NCBI RefSeq assembly: GCF_046533115.1
Contig: NZ_JAJQRC010000002.1
Coordinates: 43,708-107,707 of the forward strand
DNA length: 64,000 nt
Direction of reading: 5' to 3'
Source of the DNA: Treponema sp. TIM-1
GTDB lineage: Bacteria; Spirochaetota; Spirochaetia; Treponematales; Breznakiellaceae
Shown here: positions 1 through 64,000 of the stretch, in pieces
Layout: each line of letters opens with the position of its first letter
Numbering within the stretch: the first letter of the stretch is position 1
The notes under the pieces: generated by a model
Databases searched by the model: none
What the model saw: the letters and a program-made list of their open reading frames with translations, nothing else
What the model was told of the DNA's origin: nothing
Program-made: the position numbers and the translations under genes

Positions 1-217
1 CGATTATCTCCTGCCCTTCCTGGTGATCGGTAATTCGGATACCAAAACCCTGGTGTTGGAACTCTATTTTGCCCGGATCCTCGCGGGCCAGTTCGGTAAT
101 CCCTGGCAGCTCATCTTCCCCGCGGTTTTGGTATCGATCATACCCATTGTGATTGTGTTCCTCTTTCTCCAAAAATTTATCGTCAAAGGTATAAGCGAAG
201 GGGCGATAAAAGCGTAA
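1..217 (+). CDS. Carbohydrate ABC transporter permease, C-terminal fragment. The gene starts upstream of the window.
   Basis: ORF tail ...LVLELYFARILAGQFGNPWQLIFPAVLVSIIPIVIVFLFLQKFIVKGISEGAIKA is typical of a MalG/UgpE-type permease C-terminus. The in-window ATG at 23 is probably internal. Confidence 0.55.
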   Translation, partial: DYLLPFLVIGNSDTKTLVLELYFARILAGQFGNPWQLIFPAVLVSIIPIVIVFLFLQKFIVKGISEGAIKA

Positions 218-426
218 TTCCGGCCACCCCCGGCAAAAGCCCGGGGATTCCCGGAATATTCCCCCTTGATATATTACCCAGGATGTGGTATTTATTAAAA
301 GGAATCTCTCAAAACTTTAGTTTTGGGAGATTCCTTTATTCATGGAAAAAAACGCATTGCGTATGCAAATGCAAGGTCTATCCATAAAGCAACCGACTTT
401 AGGGATAGACAACTAAATAGCGCCAC

Positions 427-463
427 TTTCAAAATCATGGTCCCCGAACACCGGATTTTGAAA
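427..463. promoter_or_regulatory. Inverted repeat TTTCAAAAT-N19-ATTTTGAAA, 20 nt upstream of the MATE gene start
   Basis: It has the same 9-bp core half-site as the 43507 and 51050 palindromes but a longer spacer. Confidence 0.3.
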
Positions 464-482
464 CAGCCTCAGATAATAAGAA

Positions 483-1847
483 ATGACAAGAAATCTTACC
501 GTAGGAAATCCGGCGCTGCTAATCTTTTCCTTTGCCGTCCCTTTATTGATAGGCAACCTTTTCCAGCAGTTTTACAATATGGCGGACACCTTCATCGTCG
601 GTCGTACTATCGGTGTTTTTGCCTTGGCGGCGGTGGGTTGTACCGGAAGCATCAATTTCCTCATCCTGGGATTTATGATAGGTTTTACCCAGGGCGCGTC
701 TATTATCACCTCCCAGCGTTTCGGCGGGGGGGATAGCCGGGGAATCCGCCGGAGTTTTGCGGCAAATTTACTTTTAGGCGCCGGGATAACCCTGGCCCTT
801 ATGGCGGTGAGTATCACCACGGCCCGTCCCCTGTTAAAGCTCCTCAATACCCCGGAGGAAATTTTTGATTCCGCCTATTCCTATATCATCGTCATATACT
901 GGGGTATCCCCGCCGCGTTTTTGTTTAACCTGTTTTCTAATATAATGCGGGCGGTCGGAGACAGCCGTACCCCCCTGATATTCCTGGTGATCGCCTGTAT
1001 CATCAATATAATTTTGGATTATGTGTTTATCTTGGCCTTTCATACCGGAGTAGAAGGGGCGGCCTATGCCACGGTAATTGCCCAATTATTATCGGGTGTT
1101 TTTTGCATTCCGGTGATCCGCAAAAAACTCCCCATCCTCAGGATAACCCGGGAGGACTGGAAGCTTGATCTTCGGGAACTGATGAAACATCTGCGGATGG
1201 CGGTTCCCATGGGGTTTCAGATGAGTATCATCGCTATCGGGGTGGTAACCGTCACCTTTGCCTTGAACATCCTGGGGACTACCGCTGTGGCGGCTTTTAC
1301 CGCGGCCCAAAAAATAGACATGGTGGCCACCATGCCCCTAGGTTCCTTTGGGGCGGCCATGACCACCTACGCGGCCCAAAATTACGGGGCCCGAAAGATA
1401 GACCGGATTGAAAAAGGGGTACTCCAGTGCTCCCTGATGTCCTGCTCCTTTGGCATCCTTATGGGGATCCTCTTCTTTTTTATCGGGAACCATCTGGCGG
1501 CGATCTTTTTAGGCACCGACTTAGCAGCCATCGCCTTGGCCCATACCTATCTTAAAATAACCGGTTCCTTTTATTTCTTTTTAGCCTGTCTCTTTATCTT
1601 CCGTCAAACCCTACAAGGGCTGGGGGATAGTTTAATCCCTACCATCGCGGGGATCACGGAACTGCTCATGCGTACCTTCGCCGCAATAATCCTTTCCCGG
1701 TATTTTGGGTTTATCGGGATCTGTTTTGCCGGCCCCATGGCCTTTGTCGGGGCCTGTATTCCCCTCACCTCCGCCATTATTTTTACCCTAAAACGGCTCC
1801 TCCGTAAATCCGTTGCCGAAAAAAAGCAGCTTACCTATAACCGGTAG
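483..1847 (+). CDS. MATE family efflux transporter
   Basis: 454 aa with 12 predicted TM segments. The N-terminus NPALLIFSFAVPLLIGNLFQQFYNMADTFIVGR is a classic MATE/NorM start. Confidence 0.8.
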   Translation: MTRNLTVGNPALLIFSFAVPLLIGNLFQQFYNMADTFIVGRTIGVFALAAVGCTGSINFLILGFMIGFTQGASIITSQRFGGGDSRGIRRSFAANLLLGAGITLALMAVSITTARPLLKLLNTPEEIFDSAYSYIIVIYWGIPAAFLFNLFSNIMRAVGDSRTPLIFLVIACIINIILDYVFILAFHTGVEGAAYATVIAQLLSGVFCIPVIRKKLPILRITREDWKLDLRELMKHLRMAVPMGFQMSIIAIGVVTVTFALNILGTTAVAAFTAAQKIDMVATMPLGSFGAAMTTYAAQNYGARKIDRIEKGVLQCSLMSCSFGILMGILFFFIGNHLAAIFLGTDLAAIALAHTYLKITGSFYFFLACLFIFRQTLQGLGDSLIPTIAGITELLMRTFAAIILSRYFGFIGICFAGPMAFVGACIPLTSAIIFTLKRLLRKSVAEKKQLTYNR

Positions 1848-1861
1848 GATCTGATAATCTT

Positions 1862-2785
1862 TTATACTCTTTTCACCGCCCGGATAAGCATCACATCCCC
1901 CCAGCCATATTTTTTAGCCGCCCGGTCTGCCCAGCGTTTGACCGGCGGCGGGGCCGTACCAGCCGCGAGCCCTCCCCAGGTAATAACCCGCTCAACGCCA
2001 AACCCGGTTTGCAGGAGCAATTGGGAAAGGGTTTTAACCGAAAAGAGGTACAGATGGTCAAATATGGCGGAACGCCAGCGGCCTTTAAAGAACCGAGCCT
2101 GAAACCCGGCTATATTGGGGGTGGTAACCAAAAAAAGCCCTCCCGGGGAAAGGATCCGGTACACTTCTCCGACAAAGGCGGCGGGATCATTCAGGTGCTC
2201 GATCAGATGGGAAGCCAGGACCAGGGTAAATTCGTTTTCGGGGAAATTATTTTTTTCCAGGGGAAGCACCCTGACATCAAGGCCCCGTTTGGCCCGGGCA
2301 TATTCCGCCTGGGGGGTACTGATCTCCACCCCCCGGACCTGCCAGCCCCGTCCTCGCAAGAGGGTGAGGAGGGAACCCGTGGCACACCCCACATCCAGCA
2401 CCTTGGGGAACGGTTTCTTAGACAGGTTTAGGCTTTTTTCCCACTCGTAAAAACCGGCATCCTCCAGGGCCAGTTCTTGGAGGCGCAAAAAGGAAACTTC
2501 ATTGGCCAATTCATAGGAAAGATAGGATTCGCCATAATCTTCCCGGTACCGGCTCATCACCGTTTGGTCCAGGGGTTGGGGATTTATTTGGACCAGGCCG
2601 CAGCCCCGGCAGGCGACATAGGAAAAACCTTCACAGGAAAGCCGGGGCCGGAATTGCCGGGAGCCGCATAAAACACAGGGGATAAACTGAGACTCCACGC
2701 CCCGTACCGGCGTGGACCAGGTTTTAATCGTCCTCATACCTGTCCTTATGTAAAAGTCTGGTAATACCCCGAGCCGCGGCGTCAT
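1862..2785 (-). CDS. Class I SAM-dependent methyltransferase with an N-terminal CxxC...CxxC zinc-ribbon
   Basis: SAM-binding motif I is VLDVGCATGSLL. Cys pairs CVLCGS and CRGCG near the N-terminus suggest a zinc ribbon. Post-I and motif II regions are present. 307 aa. Confidence 0.7.
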   Translation of the reverse strand: MTPRLGVLPDFYIRTGMRTIKTWSTPVRGVESQFIPCVLCGSRQFRPRLSCEGFSYVACRGCGLVQINPQPLDQTVMSRYREDYGESYLSYELANEVSFLRLQELALEDAGFYEWEKSLNLSKKPFPKVLDVGCATGSLLTLLRGRGWQVRGVEISTPQAEYARAKRGLDVRVLPLEKNNFPENEFTLVLASHLIEHLNDPAAFVGEVYRILSPGGLFLVTTPNIAGFQARFFKGRWRSAIFDHLYLFSVKTLSQLLLQTGFGVERVITWGGLAAGTAPPPVKRWADRAAKKYGWGDVMLIRAVKRV

Positions 2786-3684
2786 TCCACCAGGAAACGA
2801 TATACATTATTCCGGACATTTCCGGTGATATCCTGGGCGATGACGGTAAGGGTTGCCTGTCCCCGTATAAACTCCACCTCGCCGATCTCAAAGGCCTGTT
2901 CAGAGGAATAAACCTGCTGGACCGGTACCAAACTGTTGCGGTACACCATCAAAACCCCGTCCCGGATGGAAAAGGTTTCAAAGGTCAAAACCCCAATCTC
3001 GATCCCGTTAAGGGAACATACAATCCGGTAGGGTGCCAGGGGTATTTCATTGGGATTGATACGGGTATCCGATGCCGCCACCAAAACCGTATACCGTCCC
3101 TGGCGTATTGTCTTTGCCTGGGAAAGATCGATCCGGCTGTTTCGGTCAGTTTTCAGCAAAACCGATTGAATCTGGGGCGGCATGGTATCCTCAAGGGGGG
3201 CAATAATGGTGGAAGGATTAACCCAACGCCGTTCCCGACGATCAAAGAGGGAAAAATAAAATCCCCCCTGATTTGTCCATCCCGATTGACCCGCCGACGC
3301 GATAACCACATCCTTATCTATTATATCAGGAAGCGCAGGATTCGTCATATCCTCAAAGCGGCTGTATATACCGATGATCCCGTCCCCATGTTCCAGGGCT
3401 ATCCAGGAACCCAGGGGAGAGGGCAGCACCGACGCAGTGTTGGACGGGGTGTGGTAAAAGATCAGTTCTCCCTTATCCGCGGCCCGGATAGGTCCCTCTG
3501 CCAGAAAAATATTACCCAAGGATGGCCGGCCTTCATCGTTCCATCCAAAATTACGGGTAATCCGGGCTTCCTGCGAGGGCCAGTCCATGGGGTAAAGATA
3601 GGTAATCCCCAAAACGGTAATACCTCCCAGGAACGCCAGAAAAAACATCCCGGGAATCCGCCGCTTTTTTATAAACCACCTCAT
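2782..3684 (-). CDS. Membrane-anchored LytM/M23-like domain protein with a degenerate active site
   Basis: It has an N-terminal TM helix. The core IALEHGDGIIGIYSRF and SAGQSGWTNQGGFYFSLFD aligns to the M23 blocks VIDHGNGYxTLYAHL and GSTGRSTGPHLHFEV, but the HxxxD and HxH histidines are missing. This is the EnvC/NlpD-type inactive LytM pattern. Confidence 0.4.
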   Translation of the reverse strand: MRWFIKKRRIPGMFFLAFLGGITVLGITYLYPMDWPSQEARITRNFGWNDEGRPSLGNIFLAEGPIRAADKGELIFYHTPSNTASVLPSPLGSWIALEHGDGIIGIYSRFEDMTNPALPDIIDKDVVIASAGQSGWTNQGGFYFSLFDRRERRWVNPSTIIAPLEDTMPPQIQSVLLKTDRNSRIDLSQAKTIRQGRYTVLVAASDTRINPNEIPLAPYRIVCSLNGIEIGVLTFETFSIRDGVLMVYRNSLVPVQQVYSSEQAFEIGEVEFIRGQATLTVIAQDITGNVRNNVYRFLVE

Positions 3685-4790
3685 TTTTTATCCAACTCAA
3701 AGGAAACCATGGTTGTCCCCCCCCCAATAAAAACCCGGGAATCTTGACGGCCAAGAAATACGGCTTGACTAATAAAGGGCGCTTCAATAATTTTAGTTTC
3801 CGGAAGCCGAATCACCACCAAATTTTTCCGGAATTCAGACTCCGAGGTAATAACAAAGAGAAGACCGTCATCACCACTACCGTCTATGGCATGAATATCC
3901 CCATCCAGGGGTAAAAAAAGACTCTTTCTGGTTTGAATAGTATAGACCCCCAGACCTCCGTTCCGCTCAAACACCACACGGTTGTCGTTATCAATAAAAG
4001 CGATATGTACTTCCCGTCTGAACCCCTGGGGTAAGAATTCATGGTAAATAACCTTATAGGAATCCCCAAACCGTCCTAACAGAAGAAAACGCTGGGGGTC
4101 TATGCCGGAAACCATTGCCAATTTTGAACCGTCCCGGGAGATCCGGCAACCCAGAATCACCGAATACCGGGAACCTCCCGGTTCAAAGGGGGGGAAAACC
4201 AAACGGCCGTTCCCGTCCAAAAGTTCCACCGTGCCGTCCAGGGAACCGGTTACGATAAGACCGGCGGCGGCATCCATATAGGTAAGAGGGGCGGCAAAAT
4301 CATGGGTCCATTGTACGGTCCCGGATTCATCCACCAGAGAGAGGGAAGTCTGTTCATAGTTAATAATGAACACCCGGTTATCCAAAAATTTAGGATAACC
4401 CCGGCTGTTTTTTATGGTTACTATCCGGCTGTTTAGGGGATCCCGGACCTCAATGGATTCAGGCATGGCTTGATATTCCGCCCAGCGGTCTTTTGAGAGG
4501 GATACATATCCCCCCTTAATGCGGTTAAGGGCAAAATTGCCCTGGGAATCAACATAACCAAAACGCCCCCCCAGCTCAAAGGGGATAAGCGGGCCGGTAT
4601 CTTCAAAATCAGGATAATCGGATTCAAGGGATCTTAGCCATTGGGATGTTAAGATAGTTTCTACCGGTATCGGCCGGCCGGCGATAAAAGCATAGAACAT
4701 AAAAAGAAGGAAAACCGCGATAATCCAGTATTTTTGTTTTTTTTTAACCACCCAGGCCCCTTCCGTATGATTTATAAAGGGGTGTTTCAA
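3681..4790 (-). CDS. Hypothetical signal-anchored protein, probably a beta-propeller
   Basis: 369 aa with an N-terminal TM helix. Repetitive beta-rich segments include SLDGTVELLDGNGRLV and ISRDGSKLAMVSG. No recognizable catalytic motif. Translationally coupled to the downstream LytM-like gene. Confidence 0.4.
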   Translation of the reverse strand: MKHPFINHTEGAWVVKKKQKYWIIAVFLLFMFYAFIAGRPIPVETILTSQWLRSLESDYPDFEDTGPLIPFELGGRFGYVDSQGNFALNRIKGGYVSLSKDRWAEYQAMPESIEVRDPLNSRIVTIKNSRGYPKFLDNRVFIINYEQTSLSLVDESGTVQWTHDFAAPLTYMDAAAGLIVTGSLDGTVELLDGNGRLVFPPFEPGGSRYSVILGCRISRDGSKLAMVSGIDPQRFLLLGRFGDSYKVIYHEFLPQGFRREVHIAFIDNDNRVVFERNGGLGVYTIQTRKSLFLPLDGDIHAIDGSGDDGLLFVITSESEFRKNLVVIRLPETKIIEAPFISQAVFLGRQDSRVFIGGGTTMVSFELDKK

Positions 4791-5037
4791 ATTCCAACAT
4801 TTTGAAATACCCCTTTATATATAGTATAGCAGGAGATCCTGTGTCAATCCGCCTCGGCGTATTCCCGCCATTGGGCAGGAGAACTGGAAGGCGAGGTAGT
4901 TTATCAATACCCGCCATGCCGCGGTAGGCTTGGTTAATTGTTCCGATTATCGTTCTGTTTTATGTAATGACTTGACATATTCTGCGGTATAATACAATAC
5001 TTTAACCAGTCTGAAGTTTGCCACAAAAGGAGCGGTA

Positions 5038-5697
5038 ATGATTGATGACGATATATTAACCATAGAAGAGGTGGCCCGGTATTTACGAGTTTCGGAGCGG
5101 ACCGTCTATGATTGGGCACAAAAAGGGGAAATTCCTTCAGGGAAAATAGGGACCGTATGGCGGTTTAAGAAAACGGAGATCGAACAATGGGTAAACGACC
5201 GTTTATCGGCCAATAAATTGAATCCCCAGTTTAATTCTATCCATATCGCCACGGTAATTTCTCCGGATCGGATCATTTTTCTTAATTATTCCACAAAAAA
5301 GGATGCCCTCCTGGCATTGGCGGATAATCTTGCCAATGCCCCCCAGGTAAAAAACCGGCAGGAATTAGCCCAAGAGATCCTAAAGCGGGAAGAACTGATG
5401 AGTACCGCCATGGGCAGGAGTATTGCCATACCCCACGTCCGGTTGTCTTCGGTAACCGATTTGGTTGTTTCCGTGGGGATAAGTCAGACCGATATTATTG
5501 ATTTTCAAACCTTGGATGATGAGCCGGTCCGTCTGATCTTTATGATCGCCGCGGCTTATAACCAGCATGCCTATTATCTCCAGACCCTCTCTTTTTTTAG
5601 TGCCCGCTTGAAAAATCAGGAACTTAGAAATGCCCTGCTGGCGGCAAAAACTCCTGAAGAGGCCTATACCCTTTTGGCGGGGGAGTACAGGACTTAA
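5038..5697 (+). CDS. HTH (excisionase/MerR-like) DNA-binding domain fused to a PTS EIIA (PtsN/fructose-type) domain
   Basis: The N-terminus LTIEEVARYLRVSERTVYDWAQKGEIPSGKIGTVWRFKKTEIEQWV is an HTH_17-type helix-turn-helix. The C-terminus MGRSIAIPHVRL carries the conserved phosphorylatable His of EIIA-Ntr/fructose-type EIIA. Confidence 0.7.
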   Translation: MIDDDILTIEEVARYLRVSERTVYDWAQKGEIPSGKIGTVWRFKKTEIEQWVNDRLSANKLNPQFNSIHIATVISPDRIIFLNYSTKKDALLALADNLANAPQVKNRQELAQEILKREELMSTAMGRSIAIPHVRLSSVTDLVVSVGISQTDIIDFQTLDDEPVRLIFMIAAAYNQHAYYLQTLSFFSARLKNQELRNALLAAKTPEEAYTLLAGEYRT

Positions 5698-5759
5698 CGG
5701 AACCTGGGGAACTTAACCGCGGCTGTTTAAAGGCTGCTATTAGAGGAGTATTAACCACC

Positions 5760-6995
5760 CTATTCAAATCGTATACCCATCCACCGGGAGATTTCGCTTA
5801 CATCTGCCCTGATGCGGCCCAGGGGAACCGGGGCGGTGGTTTCCGCCACCAGCCACTGGATCCCTTCATGGGTAAACCGGGCGCCGGTTCCGGGCAGATC
5901 GACCAGCCCCATGGCATGGTTATAGTCGGCGGAAACCATAATCGCCCCGGGGATATTGGCCTGTTCCAGAATAATAGCCCAGAGCATGGCCCGGCTGTCG
6001 CAGTCACCCCGGCCTTCGAAGGCGGCGCTCACCAGATTTACAAAATCACTGCCCAAAAGATCCCTCTCATAGGTAAAGGATTGTACCCATCCCAGGGCTT
6101 TTTCCGCGAGGACCATACCGGGGGATTCCTCTGCTGCCGGAGCCGCCGGATCTTTCCAGGCCGATACATTCCAGTATCGTTCCAGGACAAAGGCGGCATT
6201 GGCCAGTCGTTCAAAGGAATCCCGGTATATGGCCCGATAAAAACGGGTCCAGGCCTCCCGCCAAAGGGGGGATCGTCCGTAAAGCCTGAGAACGACAAAT
6301 TCCCGGTCTACCAGGGCTTGGGCGCCTTGGGCATCAAATTCCCTGAGAGAGACCTCAAGGCCAAGTCCCGCAAGATTATCAGTGATCCGCTTACCCCGGG
6401 GATAGGTAAATTCCGTAATGGGCCCCGGGACATATCTATCCGCCTCTGAGGGCGCAATGGAATCCAGGGCTGATAAATGGAGGTACTCAAGCTCCCCTGC
6501 CCCGGCCGGGCCGTAAGCTAAGGCCAAAAGCAGGGGGGGTGTCTGGGCGCCTGCATTTTCCCCGCCGCCTTCCAGCTCAACACAGAGCCCCCAGCCCGCA
6601 AAAGCGGAACCTTCCTCTCCCGTCCGCTTATCCCTGGTCCCAAAGGCCAATTCCAGGAGAGCGGCTTTTTTATTTCGATATTCAAAGAAAACCACTTCTC
6701 CCTGGTTTCCCAGGCGTTCTTGAACATCCGCAGTCAGGGCTTCCACCGACGGGTAGGCGGCTCCGGCATAAACAGCCAGATCAAGGGAGGTCTTCCATGA
6801 GGAAAAAAAAGAAAACCGATCCTTCCCGTTTCCGTCTTGATATTCATATCCTTCAGGAACATCAATACGAAATCCCCAGGTAGGAGAATAAAGGGGGGCG
6901 GAAACCATAAAAACCGGGCTTATCCCTCCAAACAAGAGGAGGATAAAAAAAACACTCCGTAAACGGGATATAACCGGATAAATTATTTGTTTCAT
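5760..6995 (-). CDS. Secreted transglutaminase-like (Cys-His-Asp) domain protein
   Basis: The 544-aa open frame is trimmed to start at MKQIIYPVISRL..., which is followed by a signal peptide. The C-terminal GDCDSRAML...NHAMGLVDL fits the transglutaminase-like core motif G-x-C...H...D. Confidence 0.5.
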   Translation of the reverse strand: MKQIIYPVISRLRSVFFILLLFGGISPVFMVSAPLYSPTWGFRIDVPEGYEYQDGNGKDRFSFFSSWKTSLDLAVYAGAAYPSVEALTADVQERLGNQGEVVFFEYRNKKAALLELAFGTRDKRTGEEGSAFAGWGLCVELEGGGENAGAQTPPLLLALAYGPAGAGELEYLHLSALDSIAPSEADRYVPGPITEFTYPRGKRITDNLAGLGLEVSLREFDAQGAQALVDREFVVLRLYGRSPLWREAWTRFYRAIYRDSFERLANAAFVLERYWNVSAWKDPAAPAAEESPGMVLAEKALGWVQSFTYERDLLGSDFVNLVSAAFEGRGDCDSRAMLWAIILEQANIPGAIMVSADYNHAMGLVDLPGTGARFTHEGIQWLVAETTAPVPLGRIRADVSEISRWMGIRFE

Positions 6996-7041
6996 GTTAC
7001 TATAATAATCGGTAGATGCCGCAGGACTTATCTCAACGAAA

Positions 7042-7758
7042 ATGGAAAACCCAGGAGGTTTTTTGAAAAATATTTCCCTTTTATTTGAAAATGACGAATG
7101 TATTATCCTTAATAAGCCGGCCGGGCTTCCGGTACAGGGAGGGGAAAAGGTAGGAGCTTCTCTGGATAGGATCCTGGCCTCGGAACGATCTCCCCGGCCC
7201 CTTTTGGTACACCGTCTTGATAAGGATACCTCCGGGCTTATTCTGGTGGCAAAAAACCGGGAAGCCGCCGCCCGTTTTTCCGTCCTTTTTTCCTCCGGGG
7301 GGACGAACCGGGGTATCACCAAGTTATATCTCGCTATTTGCGCCGGGCAGCCGAATCCCCCCTCGGGGATCATCCGGGAGGAGCTTTCCGGCAAGCGGGG
7401 GATCCAAAAGGCGGTAACCTCCTATCGATTACTGGATGAAAACGGGGGATTTTCCCTCATGGAACTGAAACTGGGCACCGGTCGTACTCATCAGATCCGC
7501 CGCCACCTGTCCCGTTTGGGAAATCCCATCCTGGGGGATGATAAATACGGGAATTTCGCCCTAAATAAAGAACTCCGTAAAACCCTGGGACTCAAGTACC
7601 TCCTCCTCCATTCCGCCCGGCTCATCATCGATGCCTCCCTTTTAGGATATCCCCTGGATGTCAGCACCCCGCCGCCGGATTATTTTCAGATTTTTAACAT
7701 AGGGGAAGGGCCGGGTTATGAACCGGTGCATCTGCCAAAAAGAAAGGAGAGTCTATAA
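7042..7758 (+). CDS. RluA family pseudouridine synthase
   Basis: HRLDKDTSGLILVAK catalytic Asp motif, and RTHQIRRHL. Confidence 0.8.
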   Translation: MENPGGFLKNISLLFENDECIILNKPAGLPVQGGEKVGASLDRILASERSPRPLLVHRLDKDTSGLILVAKNREAAARFSVLFSSGGTNRGITKLYLAICAGQPNPPSGIIREELSGKRGIQKAVTSYRLLDENGGFSLMELKLGTGRTHQIRRHLSRLGNPILGDDKYGNFALNKELRKTLGLKYLLLHSARLIIDASLLGYPLDVSTPPPDYFQIFNIGEGPGYEPVHLPKRKESL

Positions 7759-8780
7759 TGGCACAAATAACTATAGGGAAAACCGGAGTACGGGTGGAAC
7801 AAAACGGCTTCGGCGCATTACCGATCCAGCGAATAACCGCCGATGAGGCGGTGTACCTCTTGAAGAAGGCCTATCACGGCGGTATAAATTTTTTTGATTC
7901 CGCCCGGGGCTATACCGACAGTGAGGAAAAGTTAGGGAAAGCCTTTACGGGTGAGTGGGAGCATATTTTTATTGCCACCAAGACCCCCGCCGGAAAAGCC
8001 GAACAATTTTGGGAGGATTTGGAAACCAGCCTTAGAATGTTAAAAACCGATCATATCGATCTATACCAGTTTCATAATCCCCCTTTCTGTCCAAAACCGG
8101 GAGATCCCAGTAAACTCTACGATGCCATGGTTCAGGCAAAAAAGCAGGGGAAAATCCGGTTTATCGGTATTACAAATCATCGTCTCCATATCGCCTGGGA
8201 AGCTATAGAATCAGGACTCTACGATACCCTCCAGTTTCCCCTGAGCTATCTGAGTTCTGAAAAAGACCTTGCCCTGGTTGCCGCCTGCAAGGAAAAGGGC
8301 ATGGGCTTTATCGCCATGAAAGCCCTTTCAGGGGGACTTATCACCAATGCCGCGGCGGCCTATACATGGATGGCCCGTTTTAAAAATGTTATTCCTATCT
8401 GGGGTATTCAGCGGGAAGGGGAACTGGATGAATTTATTTCCTATATAAAAAATCCGCCGGTTTTAACCGAAGAGAGGATGTCCTTTATCGAAAGGGATCG
8501 AGCGGGCTTACAGGGCGCTTTCTGCCGGGGCTGCGGATACTGTATGCCCTGTCCTCAGGGAATCGTGATCAATATGTGCGCCCGGGCGTCGCTCTTACTC
8601 AGGCGTGCGCCTCTGGAGATGTTGATGTCGGAGCGGGGAAAGGCGATGATGAAAAAGGTGGAGGATTGTATTCACTGCGACCAATGCTCCGCCAAATGTC
8701 CCTATGGCCTGGATCCTCCCACCCTTTTACAAAAGAATTACCAGGATTATCAGGAGATCCTGGCGGGAAAACCGCTATAA
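7758..8780 (+). CDS. Aldo/keto reductase with a C-terminal 4Fe-4S ferredoxin-type domain
   Basis: The AKR core includes the GINFFDSARGY block. The C-terminus has two Cys clusters, CRGCGYCMPCP and CIHCDQCSAKCP. Its ATG overlaps the rluA stop (ATAATGG). Confidence 0.75.
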   Translation: MAQITIGKTGVRVEQNGFGALPIQRITADEAVYLLKKAYHGGINFFDSARGYTDSEEKLGKAFTGEWEHIFIATKTPAGKAEQFWEDLETSLRMLKTDHIDLYQFHNPPFCPKPGDPSKLYDAMVQAKKQGKIRFIGITNHRLHIAWEAIESGLYDTLQFPLSYLSSEKDLALVAACKEKGMGFIAMKALSGGLITNAAAAYTWMARFKNVIPIWGIQREGELDEFISYIKNPPVLTEERMSFIERDRAGLQGAFCRGCGYCMPCPQGIVINMCARASLLLRRAPLEMLMSERGKAMMKKVEDCIHCDQCSAKCPYGLDPPTLLQKNYQDYQEILAGKPL

Positions 8781-8813
8781 CCAGAAGCTTTTTCAGGATC
8801 AAGCGCCGGGACA

Positions 8814-10271
8814 TCACCCTGAATCCGCAGGGGTTTCCCGCCGGATTTCTCCGATAAGCCAAAGATCCTTCCGTAATACCAGGCGTAATTCGTCCCGGTA
8901 GAAAACGCTTTGGGGGAGGGTTTTGAAATCCCCGGAAGCCGGTTCTGTTGCTTCCGGTGTTTCGGAGGATGCGCCGGGTAACCAGAGGGTATAGGATACC
9001 CGGAAGCTTACTTCACCGTCCCCCGGATCGGTATCCAGTTCCGTGAGATCCATACCGGTAATCCCCACCACGGTTTGATCCGTGGGAAGTCCCCCGGCAT
9101 CCAGCCATTCCTGGGCGGATATTACGGGATTGTTCATTTCATAGGCCATCCGGACCCGGCTCATCACAAAGAGATTGCTTATCATGGCAATATCGTTTTT
9201 TCCCGCCTTGTTGGTAACGCAGGCCTCCATCAGGGTATGATCCAGGGTACCAAAGGCTCCGTAATAGGTTTCAACGACTTCCCGAGGATTCATCCCCCGG
9301 GTGTTGGGCATATTGGCCCGTCCCGAAAGGATACTCCTCACGGAAAGAACCAGAACAACTAACGCGATAAGGACCCCGGTGATGATGGCCGTATTCCTCA
9401 CCAGGAAACGTTTGGTTTTTACCGTGAGGTCCTTCTTTTTTTGGAACTGTTCCAATTCTTGGTTGAGCTTCGCCTGCTCTTCCCGGGCAAGTTCCCGAAT
9501 ATAGGAAATACTTTCCCGGGAACCGGGGGGGCCTAAGATCTCCGCAAAGGATTCCAAACTGGGACGTTTTGTTCCTTTCTGGGAAAAATATTTGACCGGG
9601 GCCAGGGTCTCGTCCAAAAGCCGGGCCAGATTCTTGTCCAAGCCCGGGGCCAAAAGCCGGACAGGAACAAAAACCCCCTCCCGCATATCCTGGCGGACCA
9701 CATCAATATCCGGATTTTGAAAAGCCCCGGTTCCGCAGAATATCCGGTACAACATGGTCGCCGCTGCGTAGGCCGCAGCTTCCCCTCCGGTAAGGTCCGG
9801 ATGTACCCAGCTTGCCGCGCCGGCAAGCCAAGCGTCATCCCCCGCCGCCTCCAGAATCCGCCGGAGGATCCGTTCCGGCGGAAAAAGAATAGTTCCATCC
9901 CCGGAGGCGGCCACGAGGGTCCCCGCGGGCCAGGGGAATGGGGGGCTTTTCTGGTTCTCTAAAAGAAGCCGCCCCTTGATCCAAAACCGTACTGCGTCCA
10001 GGGCCGTTTCTTTTTTTGTCGTATCGCAAACTAATTTGTCCAGTCCTTCTCCGTCAAAATCAGGACCCCAGATGACCATGGTCCCTTCCCGCTCAATGAC
10101 CCCCCCGGGTTTCCACGGCTCAACCGTCCCCCTGGGGGTTACGATATAACCCTGCTGGGTAATAAACTGGGCCATCTTCGCCTGGGCAAACGCCTGAACG
10201 TTAAGGCCCGTATCAAAACCTAAAACGCCGGTTCCTTCAACTTCAAGATGTATGATCCCAAGGTCCTTCAC
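8814..10271 (-). CDS. Hypothetical single-pass membrane protein. The N-terminal cytoplasmic region resembles a protein-kinase C-lobe, possibly a pseudokinase.
   Basis: 485 aa with a central TM helix AIITGVLIALVVLVLSV. The N-terminal block AAATMLYRIFCGTGAFQ...VPVRLLAPGLDKNLARLLDETL resembles the kinase subdomain IX-XI pattern. No catalytic motifs recognized. Confidence 0.3.
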   Translation of the reverse strand: MKDLGIIHLEVEGTGVLGFDTGLNVQAFAQAKMAQFITQQGYIVTPRGTVEPWKPGGVIEREGTMVIWGPDFDGEGLDKLVCDTTKKETALDAVRFWIKGRLLLENQKSPPFPWPAGTLVAASGDGTILFPPERILRRILEAAGDDAWLAGAASWVHPDLTGGEAAAYAAATMLYRIFCGTGAFQNPDIDVVRQDMREGVFVPVRLLAPGLDKNLARLLDETLAPVKYFSQKGTKRPSLESFAEILGPPGSRESISYIRELAREEQAKLNQELEQFQKKKDLTVKTKRFLVRNTAIITGVLIALVVLVLSVRSILSGRANMPNTRGMNPREVVETYYGAFGTLDHTLMEACVTNKAGKNDIAMISNLFVMSRVRMAYEMNNPVISAQEWLDAGGLPTDQTVVGITGMDLTELDTDPGDGEVSFRVSYTLWLPGASSETPEATEPASGDFKTLPQSVFYRDELRLVLRKDLWLIGEIRRETPADSG

Positions 10272-10336
10272 TATGATTCTCCTTGAAGTATTTGAAATAG
10301 CATGATCCGGTTAGCGCCAGCTCCTTTATCCGGGAC

Positions 10337-11320
10337 TTACCTCCCCTGGGGTGAATAGAGGTATTTAAAATAATCCATGTCGGTGGAGAGGGTTTTTTCA
10401 AACTTCGGTATGGTAGTACGGTAGGATTCCACTGCCCGCCAGAATTCGAAGAAGTTTCGATCCTGGTTGTAGGCCTCCGCATAGATGCGGGAGGCCTCCG
10501 CGTCCGCCGCTCCCCGGATGGCCTCGGCCTTTTCATAGGCCGCGGAAAGGATGGATCGTCGTTCATTATCCATCCGTCCCTGCCAGCCCGCCTTTTTTCC
10601 CTCCCCTTCGGACCGGAAGGCCTGGGCGATCTGATTCCGCTCCTTGATCATCCGGGCATAAACACTCTGGGTAAGTTCGTCGGAATACCGGATCTGCCGG
10701 ACCACCACGTCGATAAGTTCAATCCCGTATTCGGGAACCATCCGCCGGGACCGGGTCAGGATCTCTTCCGCCAACTGCCGGCGGCCCTTTTGGATGGGTT
10801 CGTAGGTGGTATCGGGCTGGATCGAATCGGTGATAAGCTCCGGATCGAGTTCCACCCCTATCCCCAGGGCATCCGCGGCTCCGCTCTGTTCCATGATGAT
10901 GTTGGAGTTCCGCACCGTTTCCCGAAGGTAGTTTTCCGCCACCACGGTCCGCACTTCGGAGTCGATAATTTCCGCCAGCTTGGAATAGGCCGCCCCCACG
11001 GTGGAGATGGACTCGTAGAATTTTTTTGGATCCGATATCCGCCATCGGGCGGTAATATCCACCCAGATGTACTGTTTTTCCCGGGTAGGCATACTCTTTT
11101 GTTCCCCGTTCCAGGCCATGATCCGTTTGGGATACCGGACAACCTCATCAATAAAGGGCATTTTCAGATGAAACCCGGCGTCGATCACCACATCCACCAG
11201 TTTTCCCATTTGAACAATCACCGCCTGTTCACCTTCATCAATAACATAAAAGGGTCCCACCGCCAGGATGCCGATGATAATTACGATGATAACCACCATT
11301 ACCATGATAAATTTTTTCAT
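10337..11320 (-). CDS. hflC: FtsH protease modulator HflC (SPFH/band-7)
   Basis: The N-terminal TM helix is followed by PFYVIDEGEQAVIVQMGKLVDVVIDAGFHLKMPFIDEVVRYPKRIMAWNGE. It lies immediately downstream of hflK. Confidence 0.8.
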   Translation of the reverse strand: MKKFIMVMVVIIVIIIGILAVGPFYVIDEGEQAVIVQMGKLVDVVIDAGFHLKMPFIDEVVRYPKRIMAWNGEQKSMPTREKQYIWVDITARWRISDPKKFYESISTVGAAYSKLAEIIDSEVRTVVAENYLRETVRNSNIIMEQSGAADALGIGVELDPELITDSIQPDTTYEPIQKGRRQLAEEILTRSRRMVPEYGIELIDVVVRQIRYSDELTQSVYARMIKERNQIAQAFRSEGEGKKAGWQGRMDNERRSILSAAYEKAEAIRGAADAEASRIYAEAYNQDRNFFEFWRAVESYRTTIPKFEKTLSTDMDYFKYLYSPQGR

Positions 11321-12294
11321 TACCGGCCTCCCGTACTTCCGCCGGAGGAATTGAGATTCTTTAACGAAAGAAAACTATCCAGATTCCGATCGATAAGGGT
11401 AGTACCCGTATCTTCCCTAAAGATCTCTTCAATCATTTCATAATAAAGCCGCTGCCGGGTAACCTCCGGCGCCCGGCGGTACTCGTTGTAGACCAAATTG
11501 AACCGTTCCACTTCGCCATTAGCCTGGTTGACCCGTTCCGTGGCATAACCCTGGGCTATCTGAATACGCCGGTCCGCCTCACCCTTGGCTTTAGGGATCT
11601 CCTCGTTATAGACTTGCTGGCCTTCGTTGATCAACCGGTTCATATCCTGGATCGCCTTATTCACATCGTCAAAGGCCTCCTGAACCCCCGCAGGGGGATC
11701 TATATTTTGGAGTTTTACCGCGATAACGTTAATCCCCAACCCGTAGTTGCGAAAAGTTTCATTCATAAAATTCGTCCCCTCTACCTCAATAAAGCTCCGT
11801 TCCGGTCCCATGATATCCATGATTGTCCGGTCCCCCACCAGCATATTGATAACCGAACGGGATACATCCTGGATGGTTTCGCTCCGTTCCATTACGTTAA
11901 ATACCCAGGCCTTGGCATCCACAATACGGTACTGGATGATCCACTCCACCTCAATAATATTAAGATCCCCGGTAAGCATGGTGGATTCATTGGTCTGGTT
12001 CGTATAGGTAGAGGAAACCCCGCTGCTCAGGGTACGGAAGCCGAATTGTTCGGTCTGAACGTTTTTTACGTTCACCACATAGTGGCGATCTATGCCAAAG
12101 GGCAGCTTAAAGTGCAATCCCGGCCCATTAATAGTATAAAACCGGCCGAACCGGGTAACGACCGCTTCTTCCGTCTGATCCACAATATAAAAACTCGTCC
12201 CCAGAAGAATCACGAGTACAATCCCTATAACAACAAGGGTCATAGTTACCGGGGTAAGCCACTTCGATAAAACCGAAGGGGTAACGTTCTGCAT
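11320..12294 (-). CDS. hflK: FtsH protease modulator HflK (SPFH/band-7)
   Basis: TM helix then FYIVDQTEEAVVTRFGRFYTINGPGLHFKLPFGID. The hflK-hflC order and overlap are classic. Confidence 0.8.
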   Translation of the reverse strand: MQNVTPSVLSKWLTPVTMTLVVIGIVLVILLGTSFYIVDQTEEAVVTRFGRFYTINGPGLHFKLPFGIDRHYVVNVKNVQTEQFGFRTLSSGVSSTYTNQTNESTMLTGDLNIIEVEWIIQYRIVDAKAWVFNVMERSETIQDVSRSVINMLVGDRTIMDIMGPERSFIEVEGTNFMNETFRNYGLGINVIAVKLQNIDPPAGVQEAFDDVNKAIQDMNRLINEGQQVYNEEIPKAKGEADRRIQIAQGYATERVNQANGEVERFNLVYNEYRRAPEVTRQRLYYEMIEEIFREDTGTTLIDRNLDSFLSLKNLNSSGGSTGGR

Positions 12295-12428
12295 AGAGAA
12301 CCTCCTTTACGTTTGATTGATTCCGATAATTCTAAAATTAACCGGTATTTGAAACCGGTTTAACGCAAGCCAATCCCCATTGAAACCGGCTGAATACATT
12401 ACTCCTTTCCAGGATTCCTGTCTTCCCA

Positions 12429-13274
12429 TCAGCGGCTTCTATACCACGCCATGGCGGCATATCCCACAAAAGAATCGGGGAAACTCGAACCGTCTTTGTC
12501 CTGTATATCGGCGCTGGTACCGTAAGCGAGGAGCTTCCCCCGGCCTAATCCCCGGGCTTCGGCAAAACCCAGGGCGCCTAAGACCGCCCCGGAGGAACAG
12601 GCGGCCTTTTCCCTTTCTGCCCGTTCCAGTACCAGGCCGGGGTCTCCCGCCTCAACAGCCGCAAGAAACCGGGCGTCATTTACCTTTTTTACCCATTCCA
12701 GCGCCTTTTCCCCTACACCCTGGGGTATAAAACCGTAATTATATCCATAGTGGGTAAGATCCGTGGAAGCGACAAGAACGATTTTCCGCTTCAGGGCCAG
12801 CCCGGTTTGGGCGATCTGTTTTCCCGCCTCAAAGGAGGCCTTTTCTGCGGGGAGCCGCAGCCAGAGGAGCCGGGCCCGGGGCAGAAAATAAGCTGCCATG
12901 GGAAGCTGTATTTCCACGGTATTATCCTGATAAGCATCTCCGGAACCTCCCAACGCTTTTTTAAGAATTTCCCGGAATTCCCAGTCGATCTCTATAGTCC
13001 CCCAAGGGCTTATCACCCCGTCTTCTTCGGCAAAAAGAGGAGGCGCCCCGGCGGGGAGGTGCCCGCCGATGATCACCACCGTATCGGCATCCCGATCCAG
13101 GGTCGATATGGCCCGGGCCGCGATAGCCCCGGAATAAAACCACCCCGCATGGGGGGCCATAACCGCCAGGGCCGATCCTTCCCCTGCCGCTTCATAATCT
13201 TCGAGAAATTGCCTGATCTCCTGGGGGTTTTGGGGGTACCATCCCGGGGAGAGCTGTCTTTTTCTCAATATCAT
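12429..13274 (-). CDS. MEMO1 family protein (AmmeMemoRadiSam system protein B-type)
   Basis: The N-terminus MILRKRQLSPGWYPQNPQEIRQFLEDYE...MAPHAGWFYSGAIAARA is diagnostic of MEMO1/AmmeMemoRadiSam-B. Confidence 0.7.
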   Translation of the reverse strand: MILRKRQLSPGWYPQNPQEIRQFLEDYEAAGEGSALAVMAPHAGWFYSGAIAARAISTLDRDADTVVIIGGHLPAGAPPLFAEEDGVISPWGTIEIDWEFREILKKALGGSGDAYQDNTVEIQLPMAAYFLPRARLLWLRLPAEKASFEAGKQIAQTGLALKRKIVLVASTDLTHYGYNYGFIPQGVGEKALEWVKKVNDARFLAAVEAGDPGLVLERAEREKAACSSGAVLGALGFAEARGLGRGKLLAYGTSADIQDKDGSSFPDSFVGYAAMAWYRSR

Positions 13275-13356
13275 CGTTTATTACACCCTTTGAAAAAGCC
13301 CCAAAATATCTTATTTTATTCTAGCATAATATAAAAAAAACGTATATAATAGGTTC

Positions 13357-14559
13357 ATGCGTCAGAAAGTATCGTCGAGTATAGCACTTATCTGTATAGC
13401 GGTATATGTTTTGGCTCTGGGAATTGCGGCGTATAAAATTATTACCGGTATTAACGAACGTCAAAGATTAGCGGAACGGGAATTTGCCGAATTGGTGGAT
13501 ATCTCTTCGGCGGCAGGGGTTTTGGGGTTTATGAACGAACCCTTTAGAGAGGCTATCCAGGATGCCCTCATGGATTCCCAGACCCTCCAGGCCGTGATCA
13601 TTTCCGGTCCCCTGGGGGTGGATACCTTTGAACGGGAGCGGGGCCGGATCATTACCTGGGTGGGTGAGTCTCCCCGGTTTAAAACCGCCTTTGGCCTTTC
13701 GGCGGAACCTTTTTTTATGCCCCTCAGGCTGGAGGGTATCCGAAATACCACCATCAGCGCGGTCTCCAATTATATCGACCATGACGGTCTTATCGATATA
13801 TTGAAATATACCCTTCTCGCGATTTTAGTAGCCCTGGCCATTGCTTTTTCCACCCTGATCATGGAATTTCTCCAAACAAAGACCGAGGTAGCCGCCAAAT
13901 CTTCCCGGAAACACGAGGCCGGCCCGACATCGGAAGAAGATGAGGCCTTTGAGGAGGAAGCTGTTTTTCACGGGGAGGAGTTTGTTGCCGAAACAGAAGC
14001 AACCCCCAAAGCGGCGGCCGAGGAGGTTCCTCCGGAAGATCCCCGTGGTCTTTATTCGCCCCATGGCAATATAGGATGGGAGGACTATATCAAGGATCGG
14101 CTTTCGTCGGAACTCCACCGTTGCGCCGCCTCTGAACAGGATTTGGTTTTTGCTATTATCGAATTCAAAAATCCCGAGAAAATCAACGAGGAAGTATTTA
14201 TTAAGCTTGCCGATGAAGCAGTGGAATATTTTATCCACCGGGACCTGATTTTTGAAAAAGGAAACCGGGGCATTTCGGTTATTATTCCCAATATAGACGT
14301 GGATCAGGGGCTGACGAAATCCGAAATTTTCCATAATCAGATTCTGCAGCGCCTGTCCCCGGCCTTCCAAAAAACAGATCTTTGCATTGGCCTTAGTTCC
14401 CGTTCGGGAAGGCTTATCGACGGGGAAAGACTCATTTTTGAGGCCGAAAAAGCCCTGGAAAAGGCCATGCAGGAGCCGGTATCTTCCGTGGTGGCCTTTA
14501 AAAGCGATCCGGAAAAATACCGGGCCTTTATTGCGTCACAAAATAAGAAACGTCCCTGA
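13357..14559 (+). CDS. Two-TM membrane protein with a cytoplasmic degenerate GGDEF-like domain
   Basis: The C-terminal region DLVFAIIEFKNPEKINEEVFIKLADEAVEYFIHRDLIFEKGNRGISVIIPN ... LCIGLSSR...ERLIFEAEKALEKAM follows the GGDEF fold pattern D-x-D-x-FK ... RyGGEEF ... tvSiG ... AD-ALY-AK. GGEEF is replaced by KGNRGI. Confidence 0.4.
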   Translation: MRQKVSSSIALICIAVYVLALGIAAYKIITGINERQRLAEREFAELVDISSAAGVLGFMNEPFREAIQDALMDSQTLQAVIISGPLGVDTFERERGRIITWVGESPRFKTAFGLSAEPFFMPLRLEGIRNTTISAVSNYIDHDGLIDILKYTLLAILVALAIAFSTLIMEFLQTKTEVAAKSSRKHEAGPTSEEDEAFEEEAVFHGEEFVAETEATPKAAAEEVPPEDPRGLYSPHGNIGWEDYIKDRLSSELHRCAASEQDLVFAIIEFKNPEKINEEVFIKLADEAVEYFIHRDLIFEKGNRGISVIIPNIDVDQGLTKSEIFHNQILQRLSPAFQKTDLCIGLSSRSGRLIDGERLIFEAEKALEKAMQEPVSSVVAFKSDPEKYRAFIASQNKKRP

Positions 14560-15514
14560 AAATACGGTTCATCGTCCACTCCGCCAGGGAGTACACATAG
14601 TTGGAACCGGATGACCGGGCGGAGCGGTTCCCCGATTCCAAAAGGGGACCGATCTTGATGACCCGGGTGGTATTATCCCCGATTTGCAGGGTAATTTGCC
14701 CTTCGGTAAAGACCGGAGCCGCGGAACTTATGGAAGAAATAAAATCCTCCCCCTCCGCTTCCATCACGGCACGGATATAGGATTCTACTTTACCCGTATC
14801 CAGCACCTCTCCGCCCCCCCCCTCTTGTATCCAGTTTGCTCCGTTCCGGCTGAGGGTAAAACCTGGGGTTGGGGAATTTTCATCCTCCGGATTGGGGGGA
14901 GGAATAAGGATAATCCGCTGAACCATGTCGGCCCCTACCGGGGCGGCTTCGTTTTCAGGAAAAAGCCGAAGATTGTACCAGGAAGAACGGGCGCCGGTAA
15001 TATACGAAGCCAGTTTGTTTTCCCCGGAACGGACCTCGTCCTGGGTGTTTTTGCGGAGGTATACCTCCTTGCCCGAAGCATCCCCCTCGCCGATAAGCAA
15101 ATCCAGCAGGGGATAGCTGGTACCCGGACCGCCCCGGACGATGATGCGGGATGCCTTCTCGGCGGCAAGGCCCAGTTTTTCATGGGAGGCGGCAGAAGAC
15201 GCCCGGATGGGATAGGCGGTGTTGGTTGAAAGGATCCGGAAGAGGTCCTCTACCCGGGATTGTTTGGCGGGATATTCTTCCCCTTCAAAGGAAACAAACC
15301 ATCCGCCGCTGTTCCGTATCAGGGTAACCCCCGTACTTCCCTGGTCATAGATCTCCACCCGGTCCGCCTGGTCCACCTGTTCGGGCTGGAGCCAAACATA
15401 GGATGCATCCCGGGAATTGACCCGTTCAGGATCAAAAACCACGGTAGCGGTATATACCAACCCAAGAACGCCGGTTAAAACCAAAAGAACTAATAATCGC
15501 TTTTTAAACTCCAT
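14528..15514 (-). CDS. DUF4340-like protein (GldG-associated)
   Basis: It has an N-terminal TM helix. Its size and its position just downstream of a GldG-type gene are typical of DUF4340 partners. Confidence 0.45.
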   Translation of the reverse strand: MEFKKRLLVLLVLTGVLGLVYTATVVFDPERVNSRDASYVWLQPEQVDQADRVEIYDQGSTGVTLIRNSGGWFVSFEGEEYPAKQSRVEDLFRILSTNTAYPIRASSAASHEKLGLAAEKASRIIVRGGPGTSYPLLDLLIGEGDASGKEVYLRKNTQDEVRSGENKLASYITGARSSWYNLRLFPENEAAPVGADMVQRIILIPPPNPEDENSPTPGFTLSRNGANWIQEGGGGEVLDTGKVESYIRAVMEAEGEDFISSISSAAPVFTEGQITLQIGDNTTRVIKIGPLLESGNRSARSSGSNYVYSLAEWTMNRIFRDVSYFVTQ

Positions 15515-17120
15515 CGGAAAGCTCCCTTCCTTTAGTTTTTGTCCGTCTTTTAAGATTTCGGACTATGCCCACGACCACGATCCCCAGGGGAATGACCCCC
15601 ACATTAAGAATCTGGCTGAACCTCATGGCCTTGAGCCGTTTTTCAGGATCGATAATCCGGTCAAGCCGTCCTGCCGGGGGCTGCCGGTTTCTGATGCCAA
15701 TAATATCATCATCATTCCCCAGCCAATCCGCGGTTTTGAGCATAAAATCAAGGTTCTGAAACCCCTGTCCCTGGGTCATCTGAATGAGGGTAGTGGCCAG
15801 ATCGCTATCACCAATGACCACTATCCGGGATTCCTTGGCTTCCACAGGAAGATCCGGTAATTCCTCCTCGGAACCTTCCCGGATTGGTTTGGGCTTATCC
15901 CTAAACCAGCCGGGAAATTTTCCCGAAAGGGCCACGGCGAGGACTTTACTTCCCCGGGTAGCTTCTTCTTCCATTTCGAAGAGGTAACTGGTCTCGGGAT
16001 TTGCCGAAAAGTCCTTGGTCATGAGCCACGCATCGGGGGTGGTGGAAAAGAGGATCTCCCCCTCCACCGATTCGGGGGGAGTTAAGTTTATGGGACTTGC
16101 CCAAAAAAGGTCCATCCCTCCGAAACCCACGGTAAGGGGATGTTTCGGATTGCCGTTTTCCGCCAATACCCCTATCCAATGGGGATAACGGATTATCCTA
16201 AATTGTATGGAACCGCTGGGAGTCGCGGTCTGGTATTGGAGGGTCAGGGCGGAACGATCCAACACCATTTCGGGCTGTACCGCGGCGCCATAGGATGCAA
16301 CCATGGCAAGCAAGCCGCCGTCATTTTTTATCCGGGATTCCAGGGTATTTTTGGCATCCACAAAGACCCCTTCCAGGGCGAAAAGAACCTTTCCCCCATT
16401 CTGAATATACCGGTCTATACGGTAGAGGGCCCATTCGTCCAGTTCCTCCACCCCCCCCAATACCAAAAGGACCGGCAGGACATCGCTTATTTCTTCTCCG
16501 GGGCTTAACACCCTGACCCGATACCCTGATTGGGTAAAAACCTGATCCAGGTATCCGTAATCCGATGTCCACTGTTTATCCGCGTCCCCGACTAAAACCC
16601 CCACTTCCCGTTCGGATTCCCGCAGCATGGAACGGATCCGGGAACTTATATCGTACTCCAGGGTATCCAGAGAAAATACCCAGGGCAACACCGCAACTTG
16701 GTCAAGATATTCGATCACAATTCCCGTATATACCGTGGAGAAAGTAGCCTCGTCCCGTTCAACGCTTTGGATCTGCCGGGGCTGGATCCCCATTTGCTCC
16801 ACCGCCTGAACCATCTCTGTTTTTGAGGGGTCCCGCCGGGTAAAGCGGATCTTACCCCGGGAGTAGGCCGCGTATTCCCGGAGCAGATCCTCAATTTCCC
16901 CGGGGATGGGATGAATAGCGGAGAGTTTTTCCGACACATAATAGGTGATCCGTATCTGGTCGGGAATCTCACCGGAAAGATTCCGGGAAACCTGGGAAAT
17001 GGTATAGGCCTTGTTTTTGGTCAAATCCAACCGGAACCAGAGCCGCTGACTTAACAATAAACCCAGGATAAGGGCGATGACGGATATAACCGTTAAAATC
17101 CAGCTTTGTCTTTTGGTCAT
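15504..17120 (-). CDS. GldG-type ABC transporter auxiliary protein
   Basis: 538 aa with an N-terminal TM helix and a C-terminal TM helix followed by a basic tail. The N-terminus RLDLTKNKAYTISQVS matches the GldG family. Confidence 0.6.
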   Translation of the reverse strand: MTKRQSWILTVISVIALILGLLLSQRLWFRLDLTKNKAYTISQVSRNLSGEIPDQIRITYYVSEKLSAIHPIPGEIEDLLREYAAYSRGKIRFTRRDPSKTEMVQAVEQMGIQPRQIQSVERDEATFSTVYTGIVIEYLDQVAVLPWVFSLDTLEYDISSRIRSMLRESEREVGVLVGDADKQWTSDYGYLDQVFTQSGYRVRVLSPGEEISDVLPVLLVLGGVEELDEWALYRIDRYIQNGGKVLFALEGVFVDAKNTLESRIKNDGGLLAMVASYGAAVQPEMVLDRSALTLQYQTATPSGSIQFRIIRYPHWIGVLAENGNPKHPLTVGFGGMDLFWASPINLTPPESVEGEILFSTTPDAWLMTKDFSANPETSYLFEMEEEATRGSKVLAVALSGKFPGWFRDKPKPIREGSEEELPDLPVEAKESRIVVIGDSDLATTLIQMTQGQGFQNLDFMLKTADWLGNDDDIIGIRNRQPPAGRLDRIIDPEKRLKAMRFSQILNVGVIPLGIVVVGIVRNLKRRTKTKGRELSDGV

Positions 17121-17123
17121 CCC

Positions 17124-17858
17124 TTACCTCCATTTCCTGAAAAGCAGTACCCGGGTATTAAAAAACAAAAACAACACCGTGGTAATAATAAAAAATGCCA
17201 AATCCCGGGTATCGATAAGTCCCTTGGAAAAACTTTCAAAATGAAAGGACAGGGAAATAAAATTAATGCCTTCGCTAAGCCACAGGGGAAGGTTAAAGGT
17301 CATGGTGAATTGACTGGCCAGCATCACCAAGAGGAGTACCACCGCACTTCCCAGAAAGGCGCCGGCCTGATTTTTCGACAGGCAAGAGAGGAAAAGCCCC
17401 AGGGCAGTGGCGGATGAACCCAGGAGAAGGGCTCCGGCGTATTCCCCCAGAATGACCCCGGCATCAAAAAAACCAAGTGGTAAAAGGCTTACGGGTACCG
17501 GTATGGTAAGGACAATGATCACCGTTAACACGGCAAAGGATGAAAAGAATTTCCCCAGGACCAGATCCCATTCGGAAAAAGGCATGGTCAGGAGGATTTC
17601 AACACTCCCCAGTTTCCGTTCCTCTGCCCAGCTTTTCATGGTGATCACCGGGATCACCATGATGAATGCCAGGGGGAAGGCCGAAAAAAAAGGCCGCAAG
17701 GTAGCGGTATTTAACGAGAAAAAACGCTGAAAATAAAAAAACCACAGGGTAGTAAAAAGGAGAAAAAATACCCCGACTCCATAAAAAGCCGGAGAAATGC
17801 TGTAAGAATAGAGTTCTTTCCTCGCCAATGCAAGGGCTTTACGCGGCAAATACTTCAT
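17124..17858 (-). CDS. ABC-2 type permease (GldF-like)
   Basis: 244 aa with six TM helices. Placed between the ATPase and GldG genes. Confidence 0.65.
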   Translation of the reverse strand: MKYLPRKALALARKELYSYSISPAFYGVGVFFLLFTTLWFFYFQRFFSLNTATLRPFFSAFPLAFIMVIPVITMKSWAEERKLGSVEILLTMPFSEWDLVLGKFFSSFAVLTVIIVLTIPVPVSLLPLGFFDAGVILGEYAGALLLGSSATALGLFLSCLSKNQAGAFLGSAVVLLLVMLASQFTMTFNLPLWLSEGINFISLSFHFESFSKGLIDTRDLAFFIITTVLFLFFNTRVLLFRKWR

Positions 17859-18820
17859 GGCCGGGACTCCTCTTCGCTGGTTAATTTTACAAAAATATCT
17901 TCCAGGCTGAGCCGCTTCCGGTCCATCCTGAGAATTTTGAAACCCCGGGAAACCGCCCAGTCAAAGATCCGCTCCCCATCGGCCCATTCGGTAGCCGACC
18001 CCCGGATTGGCAGGAAAAAACTTACCTTCACCGTACCGTCGGGACCATCACTGATACTGCCCGGCCGGACATCCCCTTCGGGAAGGCCAAGCCCATCCCG
18101 TAAACCCGCGATATCCGTCCCTTTCAGGATCAATTCCCAGGTATCCCCCCCCTTCATAGTGCCGGCAATTTCTTCGGGTTTACCCTGGGCGGCGATCCTG
18201 CCCTCGTTGAGGATGAGTACCTGAGAACAAACCGCTTCGACTTCCTGCAAAATATGGGTAGAGAGGATAACGGTTTTCCGTTTGCCCAGTTCCGTGATGA
18301 GGCCGCGGATCTCGATGATCTGGTTCGGGTCCAAACCGGAAGTAGGTTCATCCAGGATGAGAATGGGCGGATCATGGATGATTGCCTGGGCAAGCCCCAC
18401 CCGCTGTTTATACCCCTTGGAAAGATCTTCAATCTTTTTGCCCGCCACCTGCTTGAGCCCACAGGCTTCCAGAGCGGATTGGATCTTCCCTTTTTGCTCC
18501 TGCCGGGGGATAAGCCGGGCCTGGGCAATAAAGGTGAGGTATTCCAGGGGGGTTAAATCCCCATAAAGGGGGACGCTTTCGGGAAGGTATCCGATGCGGC
18601 TTTTTACCTCCACCGGATCATCCTGAACGGAAATACCATCCACCAAGGCCGTCCCCTCCGACGGAAAATGATAGCCGGTCAGGATCTTCATGATGGTGGT
18701 TTTTCCCGCCCCATTAGGCCCGAGAAAGCCCAGGACCTGATCCTTACCTACGGAAAAGGACACATCCTTTACCGCTTCTACCGATCCGTATCGTTTTGTA
18801 AGGCTATTTACTTCTATCAT
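17855..18820 (-). CDS. ABC transporter ATP-binding protein (GldA-like)
   Basis: Walker A GPNGAGKTT, signature LSKGYKQRV, Walker B ILILDEPTSGLD. Confidence 0.85.
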   Translation of the reverse strand: MIEVNSLTKRYGSVEAVKDVSFSVGKDQVLGFLGPNGAGKTTIMKILTGYHFPSEGTALVDGISVQDDPVEVKSRIGYLPESVPLYGDLTPLEYLTFIAQARLIPRQEQKGKIQSALEACGLKQVAGKKIEDLSKGYKQRVGLAQAIIHDPPILILDEPTSGLDPNQIIEIRGLITELGKRKTVILSTHILQEVEAVCSQVLILNEGRIAAQGKPEEIAGTMKGGDTWELILKGTDIAGLRDGLGLPEGDVRPGSISDGPDGTVKVSFFLPIRGSATEWADGERIFDWAVSRGFKILRMDRKRLSLEDIFVKLTSEEESRP

Positions 18821-18910
18821 ATCGAGTTATATATAAAAAAAACAAAAAAAAATCAACACACCCCTGCGGTAACGGCTAAACTCGACTTAAAAATTTATGG
18901 GGTCTTCGCT

Positions 18911-19837
18911 TTAATCCACATACTCCAGGGGAAAAACCGACCGATCCCGGGAGAGGACCGTATTGGGAAAAATATCCCGGGCTTCCTGCAGTAGCGTCTT
19001 AAGGTTGTATTCATTGTACCGGGGGCTGTAATGGATCAGGGCGAGCTTTTTTACCCCCGCGGCAGCGGCGATTTGGGCGGCCTGTTCCGCGGTCATGTGT
19101 TTTTTTTCCCGGGCGCTTTCTTCCAGCTCTTTTTCAAACATTCCCTCGCAGACAAAAAAATCCGAACCCGCCACCTCGGCGGCAATCTCAGGAAAAGCCA
19201 GGGTATCGGTCACAAAGGAAAATTTTCTTCCTGAACGGGATTCCCCCAGTACCTGATCAGGGAATACCTCGGAGCCGTCCGCGGCCCGGACAGACTCCCC
19301 GGCCTGAAGCCTGGACCAAAGGGGACCCCGGGGAACCCCCAATGCCATGGCTTTTTCGGGGTGGAATTCCCCGGGGCGGCGGTTTTCTTCAAATACATAA
19401 CCCATACAGGGTTTGGTATGCCTCAAAAGAAAAGCCCGTACCTGAAAGTCCTCCCCGGTATATACTATTCCGGGAGAATTTATTTCCTTAACCACGATTT
19501 CATAGTTGATATACATATCCAGGGTACGGCGATTGGTTTCAATATATTCGGCGATTCCCCGGGGACCGATGATGTATAGGGGATCGTCCCGGTCCACTTG
19601 GGAGGAAAGCATCAGGATTCCCGGAATACCCGTCACATGATCCGCGTGGAGGTGGCTTACAAAGATAACGGAAATTTTCTTCCACCGGAGGTTTAACCGG
19701 CGCAGGGAAACCTGGGTCCCCTCCCCTCCATCAAAGAGGAAAAGCTCCCCTTCCCGCCGGAGTAGGACCGAAGTTAAGTGCCGGTTGGGCAGGGGCATCA
19801 TGCCCCCGCAGCCGAGGATAAAGGCTTCCAGGTTCAT
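18911..19837 (-). CDS. rnz: Ribonuclease Z (MBL fold, short form)
   Basis: HxHxDH motif VSHLHADHVTG. The N-terminus FILGCGGMMPLPNRHLTSVLL is typical of the ElaC family. 308 aa. Confidence 0.75.
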   Translation of the reverse strand: MNLEAFILGCGGMMPLPNRHLTSVLLRREGELFLFDGGEGTQVSLRRLNLRWKKISVIFVSHLHADHVTGIPGILMLSSQVDRDDPLYIIGPRGIAEYIETNRRTLDMYINYEIVVKEINSPGIVYTGEDFQVRAFLLRHTKPCMGYVFEENRRPGEFHPEKAMALGVPRGPLWSRLQAGESVRAADGSEVFPDQVLGESRSGRKFSFVTDTLAFPEIAAEVAGSDFFVCEGMFEKELEESAREKKHMTAEQAAQIAAAAGVKKLALIHYSPRYNEYNLKTLLQEARDIFPNTVLSRDRSVFPLEYVD

Positions 19838-20877
19838 CGTTTTTTTATACTCCGTAAAAATTTCCGCAGGGACTCAGCAACGGTAAAAAGGCTTTTCCTT
19901 GCCCCTCGGTAAGTATAATCCCAGCTTCCACTCCGGTGGATAATCCGGCCCCCAAAACCGGTCTTAAACCGGTATAGTCCCGCCATGGGATGGGTGGGGT
20001 CCTCCCGGGGAGGGATGCCGTAAAGGTCATATTCCATACAGCCGGCGGCCCGGGCATCCTGCATAGCCCGCCATTGCAGGGCGTAGGGAGCCATAAGATT
20101 CCGCTTTTGATTGGAAGAGGCTCCATAGAGGTAGACCGCCTCAGGGCCCCGGAAGAGCACGATGCTACCGGCGATGGGGACCCCTTCGTGGGAGGCCAGA
20201 TAAAGACGGAACTCCTGGGCGGATTTTTCCCGGGAACAGACAAAAAGGGTCTTATAGTATTCCGGACCGTGGATGGCGATACCGTCCCGTTTTGCCGTTT
20301 CCCGGTAGAGGGCATAAAAAACATCCAGATCCTGCTCGTCCCGGCGATCCACCACGACCCCCTTCTTTGCCGCAAGGCCGATGTTGTAACGCCACTTGGG
20401 TTTCATTCCCCCCAGGAGCTCTTCTTCGGAAGCCGCAAGGCCCATAATCACCGTATCCGGCGGCTGGACATCCATTCCCGCCCGGGAAAAGGGGGGATCT
20501 ATCCGGGGAGGAGCGGTTTCGGCCCCTTCGGTATACCAGGGGGGATCAAAGCGGATAAAAGCCGTATTTCCGGGCAAGAGGGACCGTAAAGCCTGGGCTA
20601 GCTCCTTGAGGGCGCCGTTTCGGGCCCCGTCATCGGTAGGAAAGGCCGGGGGCAGTTCCGGCCCCCAGGGAACATAAGCGAAGGAAAGAGCCGGCGCCAG
20701 GGGCCGCCAGAGGATCAGGAGGGACAGAGCTTCCGCCCCGGCCCAATCCGCCAGAAAAGCCCGGGCCGTCCAACCGAACCGGGCCTTGAAGTCCCCCCAA
20801 AAGTCTGACTGGAGGAAAGAGCCTGCTTTCCCACAGCAGGATAGCTCGGCGGGAATGATACCGCGAAGATATCGCAT
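19834..20877 (-). CDS. FemAB family peptidoglycan bridge-forming aminoacyltransferase
   Basis: LFRGPEAVYLYGASSNQKRNLMAPYALQWRAMQDARAAGCMEYDLYGIP is a FemAB family block. The first 30 codons of the six-frame ORF (to 20967) read through two repeat copies. The probable start is the ATG at 20877, giving MRYLRG... Confidence 0.6.
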   Translation of the reverse strand: MRYLRGIIPAELSCCGKAGSFLQSDFWGDFKARFGWTARAFLADWAGAEALSLLILWRPLAPALSFAYVPWGPELPPAFPTDDGARNGALKELAQALRSLLPGNTAFIRFDPPWYTEGAETAPPRIDPPFSRAGMDVQPPDTVIMGLAASEEELLGGMKPKWRYNIGLAAKKGVVVDRRDEQDLDVFYALYRETAKRDGIAIHGPEYYKTLFVCSREKSAQEFRLYLASHEGVPIAGSIVLFRGPEAVYLYGASSNQKRNLMAPYALQWRAMQDARAAGCMEYDLYGIPPREDPTHPMAGLYRFKTGFGGRIIHRSGSWDYTYRGARKSLFTVAESLRKFLRSIKKR

Positions 20878-20890
20878 GGGGACAGAGCTC
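20878..20890 (+). repeat. GGGGACAGAGCTC repeat copy
   Basis: Exact 13-mer. First of two tandem copies, each within about 26 bp of conserved context GCATGGGGACAGAGCTC(A/G)ACTTGG. Confidence 0.8.
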
Positions 20891-20909
20891 AACTTGGAGG
20901 AGGCTGCAT

Positions 20910-20922
20910 GGGGACAGAGCTC
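20910..20922 (+). repeat. GGGGACAGAGCTC repeat copy
   Basis: Exact 13-mer. Second tandem copy, 32 bp after the first. Confidence 0.8.
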
Positions 20923-20966
20923 GACTTGGGAACTCAGATTGGGGATAGATTGTCCATTGGCAATCA

Positions 20967-23240
20967 TTAATGCACCTCGCCGGCGCCGATTACCTTAGTA
21001 TGGATGGGATTTCCCTGAAGGGTGAGAGCTCTGTCCCCAACGGTTACTTCATGGCTTACTACCTTGATAGGAATGGAGAAAAAGATATCGATATCTATCT
21101 CGGCAGGAGGTGTTCCGACGGGCAGACCTTGGATCTGTACCTGGGTACCGGTAGGGGTATCCCCCGCGTCGAGGACCTCCACCCGTTCATTACCCTCGGC
21201 ATCCTTATCGGAAGCTGCCAGGAGCATACCCCGGCTTTCCACTCCCCGGAGTTTTGCGGTTTTCAGGTTATAGGCGAGGATGATATGTTTACCCAAAAGC
21301 TCCTCTTCTTTATAAAAGGGGACAAGACCGGAGACGATAATCCGTTCCTCTCCGGCGATTTCCAAGGTTTCGATGTAAAGCTTGTCCGCCTTGGGATGCC
21401 GTTCGATTTTTACGATCCGGGCAACCCTGAGGTCCAGGGTTTGGATAAAACGATCCGGGGCCGGGAGGGTCTTTTCCGGGGGCGTATTCCCTGACACCGC
21501 CGGGGTATCTTCTGGTTTAGCGGCTTCCCGATCCATCCTATCCTTCTGACTGCCGGAATACCGTTCCCGCAGGTCCCGTACCAGGTCATCCTCTAAGCGG
21601 GGGAAAAGGACCTCACTTTTTTCAACCCTCAATAGTCCACCCTCCTGACCGATATCCTTCCAGGAAAGAATTTTTTCCTGGGCAGAACCCTGAGGCCCAA
21701 TGGCAAGACCAAAAAAGGATGCGATCTTCTCGGCGGCGGTGGGAATATAGGGATGGATCATCACCGCAATATCCCGAACCACATGGCAAAGATCCCGGAT
21801 GAGGACCGCCGCGGCCGGAGGATCCTCCGTCCGTTTCTTCCAGGGTTCACCATCCTGGAAGGTTTTATTAGCAAATGAGGATAATTCAAAGACGGTCCTG
21901 AAGGCATCCCGGAGTTCCGCCCGCTCCAGCTTTGCAGTAATATCGGCCTCGAAATTCCGCACCCGTTCCCAAAATGCCGGATTTCCGGGTTCACTGGGGA
22001 TCATCCCGTCATAATACCGGGTTACAAAGGAAAGGGTACGGTTCACCAGGTTCCCCAGATTACCGATCAACTCGCCGTTTACCTTCTCCTGAAAATCCTT
22101 CCAGGTAAAAAGGGCATCTGCCTTCTCCGGACGGTTATAAAATATATAAAAACGCCAAATATCCGTACCTATACCGGTATCCATGACATCGGTACCAAAA
22201 ACCCCCATTCCCTTGGATTTGGAAAATTTCCCCCCTTCGTAGTTCAGATATTCGGTACTGGACATGTGGTGCAGCATGGTCCAATTTTCCCCGGTTCCCA
22301 GAAGGCTTGAGGGAAAAATAACGGTATGGAAGGGAATATTGTCCTTACCAATGAACTGAAAGAGTTCCACCTGCCCGGGATTTTTCCACCAATCATCAAC
22401 AAAACAACGCCAGTCCCCGGTGGTCTCCGCCCCGTAATTTCCGGTGATGGAAATATATCCGATACAGGCATCGAACCAAACATAAAAAACCTTATTTTCA
22501 TACCCCACTTTGGGAACCGGGATGCCCCATTTCAGATCCCGGGTGATGGCCCGTTCCCGAAGGCCGTTACGGATCCAGGAATGGGTCATCTGCAAAGCGT
22601 TATTTGCCCAAAAGCCCTTGACCGAAGCATCCTTAAGCCATTCCTCAAGGCGATCCTTTAGCTGTGGGAGATCAATATAGAGATGTTTGGTTGATTTGAG
22701 TACCGGCTCAGAACCGCAGCTTGAACACCGGGGGGCCTTCAATTCCGTGGGGTCCAGAAGCTTACCGCAAACCTCGCACTGATCCCCCCGGGCATCCGGG
22801 GATCCGCAGTAGGGACAGATACCTCGGACATAACGATCCGCTAAAAACCTATCACAGTGGGCACAGTGAAGCTGCTCTATGGTACGCTCCACAATGAACC
22901 CATGGGCATCCAACTTTTTGAAGATATCCTGCACAATTTCGGTCTGAATCGGCGTTGTGGTCCGGCCGAATTTATCAAAGTTGATATTGAACCAACGATA
23001 AATGTCCGCATGGATAGCATAATAACGGTCACATAATTCCTGGGGGCTCACCCCTTCTTCGGCGGCCCTGGTTTCCGTGGCGGTACCGTATTCGTCGGTT
23101 CCACATATATAAAGAGTATCGTAGCCCCTGAGTCGGCAAAACCGGGCAAAGGCATCGGCAGACAGAACCTGGATAAGGTTCCCTAGATGGGGTACATTGT
23201 TTACATAGGGTAACGCAGAGGTTATTAATCTTCGTTTCAT
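20967..23240 (-). CDS. metG: Methionine--tRNA ligase with a C-terminal EMAP/Trbp111-like tRNA-binding domain
   Basis: HIGH-type motif PYVNNVPHLGNL, zinc knuckles and KMSKS. The C-terminus LRVARIVKIERHPKADKLYIETL is an OB-fold tRNA-binding domain. Confidence 0.9.
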   Translation of the reverse strand: MKRRLITSALPYVNNVPHLGNLIQVLSADAFARFCRLRGYDTLYICGTDEYGTATETRAAEEGVSPQELCDRYYAIHADIYRWFNINFDKFGRTTTPIQTEIVQDIFKKLDAHGFIVERTIEQLHCAHCDRFLADRYVRGICPYCGSPDARGDQCEVCGKLLDPTELKAPRCSSCGSEPVLKSTKHLYIDLPQLKDRLEEWLKDASVKGFWANNALQMTHSWIRNGLRERAITRDLKWGIPVPKVGYENKVFYVWFDACIGYISITGNYGAETTGDWRCFVDDWWKNPGQVELFQFIGKDNIPFHTVIFPSSLLGTGENWTMLHHMSSTEYLNYEGGKFSKSKGMGVFGTDVMDTGIGTDIWRFYIFYNRPEKADALFTWKDFQEKVNGELIGNLGNLVNRTLSFVTRYYDGMIPSEPGNPAFWERVRNFEADITAKLERAELRDAFRTVFELSSFANKTFQDGEPWKKRTEDPPAAAVLIRDLCHVVRDIAVMIHPYIPTAAEKIASFFGLAIGPQGSAQEKILSWKDIGQEGGLLRVEKSEVLFPRLEDDLVRDLRERYSGSQKDRMDREAAKPEDTPAVSGNTPPEKTLPAPDRFIQTLDLRVARIVKIERHPKADKLYIETLEIAGEERIIVSGLVPFYKEEELLGKHIILAYNLKTAKLRGVESRGMLLAASDKDAEGNERVEVLDAGDTPTGTQVQIQGLPVGTPPAEIDIDIFFSIPIKVVSHEVTVGDRALTLQGNPIHTKVIGAGEVH
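21025..21037 (-). repeat. GGGGACAGAGCTC repeat copy, inverted
   Basis: The plus strand reads GAGCTCTGTCCCC. It lies inside the last 25 codons of metG, encoding ...VGDRAL..., and is inverted relative to the two copies at 20878 and 20910. Confidence 0.8.
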
Positions 23241-23269
23241 ATTAGATCACTATAAAAAGGCGATACCGC

Positions 23270-23863
23270 TTAGTCAAGGTAAGGAAAAGGACCGGGCTTA
23301 GCTTTCTCCCGGAGCATTTCTGTGTAATACCGGGGTTCGATCCGGTCTTTTTTGATGCCGATTTTGTGGAGCAGCTCCAAAAGACGGAACCTGGCGGCTG
23401 TTACGGCTTCATTCGTATCATTATCGGTGATGATTTCCAGCTCTACAAACCAGCCGAGGCCTTCTACCTCGGTTAGCTCCGTGGTAATGCCCTCGCAGAT
23501 CCAGGCCCAGCCCCGTTTGTTTTTTTCTATACCCTTCTCAAGCCCCAGCCGGCGGAGTAACTCTTCAAAAGCAGTGTCATCGGATACTGAAAATTCCCGC
23601 TCATCGTTTATTTCTATACCCTCCCGGATCTCCTTGACCTTATAGGTTACCCACAAAGCGTGAGAAACCCTTCCGTCAGGATCGGTTTTGGTTTCCCGGC
23701 GGATCCGTACCCCTGATAGGGGGACAGAGCTGCCGGTCCCGGTAATAAACCAATAGGAATCCGCTTTCTCAAAGGATGTTTCAAGTCCGGCAAAGGAAAA
23801 AAGTCGGGCCCGTAAACCATCCGGATCATCCACCCAGGCTTTTAATTCTATTTCGATGGACAT
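23270..23863 (-). CDS. CYTH domain protein (class IV adenylate cyclase/triphosphatase-like)
   Basis: The N-terminus MSIEIELKAW...RIRRE carries the CYTH ExExK motif. 197 aa. Confidence 0.6.
   Translation of the reverse strand: MSIEIELKAWVDDPDGLRARLFSFAGLETSFEKADSYWFITGTGSSVPLSGVRIRRETKTDPDGRVSHALWVTYKVKEIREGIEINDEREFSVSDDTAFEELLRRLGLEKGIEKNKRGWAWICEGITTELTEVEGLGWFVELEIITDNDTNEAVTAARFRLLELLHKIGIKKDRIEPRYYTEMLREKAKPGPFPYLD
23720..23732 (+). repeat. GGGGACAGAGCTG repeat copy
   Basis: 12/13 match. It lies inside the CYTH gene on the opposite strand. Confidence 0.7.
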
Positions 23864-23917
23864 ATATACTCCCTTAGCGAAAATATTGAGTAAAAGTGGT
23901 TTGGAAACTGAAGTTCC

Positions 23918-24988
23918 CTATTGATTTTGCAGGGAAATTTCCTTGAAAACATCCTGAATTTCAATTACCGCATCGGTAAGGAAGGGATCGAACTGGGTTC
24001 CCCTGCCGTCACTGATTATTTTGATGGCTTCACTATAGGGGAAGGCTGCTTTATACACCCTGGAACAGACCAAAGCGTCATACACATCCACCAGGGAGAC
24101 GATCCGGGCGGAGAGGGGAATATCATACCCCTTAAGTCCCCGGGGATAACCTTTTCCATCAAACCGTTCATGGTGGCAATAACAAATATCCCGGCAATGT
24201 TTTAAATAAGGAGTATCGCTATGGGTCAAAATAGACTCGATAATGTTTTTCCCGATGGTGGTATGGGTTTTCATAATTTCAAATTCTTCCGGATCTAATT
24301 TTCCAGGCTTAAGGAGGATCTTATCGGGGATGCCTATCTTGCCCACATCGTGGAGGGCCACGGATTTGACAATAATATCCGGTTCAAGGCTGCGGAGTTC
24401 ATCCGCATAGGGAGATAATGATCCCATCACATGATCGATAAGGGCCTTTGAAAAAAACTGGGTTCTTTTAACATGGCTTCCGGACTCTAAATTACGGTAT
24501 TCTATGATATTTGCCATGGCCTGGAGCATGTTGTCCAAGGTTGAGGTTATTTCCGCAGCCTTTTCCGCAACCATCTCTTCCAAGCTGTCACTGTAATTCT
24601 TTAATTCAATCTGATTCATTACCCGGAGTTTTACAATTTCAGGCTGGAAGGGCTTAGAAATAAAATCCACCGCCCCGGCGGATAGGGCTTCGCTCTCCGA
24701 ATCCGAGGTGGTGATGAAGATTACTGGAATACGCTTGAGGGAATCATTGGTTTTCATCACATTGAGCATTTCATACCCATTCATCTCGGGCATAAAGACA
24801 TCAAGTAAAATGATTTTAGGTAAAACCTCAGCATGATACAGAATTTCCAGGGCTTCTTTCCCATTTTCCGCGGTAATAATATGATAACTATCCTTGAGGA
24901 TCTCCTCCAGGATGAGGAGATTCATTTCAACATCATCAACTACCAGAACCGTAGGAATTTTAGTACCGATCTTATCCATATTGCTCAA
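23918..24988 (-). CDS. Response regulator with an HD-GYP c-di-GMP phosphodiesterase domain
   Basis: REC domain with VLVVDD and LLDVFMPEMNGYEM. The HD-GYP core has HDVGKI and HHERFDGKGYPRGL. Confidence 0.85.
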   Translation of the reverse strand: MSNMDKIGTKIPTVLVVDDVEMNLLILEEILKDSYHIITAENGKEALEILYHAEVLPKIILLDVFMPEMNGYEMLNVMKTNDSLKRIPVIFITTSDSESEALSAGAVDFISKPFQPEIVKLRVMNQIELKNYSDSLEEMVAEKAAEITSTLDNMLQAMANIIEYRNLESGSHVKRTQFFSKALIDHVMGSLSPYADELRSLEPDIIVKSVALHDVGKIGIPDKILLKPGKLDPEEFEIMKTHTTIGKNIIESILTHSDTPYLKHCRDICYCHHERFDGKGYPRGLKGYDIPLSARIVSLVDVYDALVCSRVYKAAFPYSEAIKIISDGRGTQFDPFLTDAVIEIQDVFKEISLQNQ

Positions 24989-25343
24989 TTACCTTATCAA
25001 CATTTTTTATCGTCTCCTCAAAGCAGGTTTTAAAAGATTCCGGGACGCCGGATTTTACCTCTTTGTTTTTTATCTGGACTTCAAAATCAACAGACTGTTT
25101 GTAGAGCTCTGTTAAAGACAAATTAGCGGCAATCCCCTTAATAGTATGGACTAAGCCCTGGGCTTTTTCATAATCCGCCCCTTCTACCGCGGCGAGAAGG
25201 GCTTCCAGGCTGGGATCCGCCTTAAATTTGTTTAATAATTTTACATAGAGTTTGGTATTTCCCATCACCCGTTTGATGCCTTCCGTTAACTCAATATAAA
25301 CAACATCGTTATCAGCCATGCTCTTCTCCTCCTCGAAAAACAT
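24972..25343 (-). CDS. Hpt phosphotransfer domain protein
   Basis: 123 aa with the HxxKG motif VHTIKGIAANLSL. It overlaps and precedes the response-regulator gene. Confidence 0.6.
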   Translation of the reverse strand: MFFEEEKSMADNDVVYIELTEGIKRVMGNTKLYVKLLNKFKADPSLEALLAAVEGADYEKAQGLVHTIKGIAANLSLTELYKQSVDFEVQIKNKEVKSGVPESFKTCFEETIKNVDKVIEQYG

Positions 25344-25624
25344 TTTTACGATACGTATACTGAAAGTTTACCGGTTTTACACGATAATTGTCCATCCCGA
25401 CTGATAGTATTCTGTCAACATACCCTAAGCAAGGCCACAGAATATGCTCCCTTAATACAAATCAACAAATTCCACCCCCCAAACCTTGAAATTTAAAGAA
25501 ATAATTGAATAAAGTATACACAAAAAAATTCGTTTTAGCAATTAAAATAAGTTGAAATGTCATATTTTGAACCGGTAACGGTATTCCCGAAACTTCAATT
25601 TTGGGGGTGGCTAGGCGGTCCCCG

Positions 25625-26809
25625 TTAAAACCGTAGTCTGACCTTGGCGGTAACCAAACCGTTGGTTCCACTTATTTGTGGACCCAGTTCCCCCCGAAGG
25701 CCGTTTCCGGTAAAGGCATCCCGATCCAAAGGAACCCGACCGGTTAAACTGAGGGTTATCCCTTGAAAAAGGTCATGATCCAGGGTAAGGGATGGAGAAA
25801 AAGATATATCGTCCAGACTGCAAAGGACCGTAAGGTTTATCTGGGTATAATCACTAAAATGATAGAGGAAGGTACCGCAAAGGTAGTTCCGGTTTGAGAA
25901 TCCGGTTTGATTTTCAGTACTTTGCGCGGTGGACGACGCGGCCCCATTGTAAAGGTATTCAGTCAAAACATAGAAATTTCCGTTAAAAAAAGAATAGTCA
26001 AACCCGCTACTTATAGAAAGTCCGTCTATGCCGGTACGGACTTCATGGTTATATCTATAAAGCAGATCGACGATAAAGCCTAATTCCATATCCGCCTTAA
26101 GAGACAAACCGGTACGGTGGATTCCATATTCAGAAGTATCCTGAGGAGATTCAAAGCTATATAAGACCTGGATACTTGCCCGATCCCAATGTTTATCTCC
26201 GGATATTCCCATGAGAAACCCCTTGCCATGGGCGTTAAAAGGATTTTTAGGAGTAGTGGTAAAGGTGAGCAGCTTAATGGTATCTTCAGGGTAGACGGAA
26301 AGGGCTGCCCCCAGTACGGCCCGGGGGCGGGCATCAGGAAAGAGGGGATTTCGGGGATTAAGAAAATCAGACGGACTAAAAACCTGGCCAAATCCAAAAC
26401 CCAGACGCATGAGTCCCGTATCCACATCAAGATATTCGCCTTTTATCCGCATATAGAGCCGTTCTAGTTCCATGGCCGCCGCATAATTATCCCCCGTAAC
26501 AAAAGCGGAGGCAGAGAAGGGGTTTAAAGTTGCACCGGCAAAACCGGCTAGGGCGGAACTACCGGCGGCGGCAATAAGATTGAAAGCCCCATAAAAATCA
26601 GCTCTGTCCCCAATTTTTGTCTGAAACCGCAGATTTGCATACTCTTCCCAGCCGAATAAAAAGGGGGATATGTCCCCGGTACCACCCTGAAAACTCACCT
26701 TACTGTCCAAAAAGCCCGAAAGGGTAAATCCCTCTGCAAGCAGCTCTGTCCCCAAAGAGAGTAGAATCATCCCTAAAAACAAGCCGAAAATCCGGATCTT
26801 TCTTTTCAT
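25625..26809 (-). CDS. Putative outer-membrane beta-barrel protein
   Basis: Signal peptide MKRKIRIFGLFLGMILLSLGTELLA. The sequence has alternating beta-strand character and a C-terminal ...RLRF aromatic residue. It is the last gene of the ABC/LolA-like operon. Confidence 0.5.
   Translation of the reverse strand: MKRKIRIFGLFLGMILLSLGTELLAEGFTLSGFLDSKVSFQGGTGDISPFLFGWEEYANLRFQTKIGDRADFYGAFNLIAAAGSSALAGFAGATLNPFSASAFVTGDNYAAAMELERLYMRIKGEYLDVDTGLMRLGFGFGQVFSPSDFLNPRNPLFPDARPRAVLGAALSVYPEDTIKLLTFTTTPKNPFNAHGKGFLMGISGDKHWDRASIQVLYSFESPQDTSEYGIHRTGLSLKADMELGFIVDLLYRYNHEVRTGIDGLSISSGFDYSFFNGNFYVLTEYLYNGAASSTAQSTENQTGFSNRNYLCGTFLYHFSDYTQINLTVLCSLDDISFSPSLTLDHDLFQGITLSLTGRVPLDRDAFTGNGLRGELGPQISGTNGLVTAKVRLRF
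26599..26611 (-). repeat. GGGGACAGAGCTG repeat copy
   Basis: The plus strand reads CAGCTCTGTCCCC. It lies inside the OMP gene, encoding IGDRAD in frame 0. Confidence 0.7.
26741..26753 (-). repeat. GGGGACAGAGCTG repeat copy
   Basis: It lies inside the same OMP gene but in a different reading frame (LGTEL). Confidence 0.7.
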
Positions 26810-26832
26810 ACTATCATCCCTCCTTACTTTCC

Positions 26833-27579
26833 TTACCGTTCCAAATTTCTAGTGCTGAAGATCGAATTGGGGATGGGCTGATCCAGAATGATACTTTTCA
26901 GTACCAAGGTCGTTTTGCTGCCCCGGCGTAGGAGATCCCGAATCTCCGTTTCTACCGGGAAACGGCGGCCTTCGATTGTTTCGATCCTTTTCAGGTTGTA
27001 TTCTTTAAGCTTTATCCCGGACAGGGCAAAAAGTTCATAATGGATACAGTCTCCATTCTCTTTATCTATCCAAAGTTTCTGTTTCGGGTAACTTTCGGTC
27101 TTCTTTTTCGCACTTAAATCCAGGACCCAACAATCCCGGTTGTTCCAGATTTCGGACCCCGCAAGAACCGGATTATACCGGGCCGATAGTTTTTCATTCT
27201 CAATGGTATCCTCATAGGAAAGATCCGACCCCATCATACTCTCCTTAAGCATATGTCCCGAAACAAGCATCACCTCCTCGGTATCCGGGGAATACACATA
27301 GAGTCGTCCTCCCCTTTTGAGGTACTTGGTTCCCCGATCCTCAGGATTGGTAAACTCAGTAAAATTGTCGGTATTCTCCCGGGCCCAGGCCTTCATAGTC
27401 TTAACATAGCGCCGATTTTGATACTCAATGATCATCTCCCCTTCGTATTCAATGGTGGTATAAATCTCATTATCATCCACCCGCCGTAATAATTCCGCCG
27501 CAGACGGCGTCTGAGCGGACACAATGGCCGCCGCCATTAAAACAAACAAAACCGCAAATACCCTTACTTTCGTTTTCAT
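26833..27579 (-). CDS. LolA-like outer-membrane lipoprotein-sorting protein (COG2834)
   Basis: Start trimmed to MKTKVRVFAVLFVLMAAAIVSAQ with a GGAGG RBS. The conserved block FTNPEDRGTKYLKRGGRLYVYSPDTEEVMLVSGHMLKESMMGSDLSYED matches the family. Confidence 0.7.
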   Translation of the reverse strand: MKTKVRVFAVLFVLMAAAIVSAQTPSAAELLRRVDDNEIYTTIEYEGEMIIEYQNRRYVKTMKAWARENTDNFTEFTNPEDRGTKYLKRGGRLYVYSPDTEEVMLVSGHMLKESMMGSDLSYEDTIENEKLSARYNPVLAGSEIWNNRDCWVLDLSAKKKTESYPKQKLWIDKENGDCIHYELFALSGIKLKEYNLKRIETIEGRRFPVETEIRDLLRRGSKTTLVLKSIILDQPIPNSIFSTRNLER

Positions 27580-27597
27580 CGTAAACCTCCTAATAGT

Positions 27598-27676
27598 AAC
27601 TACGAACCACACTAACAAACACAAAAAGGAAAACATGCCGAACAAAAAGTTCGTGTTTTTCGTGTGGTTCGTAGTT
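27598..27676. repeat. Intergenic element with a 15-bp perfect inverted repeat (AACTACGAACCACAC / GTGTGGTTCGTAGTT) enclosing three 9-bp-spaced GTTCGTG-like units
   Basis: Units lie at 27649-55 (GTTCGTG), 27658-64 (TTTCGTG) and 27667-73 (GTTCGTA). The element sits between the FtsX permease stop and the LolA-like gene start. Confidence 0.6.
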
Positions 27677-27684
27677 GAAATTCT

Positions 27685-28974
27685 TCATCTCCGCAGCGCT
27701 TCCACCGGTTCCACGAAGGCACTTTTCAGGCTGGGGAACAGGGTGAAGAGGGACGCCACCAGTACGCCCATGAGCCAGCTTTTCAGCAGGTTGACGAAAC
27801 TGAAGGCGAAAAATATCGCGTTGGCCGCGGGCATTTCGGCGAAGGTGCTTTCCCCGGCAAGGGCGGTCCAGCGCAGGGGAAAGAACTGGCCCACGCCGGT
27901 AAAGACGCCCCCCAGGATCACCCCCGCAGTGGCCCCGGCTATAGCGAGGAACAGGGACTCGAAGAAGAAGACCCGGACGATTTCCCCACGGGTCATGCCA
28001 AGGCTCCCCATCATGCCGATTTCTTTGATCCGCTCGTGGATGATCATGGTAATCGTATTGACGATGAGGAGGCAGGCCACGATGAGGAAAACCAGGTAGA
28101 TCAGGAAATACATGGGTTCGTACATATTCATCATCACGATCCAGTACTGATCCCGCCATTCGGTGACCACGTCTTCCGGGCCGAGGATTTTTTCCATCTC
28201 CGCGGCAATGCGCCCGCTCTGTTCCGGGGAGTCCCCGTAGACGATGATCTGCTGGGAAGCGTCGTCCAGCACGAGGAGGCGCTGGAGGCGGCCAAAGTCC
28301 ACGATGATGGTCTCCCCGTCGGCCTTGGCGTAATCGAAGCGGAAGATCCCGCTGACCACCGGGGCCCACATCTTGTCGGAGAACTGGGCCGACACGGTTT
28401 TGAGGGGAATACGGTCGCCTATCCTGAGCCCCGCCTTTTCCGCAAGCCGCAGACCTATGGCGCACTCGTTACTGCCCCGCTCGGGCCAGCGGCCCTCCAC
28501 CAGACCGTCATTCCGGTTCGTCAGGTTGAAGTGATTTACCGCCGTCTCCTCCCCCATGTTCATCCCCCAGAGGGTGGCGTGTTTCACCAGACTTTCCTGC
28601 AACGTGGCGTAGGCGGAGATCCGGGGAAACACCGCCCGCACGCCGGGAATGGCCCGGATCCGTTCCGTCACCGCCGCCAAACTCTGGCCCTCCGCCACGG
28701 GGTACTGGACAGGACTGTACTCGCTTTCCGCCTCGTATTGGGCCGACACCGCCCGGACATGACCCAACTCAAAAACCTGCACCACCTCGTGCATACTCTT
28801 CAACATCCCCTCGATGAGGGACGAATAAAACACGACGAAGAACACCGCTATCCCCACCGCCGCCACGCAGAACATGGTCCGCCTGAGATTGCGAAAAATG
28901 TTCCTGAACGCGATGGTGATAAGGGCCCCCGTTCCCCCCTGCCGATAATTACCGCTCATATAAACCTCCTTCAT
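27685..28974 (-). CDS. ABC transporter permease, FtsX/LolC/MacB-like
   Basis: 429 aa. An N-terminal TM helix, a periplasmic domain and three C-terminal TM helices make up the FtsX fold. Confidence 0.7.
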   Translation of the reverse strand: MKEVYMSGNYRQGGTGALITIAFRNIFRNLRRTMFCVAAVGIAVFFVVFYSSLIEGMLKSMHEVVQVFELGHVRAVSAQYEAESEYSPVQYPVAEGQSLAAVTERIRAIPGVRAVFPRISAYATLQESLVKHATLWGMNMGEETAVNHFNLTNRNDGLVEGRWPERGSNECAIGLRLAEKAGLRIGDRIPLKTVSAQFSDKMWAPVVSGIFRFDYAKADGETIIVDFGRLQRLLVLDDASQQIIVYGDSPEQSGRIAAEMEKILGPEDVVTEWRDQYWIVMMNMYEPMYFLIYLVFLIVACLLIVNTITMIIHERIKEIGMMGSLGMTRGEIVRVFFFESLFLAIAGATAGVILGGVFTGVGQFFPLRWTALAGESTFAEMPAANAIFFAFSFVNLLKSWLMGVLVASLFTLFPSLKSAFVEPVEALRR

Positions 28975-30722
28975 TCAAACCGCAGGCTTTGCGTAATCTC
29001 CATCTTCACCGCCCGGCGGGCGGGGAGCAGGGCCATGAGAGCCGAGAGGAGCGTGGCCACGATGCCGCTGCCTATGATGGTGTCCAACTTCCAGGTACCC
29101 CGGAAGTTGCCCGCCACCCGGTAGCCCATGCTGCCCCCCATCTGTTCCATCATTTCCGAAAAGTCTATGCCGTACTTGACCATAGGGATGTTGAGGAGGC
29201 AGCCGAGGATGATGCCCAGGACGGAACCGATGAGGCCCAGAAGGGCCGCCTCTACCATGTAGGTGAAAATGAGCTGGCCGCCCGTCATGCCCAGGGCCCG
29301 CATCATGCCGATTTCCCGGGTCCGTTCCAGGATCGCCAGGAGCATGGTGTTGGAAATGCCGATGAAGGCCAGGAGGAAAAGGAGGATGGAAAATATTTTG
29401 CTTGCTCCCGATTCCATGTTCTCGTAGCCCAGGTAGTCTTTCACATAGTCCGTCCAGAAAAACACGTCCAAATCATCGGGGAGGGCGAGGCCCCGTTCCG
29501 CAAGACCTGAGTCCAGGGCGGCGCGGATGGCTGCTTTGGTTTCGATACCGCTGGTCATGTCCGCCGCGCCCAGGGTCTTGTCCCGGATCAACAGTTCGGT
29601 GATCCGGCCTTCCAGCATCATTCCCGCCTCGTCCTGCAGCACGTCCAGGGGCATATAGCCGGTGTTGTAGTTGTTGACGGGGTCCGGGGAATTTACCAGG
29701 CCCACCACTTTGGCGTCGATCACCTGGTTCACATGCCGGACCGCGCCGGAAAAATCAACCCGGAGCATGGCCGCCAGAGCCGCGTCCCGTTTTGCCGGGT
29801 CTTCCTCGATTAAAAGGTACGCGCCGGTAAGTTCGTCGTATTCGTAGGCCCCGCCCACCAGCCGCTGTTCCTCCGCGTTCAAAAGGGGCCAGAGGTCCGC
29901 GTCCCACTTGTCCGCCCGAATCGAGTCCGGGGCCATCTTGTAGTCGATGACCGTGGAGATCCGCACGTCGTTGCGGCCCGTGGTATCAACCAGATTCCAG
30001 AGCCGGTCCAGGTCCGGCCGGGGCAGGTCCCGCCTGAGAACCAGCCGGCCCCTGGCCCGCTCCGCCGCGTATTCCTCGCTTTCCCCAAACTGGACTTTTA
30101 CTTCCATAGGCGCGTAGCAGTTTCGGATAAAAGTTTCGTCCGCGGGAACAAAGCCGTCACCGACGGCGGCCCTCACCGCTTCGATCAAATCTTCCAGTTC
30201 CGCCGGTTCCGGCCGGGTAGGAACCCCCACCCGGAGTTTGTCCGCGGTCATCAGCCCCAGGGCGACGCCGAACTCGCCGTTTCGGATATACCGGCCCAAT
30301 TCAATGTAGTCCGTGTAGGCCAGGGTCCGCGCTTCCGCCGCAGGGTCCACGGCGTATACCACCAGCGGCGCGGAGCCGGTGAGGGAATAGAGGGTTCCCG
30401 AAAAGGTGTACCGGGGGGCCGCGTCGTAGCCCGCCTTGTCCAGCGCGGCGGCGCAGGCCTCCCAGCCGCCGAAGGTCTCGTAGCCGGGCAGCTCGTCCTT
30501 CTTGTCGAAGTACCCTTTGGTTTGCAGCTTCGCCGCCCCGATCTCGTAGTTGATAATGTTCCGCCGGGACTCGTTGTTCATGCCGGCGAGCCAGCTATCC
30601 ATAAAGATATAGACCGTCACGCTCACCATGATCGCCGCGCAGGTGAGGATCGTCTTCACCTTGTGCCGCGCCAGGTTCCGCAGCGCCAGCCGCTTTAATT
30701 CTATCACGCTTGAAATTGTCAT
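28971..30722 (-). CDS. ABC transporter permease, FtsX/MacB-like with a large periplasmic domain
   Basis: 583 aa with the FtsX-like topology. Translationally coupled to its neighbours. Confidence 0.7.
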   Translation of the reverse strand: MTISSVIELKRLALRNLARHKVKTILTCAAIMVSVTVYIFMDSWLAGMNNESRRNIINYEIGAAKLQTKGYFDKKDELPGYETFGGWEACAAALDKAGYDAAPRYTFSGTLYSLTGSAPLVVYAVDPAAEARTLAYTDYIELGRYIRNGEFGVALGLMTADKLRVGVPTRPEPAELEDLIEAVRAAVGDGFVPADETFIRNCYAPMEVKVQFGESEEYAAERARGRLVLRRDLPRPDLDRLWNLVDTTGRNDVRISTVIDYKMAPDSIRADKWDADLWPLLNAEEQRLVGGAYEYDELTGAYLLIEEDPAKRDAALAAMLRVDFSGAVRHVNQVIDAKVVGLVNSPDPVNNYNTGYMPLDVLQDEAGMMLEGRITELLIRDKTLGAADMTSGIETKAAIRAALDSGLAERGLALPDDLDVFFWTDYVKDYLGYENMESGASKIFSILLFLLAFIGISNTMLLAILERTREIGMMRALGMTGGQLIFTYMVEAALLGLIGSVLGIILGCLLNIPMVKYGIDFSEMMEQMGGSMGYRVAGNFRGTWKLDTIIGSGIVATLLSALMALLPARRAVKMEITQSLRFE

Positions 30723-31405
30723 TACTTCACCTCGTCGGATTCAACCTGGCCGTCCCGGATCCGGATGAGCCGGCGGGCGTGGTCCATCACCATAAGGTCA
30801 TGGGTGGAGAAGATGAAGGTGGTCCCTTCGAGTTGGTTGAGCCGCACCATGAGTTCCAGAATCTCCCGACCTATGGTGGAATCCAGGTTCGCCGTGGGTT
30901 CGTCGGCGAGGATCAGGGCGGGCCGTTTTACCAGGGCCCGGGCGATTGCCACCCGTTGCTGCTGGCCGCCGGACATCTCCTTGGGCCGCCGCCTCTCCAT
31001 ACCCTCAAGCCCCACCTGGGCCAGAACCTGCCGGACCCGGTCCCGGACTTCCCCCTTGTCCACCCCCAAAAGGGTCAGGGGAAAGCCGATATTTTCCTCC
31101 ACCGACAGAACGGGAATAAGGTTATAGGCCTGAAAGATAAAGCCGATGCTATGCCGCCTGAGCAGGGCGAGCCGCTTCTTTGAAAGCCCCGCAATATCGG
31201 TCCCGCCAACACTCATAGTCCCGCCGGTCAGGGTGTCCAGGCAGCCCGCCAGGTGGAGGAAGGTGGACTTGCCGCTCCCGGAAGGCCCGGCAATGGCGGC
31301 AAAGTCCCCGCCCTGAAATTCCAGATTCAACCCCCGCAGGGCGTGGACCGTCTGCCCGTTCAAGCCGTAATCCTTCACCAAATTTTCCGCTTTTACCACT
31401 GTCAT
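30722..31405 (-). CDS. ABC transporter ATP-binding protein (LolD/MacB family)
   Basis: Walker A GPSGSGKST, signature MSGGQQQRVAIARAL, Walker B LILADEPTANLD. Confidence 0.85.
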   Translation of the reverse strand: MTVVKAENLVKDYGLNGQTVHALRGLNLEFQGGDFAAIAGPSGSGKSTFLHLAGCLDTLTGGTMSVGGTDIAGLSKKRLALLRRHSIGFIFQAYNLIPVLSVEENIGFPLTLLGVDKGEVRDRVRQVLAQVGLEGMERRRPKEMSGGQQQRVAIARALVKRPALILADEPTANLDSTIGREILELMVRLNQLEGTTFIFSTHDLMVMDHARRLIRIRDGQVESDEVK

Positions 31406-31441
31406 AGTATGCTCCTCAAAGTTACCTGATAACCAACCATG

Positions 31442-32560
31442 TCATTGCTCCCCCTCATTTCTATCTCCTCTCTCCTCCCGCCGTAGTTCCGTCAAAGCCT
31501 CAAGGCCGAAGATGTCCTTTGCCTTGAGTTCCTCGGTAATTGAACTGGGAACCAACATCATGGAATTCCCCGCTTTGAGCCCTTCATTCAAAATCGAAAG
31601 GATCTTGAGCTTCATCGCCGGTTCGGTTTTCGCGTAAATCCGAACCGCCTCTTCCAGCTTTCTGGCAATCTCTATCTCCGCTTCCGCCAGAAGGATCCTC
31701 CCCTTCTTTTCCCGTTCCGCCTGGGCAAGCCTTGAAAGGGAATCCTGGAGATGTTCCGGAATCTGTATATCCGTAATTTCGATATGTTGTACGGTGATTC
31801 CCCATTCGGTGGTTTTTTTATCCACTTCTTCCTGAATCTGCTTTTTAATGATATCCCCTCTTTCCAGGAACGTAGTCAAATCATGGCTGCTCACCGCGTT
31901 TCTCAGGGCTGTCTTTGAGGAGAGGATCACCGCATCCTCGTAGTTCTGAACCTCCAGGACCGCTTTTTCCGGGTCCCAGACCAGCCAGAAACACAGGGCA
32001 TCCACGGTCACCGTCACCGAATCCAGGGTGAGGGTTTCTTGGGCGGAAAAATCAGTCACCCGGATTCTAAGATCCACCCGTTGGGCTATCCTATCCGCAA
32101 TGGGAATAAGTACAAAAAGCCCCGGTCCCCGGATTCGGTAAAACCTACCGAAACGCAGCACAATGGCCCGTTCCCATTCTTCCAGCCGTTGTATTGCCGG
32201 GACAAAAAGCACCGCTAGGGCCATAAAAATGAGGGACAGAGCTAACCGGGGAAAACCTATAATTCCAAAAACACCGACCAGCAGGATGTATATTTTTATC
32301 CCCGCCCCCCATCGAGGGAAGAAAATCAATAATATAAGGGTTACACAGGGCATTCCCAGAAGTATTCCTAATTCCGGTAACGAAGGCGGAGAACCGGTAA
32401 CCAATGAGCCTCCCAGGATAAAAAGCACCCCAATTCCTAAAAAGCCTATTCCCAGCGCGTTCAGGGAGAAATCCCGAAGTTTCTGCCGGGGCTGAATATT
32501 TTTAATAAGCTGTTTAACCGCAGGATTTTTATTTTTCTGGGTAGATCCATTAAACTTCAT
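31442..32560 (-). CDS. SPFH/band-7 (stomatin-like) protein with an N-terminal multi-TM region
   Basis: Start trimmed to MKFNGSTQKN, preceded by a GGAGGAG RBS. The SPFH core is VLRFGRFYRIRGPGLFVLIPIADRIAQRVDLRIRV. Confidence 0.65.
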   Translation of the reverse strand: MKFNGSTQKNKNPAVKQLIKNIQPRQKLRDFSLNALGIGFLGIGVLFILGGSLVTGSPPSLPELGILLGMPCVTLILLIFFPRWGAGIKIYILLVGVFGIIGFPRLALSLIFMALAVLFVPAIQRLEEWERAIVLRFGRFYRIRGPGLFVLIPIADRIAQRVDLRIRVTDFSAQETLTLDSVTVTVDALCFWLVWDPEKAVLEVQNYEDAVILSSKTALRNAVSSHDLTTFLERGDIIKKQIQEEVDKKTTEWGITVQHIEITDIQIPEHLQDSLSRLAQAEREKKGRILLAEAEIEIARKLEEAVRIYAKTEPAMKLKILSILNEGLKAGNSMMLVPSSITEELKAKDIFGLEALTELRREERGDRNEGEQ

Positions 32561-32579
32561 GTTACTCCTCCTATAATTC

Positions 32580-32975
32580 CTAAACAAAATAATTTTCAAT
32601 AAGCTGTTTAAGTTCCTCTTCTCCGACTCCCAAATTCTGCATCTCCTGAACAAACCGGCCGATAACTTCCTGGATCTTTCGATTCCGTTCATCCCGTTCC
32701 TGAATCGGTTTTTTATCGGAAACATAGGTCCCGCTTCCCACCTGGGTAATCAGGATCCCCCGGATCTCCAGTTCCCCATAGGCCTTTGCAATCGTGTTCG
32801 GGTTGATCCGCAATTCTATCGCCAGGGAACGAATGGTAGGTAATTTATCCCCCGGTTTTATCCGCTCCGACAGAATCGCGTATTCTATCTGCTGGATTAT
32901 CTGCCGATACACCGGTACACCCTTATCCGTGTCCAGAGAAAAATATAATTTCCTCTCTGCATTTGTACTATTCAT
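32580..32975 (-). CDS. GntR family transcriptional regulator, short YtrA-like subfamily
   Basis: 131 aa. The winged HTH is PGDKLPTIRSLAIELRINPNTIAKAYGELEIRGIL, followed by a short C-terminal tail. It is the first gene of the operon. Confidence 0.75.
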   Translation of the reverse strand: MNSTNAERKLYFSLDTDKGVPVYRQIIQQIEYAILSERIKPGDKLPTIRSLAIELRINPNTIAKAYGELEIRGILITQVGSGTYVSDKKPIQERDERNRKIQEVIGRFVQEMQNLGVGEEELKQLIENYFV

Positions 32976-33051
32976 CTAGTACAATCGTAAATGAACTAGT
33001 ACAATATGTCAATTACTTTTTTTATTTTTTATGCTATTTAGGGACAATTTA

Positions 33052-33063
33052 GGGGACAGAGCT
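33052..33063 (+). repeat. GGGGACAGAGCT repeat copy flanking the transposase (upstream side)
   Basis: Intergenic, about 90 bp upstream of the Y1 transposase ATG. It is preceded by a partial duplicate GGGACA. Confidence 0.75.
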
Positions 33064-33153
33064 TATTAGCTGGAAAAGAAGTCTAAAGTCCGCTTTTTTA
33101 AAAATTTACGATTTCCCGAAGCAATATGAATATGAGATCCATAATAAAGAGTT

Positions 33154-33654
33154 ATGAGACATCCAAGAAAACTTAAGGATAACGCCACTTATCATGTGAC
33201 GGTCCGGGCAAACCGGAGGGAGATGGTTCTTTTTTGTACGGCTATGCGGATTTTGTTCCTCAATGTGGTAAAACGGGCAAAAAAGAAATATAAATTCCAA
33301 ATAGACAATTTTTCTATCATGGGAAATCATGTTCACCTTATTATTCGGCCGGGAAAGGATGAATCCTTATCCCGTATCATGCAATGGATATTAAGTGTCT
33401 TTGCTATGGCATGGAACCGAGCCCACTTTCAGACCGGTCATGTATGGGGAGAACGATTTTTTTCCAAGATCATCAATGATTGTATCGAATTTATCAAAAC
33501 ATTTCATTACATTTCGCAAAATCCGGTAAAGGCCCAATTAGTCAAAAGTCCTGAAGAATGGGAATTTGGAGGACTCTGGCATTTTATTTCAGGGAAAAAA
33601 GAAATAATTGGGGAACCCGCATCATGGATCCAAGAGATATATCGGAATTATTGA
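33154..33654 (+). mobile_element. IS200-like Y1 (HuH) tyrosine transposase, probably a REP-associated RAYT
   Basis: 166 aa with the HuH motif GNHVHLIIRP. The downstream HFQTGHVWGERFF block fits the IS200/RAYT family. The gene is low in GC and is flanked by inverted copies of GGGGACAGAGCT at 33052 and 33681. Confidence 0.6.
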
Positions 33655-33680
33655 GAATATTCTATCCCTGGGATCGTAAA

Positions 33681-33692
33681 CAGCTCTGTCCC
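33681..33692 (-). repeat. GGGACAGAGCTG repeat copy flanking the transposase (downstream side, inverted)
   Basis: 11/12 match, 27 bp after the transposase stop. Confidence 0.65.
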
Positions 33693-33700
33693 TCTAGATA

Positions 33701-35062
33701 CTAATTTTTGAAGCTATGGAGAGGGGCAGGTATCCTGCCGCCCCGGGCGATAAAGGAGTCGCTTTTCGCCCTGTTTACCGCCATAATGGGAGTACCCCCT
33801 AAAAGGCCGCCGAATTCCGCCCATTCCCCGGCTTTTTTACCCGGCACCGGAATGACCCGTACCGCGGTGGTCTTATTGTTCACCATCCCGATGGCCATTT
33901 CATCGGCAATGATCGCCGAAATCGTTGCGGTGGAGGTATCCCCCGGAAGGGCAATCATATCCAGTCCCACCGAGCAGACCGAGGTCATAGCTTCTAATTT
34001 ATCCATGCTTATAGAACCGGCTCTCACCGCCGCGACCATACCTTCATCCTCCGAAACCGGTATGAACGCCCCGGAAAATCCTCCCACATGGGTCGAGGCC
34101 ATAACCCCCCCCTTTTTTACCATATCCGTCAGCATGGCCAGGGCCGCGGTAGTTCCGTGGGTTCCCGCCGACTCAAGGCCCATCTCTTCCAGGATCCGGG
34201 CTACCGAATCCCCTACCGCGGGGGTAGGGGCCAGGGAAAGATCCAATATTCCGAAGGGAACCCCTAACCGTTTGGCCGCTTCCATCCCTACCAGTTGACC
34301 CATACGGGTAATCTTGAAGGCCGTTTTTTTGATAATATCCGCCAGTTCATCAAAATTTGCGTCCCGATGCCTTTCCAGGGCGGCCTTCACCACCCCGGGA
34401 CCGGAAACACCCACATTAAGGCATGCCTCCCCTTCCCCGACCCCATGAAAGGCCCCGGCCATAAAGGGATTATCCTCCGGCGCGTTACAGAAAACCACTA
34501 ACTTCGCACAGGCGATCCCATCCGTGCCGGCGGTTTTTTCCGCGGCGGCCTTGATCACCTCTCCCATGCGGCGGACCGCGTCCATGTTGATACCGCTTTT
34601 CGTACTAGCCACATTTACCGACGCGCAAACCCGTTCCGTAAGGGACAGAGCTTCAGGAATCGAATCAATAAGCCGTCTGTCCCCCTGGCAAAAGCCCTTT
34701 TGTACTAGGGCAGAGAACCCCCCGACAAAGTCAATACCCAGTTCCTTGGCGACCTCATCCAGGACCACCGCATAGGGGGTATAATCTTCGTCCCCGGAAG
34801 AACCGGCAATAAGGGCCATGGGGGTAACCGAAAGACGCTTATTGATAATGGGGATACCGTATTCGACCTCTATCTGCCGGCCCGTCTGAACCAGGGATCC
34901 CGCCGTCTTAAGGAGTTTTTCCCGGATTCTCCTCCGGGTCTCCCCGCCGGACGCGGAAGCGCAATCCAGTAGGGATACCCCCAGGGTAATGGCCCGGATA
35001 TCCAGTTTGTACCGCAGGAACATATCCACGGTCTCTTTTATTTCAAATGGGGTAAATAACAT
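33701..35062 (-). CDS. UPF0210 (DUF711, PFL-like) family protein
   Basis: The N-terminus [34 protein letters not shown] is the hallmark start of UPF0210. 453 aa. Paired with the upstream ACT protein. Confidence 0.7.
34642..34652 (+). repeat. GGGACAGAGCT(T) repeat copy
   Basis: 11-mer core inside the UPF0210 gene, encoding ...EALSL... on the opposite strand. Confidence 0.55.
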
Positions 35063-35067
35063 AAGTT

Positions 35068-35337
35068 TTATATACGGTGCATGGCGCTAAAAACCTGTTC
35101 ATGCATGATGCTGATGGATACCTTCATGGTTTTTCCAATTTCATCAAGTTCTTCTTTGATCTTTTCCAGGGAAACACTGCCTTGGGAGAGGTCAACCATC
35201 ATAACCATGACAAAGTTACCCTTTAAAATGGTTTGGCTTATATCTTCTATATTGATATTCCGTTCCGCCAAAAAAGCGCTTACCCGGGCAATTATACCAA
35301 CATGATCGGTACCTACCACGGTGATAATCGCGTTCAT
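35068..35337 (-). CDS. ACT domain protein (UPF0237)
   Basis: 89 aa with [33 protein letters not shown]. Classic partner of UPF0210. Confidence 0.7.
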
Positions 35338-35347
35338 CCTATTCCCC

Positions 35348-36430
35348 CTAATCCGGTTTTATCATGTGTTCGGTAAGAAACAAATCCAGTACCGTTAAGA
35401 AAAGAATCACCACCATCGGACCCACTATAATACCATTAAACCCATAAACGCTCACCCCCCCCAGGATAGCAAAAAAAATGATCAGGGGATGCAGCTGGAT
35501 CCGGTTCTGCAAGAATATAGGACGCAGAAAATTATCCAGGGTAGAAATAAAAAATCCCGAAATAATAAGAAACAGGATTCCTTTAAGGATTTCGCCATTG
35601 AGAATACGGATAACCCCTATGGGCAGCCATACGAGACCCGCTCCAAACATGGGAATAAAAGCGCAGATCAAGGTCAAGCCGGCAAAAACCAGCGCCCCCT
35701 TGACCTGGAAAATTACAAAAACAATATAGGCCATAATAGCCTGAACCAGCGAAACCATGATGTATCCGAAGAAAAGATTCCTCGTGATATCCTTAAATTT
35801 CCCCACCAGAGCGGTAATATGCTCTTTTCTAATAGGGATAGCGTGGAGAACGAGCCGGGAGAGATAGGCGCCATCCATATAAAAGAAAAAGAGGCTAAAT
35901 ATCATCAGTACCAGCCCAAAAAGAAAGGAACCCACATCCCGGGCTAGGCTGCTGCTCATTTGTATAAGATTCTGGAGGCTTGAACTCAAATAGGCGACTA
36001 TTCTCCGCTGAATCTCATCGGCGCTGATGATGATTTGATCCGAGGTAATATCCCGGATAAATTCGGATATTTTTTCCAGCATATCCCGGATGATTCCGGG
36101 ATTATGGTTAAAGGTATCCCGTGCCAAACGGATAAGTTCCGTGATCTGTCTAAAAAACTGGGAGGCCACAAAAAAAAGCGGGATCAGGATAAGTATCACC
36201 GTTCCTAAAGAAAATATCCCCGCCCAGATGTTTTTGCATATCATCCCCTTTATGCCTGAAGTTTTAATTTTTTTTACCACCCGTTGGTGCAGGGGGCTTA
36301 AAAGTATATAGAGTAAGGTGGACCATAGAAGAACGGTAAAAAAGGGGGCAAAAAGCCGGAACACTATCACCAGTAGTATAATGAGGATCGCAACAAATAC
36401 GGAGTTTTGTACAGCCTTTGACCAACTCAT
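35348..36430 (-). CDS. AI-2E family transporter (PerM/UPF0118)
   Basis: 360 aa with 7-8 TM helices and the AI-2E-like topology. Confidence 0.6.
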   Translation of the reverse strand: MSWSKAVQNSVFVAILIILLVIVFRLFAPFFTVLLWSTLLYILLSPLHQRVVKKIKTSGIKGMICKNIWAGIFSLGTVILILIPLFFVASQFFRQITELIRLARDTFNHNPGIIRDMLEKISEFIRDITSDQIIISADEIQRRIVAYLSSSLQNLIQMSSSLARDVGSFLFGLVLMIFSLFFFYMDGAYLSRLVLHAIPIRKEHITALVGKFKDITRNLFFGYIMVSLVQAIMAYIVFVIFQVKGALVFAGLTLICAFIPMFGAGLVWLPIGVIRILNGEILKGILFLIISGFFISTLDNFLRPIFLQNRIQLHPLIIFFAILGGVSVYGFNGIIVGPMVVILFLTVLDLFLTEHMIKPD

Positions 36431-38421
36431 AATTCTAACAATATCCTTTCCGCTTCAGCCCGCCGGGAATAACCGGGGTTACGGGTCAGAAGATCCTGAA
36501 TATACCGTTTGGCTGAATCGGCGTCTCCAAGGCTAACATAGGTATTACCCAGGGCCAAGATAGCATCCCAGTTATTGGGAACCAGCCTAACCAAATCCTG
36601 GTAAATATCCCGGGCCTTGGTTAGGTCCCCGGCGCCTATATAGGCCAGGGCTAAATTTTCCCGCACCGTGGTATTATTAGGTTGAATGGTCAAGGCCCGC
36701 TCGTAGTGTTCCACACTTTGGACCCATTTTTCCTGTTTGGCGTACGCCTGCCCCATGTTGTTATTAACCTCAAAATTATTCGGTTCCACCCGATAGGCTT
36801 CACCAAGAACTTCCAATGCCTGATCCGGAAAACCTCGGGCGGTATAAAATTTTCCCAAGTTTATCCGGGGCAAGAGATACCGGGGATCCAAAGAAGCGGC
36901 TTTGGTATAGGACATAACCATATCGTCCGAATTCCCCGCCGCCTCATGGGCAAGTCCCAGGGTATAATTATATTCTTTGTTGTTCGGGCCCCTATCCGCG
37001 GCTTTTTTTGCGAATCCCACCGCTTCGGTGCTTTTGTTAAGGGCAAGCTTAACCACCGCCATGTTGTAATTGGTCCGGTCGTCGTTGGGCGCCGACTCCA
37101 GGGCTTTACCAAAGGAAATCTCTGCGGCGGCATAATCCCCGGCGGCACTCTGGACCACCCCCAATTCCCGCAGGGCGGCGAGATCCTGGGGCTCGTAACG
37201 CAGGATCTGGGTGAATGCGTCAATCGCCCCCCGGGTATCACCCTTGGCGGAAAGAATCCGGCCTATTCCCCGGTAAGCCGCGGTATAATCGGGCCGTATC
37301 GCCACTGCCTGCCGGAAAGCGGCCAGGGCATCGTCCCGCTGCCGCAGCTCATAAAGGGCAATCCCCAGGTTATACCAGGCGGGTTCAAACCGGCTATTAA
37401 GACGGGTAACCGTTTCAAAGGCCTGTCGAGCCTCGGCAATTTTGCGGGAACTGAAATAGGCCCGTCCCAGTTCATAGGAGTACACAAAATTATTGGGCTC
37501 CAATCGGACCGCTTCCCGGAATTCTTCCGCGGCGTTATCCCATTGGCTGAGATCCCGGTAAATCTTTCCCAGGGTATTGTGGGGCATAGCCTGGGAAGGG
37601 TCCTTTTCCAGGGCCTCTCGGGCATGGGATTGGGCGGCTCGAAGAGCTTCCTGCCCTTCGGGATTGTTTTTATTTCGGGAATATCCATCATAGTAGGCAT
37701 CCGCTACCTCCGCGAGCTTTTGCGCTTCAAAACGGGGCTGTCCCGGAGGTATATTGTCCAAAGCGGTATCAAAGGCTTTGATAGCGCTGTTGAAATTATT
37801 CCCCGTAACGGCGGCCTTTCCCTGAGAGATATAGTCGTTTACGAGGCGCATTCGGGCTTGTAATTCCCGGGACTGCCGGGCAAGTTCTTCCTCCTCCGCT
37901 TTGCGCCGGGCCGCTTCCGCCTCCTCATTGGCCCGTTGTTCCGCCTCCGCCACAAGCCGGGCGGCGGCTTCGGCTTCTTCCCGGGCCCGTTCCTCCCCGG
38001 CATTCCGTCGGCGTTCCGCCTCCAGCCGTTCCATGGCGGCAATTTCTTCCAGAGAAGGTCTGCCTTGGTTGGCCGCATGCTCCCGGGTCAGGGCTTCCCG
38101 CTGGGCGACCAGAATCGCATCCCGCATATTACGGGCCTCCTCGTCGAAAACGTTCTCAATCAGGAGACGGTCCAAAAGGTCCAGGGCTCGCTGATAAGCC
38201 TCCTGCTCCATATATTCCCGGGCAAGTCTGATGATGTTGTTACGAGGAACGTCGGTCCCGGTATTATTATCATCGTCCAGGGTGATATTTTTTCCTCCGT
38301 TATCTTCCCCTTCCGCCTGCCCGTTATCGTTATTAAAGAGAAAAATTGCCCCTATGGTAAGTAATATAATAACTACAACCCCCAGGGCTATCCCACCAAT
38401 GACTATGACTCTTTTATTCAT
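36427..38421 (-). CDS. Membrane-anchored TPR-repeat protein with a coiled-coil region
   Basis: TM helix, an EA-rich coiled coil, and at least 8 TPR units with W-LG-Y / A-F-A-P patterns. Confidence 0.7.
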   Translation of the reverse strand: MNKRVIVIGGIALGVVVIILLTIGAIFLFNNDNGQAEGEDNGGKNITLDDDNNTGTDVPRNNIIRLAREYMEQEAYQRALDLLDRLLIENVFDEEARNMRDAILVAQREALTREHAANQGRPSLEEIAAMERLEAERRRNAGEERAREEAEAAARLVAEAEQRANEEAEAARRKAEEEELARQSRELQARMRLVNDYISQGKAAVTGNNFNSAIKAFDTALDNIPPGQPRFEAQKLAEVADAYYDGYSRNKNNPEGQEALRAAQSHAREALEKDPSQAMPHNTLGKIYRDLSQWDNAAEEFREAVRLEPNNFVYSYELGRAYFSSRKIAEARQAFETVTRLNSRFEPAWYNLGIALYELRQRDDALAAFRQAVAIRPDYTAAYRGIGRILSAKGDTRGAIDAFTQILRYEPQDLAALRELGVVQSAAGDYAAAEISFGKALESAPNDDRTNYNMAVVKLALNKSTEAVGFAKKAADRGPNNKEYNYTLGLAHEAAGNSDDMVMSYTKAASLDPRYLLPRINLGKFYTARGFPDQALEVLGEAYRVEPNNFEVNNNMGQAYAKQEKWVQSVEHYERALTIQPNNTTVRENLALAYIGAGDLTKARDIYQDLVRLVPNNWDAILALGNTYVSLGDADSAKRYIQDLLTRNPGYSRRAEAERILLEL

Positions 38422-38430
38422 TTCGCATTC

Positions 38431-39147
38431 CTATTCCAGCTCAAACGCGTCATCATACCCCAGGACTTCCTCAGTACCGGCGGAAAGACCGGTACTTTCT
38501 TCCGTCGCTGCTTGAAGGGAAGCGGATATCTCATCCAAAAGCCGCTGTTTCCGTTCTGCCTCAGCCCGGGCCGCGGCTTCCGCCTCGATCCGGCGCCGTT
38601 CTTCGGCGGCAAATTCTTCTTTGATGGAGGCTACCAGCTGCTCAATCCGGGGCCGTTTCGCTGATCGGGGCTCCAGAGACAAGTAAAGCTCATAATCGGA
38701 GATAGCATCCTTAAGGGAACCGGCCTGAACCAGGGCATTCGCCCGGTTTAAATAGGCTGAAGCATAGGCGGGATCCGCCTCAATGGCTTGGGTATAGTAC
38801 TGTCCCGCATAATTCAGGTTACCCTTACTATAATAGAGATTACCTAGGTTAAAGGCAATCCGGGCGGTTTCATCCCCGCCCCGGGGAAGTATTTTTCGAA
38901 ATACCGCAATAGCGTCGTCCAACCGGTTAAGCTGCTGGTAACTTATACCCAGATAAAGACCGGCCCGGATATTTGCCGGATCCTCCGTCAGGGAAGTTTC
39001 CAGAAAAGGAAGGGCTTCCTGAGGCCTGTTCAGGAGAAAATATTCTTCTCCCTGGGTAAAGGCATCTTGGGCAAATCCCCGGGACAAAAACAAGCCCCAT
39101 AAAATCATACCCAGACCGAATGTTTTCTTCATCCTTATTCCCGCCAT
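38431..39147 (-). CDS. Secreted TPR-repeat protein
   Basis: Signal peptide, TPR units, and a C-terminal acidic coiled tail. Confidence 0.65.
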   Translation of the reverse strand: MAGIRMKKTFGLGMILWGLFLSRGFAQDAFTQGEEYFLLNRPQEALPFLETSLTEDPANIRAGLYLGISYQQLNRLDDAIAVFRKILPRGGDETARIAFNLGNLYYSKGNLNYAGQYYTQAIEADPAYASAYLNRANALVQAGSLKDAISDYELYLSLEPRSAKRPRIEQLVASIKEEFAAEERRRIEAEAAARAEAERKQRLLDEISASLQAATEESTGLSAGTEEVLGYDDAFELE

Positions 39148-39464
39148 GCTATTTCCACCCTGCTTTCAAGGTTTGACATGAAGGATTAAAACAATTAATC
39201 TTCATAATAATAAAGATACCATAAAAAAGCGAAAAAAGTCATGACCATGATACAAACGGTCCTCAAAAAAGTAAAATCGATAAAGCCCCCAGTGATACGG
39301 GATTATCGGGTTTTATTGGTAAATTTTCGGCAGAATTTACGACAATTTTTTCCCTTTTTTTATAAAATCAAAGGAAAAAGGTGGCTTTTTTCCATGAATT
39401 TGGGGATTTTTAAATCGAAGGCGGCTTTTTTAAAATTTAATCTTTTGAAAAGGCCTTAAAGATT

Positions 39465-40130
39465 ATGAAAATATTATGTATATCCGATCATATCGATCCC
39501 CTTGTATATTCAAACTCGATTAAAGAACGTTTTAAGGACATTGATATGGTCCTCAGTGCCGGGGATCTTCCCATGGAATATTTGGAATTTATCGTTTCAA
39601 GCCTCAACAAATCCCTGTTTTTTGTGTTTGGAAATCATAACCTTAACGAATTGTACCGGTATAAAACCTCCGGTATGATCGGTTATCGTAATTGGATAAG
39701 TGAGGATGCGACTTATGGGTCGGGGGCCGTTCATATCGGTTCCAAAGCAAGAATGGAGGAAGGACTTATTATAGCCGGACTGGGAGGTTCCCGGCGGTAT
39801 AACCGGGGGGAAAATCAGTATACCGAATTCCAGATGAACTTCGAAATTATAAAACTCATTCCTATCCTGATCATCAACCGGATCTTCCGGGGAAGATTTC
39901 TGGATATACTCCTGACCCATGCCGCTCCCCGGGGTATCCATGATAAGGAGGATCCCTGTCATCGGGGCTTCAAAGCTTTTTTATGGTTCATGCGGGTCTT
40001 TAAACCTAAATATCTCATCCATGGTCATATTCATCTCTATGATTTATCGGATCTCAGAACCACCCGGTATAAGGATACCCTGGTGGTAAATGCCTTTAGT
40101 CATTACATAATCGAAATCGGGGAAAAATAA
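39465..40130 (+). CDS. Metallophosphoesterase (calcineurin-like)
   Basis: Motifs ISDHID, GDLP, GNHN and HAAPRG...GHIH. Confidence 0.7.
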   Translation: MKILCISDHIDPLVYSNSIKERFKDIDMVLSAGDLPMEYLEFIVSSLNKSLFFVFGNHNLNELYRYKTSGMIGYRNWISEDATYGSGAVHIGSKARMEEGLIIAGLGGSRRYNRGENQYTEFQMNFEIIKLIPILIINRIFRGRFLDILLTHAAPRGIHDKEDPCHRGFKAFLWFMRVFKPKYLIHGHIHLYDLSDLRTTRYKDTLVVNAFSHYIIEIGEK

Positions 40131-40131
40131 T

Positions 40132-41055
40132 ATGAAAAATATGTTTACCATACAAGCTACGGAAGATTTTTCAAAGGCCCGGGGTCGGGCCATACTCTCC
40201 CGGATTCAGCATTTTATGAATACCGATAAGGATAAACTCCTCTCTTTTAATGATGTAAAGGAAATCCTCAAACCCAAAAACCAAACCTATAAGGGGATGC
40301 AGACGGTCCCCATTAACCTTATCGTGGGCAGCGAAGGCCGGTATCGGGACTTTAATAAATATTTTCTGCCAAAATCGGATCACCTCAAATCCCGCTGGGT
40401 CCGGGTTGATGAAGCCCATATCAGAAGTATTGTCTTGCCCCCCATTCAACTTTATGAAATTGGGGGAGTCTATTTTGTCCGGGACGGGAATCACCGGGTT
40501 TCGGTGGCCAGAAGTCAGGGAGTTGAGATGATCGATGCGGAAGTAATCAGCCTTTCCAGTGAAATAGCCATCGATCCATCCATGACCACCGACGATCTCC
40601 GGGATCTGATCATCGGCCTTGAAAAAAAGGCGTTTTATGAAAAAACCGAATTTGGAAAATATACCAATTGCTATGATTTGGATTTCAGTATGCCCGGGCG
40701 TTACGATGTGATATATAACCATATTTTGGTCCATAAATATTATCTTAACCAGGGGATTCCCAAGGAAATCCCCTTTTCCGATGCCCTGATCTCCTGGTAT
40801 AACCATGTATACGAGCCTATTATCAAAATAATCAAGGATGAACGGCTTTATCTTAATTTTCCTGGCAGAACCCCGGGGGATCTTTATGTCTGGATCGTCA
40901 AACATTGGGATTTTTTGAAAAAAAAATACGGTATCTATTATTCCATTCCCGATGCGGCCAGGGATTTTTCTCAAAAGTACGGAAAAAACAGGGTCAAATT
41001 CCTCCAATTTATGACCGCCCTGTTCCACAAGCTGATATACCGGTCGCCGTCATAA
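40132..41055 (+). CDS. ParB/Srx-like nuclease-domain protein
   Basis: The ParB-type motif is YFVRDGNHRVSVAR. No HTH recognized. The C-terminal domain is unassigned. Translationally coupled to the upstream phosphoesterase. Confidence 0.45.
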   Translation: MKNMFTIQATEDFSKARGRAILSRIQHFMNTDKDKLLSFNDVKEILKPKNQTYKGMQTVPINLIVGSEGRYRDFNKYFLPKSDHLKSRWVRVDEAHIRSIVLPPIQLYEIGGVYFVRDGNHRVSVARSQGVEMIDAEVISLSSEIAIDPSMTTDDLRDLIIGLEKKAFYEKTEFGKYTNCYDLDFSMPGRYDVIYNHILVHKYYLNQGIPKEIPFSDALISWYNHVYEPIIKIIKDERLYLNFPGRTPGDLYVWIVKHWDFLKKKYGIYYSIPDAARDFSQKYGKNRVKFLQFMTALFHKLIYRSPS

Positions 41056-41108
41056 GGGCGCCCGGTATACCTGCGGGTGGTTTTAAAACAGAACAAGGAA
41101 GATAAGCG

Positions 41109-41972
41109 GTGGCTATTTTATCAATACAATCCCATGTATGTTATGGCTATGCGGGAAACAGTGCCGCGGTGTTTCCCCTCCAGCGTATGGGGCATACGGT
41201 CTGGGCAATTAATACCGTGGAATTTTCCAACCATACCGGATACGGCACCTGGCGGGGGACAGAGCTGGGGGCGGAAATGACCACCGCCTTGGTCCAGGGC
41301 TTGGACGAGCAGGGAGTTCTTACGGATTGCGAGGCGGTCCTTTCAGGCTATATGGGGAATGCCGCGGTGGGCCGGTCGATTATGGATACGGTCCGACTGG
41401 TACGGACCAAGGCACCGGGCGCCCTTTACTGCTGCGATCCCGTAATGGGGGATATAGATCGGGGCCTTTATGTCAAGCCTGATATTCCGGATATTTTTAA
41501 AAATGAAATCATCGTCCTGGCGGATCTCTTAACCCCCAACCAATTTGAACTTGAAGTTTTAACCGGAATGGATACCGGGGATATCACCGCCGCCCGTAAA
41601 GCCATAGATCTGCTCCATGCCCGGGGCCCCAGGATTGTACTGGTGACCAGTTACCGGGAAGGGAAAAATACCACCGGTCCCCGGGACCATATTGATCTGT
41701 TGGTTTCCGCCGGAAGCGAAACCTACCGGATCCATACCCCGGAACTTCCTTTTGATATGGCCATATCCGGGTCCGGGGACCTGACCACCGCGGTTTTTCT
41801 GTCCCGATACCTTGAGACCGGGGACATTCGGAGCGCCCTGGAGCTTACCACGGCGTCAATCTACGGAATCATGGAAGCCACCTTTAACGCCCATAGCCGG
41901 GAACTCTGTATCATAGCGGCTCAAAATGAATTGAACCATCCTTCCCGGTCCTTTAATGCGGTACGGCTCTAG
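41109..41972 (+). CDS. pdxK: Pyridoxal kinase
   Basis: The N-terminus ILSIQSHVCYGYAGNSAAVFPLQRMGHTVWAINTVEFSNHTGYG is the PdxY/PdxK family start. Ribokinase fold. Confidence 0.8.
   Translation: MAILSIQSHVCYGYAGNSAAVFPLQRMGHTVWAINTVEFSNHTGYGTWRGTELGAEMTTALVQGLDEQGVLTDCEAVLSGYMGNAAVGRSIMDTVRLVRTKAPGALYCCDPVMGDIDRGLYVKPDIPDIFKNEIIVLADLLTPNQFELEVLTGMDTGDITAARKAIDLLHARGPRIVLVTSYREGKNTTGPRDHIDLLVSAGSETYRIHTPELPFDMAISGSGDLTTAVFLSRYLETGDIRSALELTTASIYGIMEATFNAHSRELCIIAAQNELNHPSRSFNAVRL
41255..41267 (+). repeat. GGGGACAGAGCTG repeat copy
   Basis: It lies inside pdxK, encoding WRGTELG. Confidence 0.7.
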
Positions 41973-42907
41973 TGTCTAAAATAACGAAGACTCCCCTATC
42001 CGAAGTCCCCTACCGCTACTTTAAAGAATTTATTGCCCCGGAAACGGATAGGTTTGCCTTTCTGAGCGCCCTGCTGGATAAATTGGGCCTACGGCGATCG
42101 ACCCTTACCATTGCAGGAAACCGGCATTTTATGGTTTTCCCACCTCACGAGGGACAGAGCTCGCCGAAAGGTCAGAAAGGCCAGGCCTTCCAAGCGAGCT
42201 CTGTCCCCATTGTGCTGGTTGCCCATTATGACCGGGCAGCGGACAGCCCCGGTGCGAACGATAACAGCGCCGCGGTATTTCTTCTTATAGAAACAGCCAT
42301 GAAACTATGGCAAAAAAAAGGTAAGAACTGGCTTATTATCTTTACCGACAAAGAGGAATTAACCCAAGACGAGGGAATCAAAAGTCAGGGATCCTATACG
42401 CTGGCCATGGGATTACGGCAAGCCGGTCTTGGAAGGGGACGATTTTTCATATTCGATGCCTGCGGTACCGGGGATACCCTTATTATTTCCACCACCGCCG
42501 ATCACCTGATGAAAAACGAAAAAGGGCTGGGGATAATAAAAACAAGGCAGGCGGTACAGCAGCTGAGAAACTTGGCCCTGGAAACAACCCGGGAACTTCA
42601 GATGGATAAGGTGCTGCTCTTGCCAACCCCCTTTTCCGATGACGCGGGTTTTTTACGGGCGGGAATACCCGCCCAGACCATCACGGTACTCCCCGGTAAG
42701 GAAGCGAGCCCCTTTATTTCCCTCCTGCGGAACAACTCCGGCCTTGACCAGGCTCTGGTAAACCGGGAGATACAGAAAAATTATGACCGACGTTTAATCC
42801 CCGAAACATGGCGCTGCCTTAACGGCCCCGGGGATAGTTACCCCCGGCTTACCCCGGAACATTTTTCCCAGGTGGTACGTTTTGCCTGTGCTTTGAGTAA
42901 AAAATGA
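41972..42907 (+). CDS. M28-like peptidase family protein carrying an in-frame palindromic insertion
   Basis: LVAHYDRAADSPGANDNSAAVFLLIE and DDAGFLRAGIP resemble the M28 zinc-ligand blocks. Codons about 59 to 79 (HEGQSSPKGQKGQAFQASSVP) are encoded by a 62-bp perfect inverted repeat containing the GGGACAGAGCTCG motif. Confidence 0.5.
   Translation: MSKITKTPLSEVPYRYFKEFIAPETDRFAFLSALLDKLGLRRSTLTIAGNRHFMVFPPHEGQSSPKGQKGQAFQASSVPIVLVAHYDRAADSPGANDNSAAVFLLIETAMKLWQKKGKNWLIIFTDKEELTQDEGIKSQGSYTLAMGLRQAGLGRGRFFIFDACGTGDTLIISTTADHLMKNEKGLGIIKTRQAVQQLRNLALETTRELQMDKVLLLPTPFSDDAGFLRAGIPAQTITVLPGKEASPFISLLRNNSGLDQALVNREIQKNYDRRLIPETWRCLNGPGDSYPRLTPEHFSQVVRFACALSKK
42151..42208. repeat. Perfect inverted pair GGGACAGAGCTCG ... 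CGAGCTCTGTCCC (13-bp arms, 31-bp loop) inside the M28-like gene
   Basis: Arms lie at 42151-42163 and 42195-42207. The loop ccgaaaggtcagaAAGGCCaGGCCTTccaag contains a nested palindrome. The whole element is in frame with the host ORF. Confidence 0.8.
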
Positions 42908-42919
42908 AAATCGGCGGGG

Positions 42920-43486
42920 TCACACTCCCTGGTATACCTTTAAAGTCAAAACCTCCCCGATGAACATCCGGTGGTAATCCTTCTCCGGGTAATTTTTTTC
43001 GATGGAGGGATCTAAAAAACCGGTAGGATCAAAATCATGGGTATACAATTTACGGCAGACGATAACTTCCGACGCTTCCTTAAAACCGATACCACCGGCG
43101 GCTTTACCTTCTTCAAACACCAGGGGAGTAAGGCCGGTTTCTGCGGCCTTATCCGTATCCCGGCCTGTACGGGACCCGCAGAACTCTAGAGCCTTCCGGT
43201 AGCTTGTGTCGAAAAAACTGAGGCTAAAGAGGGAAGCGGCATTGGCAAAATCAAAGGTATACCGGGTGGGCCGGATAAACATAAAAGCCACATTCCTGCC
43301 CCAAAGCACCCCAAGCCCTCCCCAAGAGGCGGTCATGGTATTCCAGTTATCCTTCCCCTCCTTGAGGTTTCCGGTGGTAATGAGCATCCACCCATCCCCA
43401 ATCCGGGCCGCAGGAGAACCGGGAAATTCCCGAATATCCTTTTCTATCCAGCCCTTATCCGCAGGAATCACCGCTTTCTGGTTCAT
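42920..43486 (-). CDS. Flavin reductase-like (FMN-binding split barrel) protein
   Basis: ITTGNLKEGKDNWNTMTASWGGLG matches the flavin-reductase-like domain. 188 aa. Confidence 0.55.
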   Translation of the reverse strand: MNQKAVIPADKGWIEKDIREFPGSPAARIGDGWMLITTGNLKEGKDNWNTMTASWGGLGVLWGRNVAFMFIRPTRYTFDFANAASLFSLSFFDTSYRKALEFCGSRTGRDTDKAAETGLTPLVFEEGKAAGGIGFKEASEVIVCRKLYTHDFDPTGFLDPSIEKNYPEKDYHRMFIGEVLTLKVYQGV

Positions 43487-43506
43487 ATATCCCCCTTCCC
43501 GTTAGG

Positions 43507-43536
43507 CGGTTTCAAAATGTCAAAATTTTGAAACCG
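43507..43536. promoter_or_regulatory. Perfect palindrome CGGTTTCAAAAT-gtcaaa-ATTTTGAAACCG, 21 nt upstream of the flavin-reductase start
   Basis: 12-bp perfect arms with a 6-nt spacer. A near-identical palindrome sits at 51050-51080. Confidence 0.5.
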
Positions 43537-43542
43537 ATTCCA

Positions 43543-45135
43543 TTATATCCCTAAAATCTCGCTATAGGCATCCAGGGCGGAATCCCCGGAATTTCCCCCG
43601 GCCTTAGCAGCCAGGACCTTTTTGGTGAGGACCTTTCCCAACTGTACCCCTTCCTGATCAAAACTGTTGATATTCCAGACAAAACCCTGGAACATAACCT
43701 TATTTTCAAAATGGGCAAGGAGGGCTCCCAATGCCTGGGGGGTAAGACGTTTACCGTAGATAAGACTGGAGGGACGCCCCCCAAGGAATTCCTTGTTCCG
43801 GTTCGAGTCGGTCTTACCCTTGGCAAAGGCAACTATCTGAGCCGCCAGGTTCGCCTTAAGTTTAGTCTGACTCACGGATCCATCCACTTCCACATCATCC
43901 CCCCGCTGACTTTCGATAAAACCCACAAACTGCAGAGGCACAACATCCGTCCCCTGATGGAGAAGCTGATAAAAAGAATGTTGACCGTTGGTACCGGGTT
44001 CTCCAAAAACCACGGGGCCGGTGGAATAGGCCAGAGGAAGGCCCTCCCGGTTAACCCCCTTGCCGTTGGACTCCATATCAAGCTGCTGGAGATGGGCGGG
44101 GAACCGGGAAAGGGCCTGGCTATAGGGGAGGACGGCCGTATAGGGGTACCCCAGAAAATTCCGCTCCCACACTCCGATAAGGGCATCCAACAGGGCGGCA
44201 TTGGCAAGGACCTTCGGTTCCAAGGCGTTTTTATCCGCCTTATGGGCGCCGGCGAGGAGTTCCTTAAACACTTTCGGCCCAAAGGCCAAGGAAAGGATGA
44301 CCCCTCCCACCGCGGAGGTAGAAGAATACCGGCCGCCGATAAAATCGTCGATGTAAAATGAATCCAGGTATGCGGGGTTATGGGCCAGCGGACTGGTTTC
44401 ACTGGTTACCGCCACCATATGTTTACTGGGATCCAGCCCCGCTTTGGTGAGTTTATCCTTGACGAAAAGCTCGTTTGCCAGAGTCTCCTGGGTGGTACCG
44501 CTTTTAGAAACCAGAACAAAGATGGTCTCTTCCAGGGTACAGCGGGCAACTATCTGGGAGGCGTCATCGGGATCCACATTGGAGATGAACTTCGCCTGTA
44601 AATGTCCCTTCCCCTCTGCGGCGGCCCAGTTTTCCAGGGCAAGGTACAGAGCCCGGGGACCCAAATCCGATCCGCCTATACCGATCTGCACCGCCGTGGT
44701 AAAGGCCTTTCCCGTGGAACCCCGGATTTTACCGGCATGGACCGCGTCGGCAAAGGCGGAAAACCGGTCAAGTTCATGGGCGTAAAATTCCCCCAGGTTC
44801 TTCCCTTCATGTAAAACCGGTTTTCCCAATTGCCCCCGAAGCAGATGGTGGAGGACCTTCCGGTTTTCTCCGGTATTCATCGTTTCCCCGTCAATCAACG
44901 CCTGGTACTTCTCTATAAGCTCCTGCTCATCCGCCAGGGCCTGGAGAGCCTCTATCACGGGATCGTCCACCGCTTTTGCGGCCCAGGAATAGGTGAACCC
45001 CGCGGCCAGGGGAACCACCGCCTTTCTTACCCGTTCCGCGGTAAGTTGGGATACAAAATCAAACCCCTTCCCCCGGGGCACAAGATCCAAAAGTCGCTTA
45101 TAAGCGGTAAGCTTATCAAAATTGTTATATTTCAT
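43543..45135 (-). CDS. pgi: Glucose-6-phosphate isomerase
   Basis: 530 aa. The N-terminus MKYNNFDKLTAYKRL...  and the SIS domain blocks match the PGI family throughout. Confidence 0.9.
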   Translation of the reverse strand: MKYNNFDKLTAYKRLLDLVPRGKGFDFVSQLTAERVRKAVVPLAAGFTYSWAAKAVDDPVIEALQALADEQELIEKYQALIDGETMNTGENRKVLHHLLRGQLGKPVLHEGKNLGEFYAHELDRFSAFADAVHAGKIRGSTGKAFTTAVQIGIGGSDLGPRALYLALENWAAAEGKGHLQAKFISNVDPDDASQIVARCTLEETIFVLVSKSGTTQETLANELFVKDKLTKAGLDPSKHMVAVTSETSPLAHNPAYLDSFYIDDFIGGRYSSTSAVGGVILSLAFGPKVFKELLAGAHKADKNALEPKVLANAALLDALIGVWERNFLGYPYTAVLPYSQALSRFPAHLQQLDMESNGKGVNREGLPLAYSTGPVVFGEPGTNGQHSFYQLLHQGTDVVPLQFVGFIESQRGDDVEVDGSVSQTKLKANLAAQIVAFAKGKTDSNRNKEFLGGRPSSLIYGKRLTPQALGALLAHFENKVMFQGFVWNINSFDQEGVQLGKVLTKKVLAAKAGGNSGDSALDAYSEILGI

Positions 45136-45150
45136 AATCCATTCTCTCCA

Positions 45151-45624
45151 TTAATCTTCCAGTTCAGGAATACTTTCCTTCATCCGGCGTATAAAATCCT
45201 CTCCGGTTATACCTTCCCGGAGGCATACAAAAACCGTATTGTCCCTTCCCGCGATGGTTCCCAGCACATCGTCCAGGCTTAAGTTATCCACCGCCAGTGC
45301 AACCGAATCGGAATGACCCGAATAGGTTTTGATCACCACCATATTTCCGGACCATTCGATAGAAACATACCCCCGAAGAAAATCATGGATATAGGTCCGT
45401 TCGGTCTCTTGCCGCTCATCTTCTCCGGGCAGGGAATACACATACCCGTTATGACCATCGGAGATCTTACCTACCTTGAGGAGTTTTAAATCCCGGGAAA
45501 GGGTTGCCTGGGTAACAATAAATCCTTCTTTTTGCAAATGTCCCAAAAGTGTTTCTTGAGACTCAATTCGATAGGTCTTTATCAATTTACGGACAGTTTT
45601 TAAACGAGCCAACCGTTCCTTCAC
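45151..45624 (-). CDS. argR: Arginine repressor
   Basis: The winged HTH is [28 protein letters not shown]. The C-terminal oligomerization domain has GTIAGDD. 157 aa. Confidence 0.85.
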   Translation of the reverse strand: [157 protein letters not shown]

Positions 45625-45715
45625 AATTACTCCATATTACTCGGGGGCTAATTAAACCGTTTTCAAAATTGGCTGTTTGTCACCGGCCCAATTACGAATA
45701 ATTATCCTCCATCCT

Positions 45716-45729
45716 TGCATAAATATACA
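45716..45729. promoter_or_regulatory. Candidate ARG box (ArgR operator) upstream of argR
   Basis: TGCATAAATATACA is a near-palindrome resembling the TGCATAAATATGCA / TGAATwwwwATTCA-type ARG box. It lies about 92 bp upstream of the argR start. A second weaker half-site-like TGCAAGTAT sits at 45745. Confidence 0.35.
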
Positions 45730-45893
45730 ATGGCAAGATACTTTTTGCAAGTATTTTTTTAACACGCTTAATCCCCGCATATCCACGATCTAAACTCCCT
45801 TAATCCTGGGTAAAATATCCTGCCATATCCTATAATTATAACTATAGAAGATCTTGCCGATATTATGGTAGGAATATTCGGAGCATAAAACTA

Positions 45894-47339
45894 ATGGAGA
45901 AATTCAACTCTAATAAAAATAGAGATCAAGCCGGAAAAGTACCGGAAAGTAAAAATCCACAAAATCGTGCAACCGTTTTAAGGGAAAATAAAAATGACGG
46001 AAATATATCCGTAACTTTTTCTGAAGATGACCTGGAAGCCCGGGCGGACTTTATACCCGCCGTCGGAAATGGAGAACCCATCACCCTCGCCTATGTTTCT
46101 TCGGTCCTGGAACGGCTTAATATAGTCTACGGAATACAGGAAAAAACTATTCAGGAGGCAATCCTCCGGTGCAATCATGATAGAAAACCCATAAAAGATG
46201 TCCTCATCGCCCGGGGGGATCCCCCAAAAGATGAGGTACTTGAGTATTTTGAACTTGCCCCCAATCCGGCTTCGTCCCCGTCCGAGGCAAACAACCGTAT
46301 TGATTACCGCTCCCAGTCTCCCTTTGTCATCGTAAAAAAAGATCAGATCCTGGCGTATAAACGGCCCCGGGAAAAAGGGCAGGACGGTAAAAACATCCAT
46401 GGGGTGCTTATTCCCCGGGGCGTACTGCGGCCTGAAGGAGTTTCCGGAGGACAAAATACCAGAACCGACGAAAACCATATCATCGCGAAAATCGCGGGTC
46501 AATTGATAGAAAATAAAAAAGTCATCAGCGTCCAGGAATCGCTGGTGATAAAAGGCGGTGTAGGGTATGCCACGGGGAATATTATTTTTCCCGGGGATGT
46601 GATCATCGAAGGGCCGGTATCGGATGGATTTAAGATCTATTCCGGCGGCTCGGTGACCATAAAACAGACCTTTGACGTGACCGATGTGATCACCAAAAAT
46701 GATCTTACCGTAGCCGGTGGGATCATCGGCAGGGGCCGAGCCCTGGTTAAAGTTGGCGGAACCCTTAAGGCTAAATTCATAGAAAACTGCCGGGTGGCTT
46801 GTCGAAAAACCTTAATGGTGGAAACGGAGATCATCAATTCCAGTATATATGCCATGGAAAATATCGAGCTGGGGGATAAGGGAGTAATTGTCGGGGGGGA
46901 TATTACCGCCATCCATGGGATCCGGGCAGGGGCAATAGGTAAAAAATCCGGGAAACCTACCCATATCCATTGTGGAATTGATTTTACGGTCCAGCAGGAA
47001 AAAGAAAAAAACAATTATCAACTCCGGATCATCTCCGCCAAACTGGCAAAACTCAGGGAACTGATGGCTGTTCCGGAGCAAAACCCGGAAAAAAAAGCCA
47101 AAATGGAAGAACTTTTGCACCGTCTTGAGCAGGAGCAAAAGAAAACCGGGCAGCGGATCTCCGATCTGTTAGGCCGCTTGGAAGCGGATGATAAGGCCCT
47201 GGTGGAAGTAACCGGGGAAATTGCCCCGGGTACCCTGATCGAAATTTGTCAGATCGCCCTTTTTGTCGAAGAACCCTTACGGAAGGTACGGATAAGCTTG
47301 GATAAAACCAAGGGAAAACTCGTCTCCGAACCCTTGTAA
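45894..47339 (+). CDS. FapA (DUF342) family protein
   Basis: 481 aa. The beta-helical repeat region with G-x-I-x-G patterns and a C-terminal coiled coil are typical of FapA/DUF342. Confidence 0.65.
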   Translation: MEKFNSNKNRDQAGKVPESKNPQNRATVLRENKNDGNISVTFSEDDLEARADFIPAVGNGEPITLAYVSSVLERLNIVYGIQEKTIQEAILRCNHDRKPIKDVLIARGDPPKDEVLEYFELAPNPASSPSEANNRIDYRSQSPFVIVKKDQILAYKRPREKGQDGKNIHGVLIPRGVLRPEGVSGGQNTRTDENHIIAKIAGQLIENKKVISVQESLVIKGGVGYATGNIIFPGDVIIEGPVSDGFKIYSGGSVTIKQTFDVTDVITKNDLTVAGGIIGRGRALVKVGGTLKAKFIENCRVACRKTLMVETEIINSSIYAMENIELGDKGVIVGGDITAIHGIRAGAIGKKSGKPTHIHCGIDFTVQQEKEKNNYQLRIISAKLAKLRELMAVPEQNPEKKAKMEELLHRLEQEQKKTGQRISDLLGRLEADDKALVEVTGEIAPGTLIEICQIALFVEEPLRKVRISLDKTKGKLVSEPL

Positions 47340-47436
47340 AATACCTTTTAAACAGCCACCCCTGGTCCACGTTGTTGCCCGGTCTTGTGGGTCCCATCAT
47401 CTTCCCGCAAGAAGAAAAAATCGGTATGCTACTGTT

Positions 47437-48039
47437 ATGAGAAAGGAATTCCTCCCCTATGATGTAGTTCGGAATAATGCCCTCAAGCTGGCCCATCGTA
47501 TTTATCATGATGGATTTATACCCGATGTCATTTATGTTTCCCTCCGGGGCGGTGCGTATCTGGGGAATGTGATCAGTGAGTATTTTAAGATAGTTCGTGC
47601 CGGCGGCCGGCCGGTGTATTATGCGGCGGTGGTGGCCCGTTCCTACACCGATGTCCGTAAGGCGGGCAAGATCAAGGTTGAGGGCTGGACCTATGCGCCG
47701 GAACACCTCCGGGTAGGGGATAAAATCCTCTTGGTGGATGATATTTTTGATTCCGGCCAAACCATTAATTATCTGGGACAGATCATCCTGGAAAAGGGCA
47801 TACCCCGGGACGATTTAAAAGTGGCGGTCCACGACTATAAATATTTTTATGATAAACCGGACCAGCTTCCCATTCAGCCCGATTATTGGTGCAGAAAACA
47901 TGAACTATCCATCCACGAAGAGGACCGCTGGATCCATTATATGAGCCATGAGCTGGTGGGTCTAAGCAGGGAAGAACTGGAGGAGTATTATTATGCTCCG
48001 GATCCCCAACTGCGGAATGTCCTGGACGTGATTCCCTGA
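47437..48039 (+). CDS. Phosphoribosyltransferase domain protein
   Basis: The PRPP-binding motif is KILLVDDIFDSGQT. Confidence 0.65.
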   Translation: MRKEFLPYDVVRNNALKLAHRIYHDGFIPDVIYVSLRGGAYLGNVISEYFKIVRAGGRPVYYAAVVARSYTDVRKAGKIKVEGWTYAPEHLRVGDKILLVDDIFDSGQTINYLGQIILEKGIPRDDLKVAVHDYKYFYDKPDQLPIQPDYWCRKHELSIHEEDRWIHYMSHELVGLSREELEEYYYAPDPQLRNVLDVIP

Positions 48040-48044
48040 CCCCG

Positions 48045-48665
48045 ATGATATGCGGTATTGATGAAGCGGGCCGGGGGCCCTTGGCCGGCCCGGTCTGCGC
48101 CGCCGCGGTGATCCTCCCCGAAGATTTTCCCCGGGATGTCCTGGGGGATTCAAAAAAACTTAGCCCCCGGCAGCGGGAAGAGGCCATGAAAATCATCTAT
48201 CGGGGGGCCTTCGCCTGGGGCATCGGCTGGGCATCGGCTTTTGAGATCGACCGCATTAATATCCTTAAGGCGAGCCTCCTGGCCATGAAGCGGGCCTTTG
48301 AGGAGTTGGCCGCCGCTTCCCTGGCCGCACTCCCCCCCGGGCTCAGCGCCATTGTAGACGGCCTTTACGTACCGGATATCCCCCTCCCCTGCCGGGCCTT
48401 GGTCAAAGCCGACGCCCAAGTCCCCGAGGTTATGGCCGCCTCGATCCTCGCCAAAACCGCCCGGGATCGGATGATGGAACGGTATTCCTGGCTTTATCCC
48501 GACTACGGTTATGACCGGCATAAAGGCTATCCCACTCAGGACCACCTAAAAAGAATCGCCATCCATGGGCCGTCCCCTATCCAGCGCCGGAGTTTCAGGG
48601 TTAAACCGATCCAGCTACCCCTCTTTAATCATCCCGATCAGGATGGGGGCCCTCAGGACGGATAG
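48045..48665 (+). CDS. rnhB: Ribonuclease HII
   Basis: MICGIDEAGRGPLAGPV with the DEAGRG catalytic motif, and DSKKLS. Confidence 0.9.
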   Translation: MICGIDEAGRGPLAGPVCAAAVILPEDFPRDVLGDSKKLSPRQREEAMKIIYRGAFAWGIGWASAFEIDRINILKASLLAMKRAFEELAAASLAALPPGLSAIVDGLYVPDIPLPCRALVKADAQVPEVMAASILAKTARDRMMERYSWLYPDYGYDRHKGYPTQDHLKRIAIHGPSPIQRRSFRVKPIQLPLFNHPDQDGGPQDG

Positions 48666-49092
48666 CCCTAACGGAGCGGGGCTTCCGGGGGCCCGGTTTG
48701 GCGGCGCCGGTCTTGTTTTTTGCCTTCCCGGTTTTAAGCAGTACCCGTTTTCCCTTTTCCTGCGGGGCCTTCCCTCCCCGCTCAGGCCGCAGGAAGCGGG
48801 GATCCCCTTTTTCCCGGTCCCGATTCTCCTGAGGTTTTCGGTGTTCCCCCCGGTTCTTTTCCCGAAAGGCCTTTTCCAATACCTTGAGGGCTTCGTCAAA
48901 ACCCTGGAGAAATTCGGGAAGGTCTTCGGCAAAAAAGATCACCGATTGGCGTTCAAAGCCTCCGGAGTCCCGGTTTTTGCTTTCCACGATGTTGAGGTAG
49001 AGATCCCCCAGGCGGTTTTCTTTTACATTAAAAAAGTAGGTTCTATTTTGTAAAGAAACCTTGGTTGAAAACAATTCTCCCCGTATCCCCAT
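48625..49092 (-). CDS. DUF3276 (bacterial Pur-alpha-like) nucleic-acid-binding protein with a Lys/Arg-rich tail
   Basis: FSTKVSLQNRTYFFNVKENRLGDLYLNIVESK...QSVIFFAEDLPEFLQGFDEAL matches the DUF3276/PUR repeat. The C-terminal 60 aa are K/R/P-rich. The 3' end overlaps the rnhB 3' end by 41 bp. Confidence 0.6.
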   Translation of the reverse strand: MGIRGELFSTKVSLQNRTYFFNVKENRLGDLYLNIVESKNRDSGGFERQSVIFFAEDLPEFLQGFDEALKVLEKAFREKNRGEHRKPQENRDREKGDPRFLRPERGGKAPQEKGKRVLLKTGKAKNKTGAAKPGPRKPRSVRAIRPEGPHPDRDD

Positions 49093-49104
49093 ATTCCGCT
49101 CCTG

Positions 49105-51024
49105 TTAATTTCCGGCTTGATCCGCCCGGGTAACCAGGTGCCGCTGCCATTCGATAAGGTCCCGTTCCATCCGTTTATCCGAGCCTTCCACATCCGCCAT
49201 GATTCGGAAAACCGGTTCCGTACCGGAACCCCGCATCCAGATACAGGCCGGGACATGGCCGGTTTTGGTGGAAAAAAGGATCTTTAAGCCCCCCCGGCCG
49301 GCATCGCCGAAGCGGGAAAGTCCCCGTTTTTCCTCCATTCCTACAAAGGCGGTGGCGCTCCACCCGGTGATACCGTAACGGGCGTTAAAGTAATCCTTTC
49401 GTTCCTCCCATTCCTGGAGAAAAAATTCCTGGTACCGGTTTTTGAGGAGCCCGTGATCGACGGTTTTGATCCGCAGTAACGCCTCCGGGGTATAGGAACC
49501 GGTGGTGATAAAGGGAGGGAGGGCGGCGATAATATCCGCCAGGGTAAAATCAGGATGGTATACCTCGGCTTGATCCGACAGATCACACCAGAGTTCAAAA
49601 AAGCCCTTCCGTTCCCCTTCGCTCCGGATGGTAAGGAGTTTTACCAGGGCCAACACCGTATTAATGGGATCCCGTACCGCCGAAGGATGGGTAATATTAC
49701 CCCCGGCGGATCCTTCCCCCAGGATCCGTACCAGATATCCCTGTTCCCGGAGCTTCCGGGCCAGGCCAACCACATTAGCCTCCCCCACTTCGGCCCGGAA
49801 AACCGACACGTCAAAGGCCTTGGCAATCCGATCCACCCGCATGGAGGTAGGGCCGTTCACCGCAATAGCCGCTTTTCGCAGGGCGTTTCCCTTATTATCA
49901 AACTGAAGTTCGCCGGTCCAAACCAGGTGGGCCAATTCGGAAACACAGGCCAGGGCGAAAACTTCCTGGGCTTCCAGGGCCCGGGCCCGTCCCTGGGTTT
50001 CGTCCCAGAAAACCAGATTTCCCCGGTCCCCGTCACAATCCGGCACATAGCCGATAACCACCCCGGGATTCTCCCGGTGGAGTTGCTCCACAAACTGCCG
50101 GCAGGGTTCCAGGGATTCCCCCTCGGGGACGATACGGTGGGCGATTTCCCGGGGTTTTTGAAACATTCCGTAAAAACCCAGCCCCAGGGAAGTAAGAAAT
50201 TCCCGGTCTATAGATAAGGTCCGGGCGGATCCGTTAAAATCCGCCGCCACCCCCAGGAAATGGTTCCGTAAACTTCGGGTCATAACCTCAAAAAGGGAGC
50301 TTTCCCCGGCATTTTCGGTTCCTCCGGTAAGTTCCCGGGTAAAGGAGAGATACGCCCCATAGGCTTCGGCTTTGATCTCCTGAAGGCCTAAATACACCTG
50401 GGTGAGTTCCGGAATATTCCCATACCCCACCCAGGAAACCGCCTGGGGTATAACCTGGGGATCCGCCATCCGGGCCCGGAACGCTTCAATCAGGAGCAGC
50501 GCCTCCGGTGCGGGGAGAACCCCCCCATCGGTAAGACCGAATTTAAGACCGTTATGCCCTATGGGGTTATGGCTGGCGGAGATATATACAAACCCCTGGG
50601 CTTTGCCGGTCCGGGCATAGGCCATGATCTCCGGGGCAGCGATGATAAAGGCGAACCGTACCCCGCAGCCCTGTGCCAAAAAGGTCCGGATCATCGGATC
50701 CGCTATGGCCGGTCCCGTGGGTCTTGAGTCCATTCCGACTATTACCTGGGGATGTTCCAGGCCCGTTTTTTGTTTAAGATATTCCGCAAAGATCCCGGCC
50801 GCAATACTGGCTATAACCCCATGGACCGGACTTATTTCTTCTCCGGGGCTCTCCTCATCGCCGTTTTTCGCGAAGATCCCCCGCCACCCCGATGCCGAAA
50901 GGATCATTTTATCCAGCACTTCATCCAAACGGGTCTTGGTCAAAGCCGGATCATCCCCTTTGAAGGGAAGTACCGCAGGATCGGCAATAAAAAGTCCCGA
51001 ATCAGGATGCCGTATTAACGCCAT
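49105..51024 (-). CDS. Phosphoglucomutase/phosphomannomutase family protein (long form)
   Basis: The active-site Ser motif is SASHNPIGHNGLKF, with Mg-binding DCDGDR. 639 aa. Confidence 0.85.
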   Translation of the reverse strand: MALIRHPDSGLFIADPAVLPFKGDDPALTKTRLDEVLDKMILSASGWRGIFAKNGDEESPGEEISPVHGVIASIAAGIFAEYLKQKTGLEHPQVIVGMDSRPTGPAIADPMIRTFLAQGCGVRFAFIIAAPEIMAYARTGKAQGFVYISASHNPIGHNGLKFGLTDGGVLPAPEALLLIEAFRARMADPQVIPQAVSWVGYGNIPELTQVYLGLQEIKAEAYGAYLSFTRELTGGTENAGESSLFEVMTRSLRNHFLGVAADFNGSARTLSIDREFLTSLGLGFYGMFQKPREIAHRIVPEGESLEPCRQFVEQLHRENPGVVIGYVPDCDGDRGNLVFWDETQGRARALEAQEVFALACVSELAHLVWTGELQFDNKGNALRKAAIAVNGPTSMRVDRIAKAFDVSVFRAEVGEANVVGLARKLREQGYLVRILGEGSAGGNITHPSAVRDPINTVLALVKLLTIRSEGERKGFFELWCDLSDQAEVYHPDFTLADIIAALPPFITTGSYTPEALLRIKTVDHGLLKNRYQEFFLQEWEERKDYFNARYGITGWSATAFVGMEEKRGLSRFGDAGRGGLKILFSTKTGHVPACIWMRGSGTEPVFRIMADVEGSDKRMERDLIEWQRHLVTRADQAGN

Positions 51025-51049
51025 AGGGCAAACTCCTTGTTACCAGAGG

Positions 51050-51080
51050 CGGTTTCAAAAAAATCTAATTTTTGAAACCG
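51050..51080. promoter_or_regulatory. Perfect palindrome CGGTTTCAAAAA-aatctaa-TTTTTGAAACCG, 25 nt upstream of the phosphoglucomutase start
   Basis: 12-bp perfect arms. It differs from the 43507 copy only at the innermost position and in spacer length (7 nt). Confidence 0.5.
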
Positions 51081-51178
51081 GTTCAATATAAAAACCCATA
51101 AGGGGGAAAATAGTATACTGGTTTTTGAATTCTATTGCTATAGCCAACGGCAGCTCCGGACGAGGGGGGATATATTAC

Positions 51179-51207
51179 TTGACAGGGATTTCTCCCCTGT
51201 TTATACT
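51179..51207 (+). promoter_or_regulatory. Candidate sigma70 promoter TTGACA-N17-TATACT for the aroF leader
   Basis: TTGACA at 51179-51184, a 17-nt spacer, and TATACT at 51202-51207. It lies in the divergent intergenic region between the phosphoglucomutase gene and aroF. Confidence 0.5.
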
Positions 51208-51228
51208 CCCCTATCATAAGGAAACAAG

Positions 51229-51363
51229 GTGTTTAATTCCGCGGCTTACAAGATATTCTTTATCACCGGTTGCAAGGCCGGTTTTTCTCTTTCCTCCTAT
51301 TACTATTATTATTACCGGTCTTTATGTCCCGCGGAGCCGATAGGTTTTAGGTTAAAAACCTAA
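51229..51363 (+). CDS. Candidate leader peptide (44 aa) with six consecutive Tyr codons
   Basis: AAGGA RBS at 51218-22, 6 nt, then GTG at 51229. Translation is MFNSAAYKIFFITGCKAGFSLSSYYYYYYRSLCPAEPIGFRLKT* with TAT TAC TAT TAT TAT TAC at 51298-51315. The stop codon lies inside a hairpin. It sits upstream of DAHP synthase and prephenate dehydrogenase. Confidence 0.35.
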   Translation: MFNSAAYKIFFITGCKAGFSLSSYYYYYYRSLCPAEPIGFRLKT

Positions 51364-51387
51364 AAACAGGCAAAACCTGATAATTCA

Positions 51388-51428
51388 GGGAGATCCCGGG
51401 ATAAATTAACCGGGGTCTCCCTTTTTTT
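51388..51428 (+). terminator. Intrinsic terminator/attenuator hairpin in the aroF 5' leader
   Basis: GGGAGATCCCGG-gataaattaa-CCGGGGTCTCCC is a 12-bp stem with one G.U pair. It is followed by TTTTTTT and ends about 48 nt before the aroF ATG. Confidence 0.55.
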
Positions 51429-51475
51429 ATGTCCGGCGGGATTTTAAATCCCGGAAAAACAACCAGGAGGTTATC

Positions 51476-52501
51476 ATGATTATCGCCTTAAAACCGGAAG
51501 CGGAAAAAGGGGAAGTAGAGAAATTTACGGTTTTTCTTGAACAGCAGGGGGTAACGGTCCACTATTCCCAGGGAGCATCCCGGATCGTATTGGGCCTGGT
51601 GGGGGATACCCAGGGGATCAACGCCGAAGCCCTCAGGGCTCACCATGTGGTAGAAAAGGTTATTCGGGTACAGGAGCCCTATAAGCGGGCGAATCGGCTT
51701 TTTCACCCCGAGGATACCCGGATTGAGGTACCCGGGCCGGATGGTATTATTCGGAGCATCGGCGGGGTTTCCCTGGGTATTATCGCCGGCCCCTGTTCGG
51801 TAGAAAACCGGGATCAGATCCTCCAGGTGGCCAGGGAAGTAAAAAAAGCCGGGGCGGGATTTCTCCGGGGCGGGGCTTTTAAACCCCGGACCAGTCCCTA
51901 TAGTTTTCAGGGTCTGGGATGTGAAGGGCTTGACCTGCTTCTGGAGGCAAAAAAAGAAACGGGCCTGCCCATTGTAACCGAACTTATGGGAAATCACCAG
52001 CTTGAGGTTTTTGAGGATGTGGACATCATCCAGGTGGGGGCCCGGAACATGCAGAATTTTACCCTCCTTAAAGAACTGGGGAGAAGCCGTAAGCCCATAC
52101 TCCTCAAGCGGGGTTACGCCTGTACCTTAACGGAACTCCTCATGGCTGCGGAGTACATCATGGCCGGCGGGAACGACCGGATCATCCTCTGTGAACGAGG
52201 GATCCGTACCTTCGGCAGTTTCACCCGGAATACCTTAGATCTGTCGGCAATCCCGGCCCTGAAAAAGCAAAGCCACCTTCCGGTAATCGTGGATCCCAGC
52301 CATGCCACGGGTCTTGCCTGGATGGTCCCCTCCATGGCCAAGGCCGCCCTGGCAGCGGGGGCCGACGGTGTCATCATCGAAGTCCACAACGATCCGGAAA
52401 ACGCCCTCTGCGATGGGGAACAGTCCCTCACTCCGGAAGAATTCGCCCGGCTCATGGACTCCTTAAAAAAATACGCCGCCCTGGAAGGCCGGGTCCTCTA
52501 G
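51476..52501 (+). CDS. aroF: 3-deoxy-7-phosphoheptulonate (DAHP) synthase, type I-beta with an N-terminal ferredoxin-like regulatory domain
   Basis: The KDO8PS/DAHPS I-beta core has GPCSVEN and KPRTSPYSFQGLG. An N-terminal extension of about 80 aa resembles the Thermotoga-type regulatory domain. Confidence 0.85.
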   Translation: MIIALKPEAEKGEVEKFTVFLEQQGVTVHYSQGASRIVLGLVGDTQGINAEALRAHHVVEKVIRVQEPYKRANRLFHPEDTRIEVPGPDGIIRSIGGVSLGIIAGPCSVENRDQILQVAREVKKAGAGFLRGGAFKPRTSPYSFQGLGCEGLDLLLEAKKETGLPIVTELMGNHQLEVFEDVDIIQVGARNMQNFTLLKELGRSRKPILLKRGYACTLTELLMAAEYIMAGGNDRIILCERGIRTFGSFTRNTLDLSAIPALKKQSHLPVIVDPSHATGLAWMVPSMAKAALAAGADGVIIEVHNDPENALCDGEQSLTPEEFARLMDSLKKYAALEGRVL

Positions 52502-52504
52502 CCT

Positions 52505-53374
52505 ATGAAACCAATCGAAAACAACGTGGTGGGGATCATCGGGCTGGGGCTTATGGGCGGCGCCATAGCCATGGCCTTGCGATCCGGGGGGCTTATCCCC
52601 CCGGGAGGCCGGGGACGGATCCTGGGCTGCGACATCGACGGGGATACCCTGGCGGCGGCCCGGGTGGACGGGGTTATCGACGAGGGTTTCACCTCCCCGG
52701 AACCCCTGCTGGGACGCTGCGATATGATCTTTCTCTGCCTCAACCCCGCCACCCTGCTGGAATTTATGGAAAAACAGATGAGGGCCTTCCGTCCCGGGAC
52801 CCTGATCACCGATATTGCCGGTATTAAGGGACATATTGCCGCGGCCATGGAAACCACCCTCCGGGAGGATCTGGACTTTATACCGGGACATCCCATGGCG
52901 GGGAGCGAAGGGGGAGGCTATGGGAACGCGAAAAAATGTGATTTTCACGGAAAAAATTATATCCTCACCCCCCTGAAACGGAACAAGGGCGAAAATTTGG
53001 AATACCTTAAAGCCCTGCTATACCGGATGGGTTTCGGCAGGATCACCTGTACCACGGCGGAAGAACACGACCGGAAGATCGCCTTTACCAGCCAGCTCTG
53101 TCACGTTATTGCCGCGGCCCTCATCAACTGCGAGGCTGACCGGGAGATTACCCGCTTTGGAGGGGGGAGTTTTGAGGACCTTACCCGGATAGCCATACTC
53201 AACGTTCCCCTGTGGACTGAACTCTTTTTGGAAAACCGGGATGCCCTCCTCCACCGGATCACCCAATTTGAGGAAAGTCTGGAGAAAATCAAAGGGCTTA
53301 TCGCCGAGGAACAAAAAGAGGAATTACAGGAGACCCTCAGGACCGTGCGGAACCGGCGGGCTGCTATGGGATAA
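52505..53374 (+). CDS. tyrA: Prephenate (arogenate) dehydrogenase
   Basis: Rossmann motif VGIIGLGLMGGAIAMAL, and the TyrA core with HPMAGSE. Confidence 0.8.
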   Translation: MKPIENNVVGIIGLGLMGGAIAMALRSGGLIPPGGRGRILGCDIDGDTLAAARVDGVIDEGFTSPEPLLGRCDMIFLCLNPATLLEFMEKQMRAFRPGTLITDIAGIKGHIAAAMETTLREDLDFIPGHPMAGSEGGGYGNAKKCDFHGKNYILTPLKRNKGENLEYLKALLYRMGFGRITCTTAEEHDRKIAFTSQLCHVIAAALINCEADREITRFGGGSFEDLTRIAILNVPLWTELFLENRDALLHRITQFEESLEKIKGLIAEEQKEELQETLRTVRNRRAAMG

Positions 53375-53395
53375 GACGCATACCAGTAGCAGGCC

Positions 53396-55879
53396 CTATG
53401 GTTTTACCACCAGGTTGACCAGTTTATCCGGTACGGTGATCACCTTGACCAGCGTTTGTCCCTCGGTCCATTTGCGAAGTCCCGGCAGGGCCCGGGCGGT
53501 CCGCTCCAACTCCTCCCGGGGGGTTCCTGCCGCGGCCACAAACTTGTCCCGGATCTTGCCGTTGATCTGGACCACAATGGTAAGTTCCTCCTCCCGGGTG
53601 AGGGCATCATCATAGTTGGGCCAGGGGGCTTTGGATGCCGATTCGGGATGGCCCAGTTTTTCCCATAATTCTTCCCCAAGATGGGGAGCATAGGCGCCGA
53701 CCATCAGTACCAGGGGTTCCCAGAGGTCCCGGGGGACCTCCTTTAATTTGGCCAGTTCATTGGAATAAACCATCATGGCGCTGATGGCGGTGTTGAAGTT
53801 CAGGGTTTCGGTATCGGCGCTCACCTTCTTGATGGTCTTGTGGAGGAGTCTGACCAATCCGGCCCAGGGGGGGGGGATTTCCCCGGATCCGGCGGGGAGG
53901 CCTTCAGTCACGGGTTTTTCACTGATGGCCCAAAGCCGTTCCAGGAAGCGGGAGACCCCCACGAGCCCCGCGGTGATCCAAGGCTTGGTGACTTCCAGGG
54001 GACCCATGAACATCTCGTAGACCCGCATGGCGTCGGCGCCGTATTCCCGGATAATGTCGTCGGGGTTGATGACGTTCCCCCGGCTTTTGCTCATCTTTTG
54101 GTTGTCCTCCCCCAGGATCATCCCCTGATTCACCAGCCGCTGAAAGGGCTCCGGGGTGTTGACCAGGCCCAGGTCGTAGAGGACCTTGTGCCAGAACCGG
54201 GCGTAGAGGAGGTGGAGGACCGCGTGTTCCGTGCCCCCCACATAGAGGTCCACCGGGGCCCAGTAGTCCACGGCGGCGCGGTCCGCGAAGGTTTTTTTGT
54301 TGTGGGGGTCCAGGTAGCGGAGGTAGTACCAGCAGGAGCCTGCCCATTGGGGCATGGTGTTGGTTTCCCGCTTGGCGGGGCCCCCGCAACGGGGGCAGGT
54401 GGTATTTACCCAATGGTCGATCAGGGCCAGGGGGGATTCCCCGGTACCGGTGGGTTTGTAGGACTCCACCTCGGGCAGGATCAGGGGCAACTCCGTCTCC
54501 GGTAGGGGAATGATGGGGGAGCCGTGGACCTTCCCGCAGTGTTCGCAGTGGACCACAGGGATAGGCTCCCCCCAGTACCGCTGGCGGCTGAAGATCCAAT
54601 CCCGGAGCTTGTAGTTTACCGCCTTTTTCCCGATACCCTTTTCCTCAAGCCATGCGGTGATCCTTTTGATAGCCTCCGCCGTAGGGAGCCCGCTAAATTG
54701 ACCGGAATTCACCGACCAGCCATCGGCAACGGTACATTCCGCCGGTTCCCCGGAATAATCCTTTCCCGCTTCTACCTTCTCGCTGCTCACCACTAGGCGT
54801 ATGGGCAGTTTGAAGGCCTTGGCAAATTCCCAGTCCCGTTCGTCATGGGCGGGGACCGCCATGATAGCCCCGGTTCCGTAGGAAATGAGGACATAATCGG
54901 CAATCCAGATGGGGATCCGCTCCCCGTTTACCGGGTTCACCGCGTAGGCCCCGGAAAAAACCCCGGTTTTGACCTTGGCCAGGTCGGTCCGTTCCAGGTC
55001 GCTTTTCTTGGCCGCCGCATCCAAATAGGCGGTAACCGCCGCTTTTTGTTCCGGCGTGGTGATTTTGTCCACCAGGGGATGCTCCGGGGCCAAAACCATA
55101 TAGGTTACCCCAAAAAGGGTATCCGGCCGGGTGGTGTATATTTCGAGTTTATCGGGATGCCTCTCCAGGGCAAAAAAAACATTGGCCCCCTCGGAACGGC
55201 CTATCCAGTTCCGCTGCATGAGTTTCACCGGCTCGGGCCAGTCCAGGCCGTCCAGATCCGCCAGGAGCCGTTCCGCATAGGCGGTGATCCGGAGTATCCA
55301 CTGGCGGATCCGCTTCCGGCTTACCTTGGTGCCGCAGCGTTCACAGAGGCCGTCCTTGACCTCCTCGTTGGCCAGACCGGTCATACAGGAGGGGCACCAG
55401 TTGATGGGGCTTTCCGCCTCGTAGGCCAGGCCCTTTTCAAAAAGTTTGAGGAAGATCCACTGGGTCCAGGTATAATATTCCGGGCTTGAGGTATCCACCT
55501 CCCGGTCCCAGTCGTATGAGAAGCCCAGGGTCTTTATCTGGGATCGGAATTTGTTGATGTTCGCCGCGGTAGTCACCGCCGGGTGGGTTCCGGTTTTGAT
55601 GGCGTAGTTTTCCGCAGGAAGGCCAAAGGCGTCAAACCCCATGGGATGAAGCACATTGTACCCCTTCATCCTGAGGTAACGGCAATAGATATCCGTCGCG
55701 GTATACCCCTCGGGATGGCCCACATGGAGTCCCTGGGAGGAGGGATAGGGGAACATATCCAGCACATAGCGGCGCTTTTCCTTGGGAAAGGCGGGATCCT
55801 CTATCGCCTTAAAAGTTTTATGTTCCTCCCAGTATTTTTGCCATTTTTCCTCAATCGTAATAAAAGGGTATTTTGCCAT
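53396..55879 (-). CDS. leuS: Leucine--tRNA ligase
   Basis: 827 aa with HIGH-type motif [17 protein letters not shown], and CP1 editing and zinc motifs. Confidence 0.95.
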
Positions 55880-55946
55880 TCCTCGTTGGACTCCTTTTTC
55901 AGTTGGGTTCCGTTAACGCCCCAGGATCAGGACGATCCCCGCTAGT

Positions 55947-55975
55947 ATAATACCCGCTCACAGGGGGTGTATCAA
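55947..55975 (-). promoter_or_regulatory. Candidate sigma70 promoter for leuS (TTGATA-N17-TATTAT on the minus strand)
   Basis: On the plus strand this reads TATCAA at 55970-75 and ATAATA at 55947-52. It sits in the cimA-leuS intergenic region. No T-box-like leader is evident. Confidence 0.4.
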
Positions 55976-55990
55976 GCGTTTGCCGGCCCC

Positions 55991-57646
55991 TTATAGATAC
56001 GCCCGGAACTTCCGCTCAATATCGCCAATCAGCTTGTATTCGATGGAATCCACCAGGGCGGCACGGCTGGCATCGATGATGTCCTCGGAAACCCCCAGGG
56101 TACTCCAGGTTTTCACCCCGTCGGTGGATTCGATGAGGACCCGGACCTTGGCGGCGGTGGCGGCGTTGCCGTCGATAACCCGGACCTTGTAGTCCGAAAG
56201 CCGGACCTGCTCCAACTCCGGGTAGAACCGGGTAAGGGCCCGGCGGAGGGCGCCGTCCAGGGCGTTCACCGGACCATCCCCCTCGGCGGCGGCGATCTCG
56301 TCCTTGCCCTCCACCCAAACCTTGACCCATGCGTGGGAACAGGCAATGGTCTCCCCGGTAGGGTGTTCACTGACCACCCGATAGGCGAGAATTTTGAAGA
56401 GGGACCGCCGGGACTCTTCGGAACGGCCCGTATGCCGGCTTAGTTCCCGGCGGACCAGGATCTCGAAACTGGCGTCGGCCCCCTCAAAGGCCCAGCCCTC
56501 AGCCTCCAGAGTCTTGAGCTTTTCCGCAATGGCCGCGATTACCGGGTGGTCCTTCGTAAAAGAAGGATCGATCTTTTTCGCCCGCTCGGCCACGGCGGAA
56601 CGCCCCCCCACTTCGCTCATCAAGAGGTGCCGGTTGTTCCCCACCAGGGCGGGATCGATGTGTTCAAAGGAACGGCGTACCTTGAGGACCCCGTCGGTGT
56701 GCATCCCCCCCTTATGGGAAAAGGCGCTGGACCCCACATAGGGCATGGCACCGGGGACCGGGATATTGGCAATCTCCGCCACCCGCCGGGTCGTTTCGGC
56801 GATCAGGGGCAGCTTGCCCCGGGGAAGGCAGCGAAGCCCCCATTTGAGTTCCAGGCTGGGGATGAGGGCCGCAAGGCTCGTATTGCCGCAGCGTTCTCCA
56901 AAGCCCACCAGGGTCCCCTGCACATGCCGGCACCCCCCCTTAACCGCCGCCAGGGCATTGGCTATGGCCAGCCCCATATCATTATGGGCATGAATCCCAA
57001 CGTCCACCCCCGACTTTTCATACTTTTGAAGAACCGCCCCCACTCCGGCGGTCATATCGTCGGGAAAACTGCCGCCGTTGGTATCGCAGAGAACCATGGT
57101 CTTTGCCCCGGCTTTCAAAGCGGTTTCCAGGGTGGAGAGGGCATAGCCGGGATTGGCCTTCCAGCCGTCAAAAAAATGTTCCGCATCGAAAAAAACTTTA
57201 CGGCCCTGGGCCGTAAGAAAGGCCGTGGTTTCAAAAATCATGGCAAGATTTTCCTCAAGGGATACCCGGAGTACCTCGGTTACATGGAGATCCCAGCTCT
57301 TCCCAAAGATCACCACCCCTTCGGTATTCGCCTCAAGCAAACGGCGGATTTGGGGATCATCGGCGGCTTTTATCCCCGGTTTTCGGGTTGGCCCAAAGGC
57401 GCAGAGCCGGCTATGTCCCAGACTGAGCCCCCGGACCAGGCTGAAAAATTCCGCGTCCTTGGGATTACTTCCCGGGTTCCCCGCCTCAATCCAGGCCACC
57501 CCCAGATCATCCAGGGCCCGGACTACGGCGAGTTTATCCTGTACCGAAAAGCTGATCCCTTCGCCCTGAGCCCCGTCCCTGAGGGTGGTATCGAGAATTT
57601 CAAGGTCCGTTCCCCCGGATACGCCGGTTTCTGTTTCGCTGCTCAC
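55991..57646 (-). CDS. cimA: Citramalate synthase / 2-isopropylmalate synthase family (long form with C-terminal regulatory domain)
   Basis: The N-terminus ILDTTLRDGAQGEGISFSVQDKLAVVRALDDLGVAWIEAG is the HMGL-like/LeuA start. The 551-aa length and the C-terminal LeuA-dimer domain are typical of CimA/LeuA. CimA is not distinguished from LeuA by sequence alone. Confidence 0.7.
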   Translation of the reverse strand: MSSETETGVSGGTDLEILDTTLRDGAQGEGISFSVQDKLAVVRALDDLGVAWIEAGNPGSNPKDAEFFSLVRGLSLGHSRLCAFGPTRKPGIKAADDPQIRRLLEANTEGVVIFGKSWDLHVTEVLRVSLEENLAMIFETTAFLTAQGRKVFFDAEHFFDGWKANPGYALSTLETALKAGAKTMVLCDTNGGSFPDDMTAGVGAVLQKYEKSGVDVGIHAHNDMGLAIANALAAVKGGCRHVQGTLVGFGERCGNTSLAALIPSLELKWGLRCLPRGKLPLIAETTRRVAEIANIPVPGAMPYVGSSAFSHKGGMHTDGVLKVRRSFEHIDPALVGNNRHLLMSEVGGRSAVAERAKKIDPSFTKDHPVIAAIAEKLKTLEAEGWAFEGADASFEILVRRELSRHTGRSEESRRSLFKILAYRVVSEHPTGETIACSHAWVKVWVEGKDEIAAAEGDGPVNALDGALRRALTRFYPELEQVRLSDYKVRVIDGNAATAAKVRVLIESTDGVKTWSTLGVSEDIIDASRAALVDSIEYKLIGDIERKFRAYL

Positions 57647-57719
57647 CTTTCCTGCTCCTACCGGAGTTTACCCGATTTTAACGCATATTAAAAGTACATC
57701 ATTGCAGTTTGAAACCGCC

Positions 57720-60251
57720 TCAGGAAAACAAAAAGCTTTCGGTGTCCCGTAAAACCGAGGAAAATTCCCCAAAGCTGGTCCGGGTCTTGGGCAGGGAACG
57801 GATGAAAAATTCCCCGTACCGCTTGCGGAGGATCCGTCCGTCCAAAACAGCTACGATACCCCGATCCCCACTGCGGCGCATGAGCCGGCCAAAGCCCTGT
57901 TTGAATTTCATCACCGCTTCGGGAAGGGAAAGCTCCATAAAGGGATTTCGCCCCTGTTTTTCCAGCGCTTCCCGGCGGGCTTCGAAAACCGGGTCCCGGG
58001 GGGTCCTGAAGGGGAGGCGGCAGAGGATCACCATCCGCAGGGTATCCCCCGGGGCGTCCACCCCTTCCCAGAACGAATCGGTTCCAAAAAGAACGCTGGA
58101 CTCGTCCGCCAGGAAAGCGCCGAGGAGGCGGCTCCGGTCGTCGTCTCCCTGTTTCAGGCAGCGGATCCCCTGTTTTTCCAGGACCGGAACCGCGGCGGCA
58201 TAGGCGCTTTTAAGGGCTTCGTAGGAGGTAAAGAGGACCAGGGTAGACCCTCCGGCGAGCTCCGTCAGTTTCAAAACCGCCTGATCCACAAAGGCCTGGT
58301 ATCGATCTTCGTCGGGAAGGGGGGCATCCGCCGGGGCGGCGAGCAGCACCGACCGGGCATAGGGAAAGGGAGAGGGGAATTGTCCCGTAAGGGGTTCCCG
58401 GTCCGCCACCAGGGTGATTCCGGAACGGCGGTTCCAATAGGCAAAAGCTCCGGGGTTCTGGGAGCCGGAACCAGAACCGGCTACGGTGAGGGTGGCGGAG
58501 AGGCACACCACGGTCTTATGGGGCTCAAAAAGGGCGGTCCCCAGGACAGGGGCCACCTCCAGGGGAGTAACGGTAAAAACCGCCCAGGAACCCCGATCGT
58601 CACCGGATACCGCGCTTCTATGGGTCTCCAGCCACATAACCTCCTGGGGGCGTTCACCGTATTCCACAAAGGCCCCGCAGACAGCGGCCACCGTCTCAAG
58701 CCGCCGCAGGACGGCCTTTACCTCCCAGGCCACGGCGTTACGGTCCGAATCGGCTGCCGTGGTGGTTGCCGGGTCCTTTTCGTCTTCGGCAAACTCCACC
58801 AGGGACCGGAGTACCCCCGCCAGGGAAGCTATGCGCTTCCGCAGGGTTATCAAGGCGGGTATCAGGACCGGAAGGAACCGGTCCTCCCGGGAGGGACAGA
58901 GCCGGAAAACTCCCTCTTCAGCGCAAAGGTCCAGTCCCGCCTCGTCCAAGGCGTCAGCGGCGTCCCGGGTTTTTTGAATGGCCTCCGCCGCATCGTCAAG
59001 CTCTTGGGGGGTTATGGTGGGAAGCCTGAAAAGGAGCCCCATTTGACGGCCCCGGCGCCGGTGGTAGAGCCGCCCCAACTGGCGGTAGAGCCCCAGGCGG
59101 CTGAATCCTTTGGAAAAAAAAGAGGTGGCCGCATCCTCCACCTTGTGGGCCTCATCGATGACGATCCGCCGGTAGGGGGGCAGTACCACGGTACTGTCAT
59201 ACCCCGCCCCCTCCCGCCGGGCGGCAATATCCGCGAAAAGCAGGTGGTGGTTCACCACCAGGACCCGGGCATCGGCGGCTTCTTTTCGTAAGGCCAGGAC
59301 AAAACACCGCTCCCGTTCGGGGCAGCGCATTCCCATGCAGAGATCGACCTCCGAACAGATCCGGGACCAGAGATCGTCCGGGGGCATAAAGGAAAGATCC
59401 GACCGGCTCCCGGTTTTGGTGATTTCCGACCAGGCGAGGATGGCCCGGATGTCGTTGTCGTCTTCCTCGAAAAGGCTCTGTTCCCGGAGAGCATCGTACA
59501 GGCGGCGGCGGCACAGGTAGTTTCCCCTTCCCTTGATGAGGACCACCTTGATTTTTTTGTTTAGGGCCGCCGTTACCAGGGGTATGTCCTTGTCAAAAAG
59601 CTGCTGCTGCAATGGAATGGTAGCGGTGGAAAGGACGATCCGTTCATTGTTTTCCAGGGCAAACACCAGGCTGGGGAGGAGGTAGGCAAAGGACTTCCCC
59701 ACCCCGGTACCCGCCTCGGCGGCCACCAGGGCGTCTTCATTAAACCCCCGGATGATGAGCCGCATCAGATCCAATTGGGATTCCCGGATCTCGTAGGAGG
59801 GGAGCCGCCGGCTTATGGCCCCCCCCGCTTCCAGGGCGGCGCAGAGGCGTTCCGGGTCCAGTTCCTTCCGCTTTTGTCTGAGGGTGGGTTCGGCAATAAC
59901 GTAGACCTTTTCCACCTGGTTATCGACGATGAAGGAGCCCATCCCCCCCTCGGCGGCCCGGGAGGCGATGACCAAATCGTTGTCACTGGGGACAAGAAAA
60001 GCCGAAGAGTGGTTGTGGATGAGCACATCCGGGGGCCGGGAGGGATCTTGAAACCGGTCCAGGGCAAGGACGGAACTTTCGTTGCCCCGGGCCGCTATCT
60101 CCAGGGAAGCCACGAGCCCCGCCTCGTTACAATAGCCCAGGGCAAACACCTCATTACCCCCGGCGTCCTCGATTTCCGCCCGGAGCCGGGCCCTGGACTT
60201 TTCCGTAAACCGTTTCGCCGCCTGCACCGGATATCCCCCCGCCGGGAGCAT
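57720..60251 (-). CDS. DinG/Rad3-family ATP-dependent helicase with an N-terminal RadC-like JAB/MPN domain
   Basis: The helicase has Walker A AEAGTGVGKS and DEAH box VIDEAHKVED, with a C-terminal helicase domain. The N-terminal 125 aa contain VLIHNHSSAFLVPSDNDL, which matches the JAMM motif HxHx7Sx2D of RadC (HNHPSGDPTPSQED). Confidence 0.7.
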   Translation of the reverse strand: MLPAGGYPVQAAKRFTEKSRARLRAEIEDAGGNEVFALGYCNEAGLVASLEIAARGNESSVLALDRFQDPSRPPDVLIHNHSSAFLVPSDNDLVIASRAAEGGMGSFIVDNQVEKVYVIAEPTLRQKRKELDPERLCAALEAGGAISRRLPSYEIRESQLDLMRLIIRGFNEDALVAAEAGTGVGKSFAYLLPSLVFALENNERIVLSTATIPLQQQLFDKDIPLVTAALNKKIKVVLIKGRGNYLCRRRLYDALREQSLFEEDDNDIRAILAWSEITKTGSRSDLSFMPPDDLWSRICSEVDLCMGMRCPERERCFVLALRKEAADARVLVVNHHLLFADIAARREGAGYDSTVVLPPYRRIVIDEAHKVEDAATSFFSKGFSRLGLYRQLGRLYHRRRGRQMGLLFRLPTITPQELDDAAEAIQKTRDAADALDEAGLDLCAEEGVFRLCPSREDRFLPVLIPALITLRKRIASLAGVLRSLVEFAEDEKDPATTTAADSDRNAVAWEVKAVLRRLETVAAVCGAFVEYGERPQEVMWLETHRSAVSGDDRGSWAVFTVTPLEVAPVLGTALFEPHKTVVCLSATLTVAGSGSGSQNPGAFAYWNRRSGITLVADREPLTGQFPSPFPYARSVLLAAPADAPLPDEDRYQAFVDQAVLKLTELAGGSTLVLFTSYEALKSAYAAAVPVLEKQGIRCLKQGDDDRSRLLGAFLADESSVLFGTDSFWEGVDAPGDTLRMVILCRLPFRTPRDPVFEARREALEKQGRNPFMELSLPEAVMKFKQGFGRLMRRSGDRGIVAVLDGRILRKRYGEFFIRSLPKTRTSFGEFSSVLRDTESFLFS

Positions 60252-60260
60252 ACAACGGAG

Positions 60261-60298
60261 GCCGCCTGATACGCAAGTCGTATCAGGCGGCTTTTTTT
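60261..60298 (+). terminator. Strong plus-strand intrinsic terminator-like hairpin with no annotated upstream plus-strand gene
   Basis: GCCGCCTGATAC-gcaagtc-GTATCAGGCGGC is a perfect 12-bp stem followed by TTTTTTT. It begins 10 nt from the helicase start codon on the opposite strand. Confidence 0.55.
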
Positions 60299-60664
60299 CG
60301 GTGTTTTTTTTGAAATTTTTTAATTATTTTTCAAAAAAAACGAGATTTTTTTTGAAAGGTATGATACAGTCTTTAGTATACCCTTTAAAGGGAATGATAC
60401 GGGCTGCCGGGCATGTTACAAAGCAAACTACCTGCGGCCGTCAAGTATATCGGGGCTCTGAAAAGAGGGACCCCGGGGTAGCGCCCATACCTAGCAAGTA
60501 AAACGCTGCCGCCGGGGCTGCACTAACGCACTGTTGATTATAGCCGAGCCCGGCAATAATAACAATGCGCCAGTCCTCTTTTTATCCCCCGGCGTGGGGT
60601 TACTCCTGCGCCGGGGACACCCGGGATTTGTCCCGGGTGTATATATTTTATGAAGGAGGACTCT

Positions 60665-62440
60665 ATGAAAAACAAGAGTCGTTTTATAGGGAGCATGGTC
60701 TTGCTCCTCATGGCATTGCTGGTCCTGGGGGGCTGCCCCACCGGGACTTCGGGAACGGAGACCCAGAATCCGGGGAATCCCCCTTCCAATCCTTCCGGTC
60801 CTTCCGGTCCCTCCATCCCCACTAAAACGCCGGTGCAGTTGGCAAGTGAACTGGTGAGCACACTGAATAGGGGCCTTGCTGCTGGCGCTGAGATTGTAGA
60901 GCGTGTCGGCTCAACCGTCACGGTTAAAAATAATTTTACCGTTGGTACTGGTCCAGGAGAGATTGCGGCCGTTACCATCCCTGGCGGGGTTACCTTTTCC
61001 GTGCCGGATGGTAAGACGGTAACCATTGCCGGAGGAACAACTACGGTCAGCGCCGGCGGTAAGGTTGAAGTAGCAGGTAACGGTACCTTAACCAAAACAG
61101 GGGGAACCTTCAACTTCTCTCCCGGTGCGGTTGTCTTTAAAGTGGATTTGGAAACGACTGATATCGGTAGCGGTTCAAAGGGGTTAAACGACCGAATAAC
61201 GGGGGCAAAGAAATTGGGCCCCGGCACGGTCATGGAGTTGACCCCGGACTTCTATGAAGATGTAGAGAATAACGTCACGACGGCTATCGTCACCGACGCC
61301 GGCCCTGACCGCAACACTATCCCCTACACCATCAAGGGCCAGGGAACGGCAGACGACGACCCCTCCCTTCCCGTGGGTATACTCCTGGCCAACGACAAGG
61401 TGACGCTGGACGAGATGAAGGTCGAGATTACCATCCCAACCCAGGCGGCGATAACGACGAGTAATACAAGGTATACGGCTGGTATATCCATCAGCAGATA
61501 TGATGGAACCAGCATACTTACCGGTGATAATCTGGCCAATAATGATGTAACGGTAAAGAATTGCAAGGTAACCTATGCCATTGACCCATTGGACACAAAC
61601 ACCAGCTATACCCATAACGCCGGTATCTATGTATCAGGTGCCTCAGGCCCCAGTGTTACTCCGCGAAAGATTATTATTGAGGGTAATACGGTTGAGACTT
61701 CGGGAAGGGGGACAGCGGCGGCCCAGGGAGTGGTTGTCCAGTATTACGATCCGTCTATAGTCATTAAAAACAATACCCTGTCATCGGGTACGGGTGGCGC
61801 CGAAACCGTAAACGCTCCGGCCGCCGCCCTCTTTTTGAACATTAACCCCGCTACGATAACGGACCCCACGGTTTCGCCGCAAATCACCGGAAATACGCTT
61901 GACGGCCATAACATCGACTTTTACGTCAACATCTTCAGCACGGGGGATTATAAAGGTGTAGAGGACCTGTTTAACAGCAAATTCGGCACCTACTATTCCA
62001 CCTGGGCGACAGACACTACGGACAATTTCTACCGGAAACTCTACACCGCGCTTATCGGCCAGTCCAAGGCTACCGGGTATGCCGGATTGTTCTTCATGGT
62101 GCTTGGTGGAACCGCGGGTTCATACGACGGCTATTGTTTCGTCTACGAAGCCTGGGAGAAAAGCAGCGGCGTGGTTACCGCAGTTGACTATTGGGGCGCA
62201 ACGATTCTTTCTTCTGGAACGGCCCTTGCTTATAATGCCGGTTCAGGTTCGAATATGTATGATACCGATGCGGCCGCAGGCACATCGGGAAACGGCCATT
62301 TCAACACCCAGAAAGCCGGGTATCGCGGACGGATAAATCTTACGACCGATCCAAAATCATATGATAACTTCAAGTTCCACCCGACTGATGGTAATTCGCA
62401 AGGTTCTTATAGCTGGGCAGACGGAGTTACCTCCCTATAA
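60665..62440 (+). CDS. Lipoprotein with Gly/Thr-rich beta-solenoid-like repeats
   Basis: Probable start at the ATG at 60665, 7 nt after AGGAGG. Signal peptide with a lipobox LLVLGGC. There is a Pro-rich linker NPGNPPSNPSGPSGPS. Repeated G-T/G-N-T motifs suggest a parallel beta-helix. GC is lower than in the flanking genes. Confidence 0.5.
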   Translation: MKNKSRFIGSMVLLLMALLVLGGCPTGTSGTETQNPGNPPSNPSGPSGPSIPTKTPVQLASELVSTLNRGLAAGAEIVERVGSTVTVKNNFTVGTGPGEIAAVTIPGGVTFSVPDGKTVTIAGGTTTVSAGGKVEVAGNGTLTKTGGTFNFSPGAVVFKVDLETTDIGSGSKGLNDRITGAKKLGPGTVMELTPDFYEDVENNVTTAIVTDAGPDRNTIPYTIKGQGTADDDPSLPVGILLANDKVTLDEMKVEITIPTQAAITTSNTRYTAGISISRYDGTSILTGDNLANNDVTVKNCKVTYAIDPLDTNTSYTHNAGIYVSGASGPSVTPRKIIIEGNTVETSGRGTAAAQGVVVQYYDPSIVIKNNTLSSGTGGAETVNAPAAALFLNINPATITDPTVSPQITGNTLDGHNIDFYVNIFSTGDYKGVEDLFNSKFGTYYSTWATDTTDNFYRKLYTALIGQSKATGYAGLFFMVLGGTAGSYDGYCFVYEAWEKSSGVVTAVDYWGATILSSGTALAYNAGSGSNMYDTDAAAGTSGNGHFNTQKAGYRGRINLTTDPKSYDNFKFHPTDGNSQGSYSWADGVTSL

Positions 62441-62497
62441 ACTCTCCCACCGAACCTCCTGGTTTGGGAAAGGTCCCCTCGCGGCTAGTCCGTGAAC

Positions 62498-62532
62498 AGC
62501 CCCGGCAGGCTTTCCCTGCCGGGGCTTTTTTA
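62498..62532 (+). terminator. Intrinsic terminator downstream of the lipoprotein gene
   Basis: AGCCCCGGCAGG-ctttc-CCTGCCGGGGCT is a perfect 12-bp stem followed by TTTTTTAT. Confidence 0.65.
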
Positions 62533-62958
62533 TGTCTTGCGGAACGATGGACACTGACAAAGGACAGTGCACTTTTTTGCATATATTTCAAGGGGTATAT
62601 ACTTTGCCATTGCCATAAAATGTTTGTCTTTGGTGACGATCTTTAATTTATTTTGCATACAATTCTGGGCGATTAGTATATCCGATATTCCTACATTATT
62701 GTTCCCATACTTTAAATTTAATAGTTGTATACCTTGTATTTCCCGCCAATCAATTACCAAAACTTTTTTCCGTAAACTATTCAATAAGTCCGCTAATTTA
62801 TTTTCTCTTTGGTGAATTACCAATGGCAAGAGTTCTGTTAAAATAATATCGTTTGTACATACCAAATTAGTATATATCAATTCCTTGATAAAAGAATATT
62901 TTTCATTTCCCTTAAAAAATTCAATCCATGCGGACGAATCTATAATAGTATCGCTCAT
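62530..62958 (-). CDS. vapC: PIN-domain ribonuclease toxin (VapC-like)
   Basis: 142 aa with the N-terminus IIDSSAWIEFF and conserved acidic residues. It overlaps the antitoxin stop. GC is about 30%. Confidence 0.7.
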   Translation of the reverse strand: MSDTIIDSSAWIEFFKGNEKYSFIKELIYTNLVCTNDIILTELLPLVIHQRENKLADLLNSLRKKVLVIDWREIQGIQLLNLKYGNNNVGISDILIAQNCMQNKLKIVTKDKHFMAMAKYIPLEIYAKKCTVLCQCPSFRKT

Positions 62959-63146
62959 CGTTTCCTCAATTTATCCAAATCAATATCCAGGGTTATTTTT
63001 CCAAAATAATTAGTCAATTCTCTGACCTTTTCTCGTTGGATGACATGCTCTAACGCGTATTTTATCAAGGCGGTTTTGGTTGAAATTTTGGTTAATGTCA
63101 TGGCTTCATTAACCAATGCGTCGGGCAATTCCAGAGTGGTTCTCAT
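62955..63146 (-). CDS. vapB: Type II antitoxin (VapB-like)
   Basis: 63 aa with MRTTLELPDALVNEAMTLT. It lies upstream of, and overlaps, the PIN gene. Confidence 0.55.
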   Translation of the reverse strand: MRTTLELPDALVNEAMTLTKISTKTALIKYALEHVIQREKVRELTNYFGKITLDIDLDKLRKR

Positions 63147-63255
63147 ATAAAATACCTCTATGCATATAATAACATCTTTTCGTATGTATTGTCCAATGAT
63201 TTTTTACATAAACCGCGATGAAATTTAACCATATAACCATATTATCGAAGCAAAA

Positions 63256-63280
63256 GTTCGTGATGTTCGTGTCGTTCGTG
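63256..63280. repeat. Three exact direct repeats of GTTCGTG at 9-bp spacing. Related to the 27649 element.
   Basis: GTTCGTGatGTTCGTGtcGTTCGTGgtt. The flanks AAAAGTTCGTG and GTTaa..ATTCTTC are also shared with the 27640-27690 copy. It sits in the divergent region between vapB and the cysteine desulfurase gene. Confidence 0.6.
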
Positions 63281-63356
63281 GTTAATCCTATTCTTCCTGC
63301 GTAACATGGGCTGATAATCTTTACAAGGCCCGGCTTTTTTTTTATGATCCTACCCT

Positions 63357-64000
63357 ATGGATACCTGCCGTAACCGGCTGCGGAAACGCCGTTACTTTGA
63401 CTGGGCCGCCACCGCCCCGCCGGATATTCCTGTCCCCGGGGACGTCCCCTTGGGGAACCCCTCCTCCCGTCATGGTGAGGGCCGGGAGGCCCGGGACGCC
63501 CTGGAGGAGGCCCGGAACCGGTGTGCCGCCGCCCTGGGGGTACGGGCCAAGCACCTCTTCTTTACTTCCGGGGGAACCGAATCCAACGCCCTGGTCCTCT
63601 TTTCCACCCTCTTCCGAAACCGGGGGGATATCCTCTACTCCGCGGTGGAACATCCCTCGGTAAGTGAGAACTGCCGGGTCCTGGAGCGGCTGGGAAAAGG
63701 GGTTGCCCCCATCGCCGTAGGTGAGGATGGCCGGGTAACTACGGAAACCCTGGAAGCGGCGCTGAAGAAAAATACCGGGGCCCGTTTGGCGGCGATTATG
63801 GGGGTGAATAATGAAACCGGGGCCGTCATGGACCTTTCCGGCCTGATAGACCGAATCAGAAACCGGGGGGGAGCCCCCGTCCATGTTCACGGCGACATGG
63901 TCCAGTCCCTGGGGAAGATCCCCCTGGACCTTACGGCCCTGGATCTGGATTCCGCCTCCGTAAGCGCCCATAAACTCGGGGGCCCCCGGGGGATAGGCCT
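63357..64000 (+). CDS. Cysteine desulfurase / class V aminotransferase. Partial, continuing beyond the window.
   Basis: MDTCRNRLRKRRYFDWAATAP...TSGGTESNAL...SVSAHKLGGPRGIG carries the PLP-Lys motif SxHK. It is not in the ORF track because it has no stop in the window. The listed minus-strand ORF 63342..63971 is its shadow. Confidence 0.8.
   Translation, partial: MDTCRNRLRKRRYFDWAATAPPDIPVPGDVPLGNPSSRHGEGREARDALEEARNRCAAALGVRAKHLFFTSGGTESNALVLFSTLFRNRGDILYSAVEHPSVSENCRVLERLGKGVAPIAVGEDGRVTTETLEAALKKNTGARLAAIMGVNNETGAVMDLSGLIDRIRNRGGAPVHVHGDMVQSLGKIPLDLTALDLDSASVSAHKLGGPRGIG

Follow-up and report, generated by a model that had tools for sequence, protein, structure and literature searches.

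A REP-associated tyrosine transposase gene of Treponema sp. TIM-1 and the local cloud of a linear 12-base word around it

What RAYTs do in the cell, and how the repeats associated with them spread, has been a long-standing open question since these transposases were described. An earlier note on a 64-kb stretch of Treponema sp. TIM-1 DNA (the window) had pointed to a small ORF with the motif of a Y1 HuH transposase, flanked by inverted copies of a repeat abundant in the same stretch, and had proposed a RAYT–REP pair in which the gene is the source and mobiliser of a genome-wide repeat family. We asked what the enzyme is, what the repeat is, and in what way the two belong together.

The enzyme and its clade

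The gene encodes an intact class 2 Y1 HuH enzyme of the RAYT/TnpA_REP type. The ORF has the 166 aa, the HVHLII motif and the low GC content described in the earlier note, and carries HVHLII (H59-V-H61) together with FHYISQNPV. In HMM searches, the protein scored 92.9 bits against NCBIfam NF047646 REP_Tyr_transpos (cut-off 80) and 32.4 bits against NF033573 transpos_IS200 (cut-off 55), and the identification as a RAYT rather than an ordinary IS200/IS605 TnpA is borne out by these scores, by the tyrosine motif and by the best structural match. A Pfam search of the 166-aa protein placed Y1_Tnp over residues 10-122 and found no second domain and no C-terminal helix-turn-helix. The catalytic tyrosine is present as Y119 in Y119-I-S-Q-N123-P124, which is the Y-x-x-x-N-P signature of class 2 TnpA_Y1 proteins (PMC6006769). 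The HuH motif reads N58-H59-V-H61; among 26 homologues, N58, H59 and H61 as well as the N and P of the tyrosine motif are invariant, and the Y is conserved in at least 90%.

The sole PDB sequence match was E. coli TnpA_REP (4ER8; E = 5e-10), with EHMH opposite the HuH motif and YIYINP opposite the tyrosine motif. The same structure was the best PDB fold match (TM 0.74/0.75, E = 6e-8) of the AlphaFold2 model (pLDDT 87.9), followed by IS200, IS608 and ISDra2 structures with TM of about 0.5-0.68. In the NCBI protein collection, a 100% identical entry bears the name 'REP-associated tyrosine transposase [Treponema sp. TIM-1]'; an exact look-up in the assembly index gave no match.

The RAYT belongs to a clade spread across Spirochaetota. 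The comparison took in 80 of 312 related loci, mostly from metagenome-assembled genomes and with flanks of +/-10 kb, in which ORFs were called crudely as the longest ORFs. The relatives carry one to five divergent RAYT loci per genome, the within-genome paralogues being at most 91% identical (median 63%); for TIM-1, of which the 64 kb of the window were examined, no second protein appears among the 120 homologues listed. In T. primitia as well as in B. homolactica, aspS is the neighbour of the gene, and four further loci (L020, L029, L031 and L044) have a common upstream gene; these neighbourhoods and the divergence of the paralogues suggest vertical inheritance. The GC content of the ORF is 39.3%, compared with 52.4% in the rest of the window, and low GC is typical of the family (80/81 loci, including syntenic, apparently vertically inherited ones).

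In the window, the RAYT sits between genes for a GntR-family regulator and a DUF711 protein and has no tnpB beside it. This location is common only to L001, the closest relative; L081, L083 and L238 have other genes beside DUF711. The relatives reached through the M28 peptidase gene (L081, L083, L084 and L238-L241) contain no empty site delimiting an inserted RAYT, and in each of them gene order breaks differently at the 3' end of DUF711.

The 12-mer and its place at RAYT genes

The repeat is a linear 12-mer, RGGGACAGAGCT, with the head GGGGACAG. Its two copies at the RAYT were found where the earlier note had put them, about 90 bp upstream and, inverted, 27 bp downstream of the gene (Table 1), and its abundance is real: the 11-mer GGGACAGAGCT occurs in 14 exact copies in the window, compared with 0.03 expected from dinucleotide-preserving shuffles, 0 of 100 of which reached 14. 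Two-mismatch 12-mers are at chance level in the window (6 seen, with 5.4 matches of any kind expected in the search).

Table 1. Positions in the 64-kb window of the RAYT gene, its adjoining elements and the dispersed copies of the repeat
Feature	Position	Strand	Remark
Extent of the cloud of copies	20721..42207	.	all 14 copies in 21.5 kb, -12.4 to +9 kb of the RAYT
Copy in FemAB-family ORF	20721..20731	+	
Two direct copies 32 bp apart (20879, 20911)	20879..20921	+	5' end of FemAB-family ORF
Copy in methionyl-tRNA synthetase ORF	21027..21037	-	C-terminal tail
Copy in CYTH domain gene	23721..23731	+	
Copy in 394-aa ORF	26600..26610	-	
Second copy in the same 394-aa ORF	26742..26752	-	
Copy in Band 7/SPFH gene	32233..32243	+	membrane segment, peptide ALSL; also in L001
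Partial copy, head only (GGGACA)	33041..33046	+	5 bp before the full 12-mer; read from the sequence
Upstream cognate 12-mer GGGGACAGAGCT	33052..33063	+	sense strand, 90 bp before the ATG; conserved in the family
Conserved block between motif and ATG	33119..33147	+	position profile, 79 loci
RAYT / TnpA_REP gene	33154..33654	+	ATG start, 166 aa plus stop
Downstream inverted copy CAGCTCTGTCCC (GGGACAGAGCTG on the minus strand)	33681..33692	-	27 bp after the stop; also in closest relative L001
Copy in DUF711 domain	34642..34652	+	peptide EALSL
Copy in Phos_pyr_kin-family kinase gene	41256..41266	+	
Inverted pair, 42151 (+) and 42197 (-)	42151..42207	.	M28 peptidase gene, length-variable loop

In a profile of +/-30 nt around 470 copies, conservation is confined to the 12-mer, and a longer repeat unit is ruled out. 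A mobile unit of spacer plus motif was likewise rejected, the spacers of 103 close direct pairs sharing only incidental 8-mers between loci. When both strands of both RAYT flanks were folded, the hairpins were no better than those of shuffled sequences (z = -0.25 to +1.0), and neither a GTAG nor a CGTC tag is present in RGGGACAGAGCT. Rfam models gave nothing near the locus but a sub-threshold Hammerhead_II match, and literature searches returned no bacterial match to the motif string and no account of Treponema RAYTs. The same 11-mer is retained across genomes of 40 to 70% GC.

Across the relatives, the motif recurs at one particular place. In 73 of 79 loci, the start codon has a sense-strand GGGACAG head no more than 200 bp before it, compared with 7% expected (p about 3e-76), and almost every family member has one or more copies at a distance of 40-130 bp. 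Copies number 5.0 per kb in the 250 bp before the RAYT and about 0.4 per kb elsewhere, a 12-fold excess, and of those in this zone 127 are on the plus and 13 on the minus strand. These sequence comparisons support a specific tie between the repeat and the RAYT gene family. The tie is one-sided: a downstream inverted copy is found in 4 of 73 loci, compared with 5.2 expected from the background, so that the flanking of the gene by inverted copies, true of the window and L001, is not the characteristic layout it had been taken for.

As in the window, partial heads precede the full copy in L012, L016, L046, L050 and L071. Between motif and start codon, the conserved block includes AAGCA, about 33 nt upstream, and CATAAT, which resembles TATAAT and lies 8 nt before the ATG. 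No Shine-Dalgarno sequence precedes the RAYT ATG, and the block might serve as the promoter of a leaderless mRNA.

The last four bases of the motif vary by lineage. The variant upstream of the RAYT is AGTA in B. homolactica, ACCT in GL140_5_127 and TGCT in Trep_08f406a1, and dispersed copies with the same ending number 8, 8 and 4, respectively, in the surroundings. The four-base variants of upstream and dispersed copies agree in 32 of 42 genomes and disagree in 10, and RAYTs with TGCT or ACCC in their own upstream copy have AGCT copies around them at 0.15-0.6 per kb. With 80 of the 312 loci covered, unseen paralogues could explain the disagreement; otherwise it could weaken the idea of one enzyme, one variant and of strict locality. 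In LacPavin, two AGCT-type RAYT loci contain AGCT copies only and two TGCT-type loci TGCT copies only. A strict rule of one paralogue and one variant, present only locally, holds in LacPavin and fails in several other genomes.

Distribution and origin of the dispersed copies

In three isolate genomes, the copies cluster around the RAYT within about 10-20 kb. The 42.5 kb of the window outside the cloud contain zero copies (clustering p about 0.003 to 2e-5). B. homolactica has 17 copies from -8.8 to +5.5 kb, followed by 13.8 kb without any, and T. primitia has 17 copies from -7.6 to +1.1 kb and then none to +10 kb. The cloud was followed past 10 kb in the window and, on one side, in B. homolactica, while its edges in T. 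primitia fall within the 10-kb flanks. In 50 full-length flanks, the density is 0.56 copies per kb at 0.25-5 kb from the gene and 0.39 at 5-10 kb (p = 0.02). In 135 kb from seven RAYT-free loci in related treponemes, there are 2 copies in total, though the genomes of these loci may not have the system.

Separately, a metagenome scan with a 14-mer found at least two copies in 13 of the 120 loci listed, the matches being mostly chance singletons from unrelated habitats. Among viral contigs there were 33 matches to the 14-mer, every one a single copy and hence without signal.

Most copies are in coding sequence. Within the window, 12 of the 14 lie inside ORFs, several of them spanned by Pfam domains, and the intergenic ones are just the two that flank the RAYT. 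In the related loci, 296 of 387 dispersed copies (76%) are in long ORFs and use all six frames, the Cys-coding frame least; there is no strand bias with respect to gene direction (154 on the same and 142 on the opposite strand), nor any within loci. Close pairs, at most 60 bp apart, are direct in 87 cases and inverted in 9. The inverted pair in the M28 peptidase gene can form a hairpin (z = -5.2) and is the sole REPIN-like arrangement in the window; the protein loop in which it lies exceeds that of 80%-identical orthologues by 11-12 aa. A linear 12-mer of this kind, mostly intragenic, lacking a hairpin and a conserved flank and seldom found as close inverted pairs, is not the REP that the earlier note had suggested.

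The copies come and go at fixed positions through clustered substitutions and almost never through indels. Genome comparisons gave 37 orthologous sites with a difference, about 30 of them showing equal-length substitution, as where CGA-GCT-CTG-TCC stands in one genome and CGC-GCC-CTG-GCC in another, with flanks about 93% identical. At the position of the DUF711 copy, the L081 and L083 orthologues have GGGACAGCGCC, with no indel. One clean indel, of 14 nt, was seen between L024 and L019. The proposal that the gene is source and mobiliser of a genome-wide family does not agree with site differences made up of substitutions, nor with the concentration of the copies around the RAYT.

Once present, the word is kept far better than its flanks. 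Where these are 80-90% identical, 48 of 58 orthologous comparisons show an intact motif, compared with 11-20% expected if neutral; in bins with flank identity below 80%, seeding BLAST on the 11-mer inflates motif conservation. The exact 11-12-mer is about 1000-fold over chance, two-mismatch variants are at chance, and the ratio of one-mismatch to exact copies is about 0.4.

Possible explanations and related systems

We favour, with moderate confidence and from sequence comparison, the reading that the RAYT acts locally and that its cognate site is linear and of the GGGGWSAS type of the 'TIRYT' genes. The enzyme would recognise the 12-mer, probably on single-stranded DNA, and by analogy with E. 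coli TnpA_REP at REPs it may cut and rejoin DNA beside it, for the most part close to its own gene, with the upstream copies as a possible anchoring or self-regulating site. The exactness of the sites in the neighbourhood might come from selection for a local multi-site complex, comparable with the parS clusters around parB, or from enzyme-stimulated short-patch conversion of near-matches, against which it counts that we know of no HuH chemistry that directly gives a same-length replacement.

A bolder statement, which we put forward tentatively and consider somewhat doubtful, is that a domesticated HuH enzyme maintains a field of exact 12-base words over 10-20 kb around its own gene, written into neighbouring coding sequence by substitution, either via same-length conversion of near-matches in cis or as a selected, parS-like multi-site element. 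The conversion form, if true, would be a new mode of repeat-family propagation, and either form would give RAYTs a concrete and testable cellular role. The case is a clean one, with a single invariant 12-mer, some 15 sites per gene instead of hundreds and a fixed position; the four-base variants of the clade could be swapped by experiment, and T. primitia and B. homolactica are cultured hosts. If the insertion-free local pattern holds genome-wide, a RAYT-associated repeat family would be possible without transposition, and such repeats could leave their mark on the coding sequence of nearby genes, contrary to codon preference.

The closest known enzymes are the RAYT/TnpA_REP proteins (E. coli YafM, 4ER8; class 2 TnpA_Y1, PMC6006769), which share the fold, the HuH motif and Y-x-x-x-N-P. 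Among the relatives of the window gene, the likeness extends to low copy number, divergent paralogues, apparent vertical inheritance and a gene tied to a short repeat, whose variants track the enzyme lineages in several genomes.

Among the alternatives, it is unlikely that the 12-mer is a signal of the host with no bearing on RAYT catalysis, such as a DUS-like word or another protein's site, which accumulates by mutation plus drive or selection and is merely carried upstream by RAYTs. The repeat is like uptake sequences in the great excess of the exact word over chance, in the ratio of its one-mismatch to exact copies, in having copies in both orientations and all frames with the Cys-coding frame least used, in the origin of these copies by substitution in coding sequence and in the lineage variants. 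A host signal leaves unexplained, however, the 12-fold, strand-biased excess restricted to the 250 bp ahead of RAYTs, the clustering of copies in about 10-20 kb next to 14-42 kb that contain none and the near absence of the word from the RAYT-free loci, and the LacPavin loci, holding copies of their own RAYT's variant only, also speak against it.

Two other systems are comparable by analogy only. The parS sites lie together, at most a few tens of kb from the gene for the protein that binds them, and are conserved across phyla, and lineage variants exist among the DUS/USS words. Like the repeat, both are exact, short intragenic words, apparently of substitution origin and conserved against codon preference; in the RAYT clade, however, the partner is a single-strand DNA nuclease/ligase rather than ParB or a pilin, and a genome has several paralogous systems.

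We think it quite unlikely that the RAYT and its 11-bp terminal inverted repeats form a mobile 'TIRtron' inserted between the GntR-family and DUF711 genes in this lineage. TIRYTs are RAYT-like genes without REP hairpins whose flanking repeats have the core GGGGWSAS and, as Di Nocera et al. (2013, PMC3733652) reported, form moderately abundant families, some of them occurring as dimers or in clusters; they largely correspond to subclass 2.1 of Quentin et al. 2018, with proteins of about 238 aa and a C-terminal helix-turn-helix domain (PMC6006769). Literature using the term 'TIRYT' is sparse. The head GGGGACAG fits that core, the two window copies, 90 bp before and 27 bp after the gene, bound it as an 11-bp terminal inverted repeat, the location is common to L001 only, and the GC content of the gene is 13 points below that of its surroundings. 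On the other hand, the relatives yielded no empty site and their gene order breaks differently in each, low GC is family-wide, and within-genome paralogues are never more than 91% identical. Since 69 of 73 relatives have no downstream inverted copy, 'terminal inverted repeat' is not an apt term for the family. The window protein also differs from subclass 2.1 in its 166 aa with no extra domain detected, and intragenic location, substitution origin and a local cloud are not described for TIRYTs in PMC3733652.

A classical REPtron, in which a single RAYT with inverted REPs mobilises a genome-wide, extragenic and palindromic family (REPINs) by cut-and-paste or copy-and-paste, is highly improbable and already contradicted on three defining features: hairpin, extragenic location and inverted doublets. 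It could draw on the identity of the enzyme, on the inverted copies around the gene in the window and L001, on the folding 42151/42197 pair in its lengthened loop and on the one 14-nt indel. Against it stand flanking copies that are not in hairpins and have no conserved flank or partner sequence, the predominance of intragenic copies and direct pairs, a downstream copy at background frequency, presence/absence differences that are nearly all equal-length substitutions, spacers between neighbouring copies that are unrelated across loci, and clustering near the gene. Compared with REP-BIME-REPIN systems, the repeat is a non-palindromic 12-mer without GTAG or CGTC tag, tied to the gene on one side only (upstream, on the sense strand), with close pairs direct, the same 11-mer kept from 40 to 70% GC and copies, as known from the flanks of three isolate genomes, within about 10-20 kb of the gene rather than genome-wide.

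A multi-copy insertion sequence of the ordinary IS200/IS605 type, with subterminal hairpins of its own, the outcome that the earlier note had named as speaking against a RAYT, agrees with the Pfam Y1_Tnp match and with the next-best folds but can hardly be reconciled with the sub-cut-off IS200 score, a tyrosine motif of Y-x-x-x-N-P instead of Y-x-x-x-Q (PMC6006769), flanks without hairpins, the lack of an adjacent tnpB and the lack of near-identical copies within genomes. With IS200/IS605 TnpA (IS608, ISDra2) the enzyme shares the Y1 HuH fold, and the target of IS608 and ISDra2, directly 5' of the left end, resembles in position the sense-strand motif 5' of the window RAYT.

Identity and inheritance of the transposase

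The low-GC ORF (39% vs. 52% in the remainder of the window) matches Pfam Y1_Tnp (E = 5e-15) and scores 92.9 bits against NCBIfam REP_Tyr_transpos (cut-off 80), while its IS200 score of 32.4 bits falls below the cut-off of 55. Alignment of 26 homologues shows N58, H59, H61, N123 and P124 to be invariant and Y119 almost invariant; these residues make up the HuH motif together with the Y-x-x-x-N-P signature, the defining mark of class 2 TnpA_Y1 proteins (PMC6006769). The profile class and the catalytic tyrosine, two points on which the earlier note had proposed to check its assignment, thus agree with a REP-associated tyrosine transposase (RAYT). An ordinary multi-copy IS200/IS605 TnpA, the reading set against it there, was rejected. 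Among PDB sequences only that of E. coli TnpA_REP (4ER8) matched, and this structure is also the top fold match (TM 0.74) of an AlphaFold2 model with pLDDT 88; in this predicted fold, the IS200, IS608 and ISDra2 transposases rank behind it. RAYT lies between genes for a GntR-family regulator and a DUF711 protein, and tnpB is not among the adjoining genes. The annotation itself is nothing unusual: databases already have an identical protein, under the name 'REP-associated tyrosine transposase [Treponema sp. TIM-1]', which places the window in a treponeme of the termite-gut type.

Genomes contain up to five RAYT paralogues with a within-genome identity of at most 91% (median 63%), and near-identical within-genome copies, such as an insertion sequence would leave, were not found. 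Given these divergent paralogues in deep clades common to different genomes, the adjacency to aspS in T. primitia and B. homolactica and the same upstream gene in the orthologues L020, L029, L031 and L044, sequence comparison indicates vertical inheritance of the family. The gene is lower in GC than its surroundings in 80 of 81 loci (the window and L001–L080; mean difference 9.4 points); as this holds also for syntenic, vertically inherited RAYTs, low GC is no sign of recent transfer. Downstream of RAYT, both T. primitia and B. homolactica have an OmpA-family gene, in Breznakiella with three genes inserted between.

Positions of the features in the window and in related contigs
Feature	Sequence	Position	Strand	Remark
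RAYT ORF	window	33154-33654	+	166 aa, with HVHLII and FHYISQNPV
Upstream copy GGGGACAGAGCT	window	33052-33063	+	90 bp 5' of RAYT ATG
Downstream copy, reverse complement of GGGGACAGAGCT	window	33681-33692	-	27 bp 3' of RAYT stop
Range of all 14 motif copies	window	20721-42207		-12.4 to +9 kb of RAYT
Pair able to form a hairpin	window	42151/42197
M28 peptidase loop region	window	42130-42215		residues ~55-80
Phos_pyr_kin-family gene	window	41109-41972		287 aa, upstream of M28 peptidase
Sequence before RAYT ATG	window	33119-33153		CATAAT ends 8 nt 5' of ATG
GntR-family regulator/RAYT spacer	window	32964-33005
CTAGTACAAT, two copies	window	32976-32985, 32996-33005		20 bp apart
Longest Band 7/SPFH ORF with GntR-family regulator ORF	window	31442-32975		the two overlap by 146 bp
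Hammerhead_II match	window	30236-30287	-	sub-threshold
Short ORFs in the kinase position	L081	9777-9989		70-82 aa
Short ORFs in the kinase position	L083	7847-8086		70-82 aa
RAYT and aspartyl-tRNA synthetase gene	L242 (B. homolactica)	1-1924		divergently oriented
RAYT and aspartyl-tRNA synthetase gene	L243 (T. primitia)	8031-10531		divergently oriented
Six-copy tandem array	L243 (T. primitia)	2411-2568		between annotated genes
Eight-unit tandem array	L134 (termite-gut metagenome)	337-480
RAYT-like gene	L090 (metagenome contig)	2530-3150		gene with its flanking palindromes

A mostly intragenic repeat linked to one side of the gene

The earlier note was accurate in describing the ORF, its HuH motif and low GC, the positions of the flanking copies and the abundance of the repeat: the 11-mer GGGACAGAGCT occurs 14 times in the window vs. 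0.03 expected, preceded by a purine in every copy. Its proposal of a RAYT–REP pair holds for the RAYT half only; the repeat is not a REP. When 470 copies, taken from the window and from related loci, are profiled, conservation is confined to the purine and GGGACAGAGCT, with a weak C-G-A preference 3' of the motif and no partner arm. The two RAYT-flanking copies fold no better than shuffles (z -0.25 to +1.0), a single window pair can form a hairpin, and two-mismatch variants of the 12-mer show no excess over chance in the window. The copies are mostly intragenic: 12 of the 14, with both strands and every phase represented, lie within long ORFs, among them ORFs with CYTH, DUF711 and Phos_pyr_kin domains and the M28 peptidase (as called here, identical to the NCBI annotated protein). 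Related loci totalling 1.18 Mb contain 387 dispersed copies, 296 of them within ORFs; as the coding fraction is 89%, the intergenic excess is only about twofold. Inspection of the 11-mer shows all six of its reading frames to be free of stop codons; the frame encoding Leu-Cys-Pro is the least used. Neighbouring copies within 60 bp are direct in 87 cases vs. inverted in nine.

Among close direct pairs, the period is a multiple of three in 50 of 103 vs. one third expected, which suggests that many short arrays are in frame within coding sequence. Tandem arrays with very short spacers were seen in T. primitia (12-mers in a 21-bp register, with gaps of 21 or 42 bp) and in L134 (19-bp units of the 12-mer, of which one has a single mismatch).

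A scan for relatives with one genome per species found 312, and the best 80 loci of these, nearly all from Spirochaetota metagenome-assembled genomes, were fetched. Most of the best 80 of 312 strongly over-represent the 11-mer, and their flanks range from 40 to 70% GC. In 73 of 79 loci, a sense-strand GGGACAG head lies within 200 bp 5' of the RAYT start codon (background 7%, p ~3e-76); this stretch often has two to five of them, as direct copies or as partial heads, and 127 sense vs. 13 antisense copies were counted in it overall. Copy density is 5.0 per kb over the 250 bp upstream of RAYT vs. 0.19 per kb over the same distance downstream, and inverted heads in the 200 bp 3' of the stop codon, seen in 4 of 73 loci vs. 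5.2 expected, are not in excess. The link between motif and gene family is real but one-sided. The inverted flanking copies reported in the earlier note are present in the window and in its closest relative L001 (~90% identical DNA, same gene order); since the downstream inverted head is at background level family-wide, the pair is specific to this lineage and not the family architecture.

Clustering, variants and origin of the copies

No copy was found in the other 42.5 kb of the window, a clustering with a probability of 2e-5 (14 points) or 0.003 (8 independent clusters). The complete genome of B. homolactica has 17 copies of its own variant from -8.8 to +5.5 kb of RAYT and, after a 10-kb walk further out, none in the next 13.8 kb; that of T. 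primitia ZAS-2 has 17 AGCT copies from -7.6 to +1.1 kb, the six-copy array included, and none from +1.1 to +10 kb. Across 50 full-length flanks, density is 0.56 per kb at 0.25–5 kb vs. 0.39 per kb at 5–10 kb (p = 0.02). Two copies were counted in 135 kb across seven loci of related termite treponemes, selected by way of the M28 peptidase and free of RAYT within the stretches compared. A local cloud of this kind, traced beyond 10 kb in two genomes only, sets the repeat apart from REPs, uptake sequences and Chi, and it points to an action close to the RAYT gene.

The head is universal and the last four bases are mostly AGCT, with TGCT, ACCT/ACCC, TCCT or AGTA/AGCA in some clades. Comparing dispersed copies more than 250 bp from RAYT, we found these to match the local upstream variant in the clearest cases: AGTA in B. 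homolactica (8 copies nearby), ACCT in GL140_5_127 (8) and TGCT in Trep_08f406a1 (4), while in the LacPavin genome two AGCT-type loci have only AGCT and two TGCT-type loci only TGCT. The variants agree in 32 of 42 genomes. The exceptions, AGCT copies near TGCT- or ACCC-type genes, argue against strict locality, although they may stem from paralogues outside the loci compared.

All seven window copies in the overlap with L001 are also present there, and L001 has one extra, in the ABC ATPase gene. The change is of equal length (window GTC-CGG-GAC-CGG-GTC-CGG vs. L001 GTG-AGG-GAC-AGA-GCT-CGG) and mostly synonymous, with one Val to Ala. In cross-genome comparisons of dispersed copies, the motif is common at 124 sites and differs at 37, about 30 of the latter being equal-length substitutions confined to the motif. 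With flanks 80–90% identical, it is intact in 48 of 58 comparisons vs. 11–20% expected if neutral; non-intact sites have one mismatch or three to six. AGCT-variant loci contain 449 exact copies, 191 with one mismatch, mostly at position 11 or the variant positions, and 262 with two vs. 244 expected by chance. At a site in an ABC ATPase, two genomes have CGA-GCT-CTG-TCC (Arg-Ala-Leu-Ser) and a third, ~93% identical around it, CGC-GCC-CTG-GCC; as the version without the motif uses more GC-rich codons, we read the motif as held against a preference for GC-rich codons.

The main exception to the substitution pattern is the M28 pair, whose loop exceeds that of 80%-identical orthologues by 11–12 aa and whose spacer varies in length; copies may therefore occasionally have been inserted. 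The inverted copies encode EGQS and SSVP at the loop edges, loop length varies by up to ~20 aa among orthologues, and P0125 keeps both edges with a spacer 10 aa longer. A full-length kinase, in the window adjacent to this peptidase, is located elsewhere in L238 and L239.

Candidate mechanism and related systems

The observations are robust, and the mechanism we propose for them is tentative. By analogy with E. coli TnpA_REP, which reportedly nicks and rejoins beside REPs, RAYT would bind the 12-mer, probably on single-stranded DNA, and nick and rejoin beside it, working mainly near its own gene, with the upstream copies as a loading or self-regulating site. The cloud might be kept exact by selection on a small set of sites forming a local complex, like parS around parB, or by short-patch conversion or template switching, stimulated by the enzyme, through which near-matches are rewritten. 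A kept motif may impose non-preferred codons and some amino-acid changes, and a broken site may drift quickly back; this tension would give an all-or-none pattern, with which the three-genome ABC ATPase site agrees.

A literature search of incomplete coverage returned no published account of the spirochaete 12-mer, its intragenic location, substitution origin or clustering; unlike the gene annotation, the repeat and its behaviour are not ordinary. RAYT-like 'TIRYT' genes are flanked by inverted repeats that share GGGGWSAS and are not REPs, some of them occurring as dimers or clusters in families of moderate abundance (Di Nocera et al., PMC3733652), and GGGGACAG of the window repeat fits this consensus. 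Most TIRYTs have been equated with subclass 2.1, whose proteins of ~238 aa have a helix-turn-helix domain at the C-terminus and no REP-like sequences detected beside them (Quentin et al., PMC6006769), whereas the window RAYT has 166 aa and lacks that domain; its motifs NHVH, W-G and YISQNP match no row of their table exactly. We classify the system as a RAYT with a cognate repeat, TIRYT-like. The RAYT-like gene of L090, 34% identical to a family member, has two tandem palindromes GGGGTCAGACCCC / GGGGTCTGACCCC on each side, which is clearly an arrangement of the TIRYT type, built on a different GGGGWSAS word, and shows the theme to be a wider one; GGGGACAGAGCTCG directly precedes its downstream pair.

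Upstream of the RAYT start codon, A-A at -34/-33, C at -31, C-G-T-A at -12 to -9 and G-[C/T] directly before the ATG form a set of positions, fixed relative to the ATG, that is conserved in the 79 loci compared; no Shine-Dalgarno sequence was found in the 60 nt upstream in the window and L001–L080. The blocks may be a promoter for a leaderless mRNA, their ~21-nt spacing being long for sigma-70. The Hammerhead_II match (25.9 bits vs. a gathering score of 37, E = 0.06) lies within a long ORF adjoining the ABC ATPase gene and is most likely chance. The divergent regulator gene has a promoter-like TTGACA-17-TACGAT site; the CTAGTACAAT pair and an inverted TTGTACT...AGTACAA, all identical in L001, overlap it and are probably the operator of this gene. 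From the overlap with the regulator ORF, the true Band 7/SPFH start is probably further downstream, and the regulator, the Band 7 gene and the following ABC transporter genes look like a YtrA-type operon.

Follow-up and report, generated by a model that had tools for sequence, protein, structure and literature searches.

The two perfect palindromes that stand upstream of a flavin-reductase-like gene and a PGM-like gene in the window (the whole stretch of 64,000 nucleotides that was analysed) are probably recent copies of a short hairpin repeat of the interspersed kind, both from a single subfamily (GGCGGTTTCAAAAW...), and the repeat itself is best read as a new REP/MITE-like family dispersed through the intergenic DNA of one termite-gut Treponema lineage. 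This reading, taken as a whole, is assigned a probability of about 0.7. The finding is real, and it is ordinary in kind.

Copy B (43507-43536, minus strand) reads CGGTTTCAAAAT-gtcaaa-ATTTTGAAACCG and is a perfect 12-N6-12 palindrome, with 12-bp arms and a 6-nt loop; copy C (51050-51080, minus strand) reads CGGTTTCAAAAA-aatctaa-TTTTTGAAACCG and is a perfect 12-N7-12 palindrome, with arms of the same length and a 7-nt loop. Both sequences are exactly as given in the preliminary description of this DNA, and its statement that the pair lies far beyond chance is borne out by the counts: the core GTTTCAAAA-N3-12-TTTTGAAAC is matched twice in the window, compared to 0.00 matches expected from 100 dinucleotide-preserving shuffles, and the looser pattern TTTCAAA-N4-14-TTTGAAA is matched three times, compared to 0.03 expected. 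The arms of B and C are identical at 11 of 12 bases, and a GGCG flank is common to both copies.

The flavin-reductase-like gene (42920-43486, minus strand; PF01613) has its ATG at 43486, about 20 nt from copy B, and its upstream neighbour is pgi (43543-45135, minus strand), the pgi stop codon (43543-43545) being separated from that ATG by a spacer of 56 nt, in which copy B lies. Since the flavin-reductase gene follows pgi by only 15-20 nt in relatives that have no hairpin, the spacer at site B is operon-internal. The PGM-like gene (49105-51024, minus strand; PF02878/PF02880) has its ATG at 51024, about 25 nt from copy C, and an AAGGAG ribosome-binding site lies between the two, with copy C about 10 nt upstream of it.

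The preliminary description had placed both palindromes between a likely promoter and the ribosome-binding site of a minus-strand gene. The location upstream of minus-strand genes is correct, but the promoter part of the statement calls for correction. The TATAAT at site B overlaps the pgi stop codon, and is made up of the last bases of the pgi coding sequence and the first base of the insertion. At site C the hexamer resembling a -10 element that adjoins the hairpin is also present in L120 (sequences used for comparison carry L numbers), which has no hairpin, and a promoter-like TAGCAA-N17-TATACT (51112-51140, minus strand) is found about 30 nt further upstream. The same hexamers with the same spacing occur in T. 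primitia (L121), and TAGTAA-N17-TATACT occurs in the hairpin-less L120. Judged from this sequence agreement, TAGCAA-N17-TATACT is probably the real PGM promoter, in which case copy C would lie inside a 5' UTR of about 80 nt. Both copies are probably transcribed as stable stem-loops with predicted folding energies of about -13 kcal/mol, copy C in a 5' UTR and copy B between two cistrons.

The palindromes are not alone in the window. A third inverted repeat (4775-4816) was obtained with the looser pattern and a fourth (422-468) with a mismatch-tolerant scan, and a covariance model, R1, was built on 26 family members (alignment A1). At E<0.01 this model identifies seven sites in the 64-kb window (302-333, 422-468, 4780-4812, 39423-39455, 43505-43538, 51048-51082 and 60324-60362), all of them intergenic, four of them outside the training set, and five of them additional to the pair already described. 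Copies B (39.7 bits) and C (35 bits) are members of the training set. The genes next to the seven sites encode a MatE transporter, a hypothetical membrane protein, a Metallophos phosphoesterase, the flavin reductase, the PGM and a helicase, which are functionally unrelated.

Copy A (4775-4816, minus strand; GGGGTATTTCAAAAT-loop-ATTTGAAACACCCC) is imperfect, folds at -16.3 kcal/mol and scores 27 bits (E 4e-5) from outside the training set; it lies 4 nt downstream of TTGACA-N18-TATATA, and some 23 nt separate it from the probable GTG start codon (4751) of the downstream gene, which encodes the hypothetical membrane protein. The family member at 298-337 (plus strand), upstream of the MatE gene, has a compensated 18-bp stem, TCTCTCAAAAC/GTTTTGGGAGA, which folds at -24 kcal/mol (z -7.2); it scores 36 bits as a training-set member, and begins 3-4 nt past TTGATA-N17-TATTTA (266-294). 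The same spacer holds a member of a long-loop subfamily (422-468, plus strand), composed of CTTTCAAAAT, a 19-nt loop and ATTTTGAAAC followed by AGCCTC, which lies 15-18 nt upstream of the MatE ATG (483) and was detected from outside the training set (E 0.003). A degenerate copy at 39423-39455 (plus strand; GGCTTTTTTAAAAT-loop-TTTTGAAAAGGCC), also outside the training set (26.7 bits, E 5e-5), folds at -12.8 kcal/mol and lies 10 nt upstream of the Metallophos ATG (39465). The site at 60324-60362 (TTTTCAAAAAAAA-loop-TTTTTTTTGAAAG), within the divergent spacer that precedes the helicase gene (start 60251), is a weak possible member whose membership is uncertain, as its 19.2 bits (E 0.008) come from A/T-rich, low-complexity sequence. 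Between the two repeat copies upstream of MatE there is another hairpin, GTCTATCCATAAAG...CTTTAGGGATAGAC (376-410, plus strand), which is spanned by a possible 24-codon ORF (ATG 344); because its GTCTATCCATA also follows the composite form of the repeat in L062 (about 2816-2830), this hairpin may be a further module of the mosaic.

The family keeps base pairing rather than sequence, and loop length is free. The gap between TTTCAAA and TTTGAAA is 9, 10 and 11 nt in three window copies, loops range from 6 to 24 nt across the family, and the stems change in compensating pairs such as GTTTCAAAA/TTTTGAAAC, GTTCCAAAA/TTTTGGAAC, TTTCCCAAAA/TTTTGGGAAA, ATTCCAAAA/TTTTGGAAT and TCTCTCAAAA/TTTTGGGAGA. 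In alignment A1, 92 % of cells pair, compared to at most 57 % when the partner column is slid, and both sides have changed in 8 of the 14 pairs; there are 41 doubly changed cells, compared to 11.4 ± 2.8 in shuffles (a count reached in 0 of 500), for sequences that were pre-selected with a pairing filter. Folded as RNA, the window copies have predicted energies of -13 to -24 kcal/mol, with z from -3.3 to -7.2 for well-formed copies (copy B: -13.2 kcal/mol, z -4.7; copy C: -13.7 kcal/mol, z -6.8), and the Shine-Dalgarno sequences are left unpaired. G-T wobbles, compared between the strands as a sign of selection on the RNA, occur on either of them (window 4780 and L231 hairpin 1 on one, window 302 and 39423 on the other). 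On the side facing the gene, the flank (A/C)GCCTC is conserved, including where it is unpaired.

Copies occur singly and also as part of a composite unit of about 130 nt, in which hairpin 1, with a CCGGTTGG-type centre (CGGTT-type loop), is followed by a terminator-like hairpin with an A-tract and a T-tract, then by the linker TAAATCTAAGGTTGCT and by hairpin 2, whose loop is of the CTGAAG type and whose end is AGCCTC(GGTT). The composite is repeated at many unrelated loci of termite-gut Treponema MAGs, and was found by blastn in L016, L019, L021, L042, L051, L062, L095, L119, L230, L231 and L232. The internal sequence of the long-loop subfamily, CATGATCCTGCCGGA..., is likewise common to window 422-468, L119 21-70 and L062 (about 2905-2945), and the sharing of loops between different loci and genomes points to copying from common templates rather than to independent evolution.

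A comparison of orthologous sites in relatives whose flanking genes are 81-94 % identical to those of the window demonstrates that copies have been gained, lost, swapped or decayed between these genomes. Upstream of PGM, the window and L119 (94 % orthologue) have near-identical flanks (GGGTTTTTATATTG... and ...TAACAAGGAGTTTGCCCTATG), between which the window carries its CGG short-loop hairpin and L119 carries, at the same place, a long-loop ATTTC variant consisting of ATTTCAAAACC, a 19-nt loop and GGGTTTTGAAAT; the loop at this site is thus 7 nt in the window and about 19-24 nt in L119, depending on where the arm boundary is drawn. In L120 (87 %) the same flanks are joined directly with no hairpin, and the repeat is absent from this place in the more distant T. 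primitia (L121), which has an unrelated G+C hairpin there, and in Breznakiella (L122), which has none. The spacer between pgi and the flavin-reductase gene measures 56 nt in the window, copy B included. It has no hairpin in L230 (92 %), where it is 15 nt long, or in L232 (81 %), where it is 20 nt long, and in L231 (85 %) it reaches 142 nt, with two variant hairpins around a terminator-like hairpin. Upstream of the Metallophos gene, L230 and L231 hold the full composite and the window holds only a degenerate second hairpin. In the 5' UTR of argR there is a decayed copy at about 45645-45690, which is deleted in L232, and an additional composite precedes argR, in L231 only. The signs of a target-site duplication are ambiguous: TAA stands on both sides of the insertion at the pgi site, whether single (window) or composite (L231), and the empty sites carry one TAA; no clean target-site duplication is visible at the PGM site.

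Because the element is missing from the orthologous sites of close relatives, neither the PGM gene nor the flavin-reductase gene needs the hairpin, and a repeat that comes and goes between sister genomes is not a regulator-binding site shared by the two genes. The preliminary description had proposed looking for conservation upstream of orthologues and for a common function among the downstream genes. The first is lacking in L120, L121 and L122 for PGM and in L230 and L232 for the flavin reductase, and the second is contradicted by a set of neighbours that includes MatE, Metallophos, helicase and tRNA genes, among others. Its alternative suggestion of a conserved 5'-UTR stem-loop holds with respect to structure and likely transcription, but not with respect to conservation at these genes. 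Copies B and C are probably young members of one subfamily, because they share their arms and flank, are undecayed, and occupy sites that are empty or different in relatives of 92-94 % identity.

Within the sequences searched, the repeat is concentrated in the termite-gut lineage to which the window belongs. For the PGM-like protein of the window no exact match is on record; it has 94 % identity to proteins of termite-gut Spirochaetaceae MAGs, and 66-69 % to the corresponding proteins of Breznakiella homolactica and Treponema primitia ZAS-2. A scan with the 18-base core over one genome per species gave at least 118 loci; at least 19 of them, among the matches listed, are from termite-gut Treponema or Spirochaetaceae MAGs, and most of the other listed matches resemble unrelated long hairpins or terminators. 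Model R1 finds about 10 copies in 61 kb of five close relatives; applied to T. primitia and Breznakiella (44 kb), it gives no match at E<0.01 and a single weak one at E 0.017. A metagenome scan with a 20-base core gave 107 loci, mostly unrelated hairpins or terminators. About a dozen of these carry the extra flank GAGCC...GGCTC, and several of the GAGCC-flanked cores lie 20-45 nt upstream of the ATGs of genes that have no relation to one another (DUF47, alcohol dehydrogenase, flhG, hemA and ihf). The ClpB encoded on L169, a contig of this type, shares 85 % identity with its Desulfatiglans anilini counterpart, so the core is not confined to spirochaetes; the GAGCC-type contigs are not enriched in extra copies (one weak match in 63 kb), and the repeat reading does not account for the GAGCC-flanked copies in the Desulfatiglans-like contig. 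The window has no gathering-level match in Rfam 15. A literature search for strings of the arm sequence gave no relevant paper, and searches for REP-like repeats of spirochaetes gave only general reviews, with no description of the family, and we conclude that it is previously undescribed, as far as the searchable literature shows.

No copy lies inside a credible coding sequence, and the placement of copies relative to genes is not even. Of 38 copies, at least 16 have a start codon or the 5' end of a tRNA no more than about 35 nt away, as judged from gene calls on MAGs that are crude. By the ORF map of the window, copies occupy four of about eight divergent spacers, two tandem spacers and none of about nine convergent spacers, the convergent spacers being very short. 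In five window copies the stem starts 3-7 nt past a hexamer resembling a -10 element. Those that precede the copies at 4775 (TTGACA-N18-TATATA) and 298 (TTGATA-N17-TATTTA) belong to good sigma-70-type promoter sequences, which would put the start of transcription at the base of the hairpin; the other cases, at sites B and C, are less convincing as promoters. The preliminary description had set its reading against that of a larger dispersed repeat lacking positional bias relative to gene starts; the motif does belong to a dispersed repeat with larger composites, but a bias towards gene starts exists. Such a bias is unusual for REPs, and could mean that copies are retained for a function.

The family resembles REP and BIME elements in that it consists of multi-copy, extragenic palindromes of 30-40 nt in which stem pairing is kept as sequence drifts, in the differing copy content of close genomes, in the occurrence of single copies or modular clusters with conserved linkers, and in its plausible co-transcription as RNA hairpins. 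The REP superfamilies reviewed by Di Nocera et al. 2013 (PMC3733652) have hairpins tagged on one side with a conserved GTAG or CGTC, whereas neither tetranucleotide stands beside the stem in any of the 28 aligned copies of the present family, whose flanks are GAGGCT/GAGCC... and ...AGCCTC and whose stems are rich in A/T near the loop. It is also usual for intergenic stem-loops and families of repeats to cluster at the 3' ends of genes (PMC1590033), whereas this family favours the 5' side of genes and divergent spacers over 3' ends and convergent spacers. A Y1 (RAYT-like) gene flanked by GTTTCAAAA hairpins was not found in the 64-kb window or in about 200 kb from relatives.

The likeness to MITEs lies in insertion polymorphism, with three orthologous sites showing empty, single, variant and composite states. 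The arms GAGGCTGTTTCAAAAC and GTTTTGAAACAGCCTC could be abutting terminal inverted repeats, and the long-loop subfamily holds a conserved internal sequence of 19-24 nt. A gene bracketed by solo arms (GAGGCTGTTTCAAAA), a parent element or a cognate transposase was not found in about 270 kb of Treponema-clade sequence. The Correia/NEMIS elements of Neisseria, together with ERIC, BOX and RUP, are small MITE-like repeats that are co-transcribed with neighbouring genes. The present family is like them in its modularity, its location near gene starts, its presence/absence polymorphism (between strains, in their case) and its predicted formation of RNA hairpins of a kind able to change mRNA processing or stability; it differs in being far shorter, with a minimal unit of two arms and a 6-9-nt loop, and in having no clear target-site duplication. 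NEMIS and ERIC are among the small repeats mentioned in PMC1590033.

The reading that the preliminary description had favoured, in which the palindromes are operators through which one uncharacterised dimeric transcription factor controls PGM, flavin reductase and further genes together, is by now largely refuted, and we regard it as extremely unlikely. The perfect dyad symmetry, the arms of about 12 bp with 11 of 12 positions identical, and the location of both copies near promoters, between a hexamer resembling a -10 element and a ribosome-binding site, do recall the operators of CRP/FNR, Rex and LacI-type regulators, but the centre-to-centre spacing of the half-sites differs between B and C (18 as against 19 bp), and the loops of the family vary far more widely; the stem bases co-vary rather than being fixed, the many copies adjoin unrelated genes, and the site is absent upstream of orthologues that are 87-92 % identical. 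Comparison by eye with ArgR (argR adjoins pgi), CodY, ECF-type TGAAAC-N16-CGT and sigma-54 motifs, and of TTGAAA with a -35 element, gave misfits of spacing or of the downstream element. A boxA/nut-like reading of the CTCTGGTAACAA that follows copy C was rejected on the grounds that TAACAAGGAG also occurs in the hairpin-less L120, as was pairing of the CCUC flank with the Shine-Dalgarno sequence, for which the registers do not match and which the folds, with their free Shine-Dalgarno sequences, do not show. The only resemblance to CRISPR repeats is to CRISPR-DR21 and DR5 at E 1.9-6.8, with 16 bits as against gathering thresholds of 40-48, and the copies are solitary. A very improbable alternative, that of an unconventional (bidirectional) transcription terminator or insulator hairpin, could draw on the start of copy B 7 nt past the pgi stop codon, on the two L119 copies (8825 and 8904) that lie in a convergent spacer, and on the canonical terminator hairpin with A-tract and T-tract inside the composite. 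The stems of B and C are A/U-rich near the loop, however, and lack a 3' U-run, and a terminator scan called neither; the divergent spacers that hold copies A, C and 39423 offer no preceding gene on the strand in question, and in L016, L062 and L095 a separate canonical terminator precedes the hairpin.

Several features do count against a simple repeat, namely the positional bias, the conserved flank, the GAGCC cores outside spirochaetes, the ambiguous target-site duplications and the failure to find a mobilising enzyme, and the (A/C)GCCTC flank together with the Desulfatiglans-like cores hints at a sequence-specific partner rather than a purely selfish element. A rival reading is that of a portable 5'-UTR RNA module, in which the hairpin and its 3' flank, UUUUGAAAC-MGCCUC, are recognised by a specific nuclease or RNA-binding protein, or else serve to stabilise or insulate the 5' terminus, and in which copies are kept upstream of start codons because they tune the expression of many genes. 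In accord with such a module are the copies near start codons and tRNA 5' ends, the hexamer 3-5 nt before the stem in four window copies, with a predicted start at the hairpin base where TTGACA-N18-TATATA or TTGATA-N17-TATTTA precedes it, the conserved gene-proximal MGCCTC, the same oriented motif upstream of ATGs in non-spirochaete contigs, and the strong compensatory change. It is nonetheless unlikely, since the element is absent from orthologous sites of close relatives, decayed copies exist, the orientation of the loop relative to the downstream gene is not constant (L016 as against L070), G-T wobbles are not confined to the sense strand, and the TATAAT of site B is the end of the pgi coding sequence. 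Its extension across phyla, in which the hairpin and the oriented flank UUUUGAAAC-(A/C)G(C/G)CUC form a sequence-specific 5'-UTR module in termite-gut Treponema and in Desulfatiglans-like Desulfobacterota, is also unlikely, and draws mainly on the flank that is conserved even when unpaired and on the cores outside spirochaetes. If it were true, the module would be recognised by a conserved RNA-binding protein, nuclease or HUH-type enzyme, the 5' ends of many mRNAs and pre-tRNAs would be defined or protected by it, and it would amount to a naturally mobile expression 'insulator' cassette, sometimes with its own terminator.

Under the preferred reading, that of an interspersed hairpin repeat, the copies would have spread by DNA-level copying or transposition with a putative enzyme, and insertion may favour A/T-rich, TATA-like sequence; a landing preference of this kind would explain the placement of copies just after hexamers resembling -10 elements and before ribosome-binding sites. 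Copy C, carried in the PGM 5' UTR, and copy B, carried in the intercistronic spacer from pgi to the flavin-reductase gene, would each form a modelled RNA stem-loop that leaves the Shine-Dalgarno sequence free, and their likeliest effect would be a modest one on mRNA stability or processing, not specific to any gene. Such a stem-loop could serve as a barrier to 5' or 3' exonucleases, and copy B may disturb the termination of pgi 7 nt upstream. Coordinated regulation of both genes by the hairpin would not be expected.

The practical consequence is that a false regulon call is avoided, with PGM and flavin reductase not linked by a shared operator, and that a repeat family is documented in a poorly studied, largely uncultured spirochaete lineage. 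The filled and empty alleles are natural material for testing small hairpin insertions beside ribosome-binding sites. Only the 5'-side bias, the hairpin-terminator-hairpin modularity and the occurrence of the same core in Desulfobacterota go beyond the ordinary.

Some other features of the window deserve mention. The 11-mer GGGACAGAGCT (usually GGGGACAGAGCT) occurs 14 times in 64 kb, compared to about 0.03 expected, at 20721, 20879, 20911, 21027, 23721, 26600, 26742, 32233, 33053, 33682, 34642, 41256, 42151 and 42197. Since 12 of the 14 lie in coding sequence, where every reading frame and either strand is represented, the 11-mer is a word of the DNA and not a peptide motif. Several occurrences are conserved at orthologous coding positions in L230, one is found in Breznakiella (L122) and none in T. 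primitia (L121). The word could be DNA-uptake-like, or it could be a repeat that arose from the termini of the Y1 transposase element nearby. The gene of that element, Y1_Tnp (IS200-like; 33154-33654, plus strand; PF01797, E 5e-15), is the window's only Y1 transposase gene and has flanks (33040-33065 and 33655-33700) that form inverted repeats, each with GGGAYAGA/GGGGACAGAGCT, and these fit the GGGGWSAS motif reported for 'TIRYT' tyrosine transposases (PMC3733652). L230 has the Y1 gene in synteny, and L231 has a GntR gene in its place. The left flank of the Y1 gene in the window also includes a degenerate version of the composite's middle module, the terminator-like hairpin. A link between this transposase and the hairpin family was rejected, as the flanks of the Y1 gene carry a different repeat.

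Upstream of the DAHP synthase gene (51476), the region 51179-51290 (plus strand) contains a strong promoter-like TTGACA-17-TATACT, a short leader and a terminator-like hairpin with a T-run (51265-51282). It is a candidate attenuator or leader for aromatic amino-acid biosynthesis, and has no Rfam match. A conserved block at 45625-45760 (minus strand), upstream of argR (45151-45624), holds ARG-box-like palindromes (TTGCAAAAAGTATC... and GGATAATTATTCG), which suggests autoregulation of an argR-pgi-flavin-reductase operon. A strong plus-strand intrinsic terminator at 60262-60300, GGCCGCCTGATAC...GTATCAGGCGGC followed by TTTTTTT, starts about 10 nt beyond the minus-strand helicase start codon (60251), where there is no plus-strand gene; an antisense or small RNA is possible, as is a misplaced helicase start codon. 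A DUF3276 (PF11680) gene (48625-49092, minus strand) always follows the PGM-like gene, in the window, L119, L120, T. primitia and Breznakiella, and the NCBI name of the PGM-like protein, 'phosphatidylglycerol lysyltransferase', does not fit its Pfam domains. The gene at 5038-5697 (plus strand) encodes an excisionase-type HTH_17 domain fused to PTS EIIA-2, an unusual regulator architecture that is also present in Breznakiella (L122 2531-3196), beside the same cluster of hypothetical, TP_0781 and methyltransferase genes.

Follow-up and report, generated by a model that had tools for sequence, protein, structure and literature searches.

In the textbook view, tyrosine biosynthesis in bacteria is controlled by repressors such as TyrR or by T-boxes, and Trp, Phe, His, Thr, Leu, and Ile/Val are the amino acids for which leader-peptide attenuation is recognised. 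The aroF-tyrA locus of Treponema sp. TIM-1 raises the question of whether tyrosine supply can also be read by a ribosome on a translated leader, since a short open reading frame (ORF) with a run of Tyr codons and an intrinsic terminator sit there between a promoter and the gene pair. The locus lies in a 64-kb stretch of DNA, referred to as the window, to which all coordinates apply; the features described are on its plus strand unless noted. The original prediction, made from the sequence of the window, interpreted the region as a ribosome-mediated attenuator keyed to tyrosine, and every element it listed was found where it had been placed or 1-2 nt off. Its interpretation is supported by the conservation of the run, the reading frame, the stop-codon hairpin, and the terminator and by an antiterminator. 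Judged by these features, the aroF-tyrA leader is very probably a classical ribosome-mediated attenuator, which would couple expression of the operon to the supply of charged tRNA-Tyr.

Promoter, Regulated Genes, and Terminator

The sigma-70-type promoter (51179-51207) is composed of TTGACA (51179-51184) and TATACT (51202-51207) at a spacing of 17 nt and matches the consensus at 11 of 12 positions, in line with its earlier description as near-consensus. Both hexamers are unchanged across five close relatives, and 11 of 15 related sequences carry a TTGACN-17/18-TANNNT promoter directly 5' of the leader start. The first regulated gene, aroF (51476-52501; RBS AGGAGG at 51465-51470), encodes an aroF-type 3-deoxy-7-phosphoheptulonate (DAHP) synthase with an N-terminal ferredoxin-like domain preceding DAHP_synth_1; its product is identical to WP_411042456 of Treponema sp. 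TIM-1 and matches NF006421 with 473 bits. The operon ends with its second gene, the prephenate dehydrogenase gene tyrA (52505-53374; PDH_N and PDH_C domains); the gene that follows, leuS, is convergent.

The intrinsic terminator (51387-51428; regions 3 and 4) consists of a 13-bp GC-rich stem with arms at 51387-51399 and 51410-51422 (92% complementary; -24.7 kcal/mol), a 10-nt loop, and a U7 tract (51422-51428) that ends 47 nt 5' of the aroF ATG at 51476; its equilibrium probability is 0.91. A GC-rich stem with U7 before aroF had been foreseen, with values of 12 bp, a start at 51388, and a distance of 48 nt that are corrected here. The intergenic region is divergent, and the terminator is flanked in it by the promoter and the genes which that promoter serves, so that it cannot be the 3' end of another gene. 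In relatives it is 96% paired, with one pair altered on both sides, and every lineage possesses its own strong hairpin plus U-tract, of different sequence, 21-29 nt past the leader stop. In L081, the closest relative outside the 90% cluster, promoter and terminator are present and the leader ORF is missing.

Between the terminator and the aroF RBS, the inverted repeat CGGGATTT/AAATCCCG (51437-51453) forms a further hairpin. Its presence was rightly predicted, but the segment is deleted in two relatives (L163 and L165), and the hairpin probably stands outside the conserved device. No second attenuator was found in the window upstream of the citramalate/isopropylmalate-synthase-like gene (55991-57646, minus strand), which directly follows a long ORF.

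The Leader ORF and Its Tyrosine Codons

The leader ORF (51229-51363; MFNSAAYKIFFITGCKAGFSLSSYYYYYYRSLCPAEPIGFRLKT) comprises 44 codons plus TAA. It starts with a GTG at 51229, 21 nt past the -10 box, and is preceded at a distance of 6 nt by the Shine-Dalgarno sequence AAGGA (51218-51222), both as originally read and directly visible in the sequence. In the relatives, a purine-rich Shine-Dalgarno sequence is kept and ATG takes the place of GTG, with an in-frame ATG two codons upstream in L164. Four lineages have an in-frame ATG 6-7 nt past the -10 box, and their mRNA looks leaderless.

The regulatory run, TAT TAC TAT TAT TAT TAC, occupies 51298-51315 and is unique in the window; TAY×6 occurs once in the 64 kb with both strands counted and in 0 of 100 dinucleotide shuffles, the expectation for TAY×4 being 0.07 occurrences. 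The six-Tyr run and a seventh Tyr elsewhere in the peptide had been counted correctly, whereas the Phe residues number five instead of four; the Phe codons are scattered, unlike the clustered Tyr run. As had also been noted, the other two frames of the run would specify Leu and Ile/Thr. These were ruled out because start codons are absent in most lineages (11 of 13 sequences for the Leu frame, 9 of 13 for the Ile/Thr frame), the Tyr frame being the sole one with an upstream start codon in 13 of 13.

Conservation of the Tyr run among relatives had been named among the checks to be made. Thirteen sequences, representing about 9 lineages of Treponema/Spirochaetaceae, were compared. The order promoter, start codon, Tyr/Phe-rich run, stop codon in a small hairpin, and terminator is shared, despite heavy sequence divergence, by five close relatives and by eight lineages of this group that are more distant. 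Cases in which the hairpins are kept and the Tyr run is lost were looked for, and the opposite was encountered: run, frame, start, stop within its hairpin, and terminator are retained in the 13 sequences, while free divergence is seen in the nucleotides around them and in the remainder of the peptide. The distance from run to stop is 27-57 nt (n = 15), with 36-45 nt in 13 of the 15 sequences.

These observations bear on the idea that nothing is regulated here, the run being a simple repeat of the (TAT)n type that by chance neighbours a terminator which is leaky or vestigial. The run is indeed low-complexity DNA, and the arrangement in L081 would be compatible with it. However, the absence of the run from the shuffles, the recurrence of the architecture in about 9 diverged lineages, and the conserved complementarity between regions 2 and 3 described below all speak against it, as do the aromatic-rich small ORFs that 47 of 78 species have upstream of an aroF homologue, compared to 4 for the reverse complement and 1 for shuffled sequences. 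Absence of regulation would thus be extremely improbable.

Indels are 3 nt long within the ORF and 1-2 nt outside it. Among close relatives the longest uninterrupted Tyr run spans 3 to 7 codons (NYYSYYY in L161), the runs varying by TAT/TAC swaps and by in-frame gain or loss of codons; in distant lineages, Y/F-rich runs are broken by F, S, G, or N codons with the frame kept. Outside the run, the codons vary alike at positions 1, 2, and 3 (13, 13, and 14 of 43), and the peptide is not conserved across lineages. Equal variation at all codon positions together with kept Tyr codons indicates that the frame and the Tyr codons matter and not the peptide.

The last point touches on a different cause of stalling. 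TnaC senses tryptophan in the ribosome exit tunnel, and a poly-Tyr nascent peptide might likewise arrest the ribosome, possibly by sensing free tyrosine there, so that charged tRNA would not be the signal. The folding logic set out below needs only a ribosome stalled in the run, and the cause of the stall is therefore unconstrained by the folding data; in addition, clostridial relatives keep a longer peptide-like motif, FWGFYFSAGYFFC. That motif, however, is conserved at the nucleotide level, with AGC GCT always used, which argues for a constraint on RNA rather than on peptide. Neither the lack of conservation outside the run nor the equal variation of the codon positions is what an arrest peptide would predict, and stalling upon free tyrosine would switch the operon on at high tyrosine, the reverse of what is expected of a biosynthetic operon. 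Arrest by the nascent peptide is, on these grounds, very unlikely.

Searches for Known Regulatory RNAs

At gathering score, Rfam gave no match in the whole 64-kb window, including the leader families (Phe_leader, His_leader, Trp_leader, Thr_leader, Leu_leader, and others) and the T-box leader (RF00230). A permissive search of 51000-51600 returned sub-threshold chance matches only; the best, to His_leader on the opposite strand (26.7 bits versus a threshold of 49), is explained by the near-palindromic terminator. Upstream of aroF in 20 related loci no Rfam family was detected, and the one T-box, on the opposite strand of L022, is that of another gene. Of 80 related loci, 78 had enough DNA upstream of aroF to be judged with a regular expression for the T-box consensus, and none of them gave a match; in two there was too little.

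These results weigh on the proposal that the terminator is under the control of a trans-acting factor, either a UAY-binding protein of the kind of TRAP or HutP, or uncharged tRNA acting as it does on T-boxes, with the ORF being incidental. Tyrosine genes of Firmicutes are classically T-box regulated, and UAY UAY repeats could in principle form a protein-binding array. Yet neither a T-box nor any other Rfam family matches the element, and the start codon, the frame-preserving indels, and the stop codon in its hairpin are conserved, which would not be expected for an incidental ORF; elsewhere, the runs are broken by F, S, G, or N codons and still remain in frame. Such control in trans carries very little probability, and the translated leader is retained as the sensor in what follows.

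Alternative Structures of the Leader RNA

For a ribosome-mediated attenuator, a structure competing with the terminator would be required. The original prediction placed none and recommended a search for alternative pairing. Such a partner was found in region 2 (51326-51338; GTCCCGCGGAGCC), which starts 11 nt past the run, where a ribosome stalled on the last Tyr codon would just leave it free, and forms a duplex of -15.5 kcal/mol with the terminator 5' arm. Across the lineages the segment starts 7-20 nt past the run, clear of the stalled ribosome, and its core CGGAG pairs with CUCCG of the terminator 5' arm. The 2:3 complementarity exceeds that of shuffled sequences in 13 of 13 cases (z from -0.7 to -4.6, mean -2.5). 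An unbiased alignment and fold (MAFFT plus RNAalifold) yielded a single consensus helix, CGGAG:CUCCG, and compensatory changes affect 3 of its 5 pairs. This helix is the predicted antiterminator.

Region 1 (TCCGCGG, 51238-51244), a perfect 7-nt inverted repeat with 51329-51335, is the proposed partner of region 2 in a 1:2 anti-antiterminator. In six relatives this helix remains fully (100%) paired, one G-C pair having changed to G-U, and an equivalent of region 1 is found at codons 2-7 in most lineages, although the 1:2 z-scores are weak (+0.5 to -3.3). Region 1 is located approximately 54 nt upstream of the Tyr run and hence not beneath the stalled ribosome, unlike in trpL. The helices hardly vary across the six close relatives (96.5% and 91.3% paired), and covariation there is no better than in shuffles; with so little variation, covariation counts among them are no evidence either way.

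The stop-codon hairpin (51345-51365) is situated inside the antiterminator loop and contains the TAA (51361-51363), as had been proposed, although with 9 perfect base pairs (51345-51353 with 51357-51365) in place of the 10 bp at 51344-51366 originally given. A hairpin of -9.6 to -15.8 kcal/mol holds or abuts the leader stop in 13 of 13 sequences. Immediately downstream (51367-51389), CAGG (51367-51370), CCTG (51376-51379), and CAGG (51386-51389) allow two mutually exclusive mini-hairpins, the second of which (CCTG/CAGG) overlaps the base of the terminator stem; the motif CCTG-N-CAGGGAG recurs in the window group and in L001, L002, and L007. Just 5' of the Tyr run, hairpin P1 (ACCGG/CCGGT) with its U-rich stretch (51265-51282) was flagged as terminator-like. 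It is 96.7% paired in close relatives, its loop sequence being variable, and might possibly serve as an RNA polymerase pause hairpin.

Ribosome Position and Folding

Equilibrium folding of the full leader was carried out with ribosome masks at varied positions. The terminator had a probability of 0.83-1.0 wherever the ribosome was placed, with dips to 0.52-0.71 at two Tyr codons in L001. Since the terminator wins in essentially every state, this calculation was dropped as a test of the switch, which would have to be kinetic. Truncated folds that permitted pairs across the bound ribosome were uninformative for the window group and were replaced by folds of only the RNA downstream of the ribosome, pairs across it being disallowed. 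In the latter, the terminator 5' arm is unpaired with a probability of 0.01-0.39 when the ribosome is on the last codon of the run versus 0.38-0.97 when it is at the stop codon. For about half of the lineages, region 2 is directly covered by a ribosome at the stop codon; the ribosome falls about 6 nt short of it in the window group, so that blocking of the 2:3 helix there rests on a steric argument and not on direct masking.

A Model for Attenuation

Transcription would start about 7 nt past the -10 box, and a ribosome would load on the 44-codon leader ORF. If Tyr-tRNA is scarce, the ribosome would stall in the run (51298-51315) with its leading edge just short of region 2. The freed region 2 would then pair with the emerging terminator 5' arm to form the 2:3 antiterminator, which would enclose the stop-codon hairpin, while the CCUG/CAGG mini-hairpin would tie up the base of the arm; with the terminator blocked, RNA polymerase would read through into aroF-tyrA. 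If Tyr-tRNA is plentiful, the ribosome would reach the TAA at 51361, melt the stop-codon hairpin, and occupy the space between regions 2 and 3, or, in several lineages, sit directly on region 2. With 2:3 pairing prevented, the 13-bp terminator plus U7 would form and transcription would end at about 51428. Were the leader left untranslated, region 1 could pair with region 2, which would also favour termination.

Comparison with Known Systems

The attenuation mechanism itself is already known. In E. coli, pheL-pheA, trpL, and hisL resemble the Treponema element in having a promoter-proximal short ORF with a run of codons for the end product, and then an intrinsic terminator, the 5' arm of which has an alternative pairing partner in an upstream segment, the position of the ribosome deciding on the structure. 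The Treponema element differs in being keyed to Tyr and in its spirochaete host. Its regulatory codons are placed outside region 1, in the loop that joins it to region 2, and its leader stop is contained in a hairpin of its own inside the antiterminator loop. To the leader families in Rfam there is no sequence or covariance-model similarity. Tyrosine T-boxes of Firmicutes provide Tyr-dependent antitermination upstream of aromatic genes as well, but sense uncharged tRNA directly and without an ORF.

Leader peptides upstream of aroF are likewise known in Corynebacterium and predicted in Acholeplasma. For aroR-aroF of C. glutamicum, ribosome-mediated attenuation has experimental support (Neshat et al. 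2014, as reported in PMC4046766 and PMC11802643); according to the same accounts, the aroR leader contains an F-Y-F motif and responds to Phe, not to Tyr. As those papers present it, the analogy is a functional one, a leader peptide with aromatic residues preceding a DAHP synthase gene, whereas the Treponema leader has a six-Tyr run, is coupled to tyrA, and belongs to another phylum. Brewer et al. (2021, PMC8632094) predicted the upstream ORF uORFC-13-1, with promoter and RBS and directly 5' of a terminator, whose occurrence was confined to sites upstream of aroF and to sequences from Acholeplasma or the environment; by its published description it is set apart by being keyed to a U-run coding for Phe.

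A Tyr-tRNA-sensing attenuator was put forward for E. coli aroF-tyrA on physiological grounds by Camakaris, Camakaris and Pittard in 1980, as recounted in PMC8632094 and PMC2659441, and the E. coli aroF 5' UTR is said to differ from the upstream-ORF motif of Acholeplasma (PMC8632094). As far as these accounts of it go, the 1980 hypothesis concerns the same gene pair and the same signal, and the Treponema element differs in carrying an explicit Tyr-run leader. The literature search retrieved no paper joining Treponema, leader peptides, and transcription attenuation and none on Tyr-codon leader peptides; in agreement with the original prediction, which had called such attenuation undescribed in spirochaetes, no earlier description of the Tyr-run version or of its occurrence there was found.

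Specificity and a Possible Wider Family of aroF Leaders

What the same attenuator reports could be the general supply of aromatic amino acids (Tyr plus Phe) or the translation capacity as a whole. Seven Tyr codons in the leader are accompanied by five Phe codons, related leaders mix Y, F, and sometimes W, and aroF serves all three aromatic amino acids. Codon content is, moreover, no proof of specificity, because the F-Y-F leader aroR answers to Phe despite its Tyr codon, at least as its behaviour is summarised in the papers cited above. On the other hand, in the window and its close relatives the clustered run consists purely of Tyr codons, with Phe codons occurring singly or as one pair, and tyrA, the second gene of the operon, is specific to Tyr. 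Among 67 distinct leaders, those beside an aroF-tyrA pair are richer in Tyr (0.60 versus 0.37 of aromatic residues; Mann-Whitney p = 9e-5, not corrected for phylogeny). General aromatic sensing is thus unlikely, if less so than the other alternatives, and a response to Tyr alone would be the preferred reading.

From the sequences compared, the same attenuator logic appears to be widespread upstream of aroF homologues in Clostridia. It is about an even call whether the window element represents the spirochaete, Tyr-specialised branch of a large uncatalogued family of aromatic leader-peptide attenuators upstream of DAHP synthase genes with the ferredoxin-like domain, distributed over Clostridia, other Firmicutes, and termite- and gut-associated Treponema, tuned in Y, F, or W to the respective operon, and in part leaderless. 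The element would then be the first clear sequence-level example of the 1980 Tyr-tRNA proposal.

With the mechanism itself not being new, the conceptual gain is modest. A clean Tyr-run attenuator would nevertheless fill a gap in the set of amino acids credited with leader-peptide attenuation, extend ribosome-mediated attenuation to spirochaetes, and offer a directly testable case of the aroF-tyrA idea first raised in 1980. The wider survey suggests that an uncatalogued aroF-upstream family exists in many Clostridia, which would be worth adding to Rfam and to annotation pipelines, and the annotation of termite-gut and gut Treponema genomes would improve.

The aroF-tyrA Locus and Its Leader Region

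The DAHP synthase of the window is identical to WP_411042456 (3-deoxy-7-phosphoheptulonate synthase), the prephenate dehydrogenase to WP_411042457, and the LeuRS to that of Treponema sp. TIM-1, which is also the source of the two former proteins. According to Pfam and NCBIfam, the aroF product is composed of a DAHP_synth_1 and a ferredoxin-like DAHP_snth_FXD domain, and the tyrA product of PDH_N and PDH_C. The upstream neighbour, a phosphohexomutase-like gene (49105–51024), is encoded on the minus strand and, therefore, the interval 51025–51475 is a divergent promoter region. At the other end, leuS is convergent with tyrA, so that the regulated unit is aroF-tyrA alone.

All elements of the original prediction are present in this interval. 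A promoter TTGACA-17-TATACT (51179–51207) with 11 of 12 consensus matches is followed by the sequence AAGGA (51218–51222) upstream of the leader GTG. The leader ORF of 44 codons extends from GTG at 51229 to TAA at 51361–51363 and includes the Tyr run TAT TAC TAT TAT TAT TAC (51298–51315); its peptide contains five Phe residues rather than the four counted originally. A 9-bp hairpin (51345–53 with 51357–65) surrounds the stop codon, and a 13-bp terminator stem (51387–99 with 51410–22) leads into T7 at 51422–28. Six consecutive TAY codons occur once in 64 kb, both strands counted, and in none of 100 dinucleotide shuffles; even four consecutive TAY codons have an expected count of 0.07. The hairpin CGGGATTT/AAATCCCG (51437–53), which follows the terminator and precedes the aroF RBS, is probably inessential, because the segment carrying it is entirely deleted in two near relatives, L163 and L165. 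It repeats part of the terminator 5′ arm (ATCCCGG).

Conservation of the Leader in Related Genomes

Scans with the AroF protein yielded 80 loci from one genome per species and another 80 from metagenomes; five near relatives (L161 to L165) were drawn from the 90% cluster of the AroF protein of the window. Both promoter hexamers are invariant in the close relatives (alignment A1). The leader starts with GTG in the window and with ATG in the other close relatives, L164 having an in-frame ATG two codons upstream. Six or seven Tyr codons make up the run in four of the five, and L161 reads NYYSYYY; the differences within the run are TAT/TAC changes and whole codons gained or lost. Gaps measure 3 nt within the ORF and 1-2 nt in the remaining leader. 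Outside the run, variation affects codon positions 1, 2, and 3 equally (13, 13, and 14 of 43) and, thus, the constraint is on the frame and the Tyr codons and not on the peptide sequence, which is the signature expected of a regulatory leader peptide. Covariation in the six close sequences is too sparse to be informative.

The conserved Tyr-run ORF and terminator that the original prediction proposed to look for upstream of aroF in relatives were found, and the layout is also kept in lineages with quite different nucleotide sequences (L001, L002, L006, L007, L012, L016/L019/L093, L083, and L088). Each of these possesses a short ORF bearing a Y/F-rich run, for example, YFYYYYYY, YYSYFYYYYF, YYYYYYY, FYYYY, YYYFYF, YSYYGYFYF, YNYSFYYYYY, or VYFYYYW. 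The distance from the end of the run to the stop codon is 27-57 nt (36-45 nt in 13 of 15 sequences), and that from the stop codon to the start of a strong hairpin with U-tract is 21-29 nt. Shifted by one base, TAY becomes YTA and the run reads Leu; this frame is without an upstream start codon in 11 of 13 sequences, as is the Ile/Thr frame in 9 of 13, and it is only the Tyr frame that has one in all 13. A promoter of the form TTGACN-17/18-TANNNT precedes the leader ORF in 11 of 15 sequences. An in-frame ATG located 6-7 nt past the TANNNT −10 box, with no space for a Shine-Dalgarno sequence, suggests a leaderless leader mRNA in four Treponema lineages (L006, L007, L012, and L088).

In four loci of Treponema/Spirochaetia (L003, L004, L005, and L009), neither leader nor terminator is found though the aroF-tyrA pair is present, and an upstream ORF directly precedes aroF; the attenuator is, therefore, not universal in the clade. 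The closest AroF relative beyond the 90% cluster (L081; Ga0268262_10001220, 76% identity) has, at about 1390–1500, a promoter with TTGACA and, directly before aroF, a GC-rich hairpin with U8. Upstream of its aroF, the Tyr-run ORF is absent and a CGGAG-like segment is retained; the locus may represent a variant that has degenerated or is under different control.

Small ORFs rich in aromatic residues (Y, F, or W at 5 or more of 8 positions) were detected in the 300 nt preceding an aroF homologue in 47 of 78 species; the reverse complement gave 4 and shuffled sequence 1. The majority of these species are Clostridia. Widely among Clostridia and other Firmicutes, the aroF homologue is preceded by such an ORF with a terminator after it, as in the loci L011, L013, L015, L017, L018, L020, L021, L023, L027, L029, L037, L047, L049, L094, L103, and many others. 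A nucleotide-conserved core, TGG GGC T.. T.. TTT AGC GCT GGY TAT (FWGFYFSAGY), is common to many of the clostridial leaders. In these, AATGAG near the stop codon is complementary to CTCATT of the terminator 5′ arm, a predicted pairing that follows the logic of the antiterminator in the window. Tyr accounts for 0.60 of the aromatic residues in leaders next to aroF-tyrA (n=45) versus 0.37 in those without adjacent tyrA (n=22), and a larger share of the latter have Trp. The difference in Tyr content has a Mann-Whitney p = 9e-5 with no correction for phylogeny, and it fits a leader content matched to operon content.

Alternative RNA Structures

When the whole leader was folded at equilibrium, the terminator had a probability of 0.83-1.0 at every ribosome placement except two Tyr codons in L001, where it dipped to 0.52-0.71. 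Attenuators usually choose their structure kinetically, and equilibrium dominance of the terminator is usual; therefore, pairing of the terminator 5′ arm (region 3) was examined before the 3′ arm (region 4) exists. In 13 of 13 sequences, the segment that begins 7-20 nt after the run is complementary to the terminator 5′ arm above its own shuffles (mean z-score −2.5, range −0.7 to −4.6). In the window, GTCCCGCGGAGCC (51326–38; region 2) pairs with GGGAGATCCCGGGAT of the 5′ arm at −15.5 kcal/mol. When 12 post-run segments were aligned and folded by MAFFT and RNAalifold with no structural input, the sole consensus helix was CGGAG:CUCCG between regions 2 and 3, with compensatory double changes in 3 of 5 pairs. 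The alternative antiterminator pairing that was to be sought by RNA folding is thus found, and together with the Tyr frame and the layout kept in diverged lineages it supports the attenuator interpretation.

With folding restricted to RNA downstream of the ribosome, the 5′ arm is unpaired at 0.01-0.39 if the ribosome is on the last codon of the run (with the ribosome on the first codon, the value reaches 0.51 in L012) and at 0.38-0.97 if it is at the stop codon. The stop codon of every sequence is part of, or adjoins, a hairpin with an energy between −9.6 and −15.8 kcal/mol, which sits inside the loop closed by regions 2 and 3. Region 1, TCCGCGG (51238–44), forms a perfect inverted repeat with CCGCGGA (51329–35) and is paired in all close relatives; an equivalent is located at codons 2-7 in most lineages, the statistics being weak. 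CCUG at 51376–79 can pair with CAGG at either 51367–70 or 51386–89, the terminator stem base, and may constitute a second small switch in the window. A CCTG-N(4-6)-CAGGGAG mini-hairpin overlapping the first terminator-stem bases recurs in the otherwise diverged lineages L001, L002, and L007.

Relation to Known Leaders

No Rfam family was matched at gathering score in the whole window, and a permissive scan of 51000–51600 returned matches at chance level only and no T-box. The best of these, a His_leader match at 51384–51482 (26.7 bits versus a threshold of 49, E = 0.031), is on the minus strand, opposite to the genes; the near-palindromic terminator with its A/T tract accounts for this match, which is not a real leader. 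Likewise, in a scan of 20 related loci, no Rfam family was matched by the clostridial aroF leaders. A genuine T-box leader of 139 bits (L022, 2224–2426, minus strand) adjoins a Clostridium aroF locus; it is located upstream of a divergent gene and has no part in the control of aroF.

In C. glutamicum, aroF is known to be controlled by leader-peptide attenuation; the aroR leader there carries the motif F-Y-F and reacts to Phe, not Tyr (PMC4046766, PMC11802643), whereas the run of the window leader consists of six Tyr codons. In Acholeplasma, attenuation of aroF has been predicted as the motif uORFC-13-1 (PMC8632094), which is Phe-keyed, unlike the window leader with its Tyr codons. For E. coli aroF-tyrA, PMC8632094 and PMC2659441 cite a hypothesis of 1980 that an attenuator senses Tyr-tRNA. 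A comparative study of 2005 described attenuators for His, Thr, and Phe, and T-boxes for Tyr (PMC1262725). The literature search turned up neither Tyr-run leader peptides nor attenuation in Treponema.

Proposed Mechanism

Judged from sequence, the element is best interpreted as a classical ribosome-mediated attenuator that responds to the charging of tRNA-Tyr, and the predicted switch is kinetic. A ribosome stalled in the run would leave region 2 free to capture the terminator 5′ arm, and the polymerase would read through. A ribosome at the stop codon would melt the stop hairpin and the terminator would form; this ribosome would be located between regions 2 and 3, or directly on region 2 in about half of the lineages. 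Without translation, pairing of regions 1 and 2, itself weakly supported, might favour termination. The hairpin P1 (51265–82) before the run, with its U-rich tail, could be a pause site synchronising ribosome and polymerase. Codon content and gene context are the sole indications of specificity for Tyr over Phe. At the sequence level, the element has the leader ORF, the codon cluster, the terminator, and the predicted antiterminator that mark the pheL/trpL class; it would function like pheL or trpL and lies outside every catalogued sequence family.

In the AroF scan, the nearest loci are termite-gut and gut Treponema metagenome assemblies (70-78% amino-acid identity), and the next nearest are Acetobacterium and many Clostridia at about 60-63%. 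These identities raise the possibility of a joint transfer of aroF and its leader between Firmicutes and gut Treponema.
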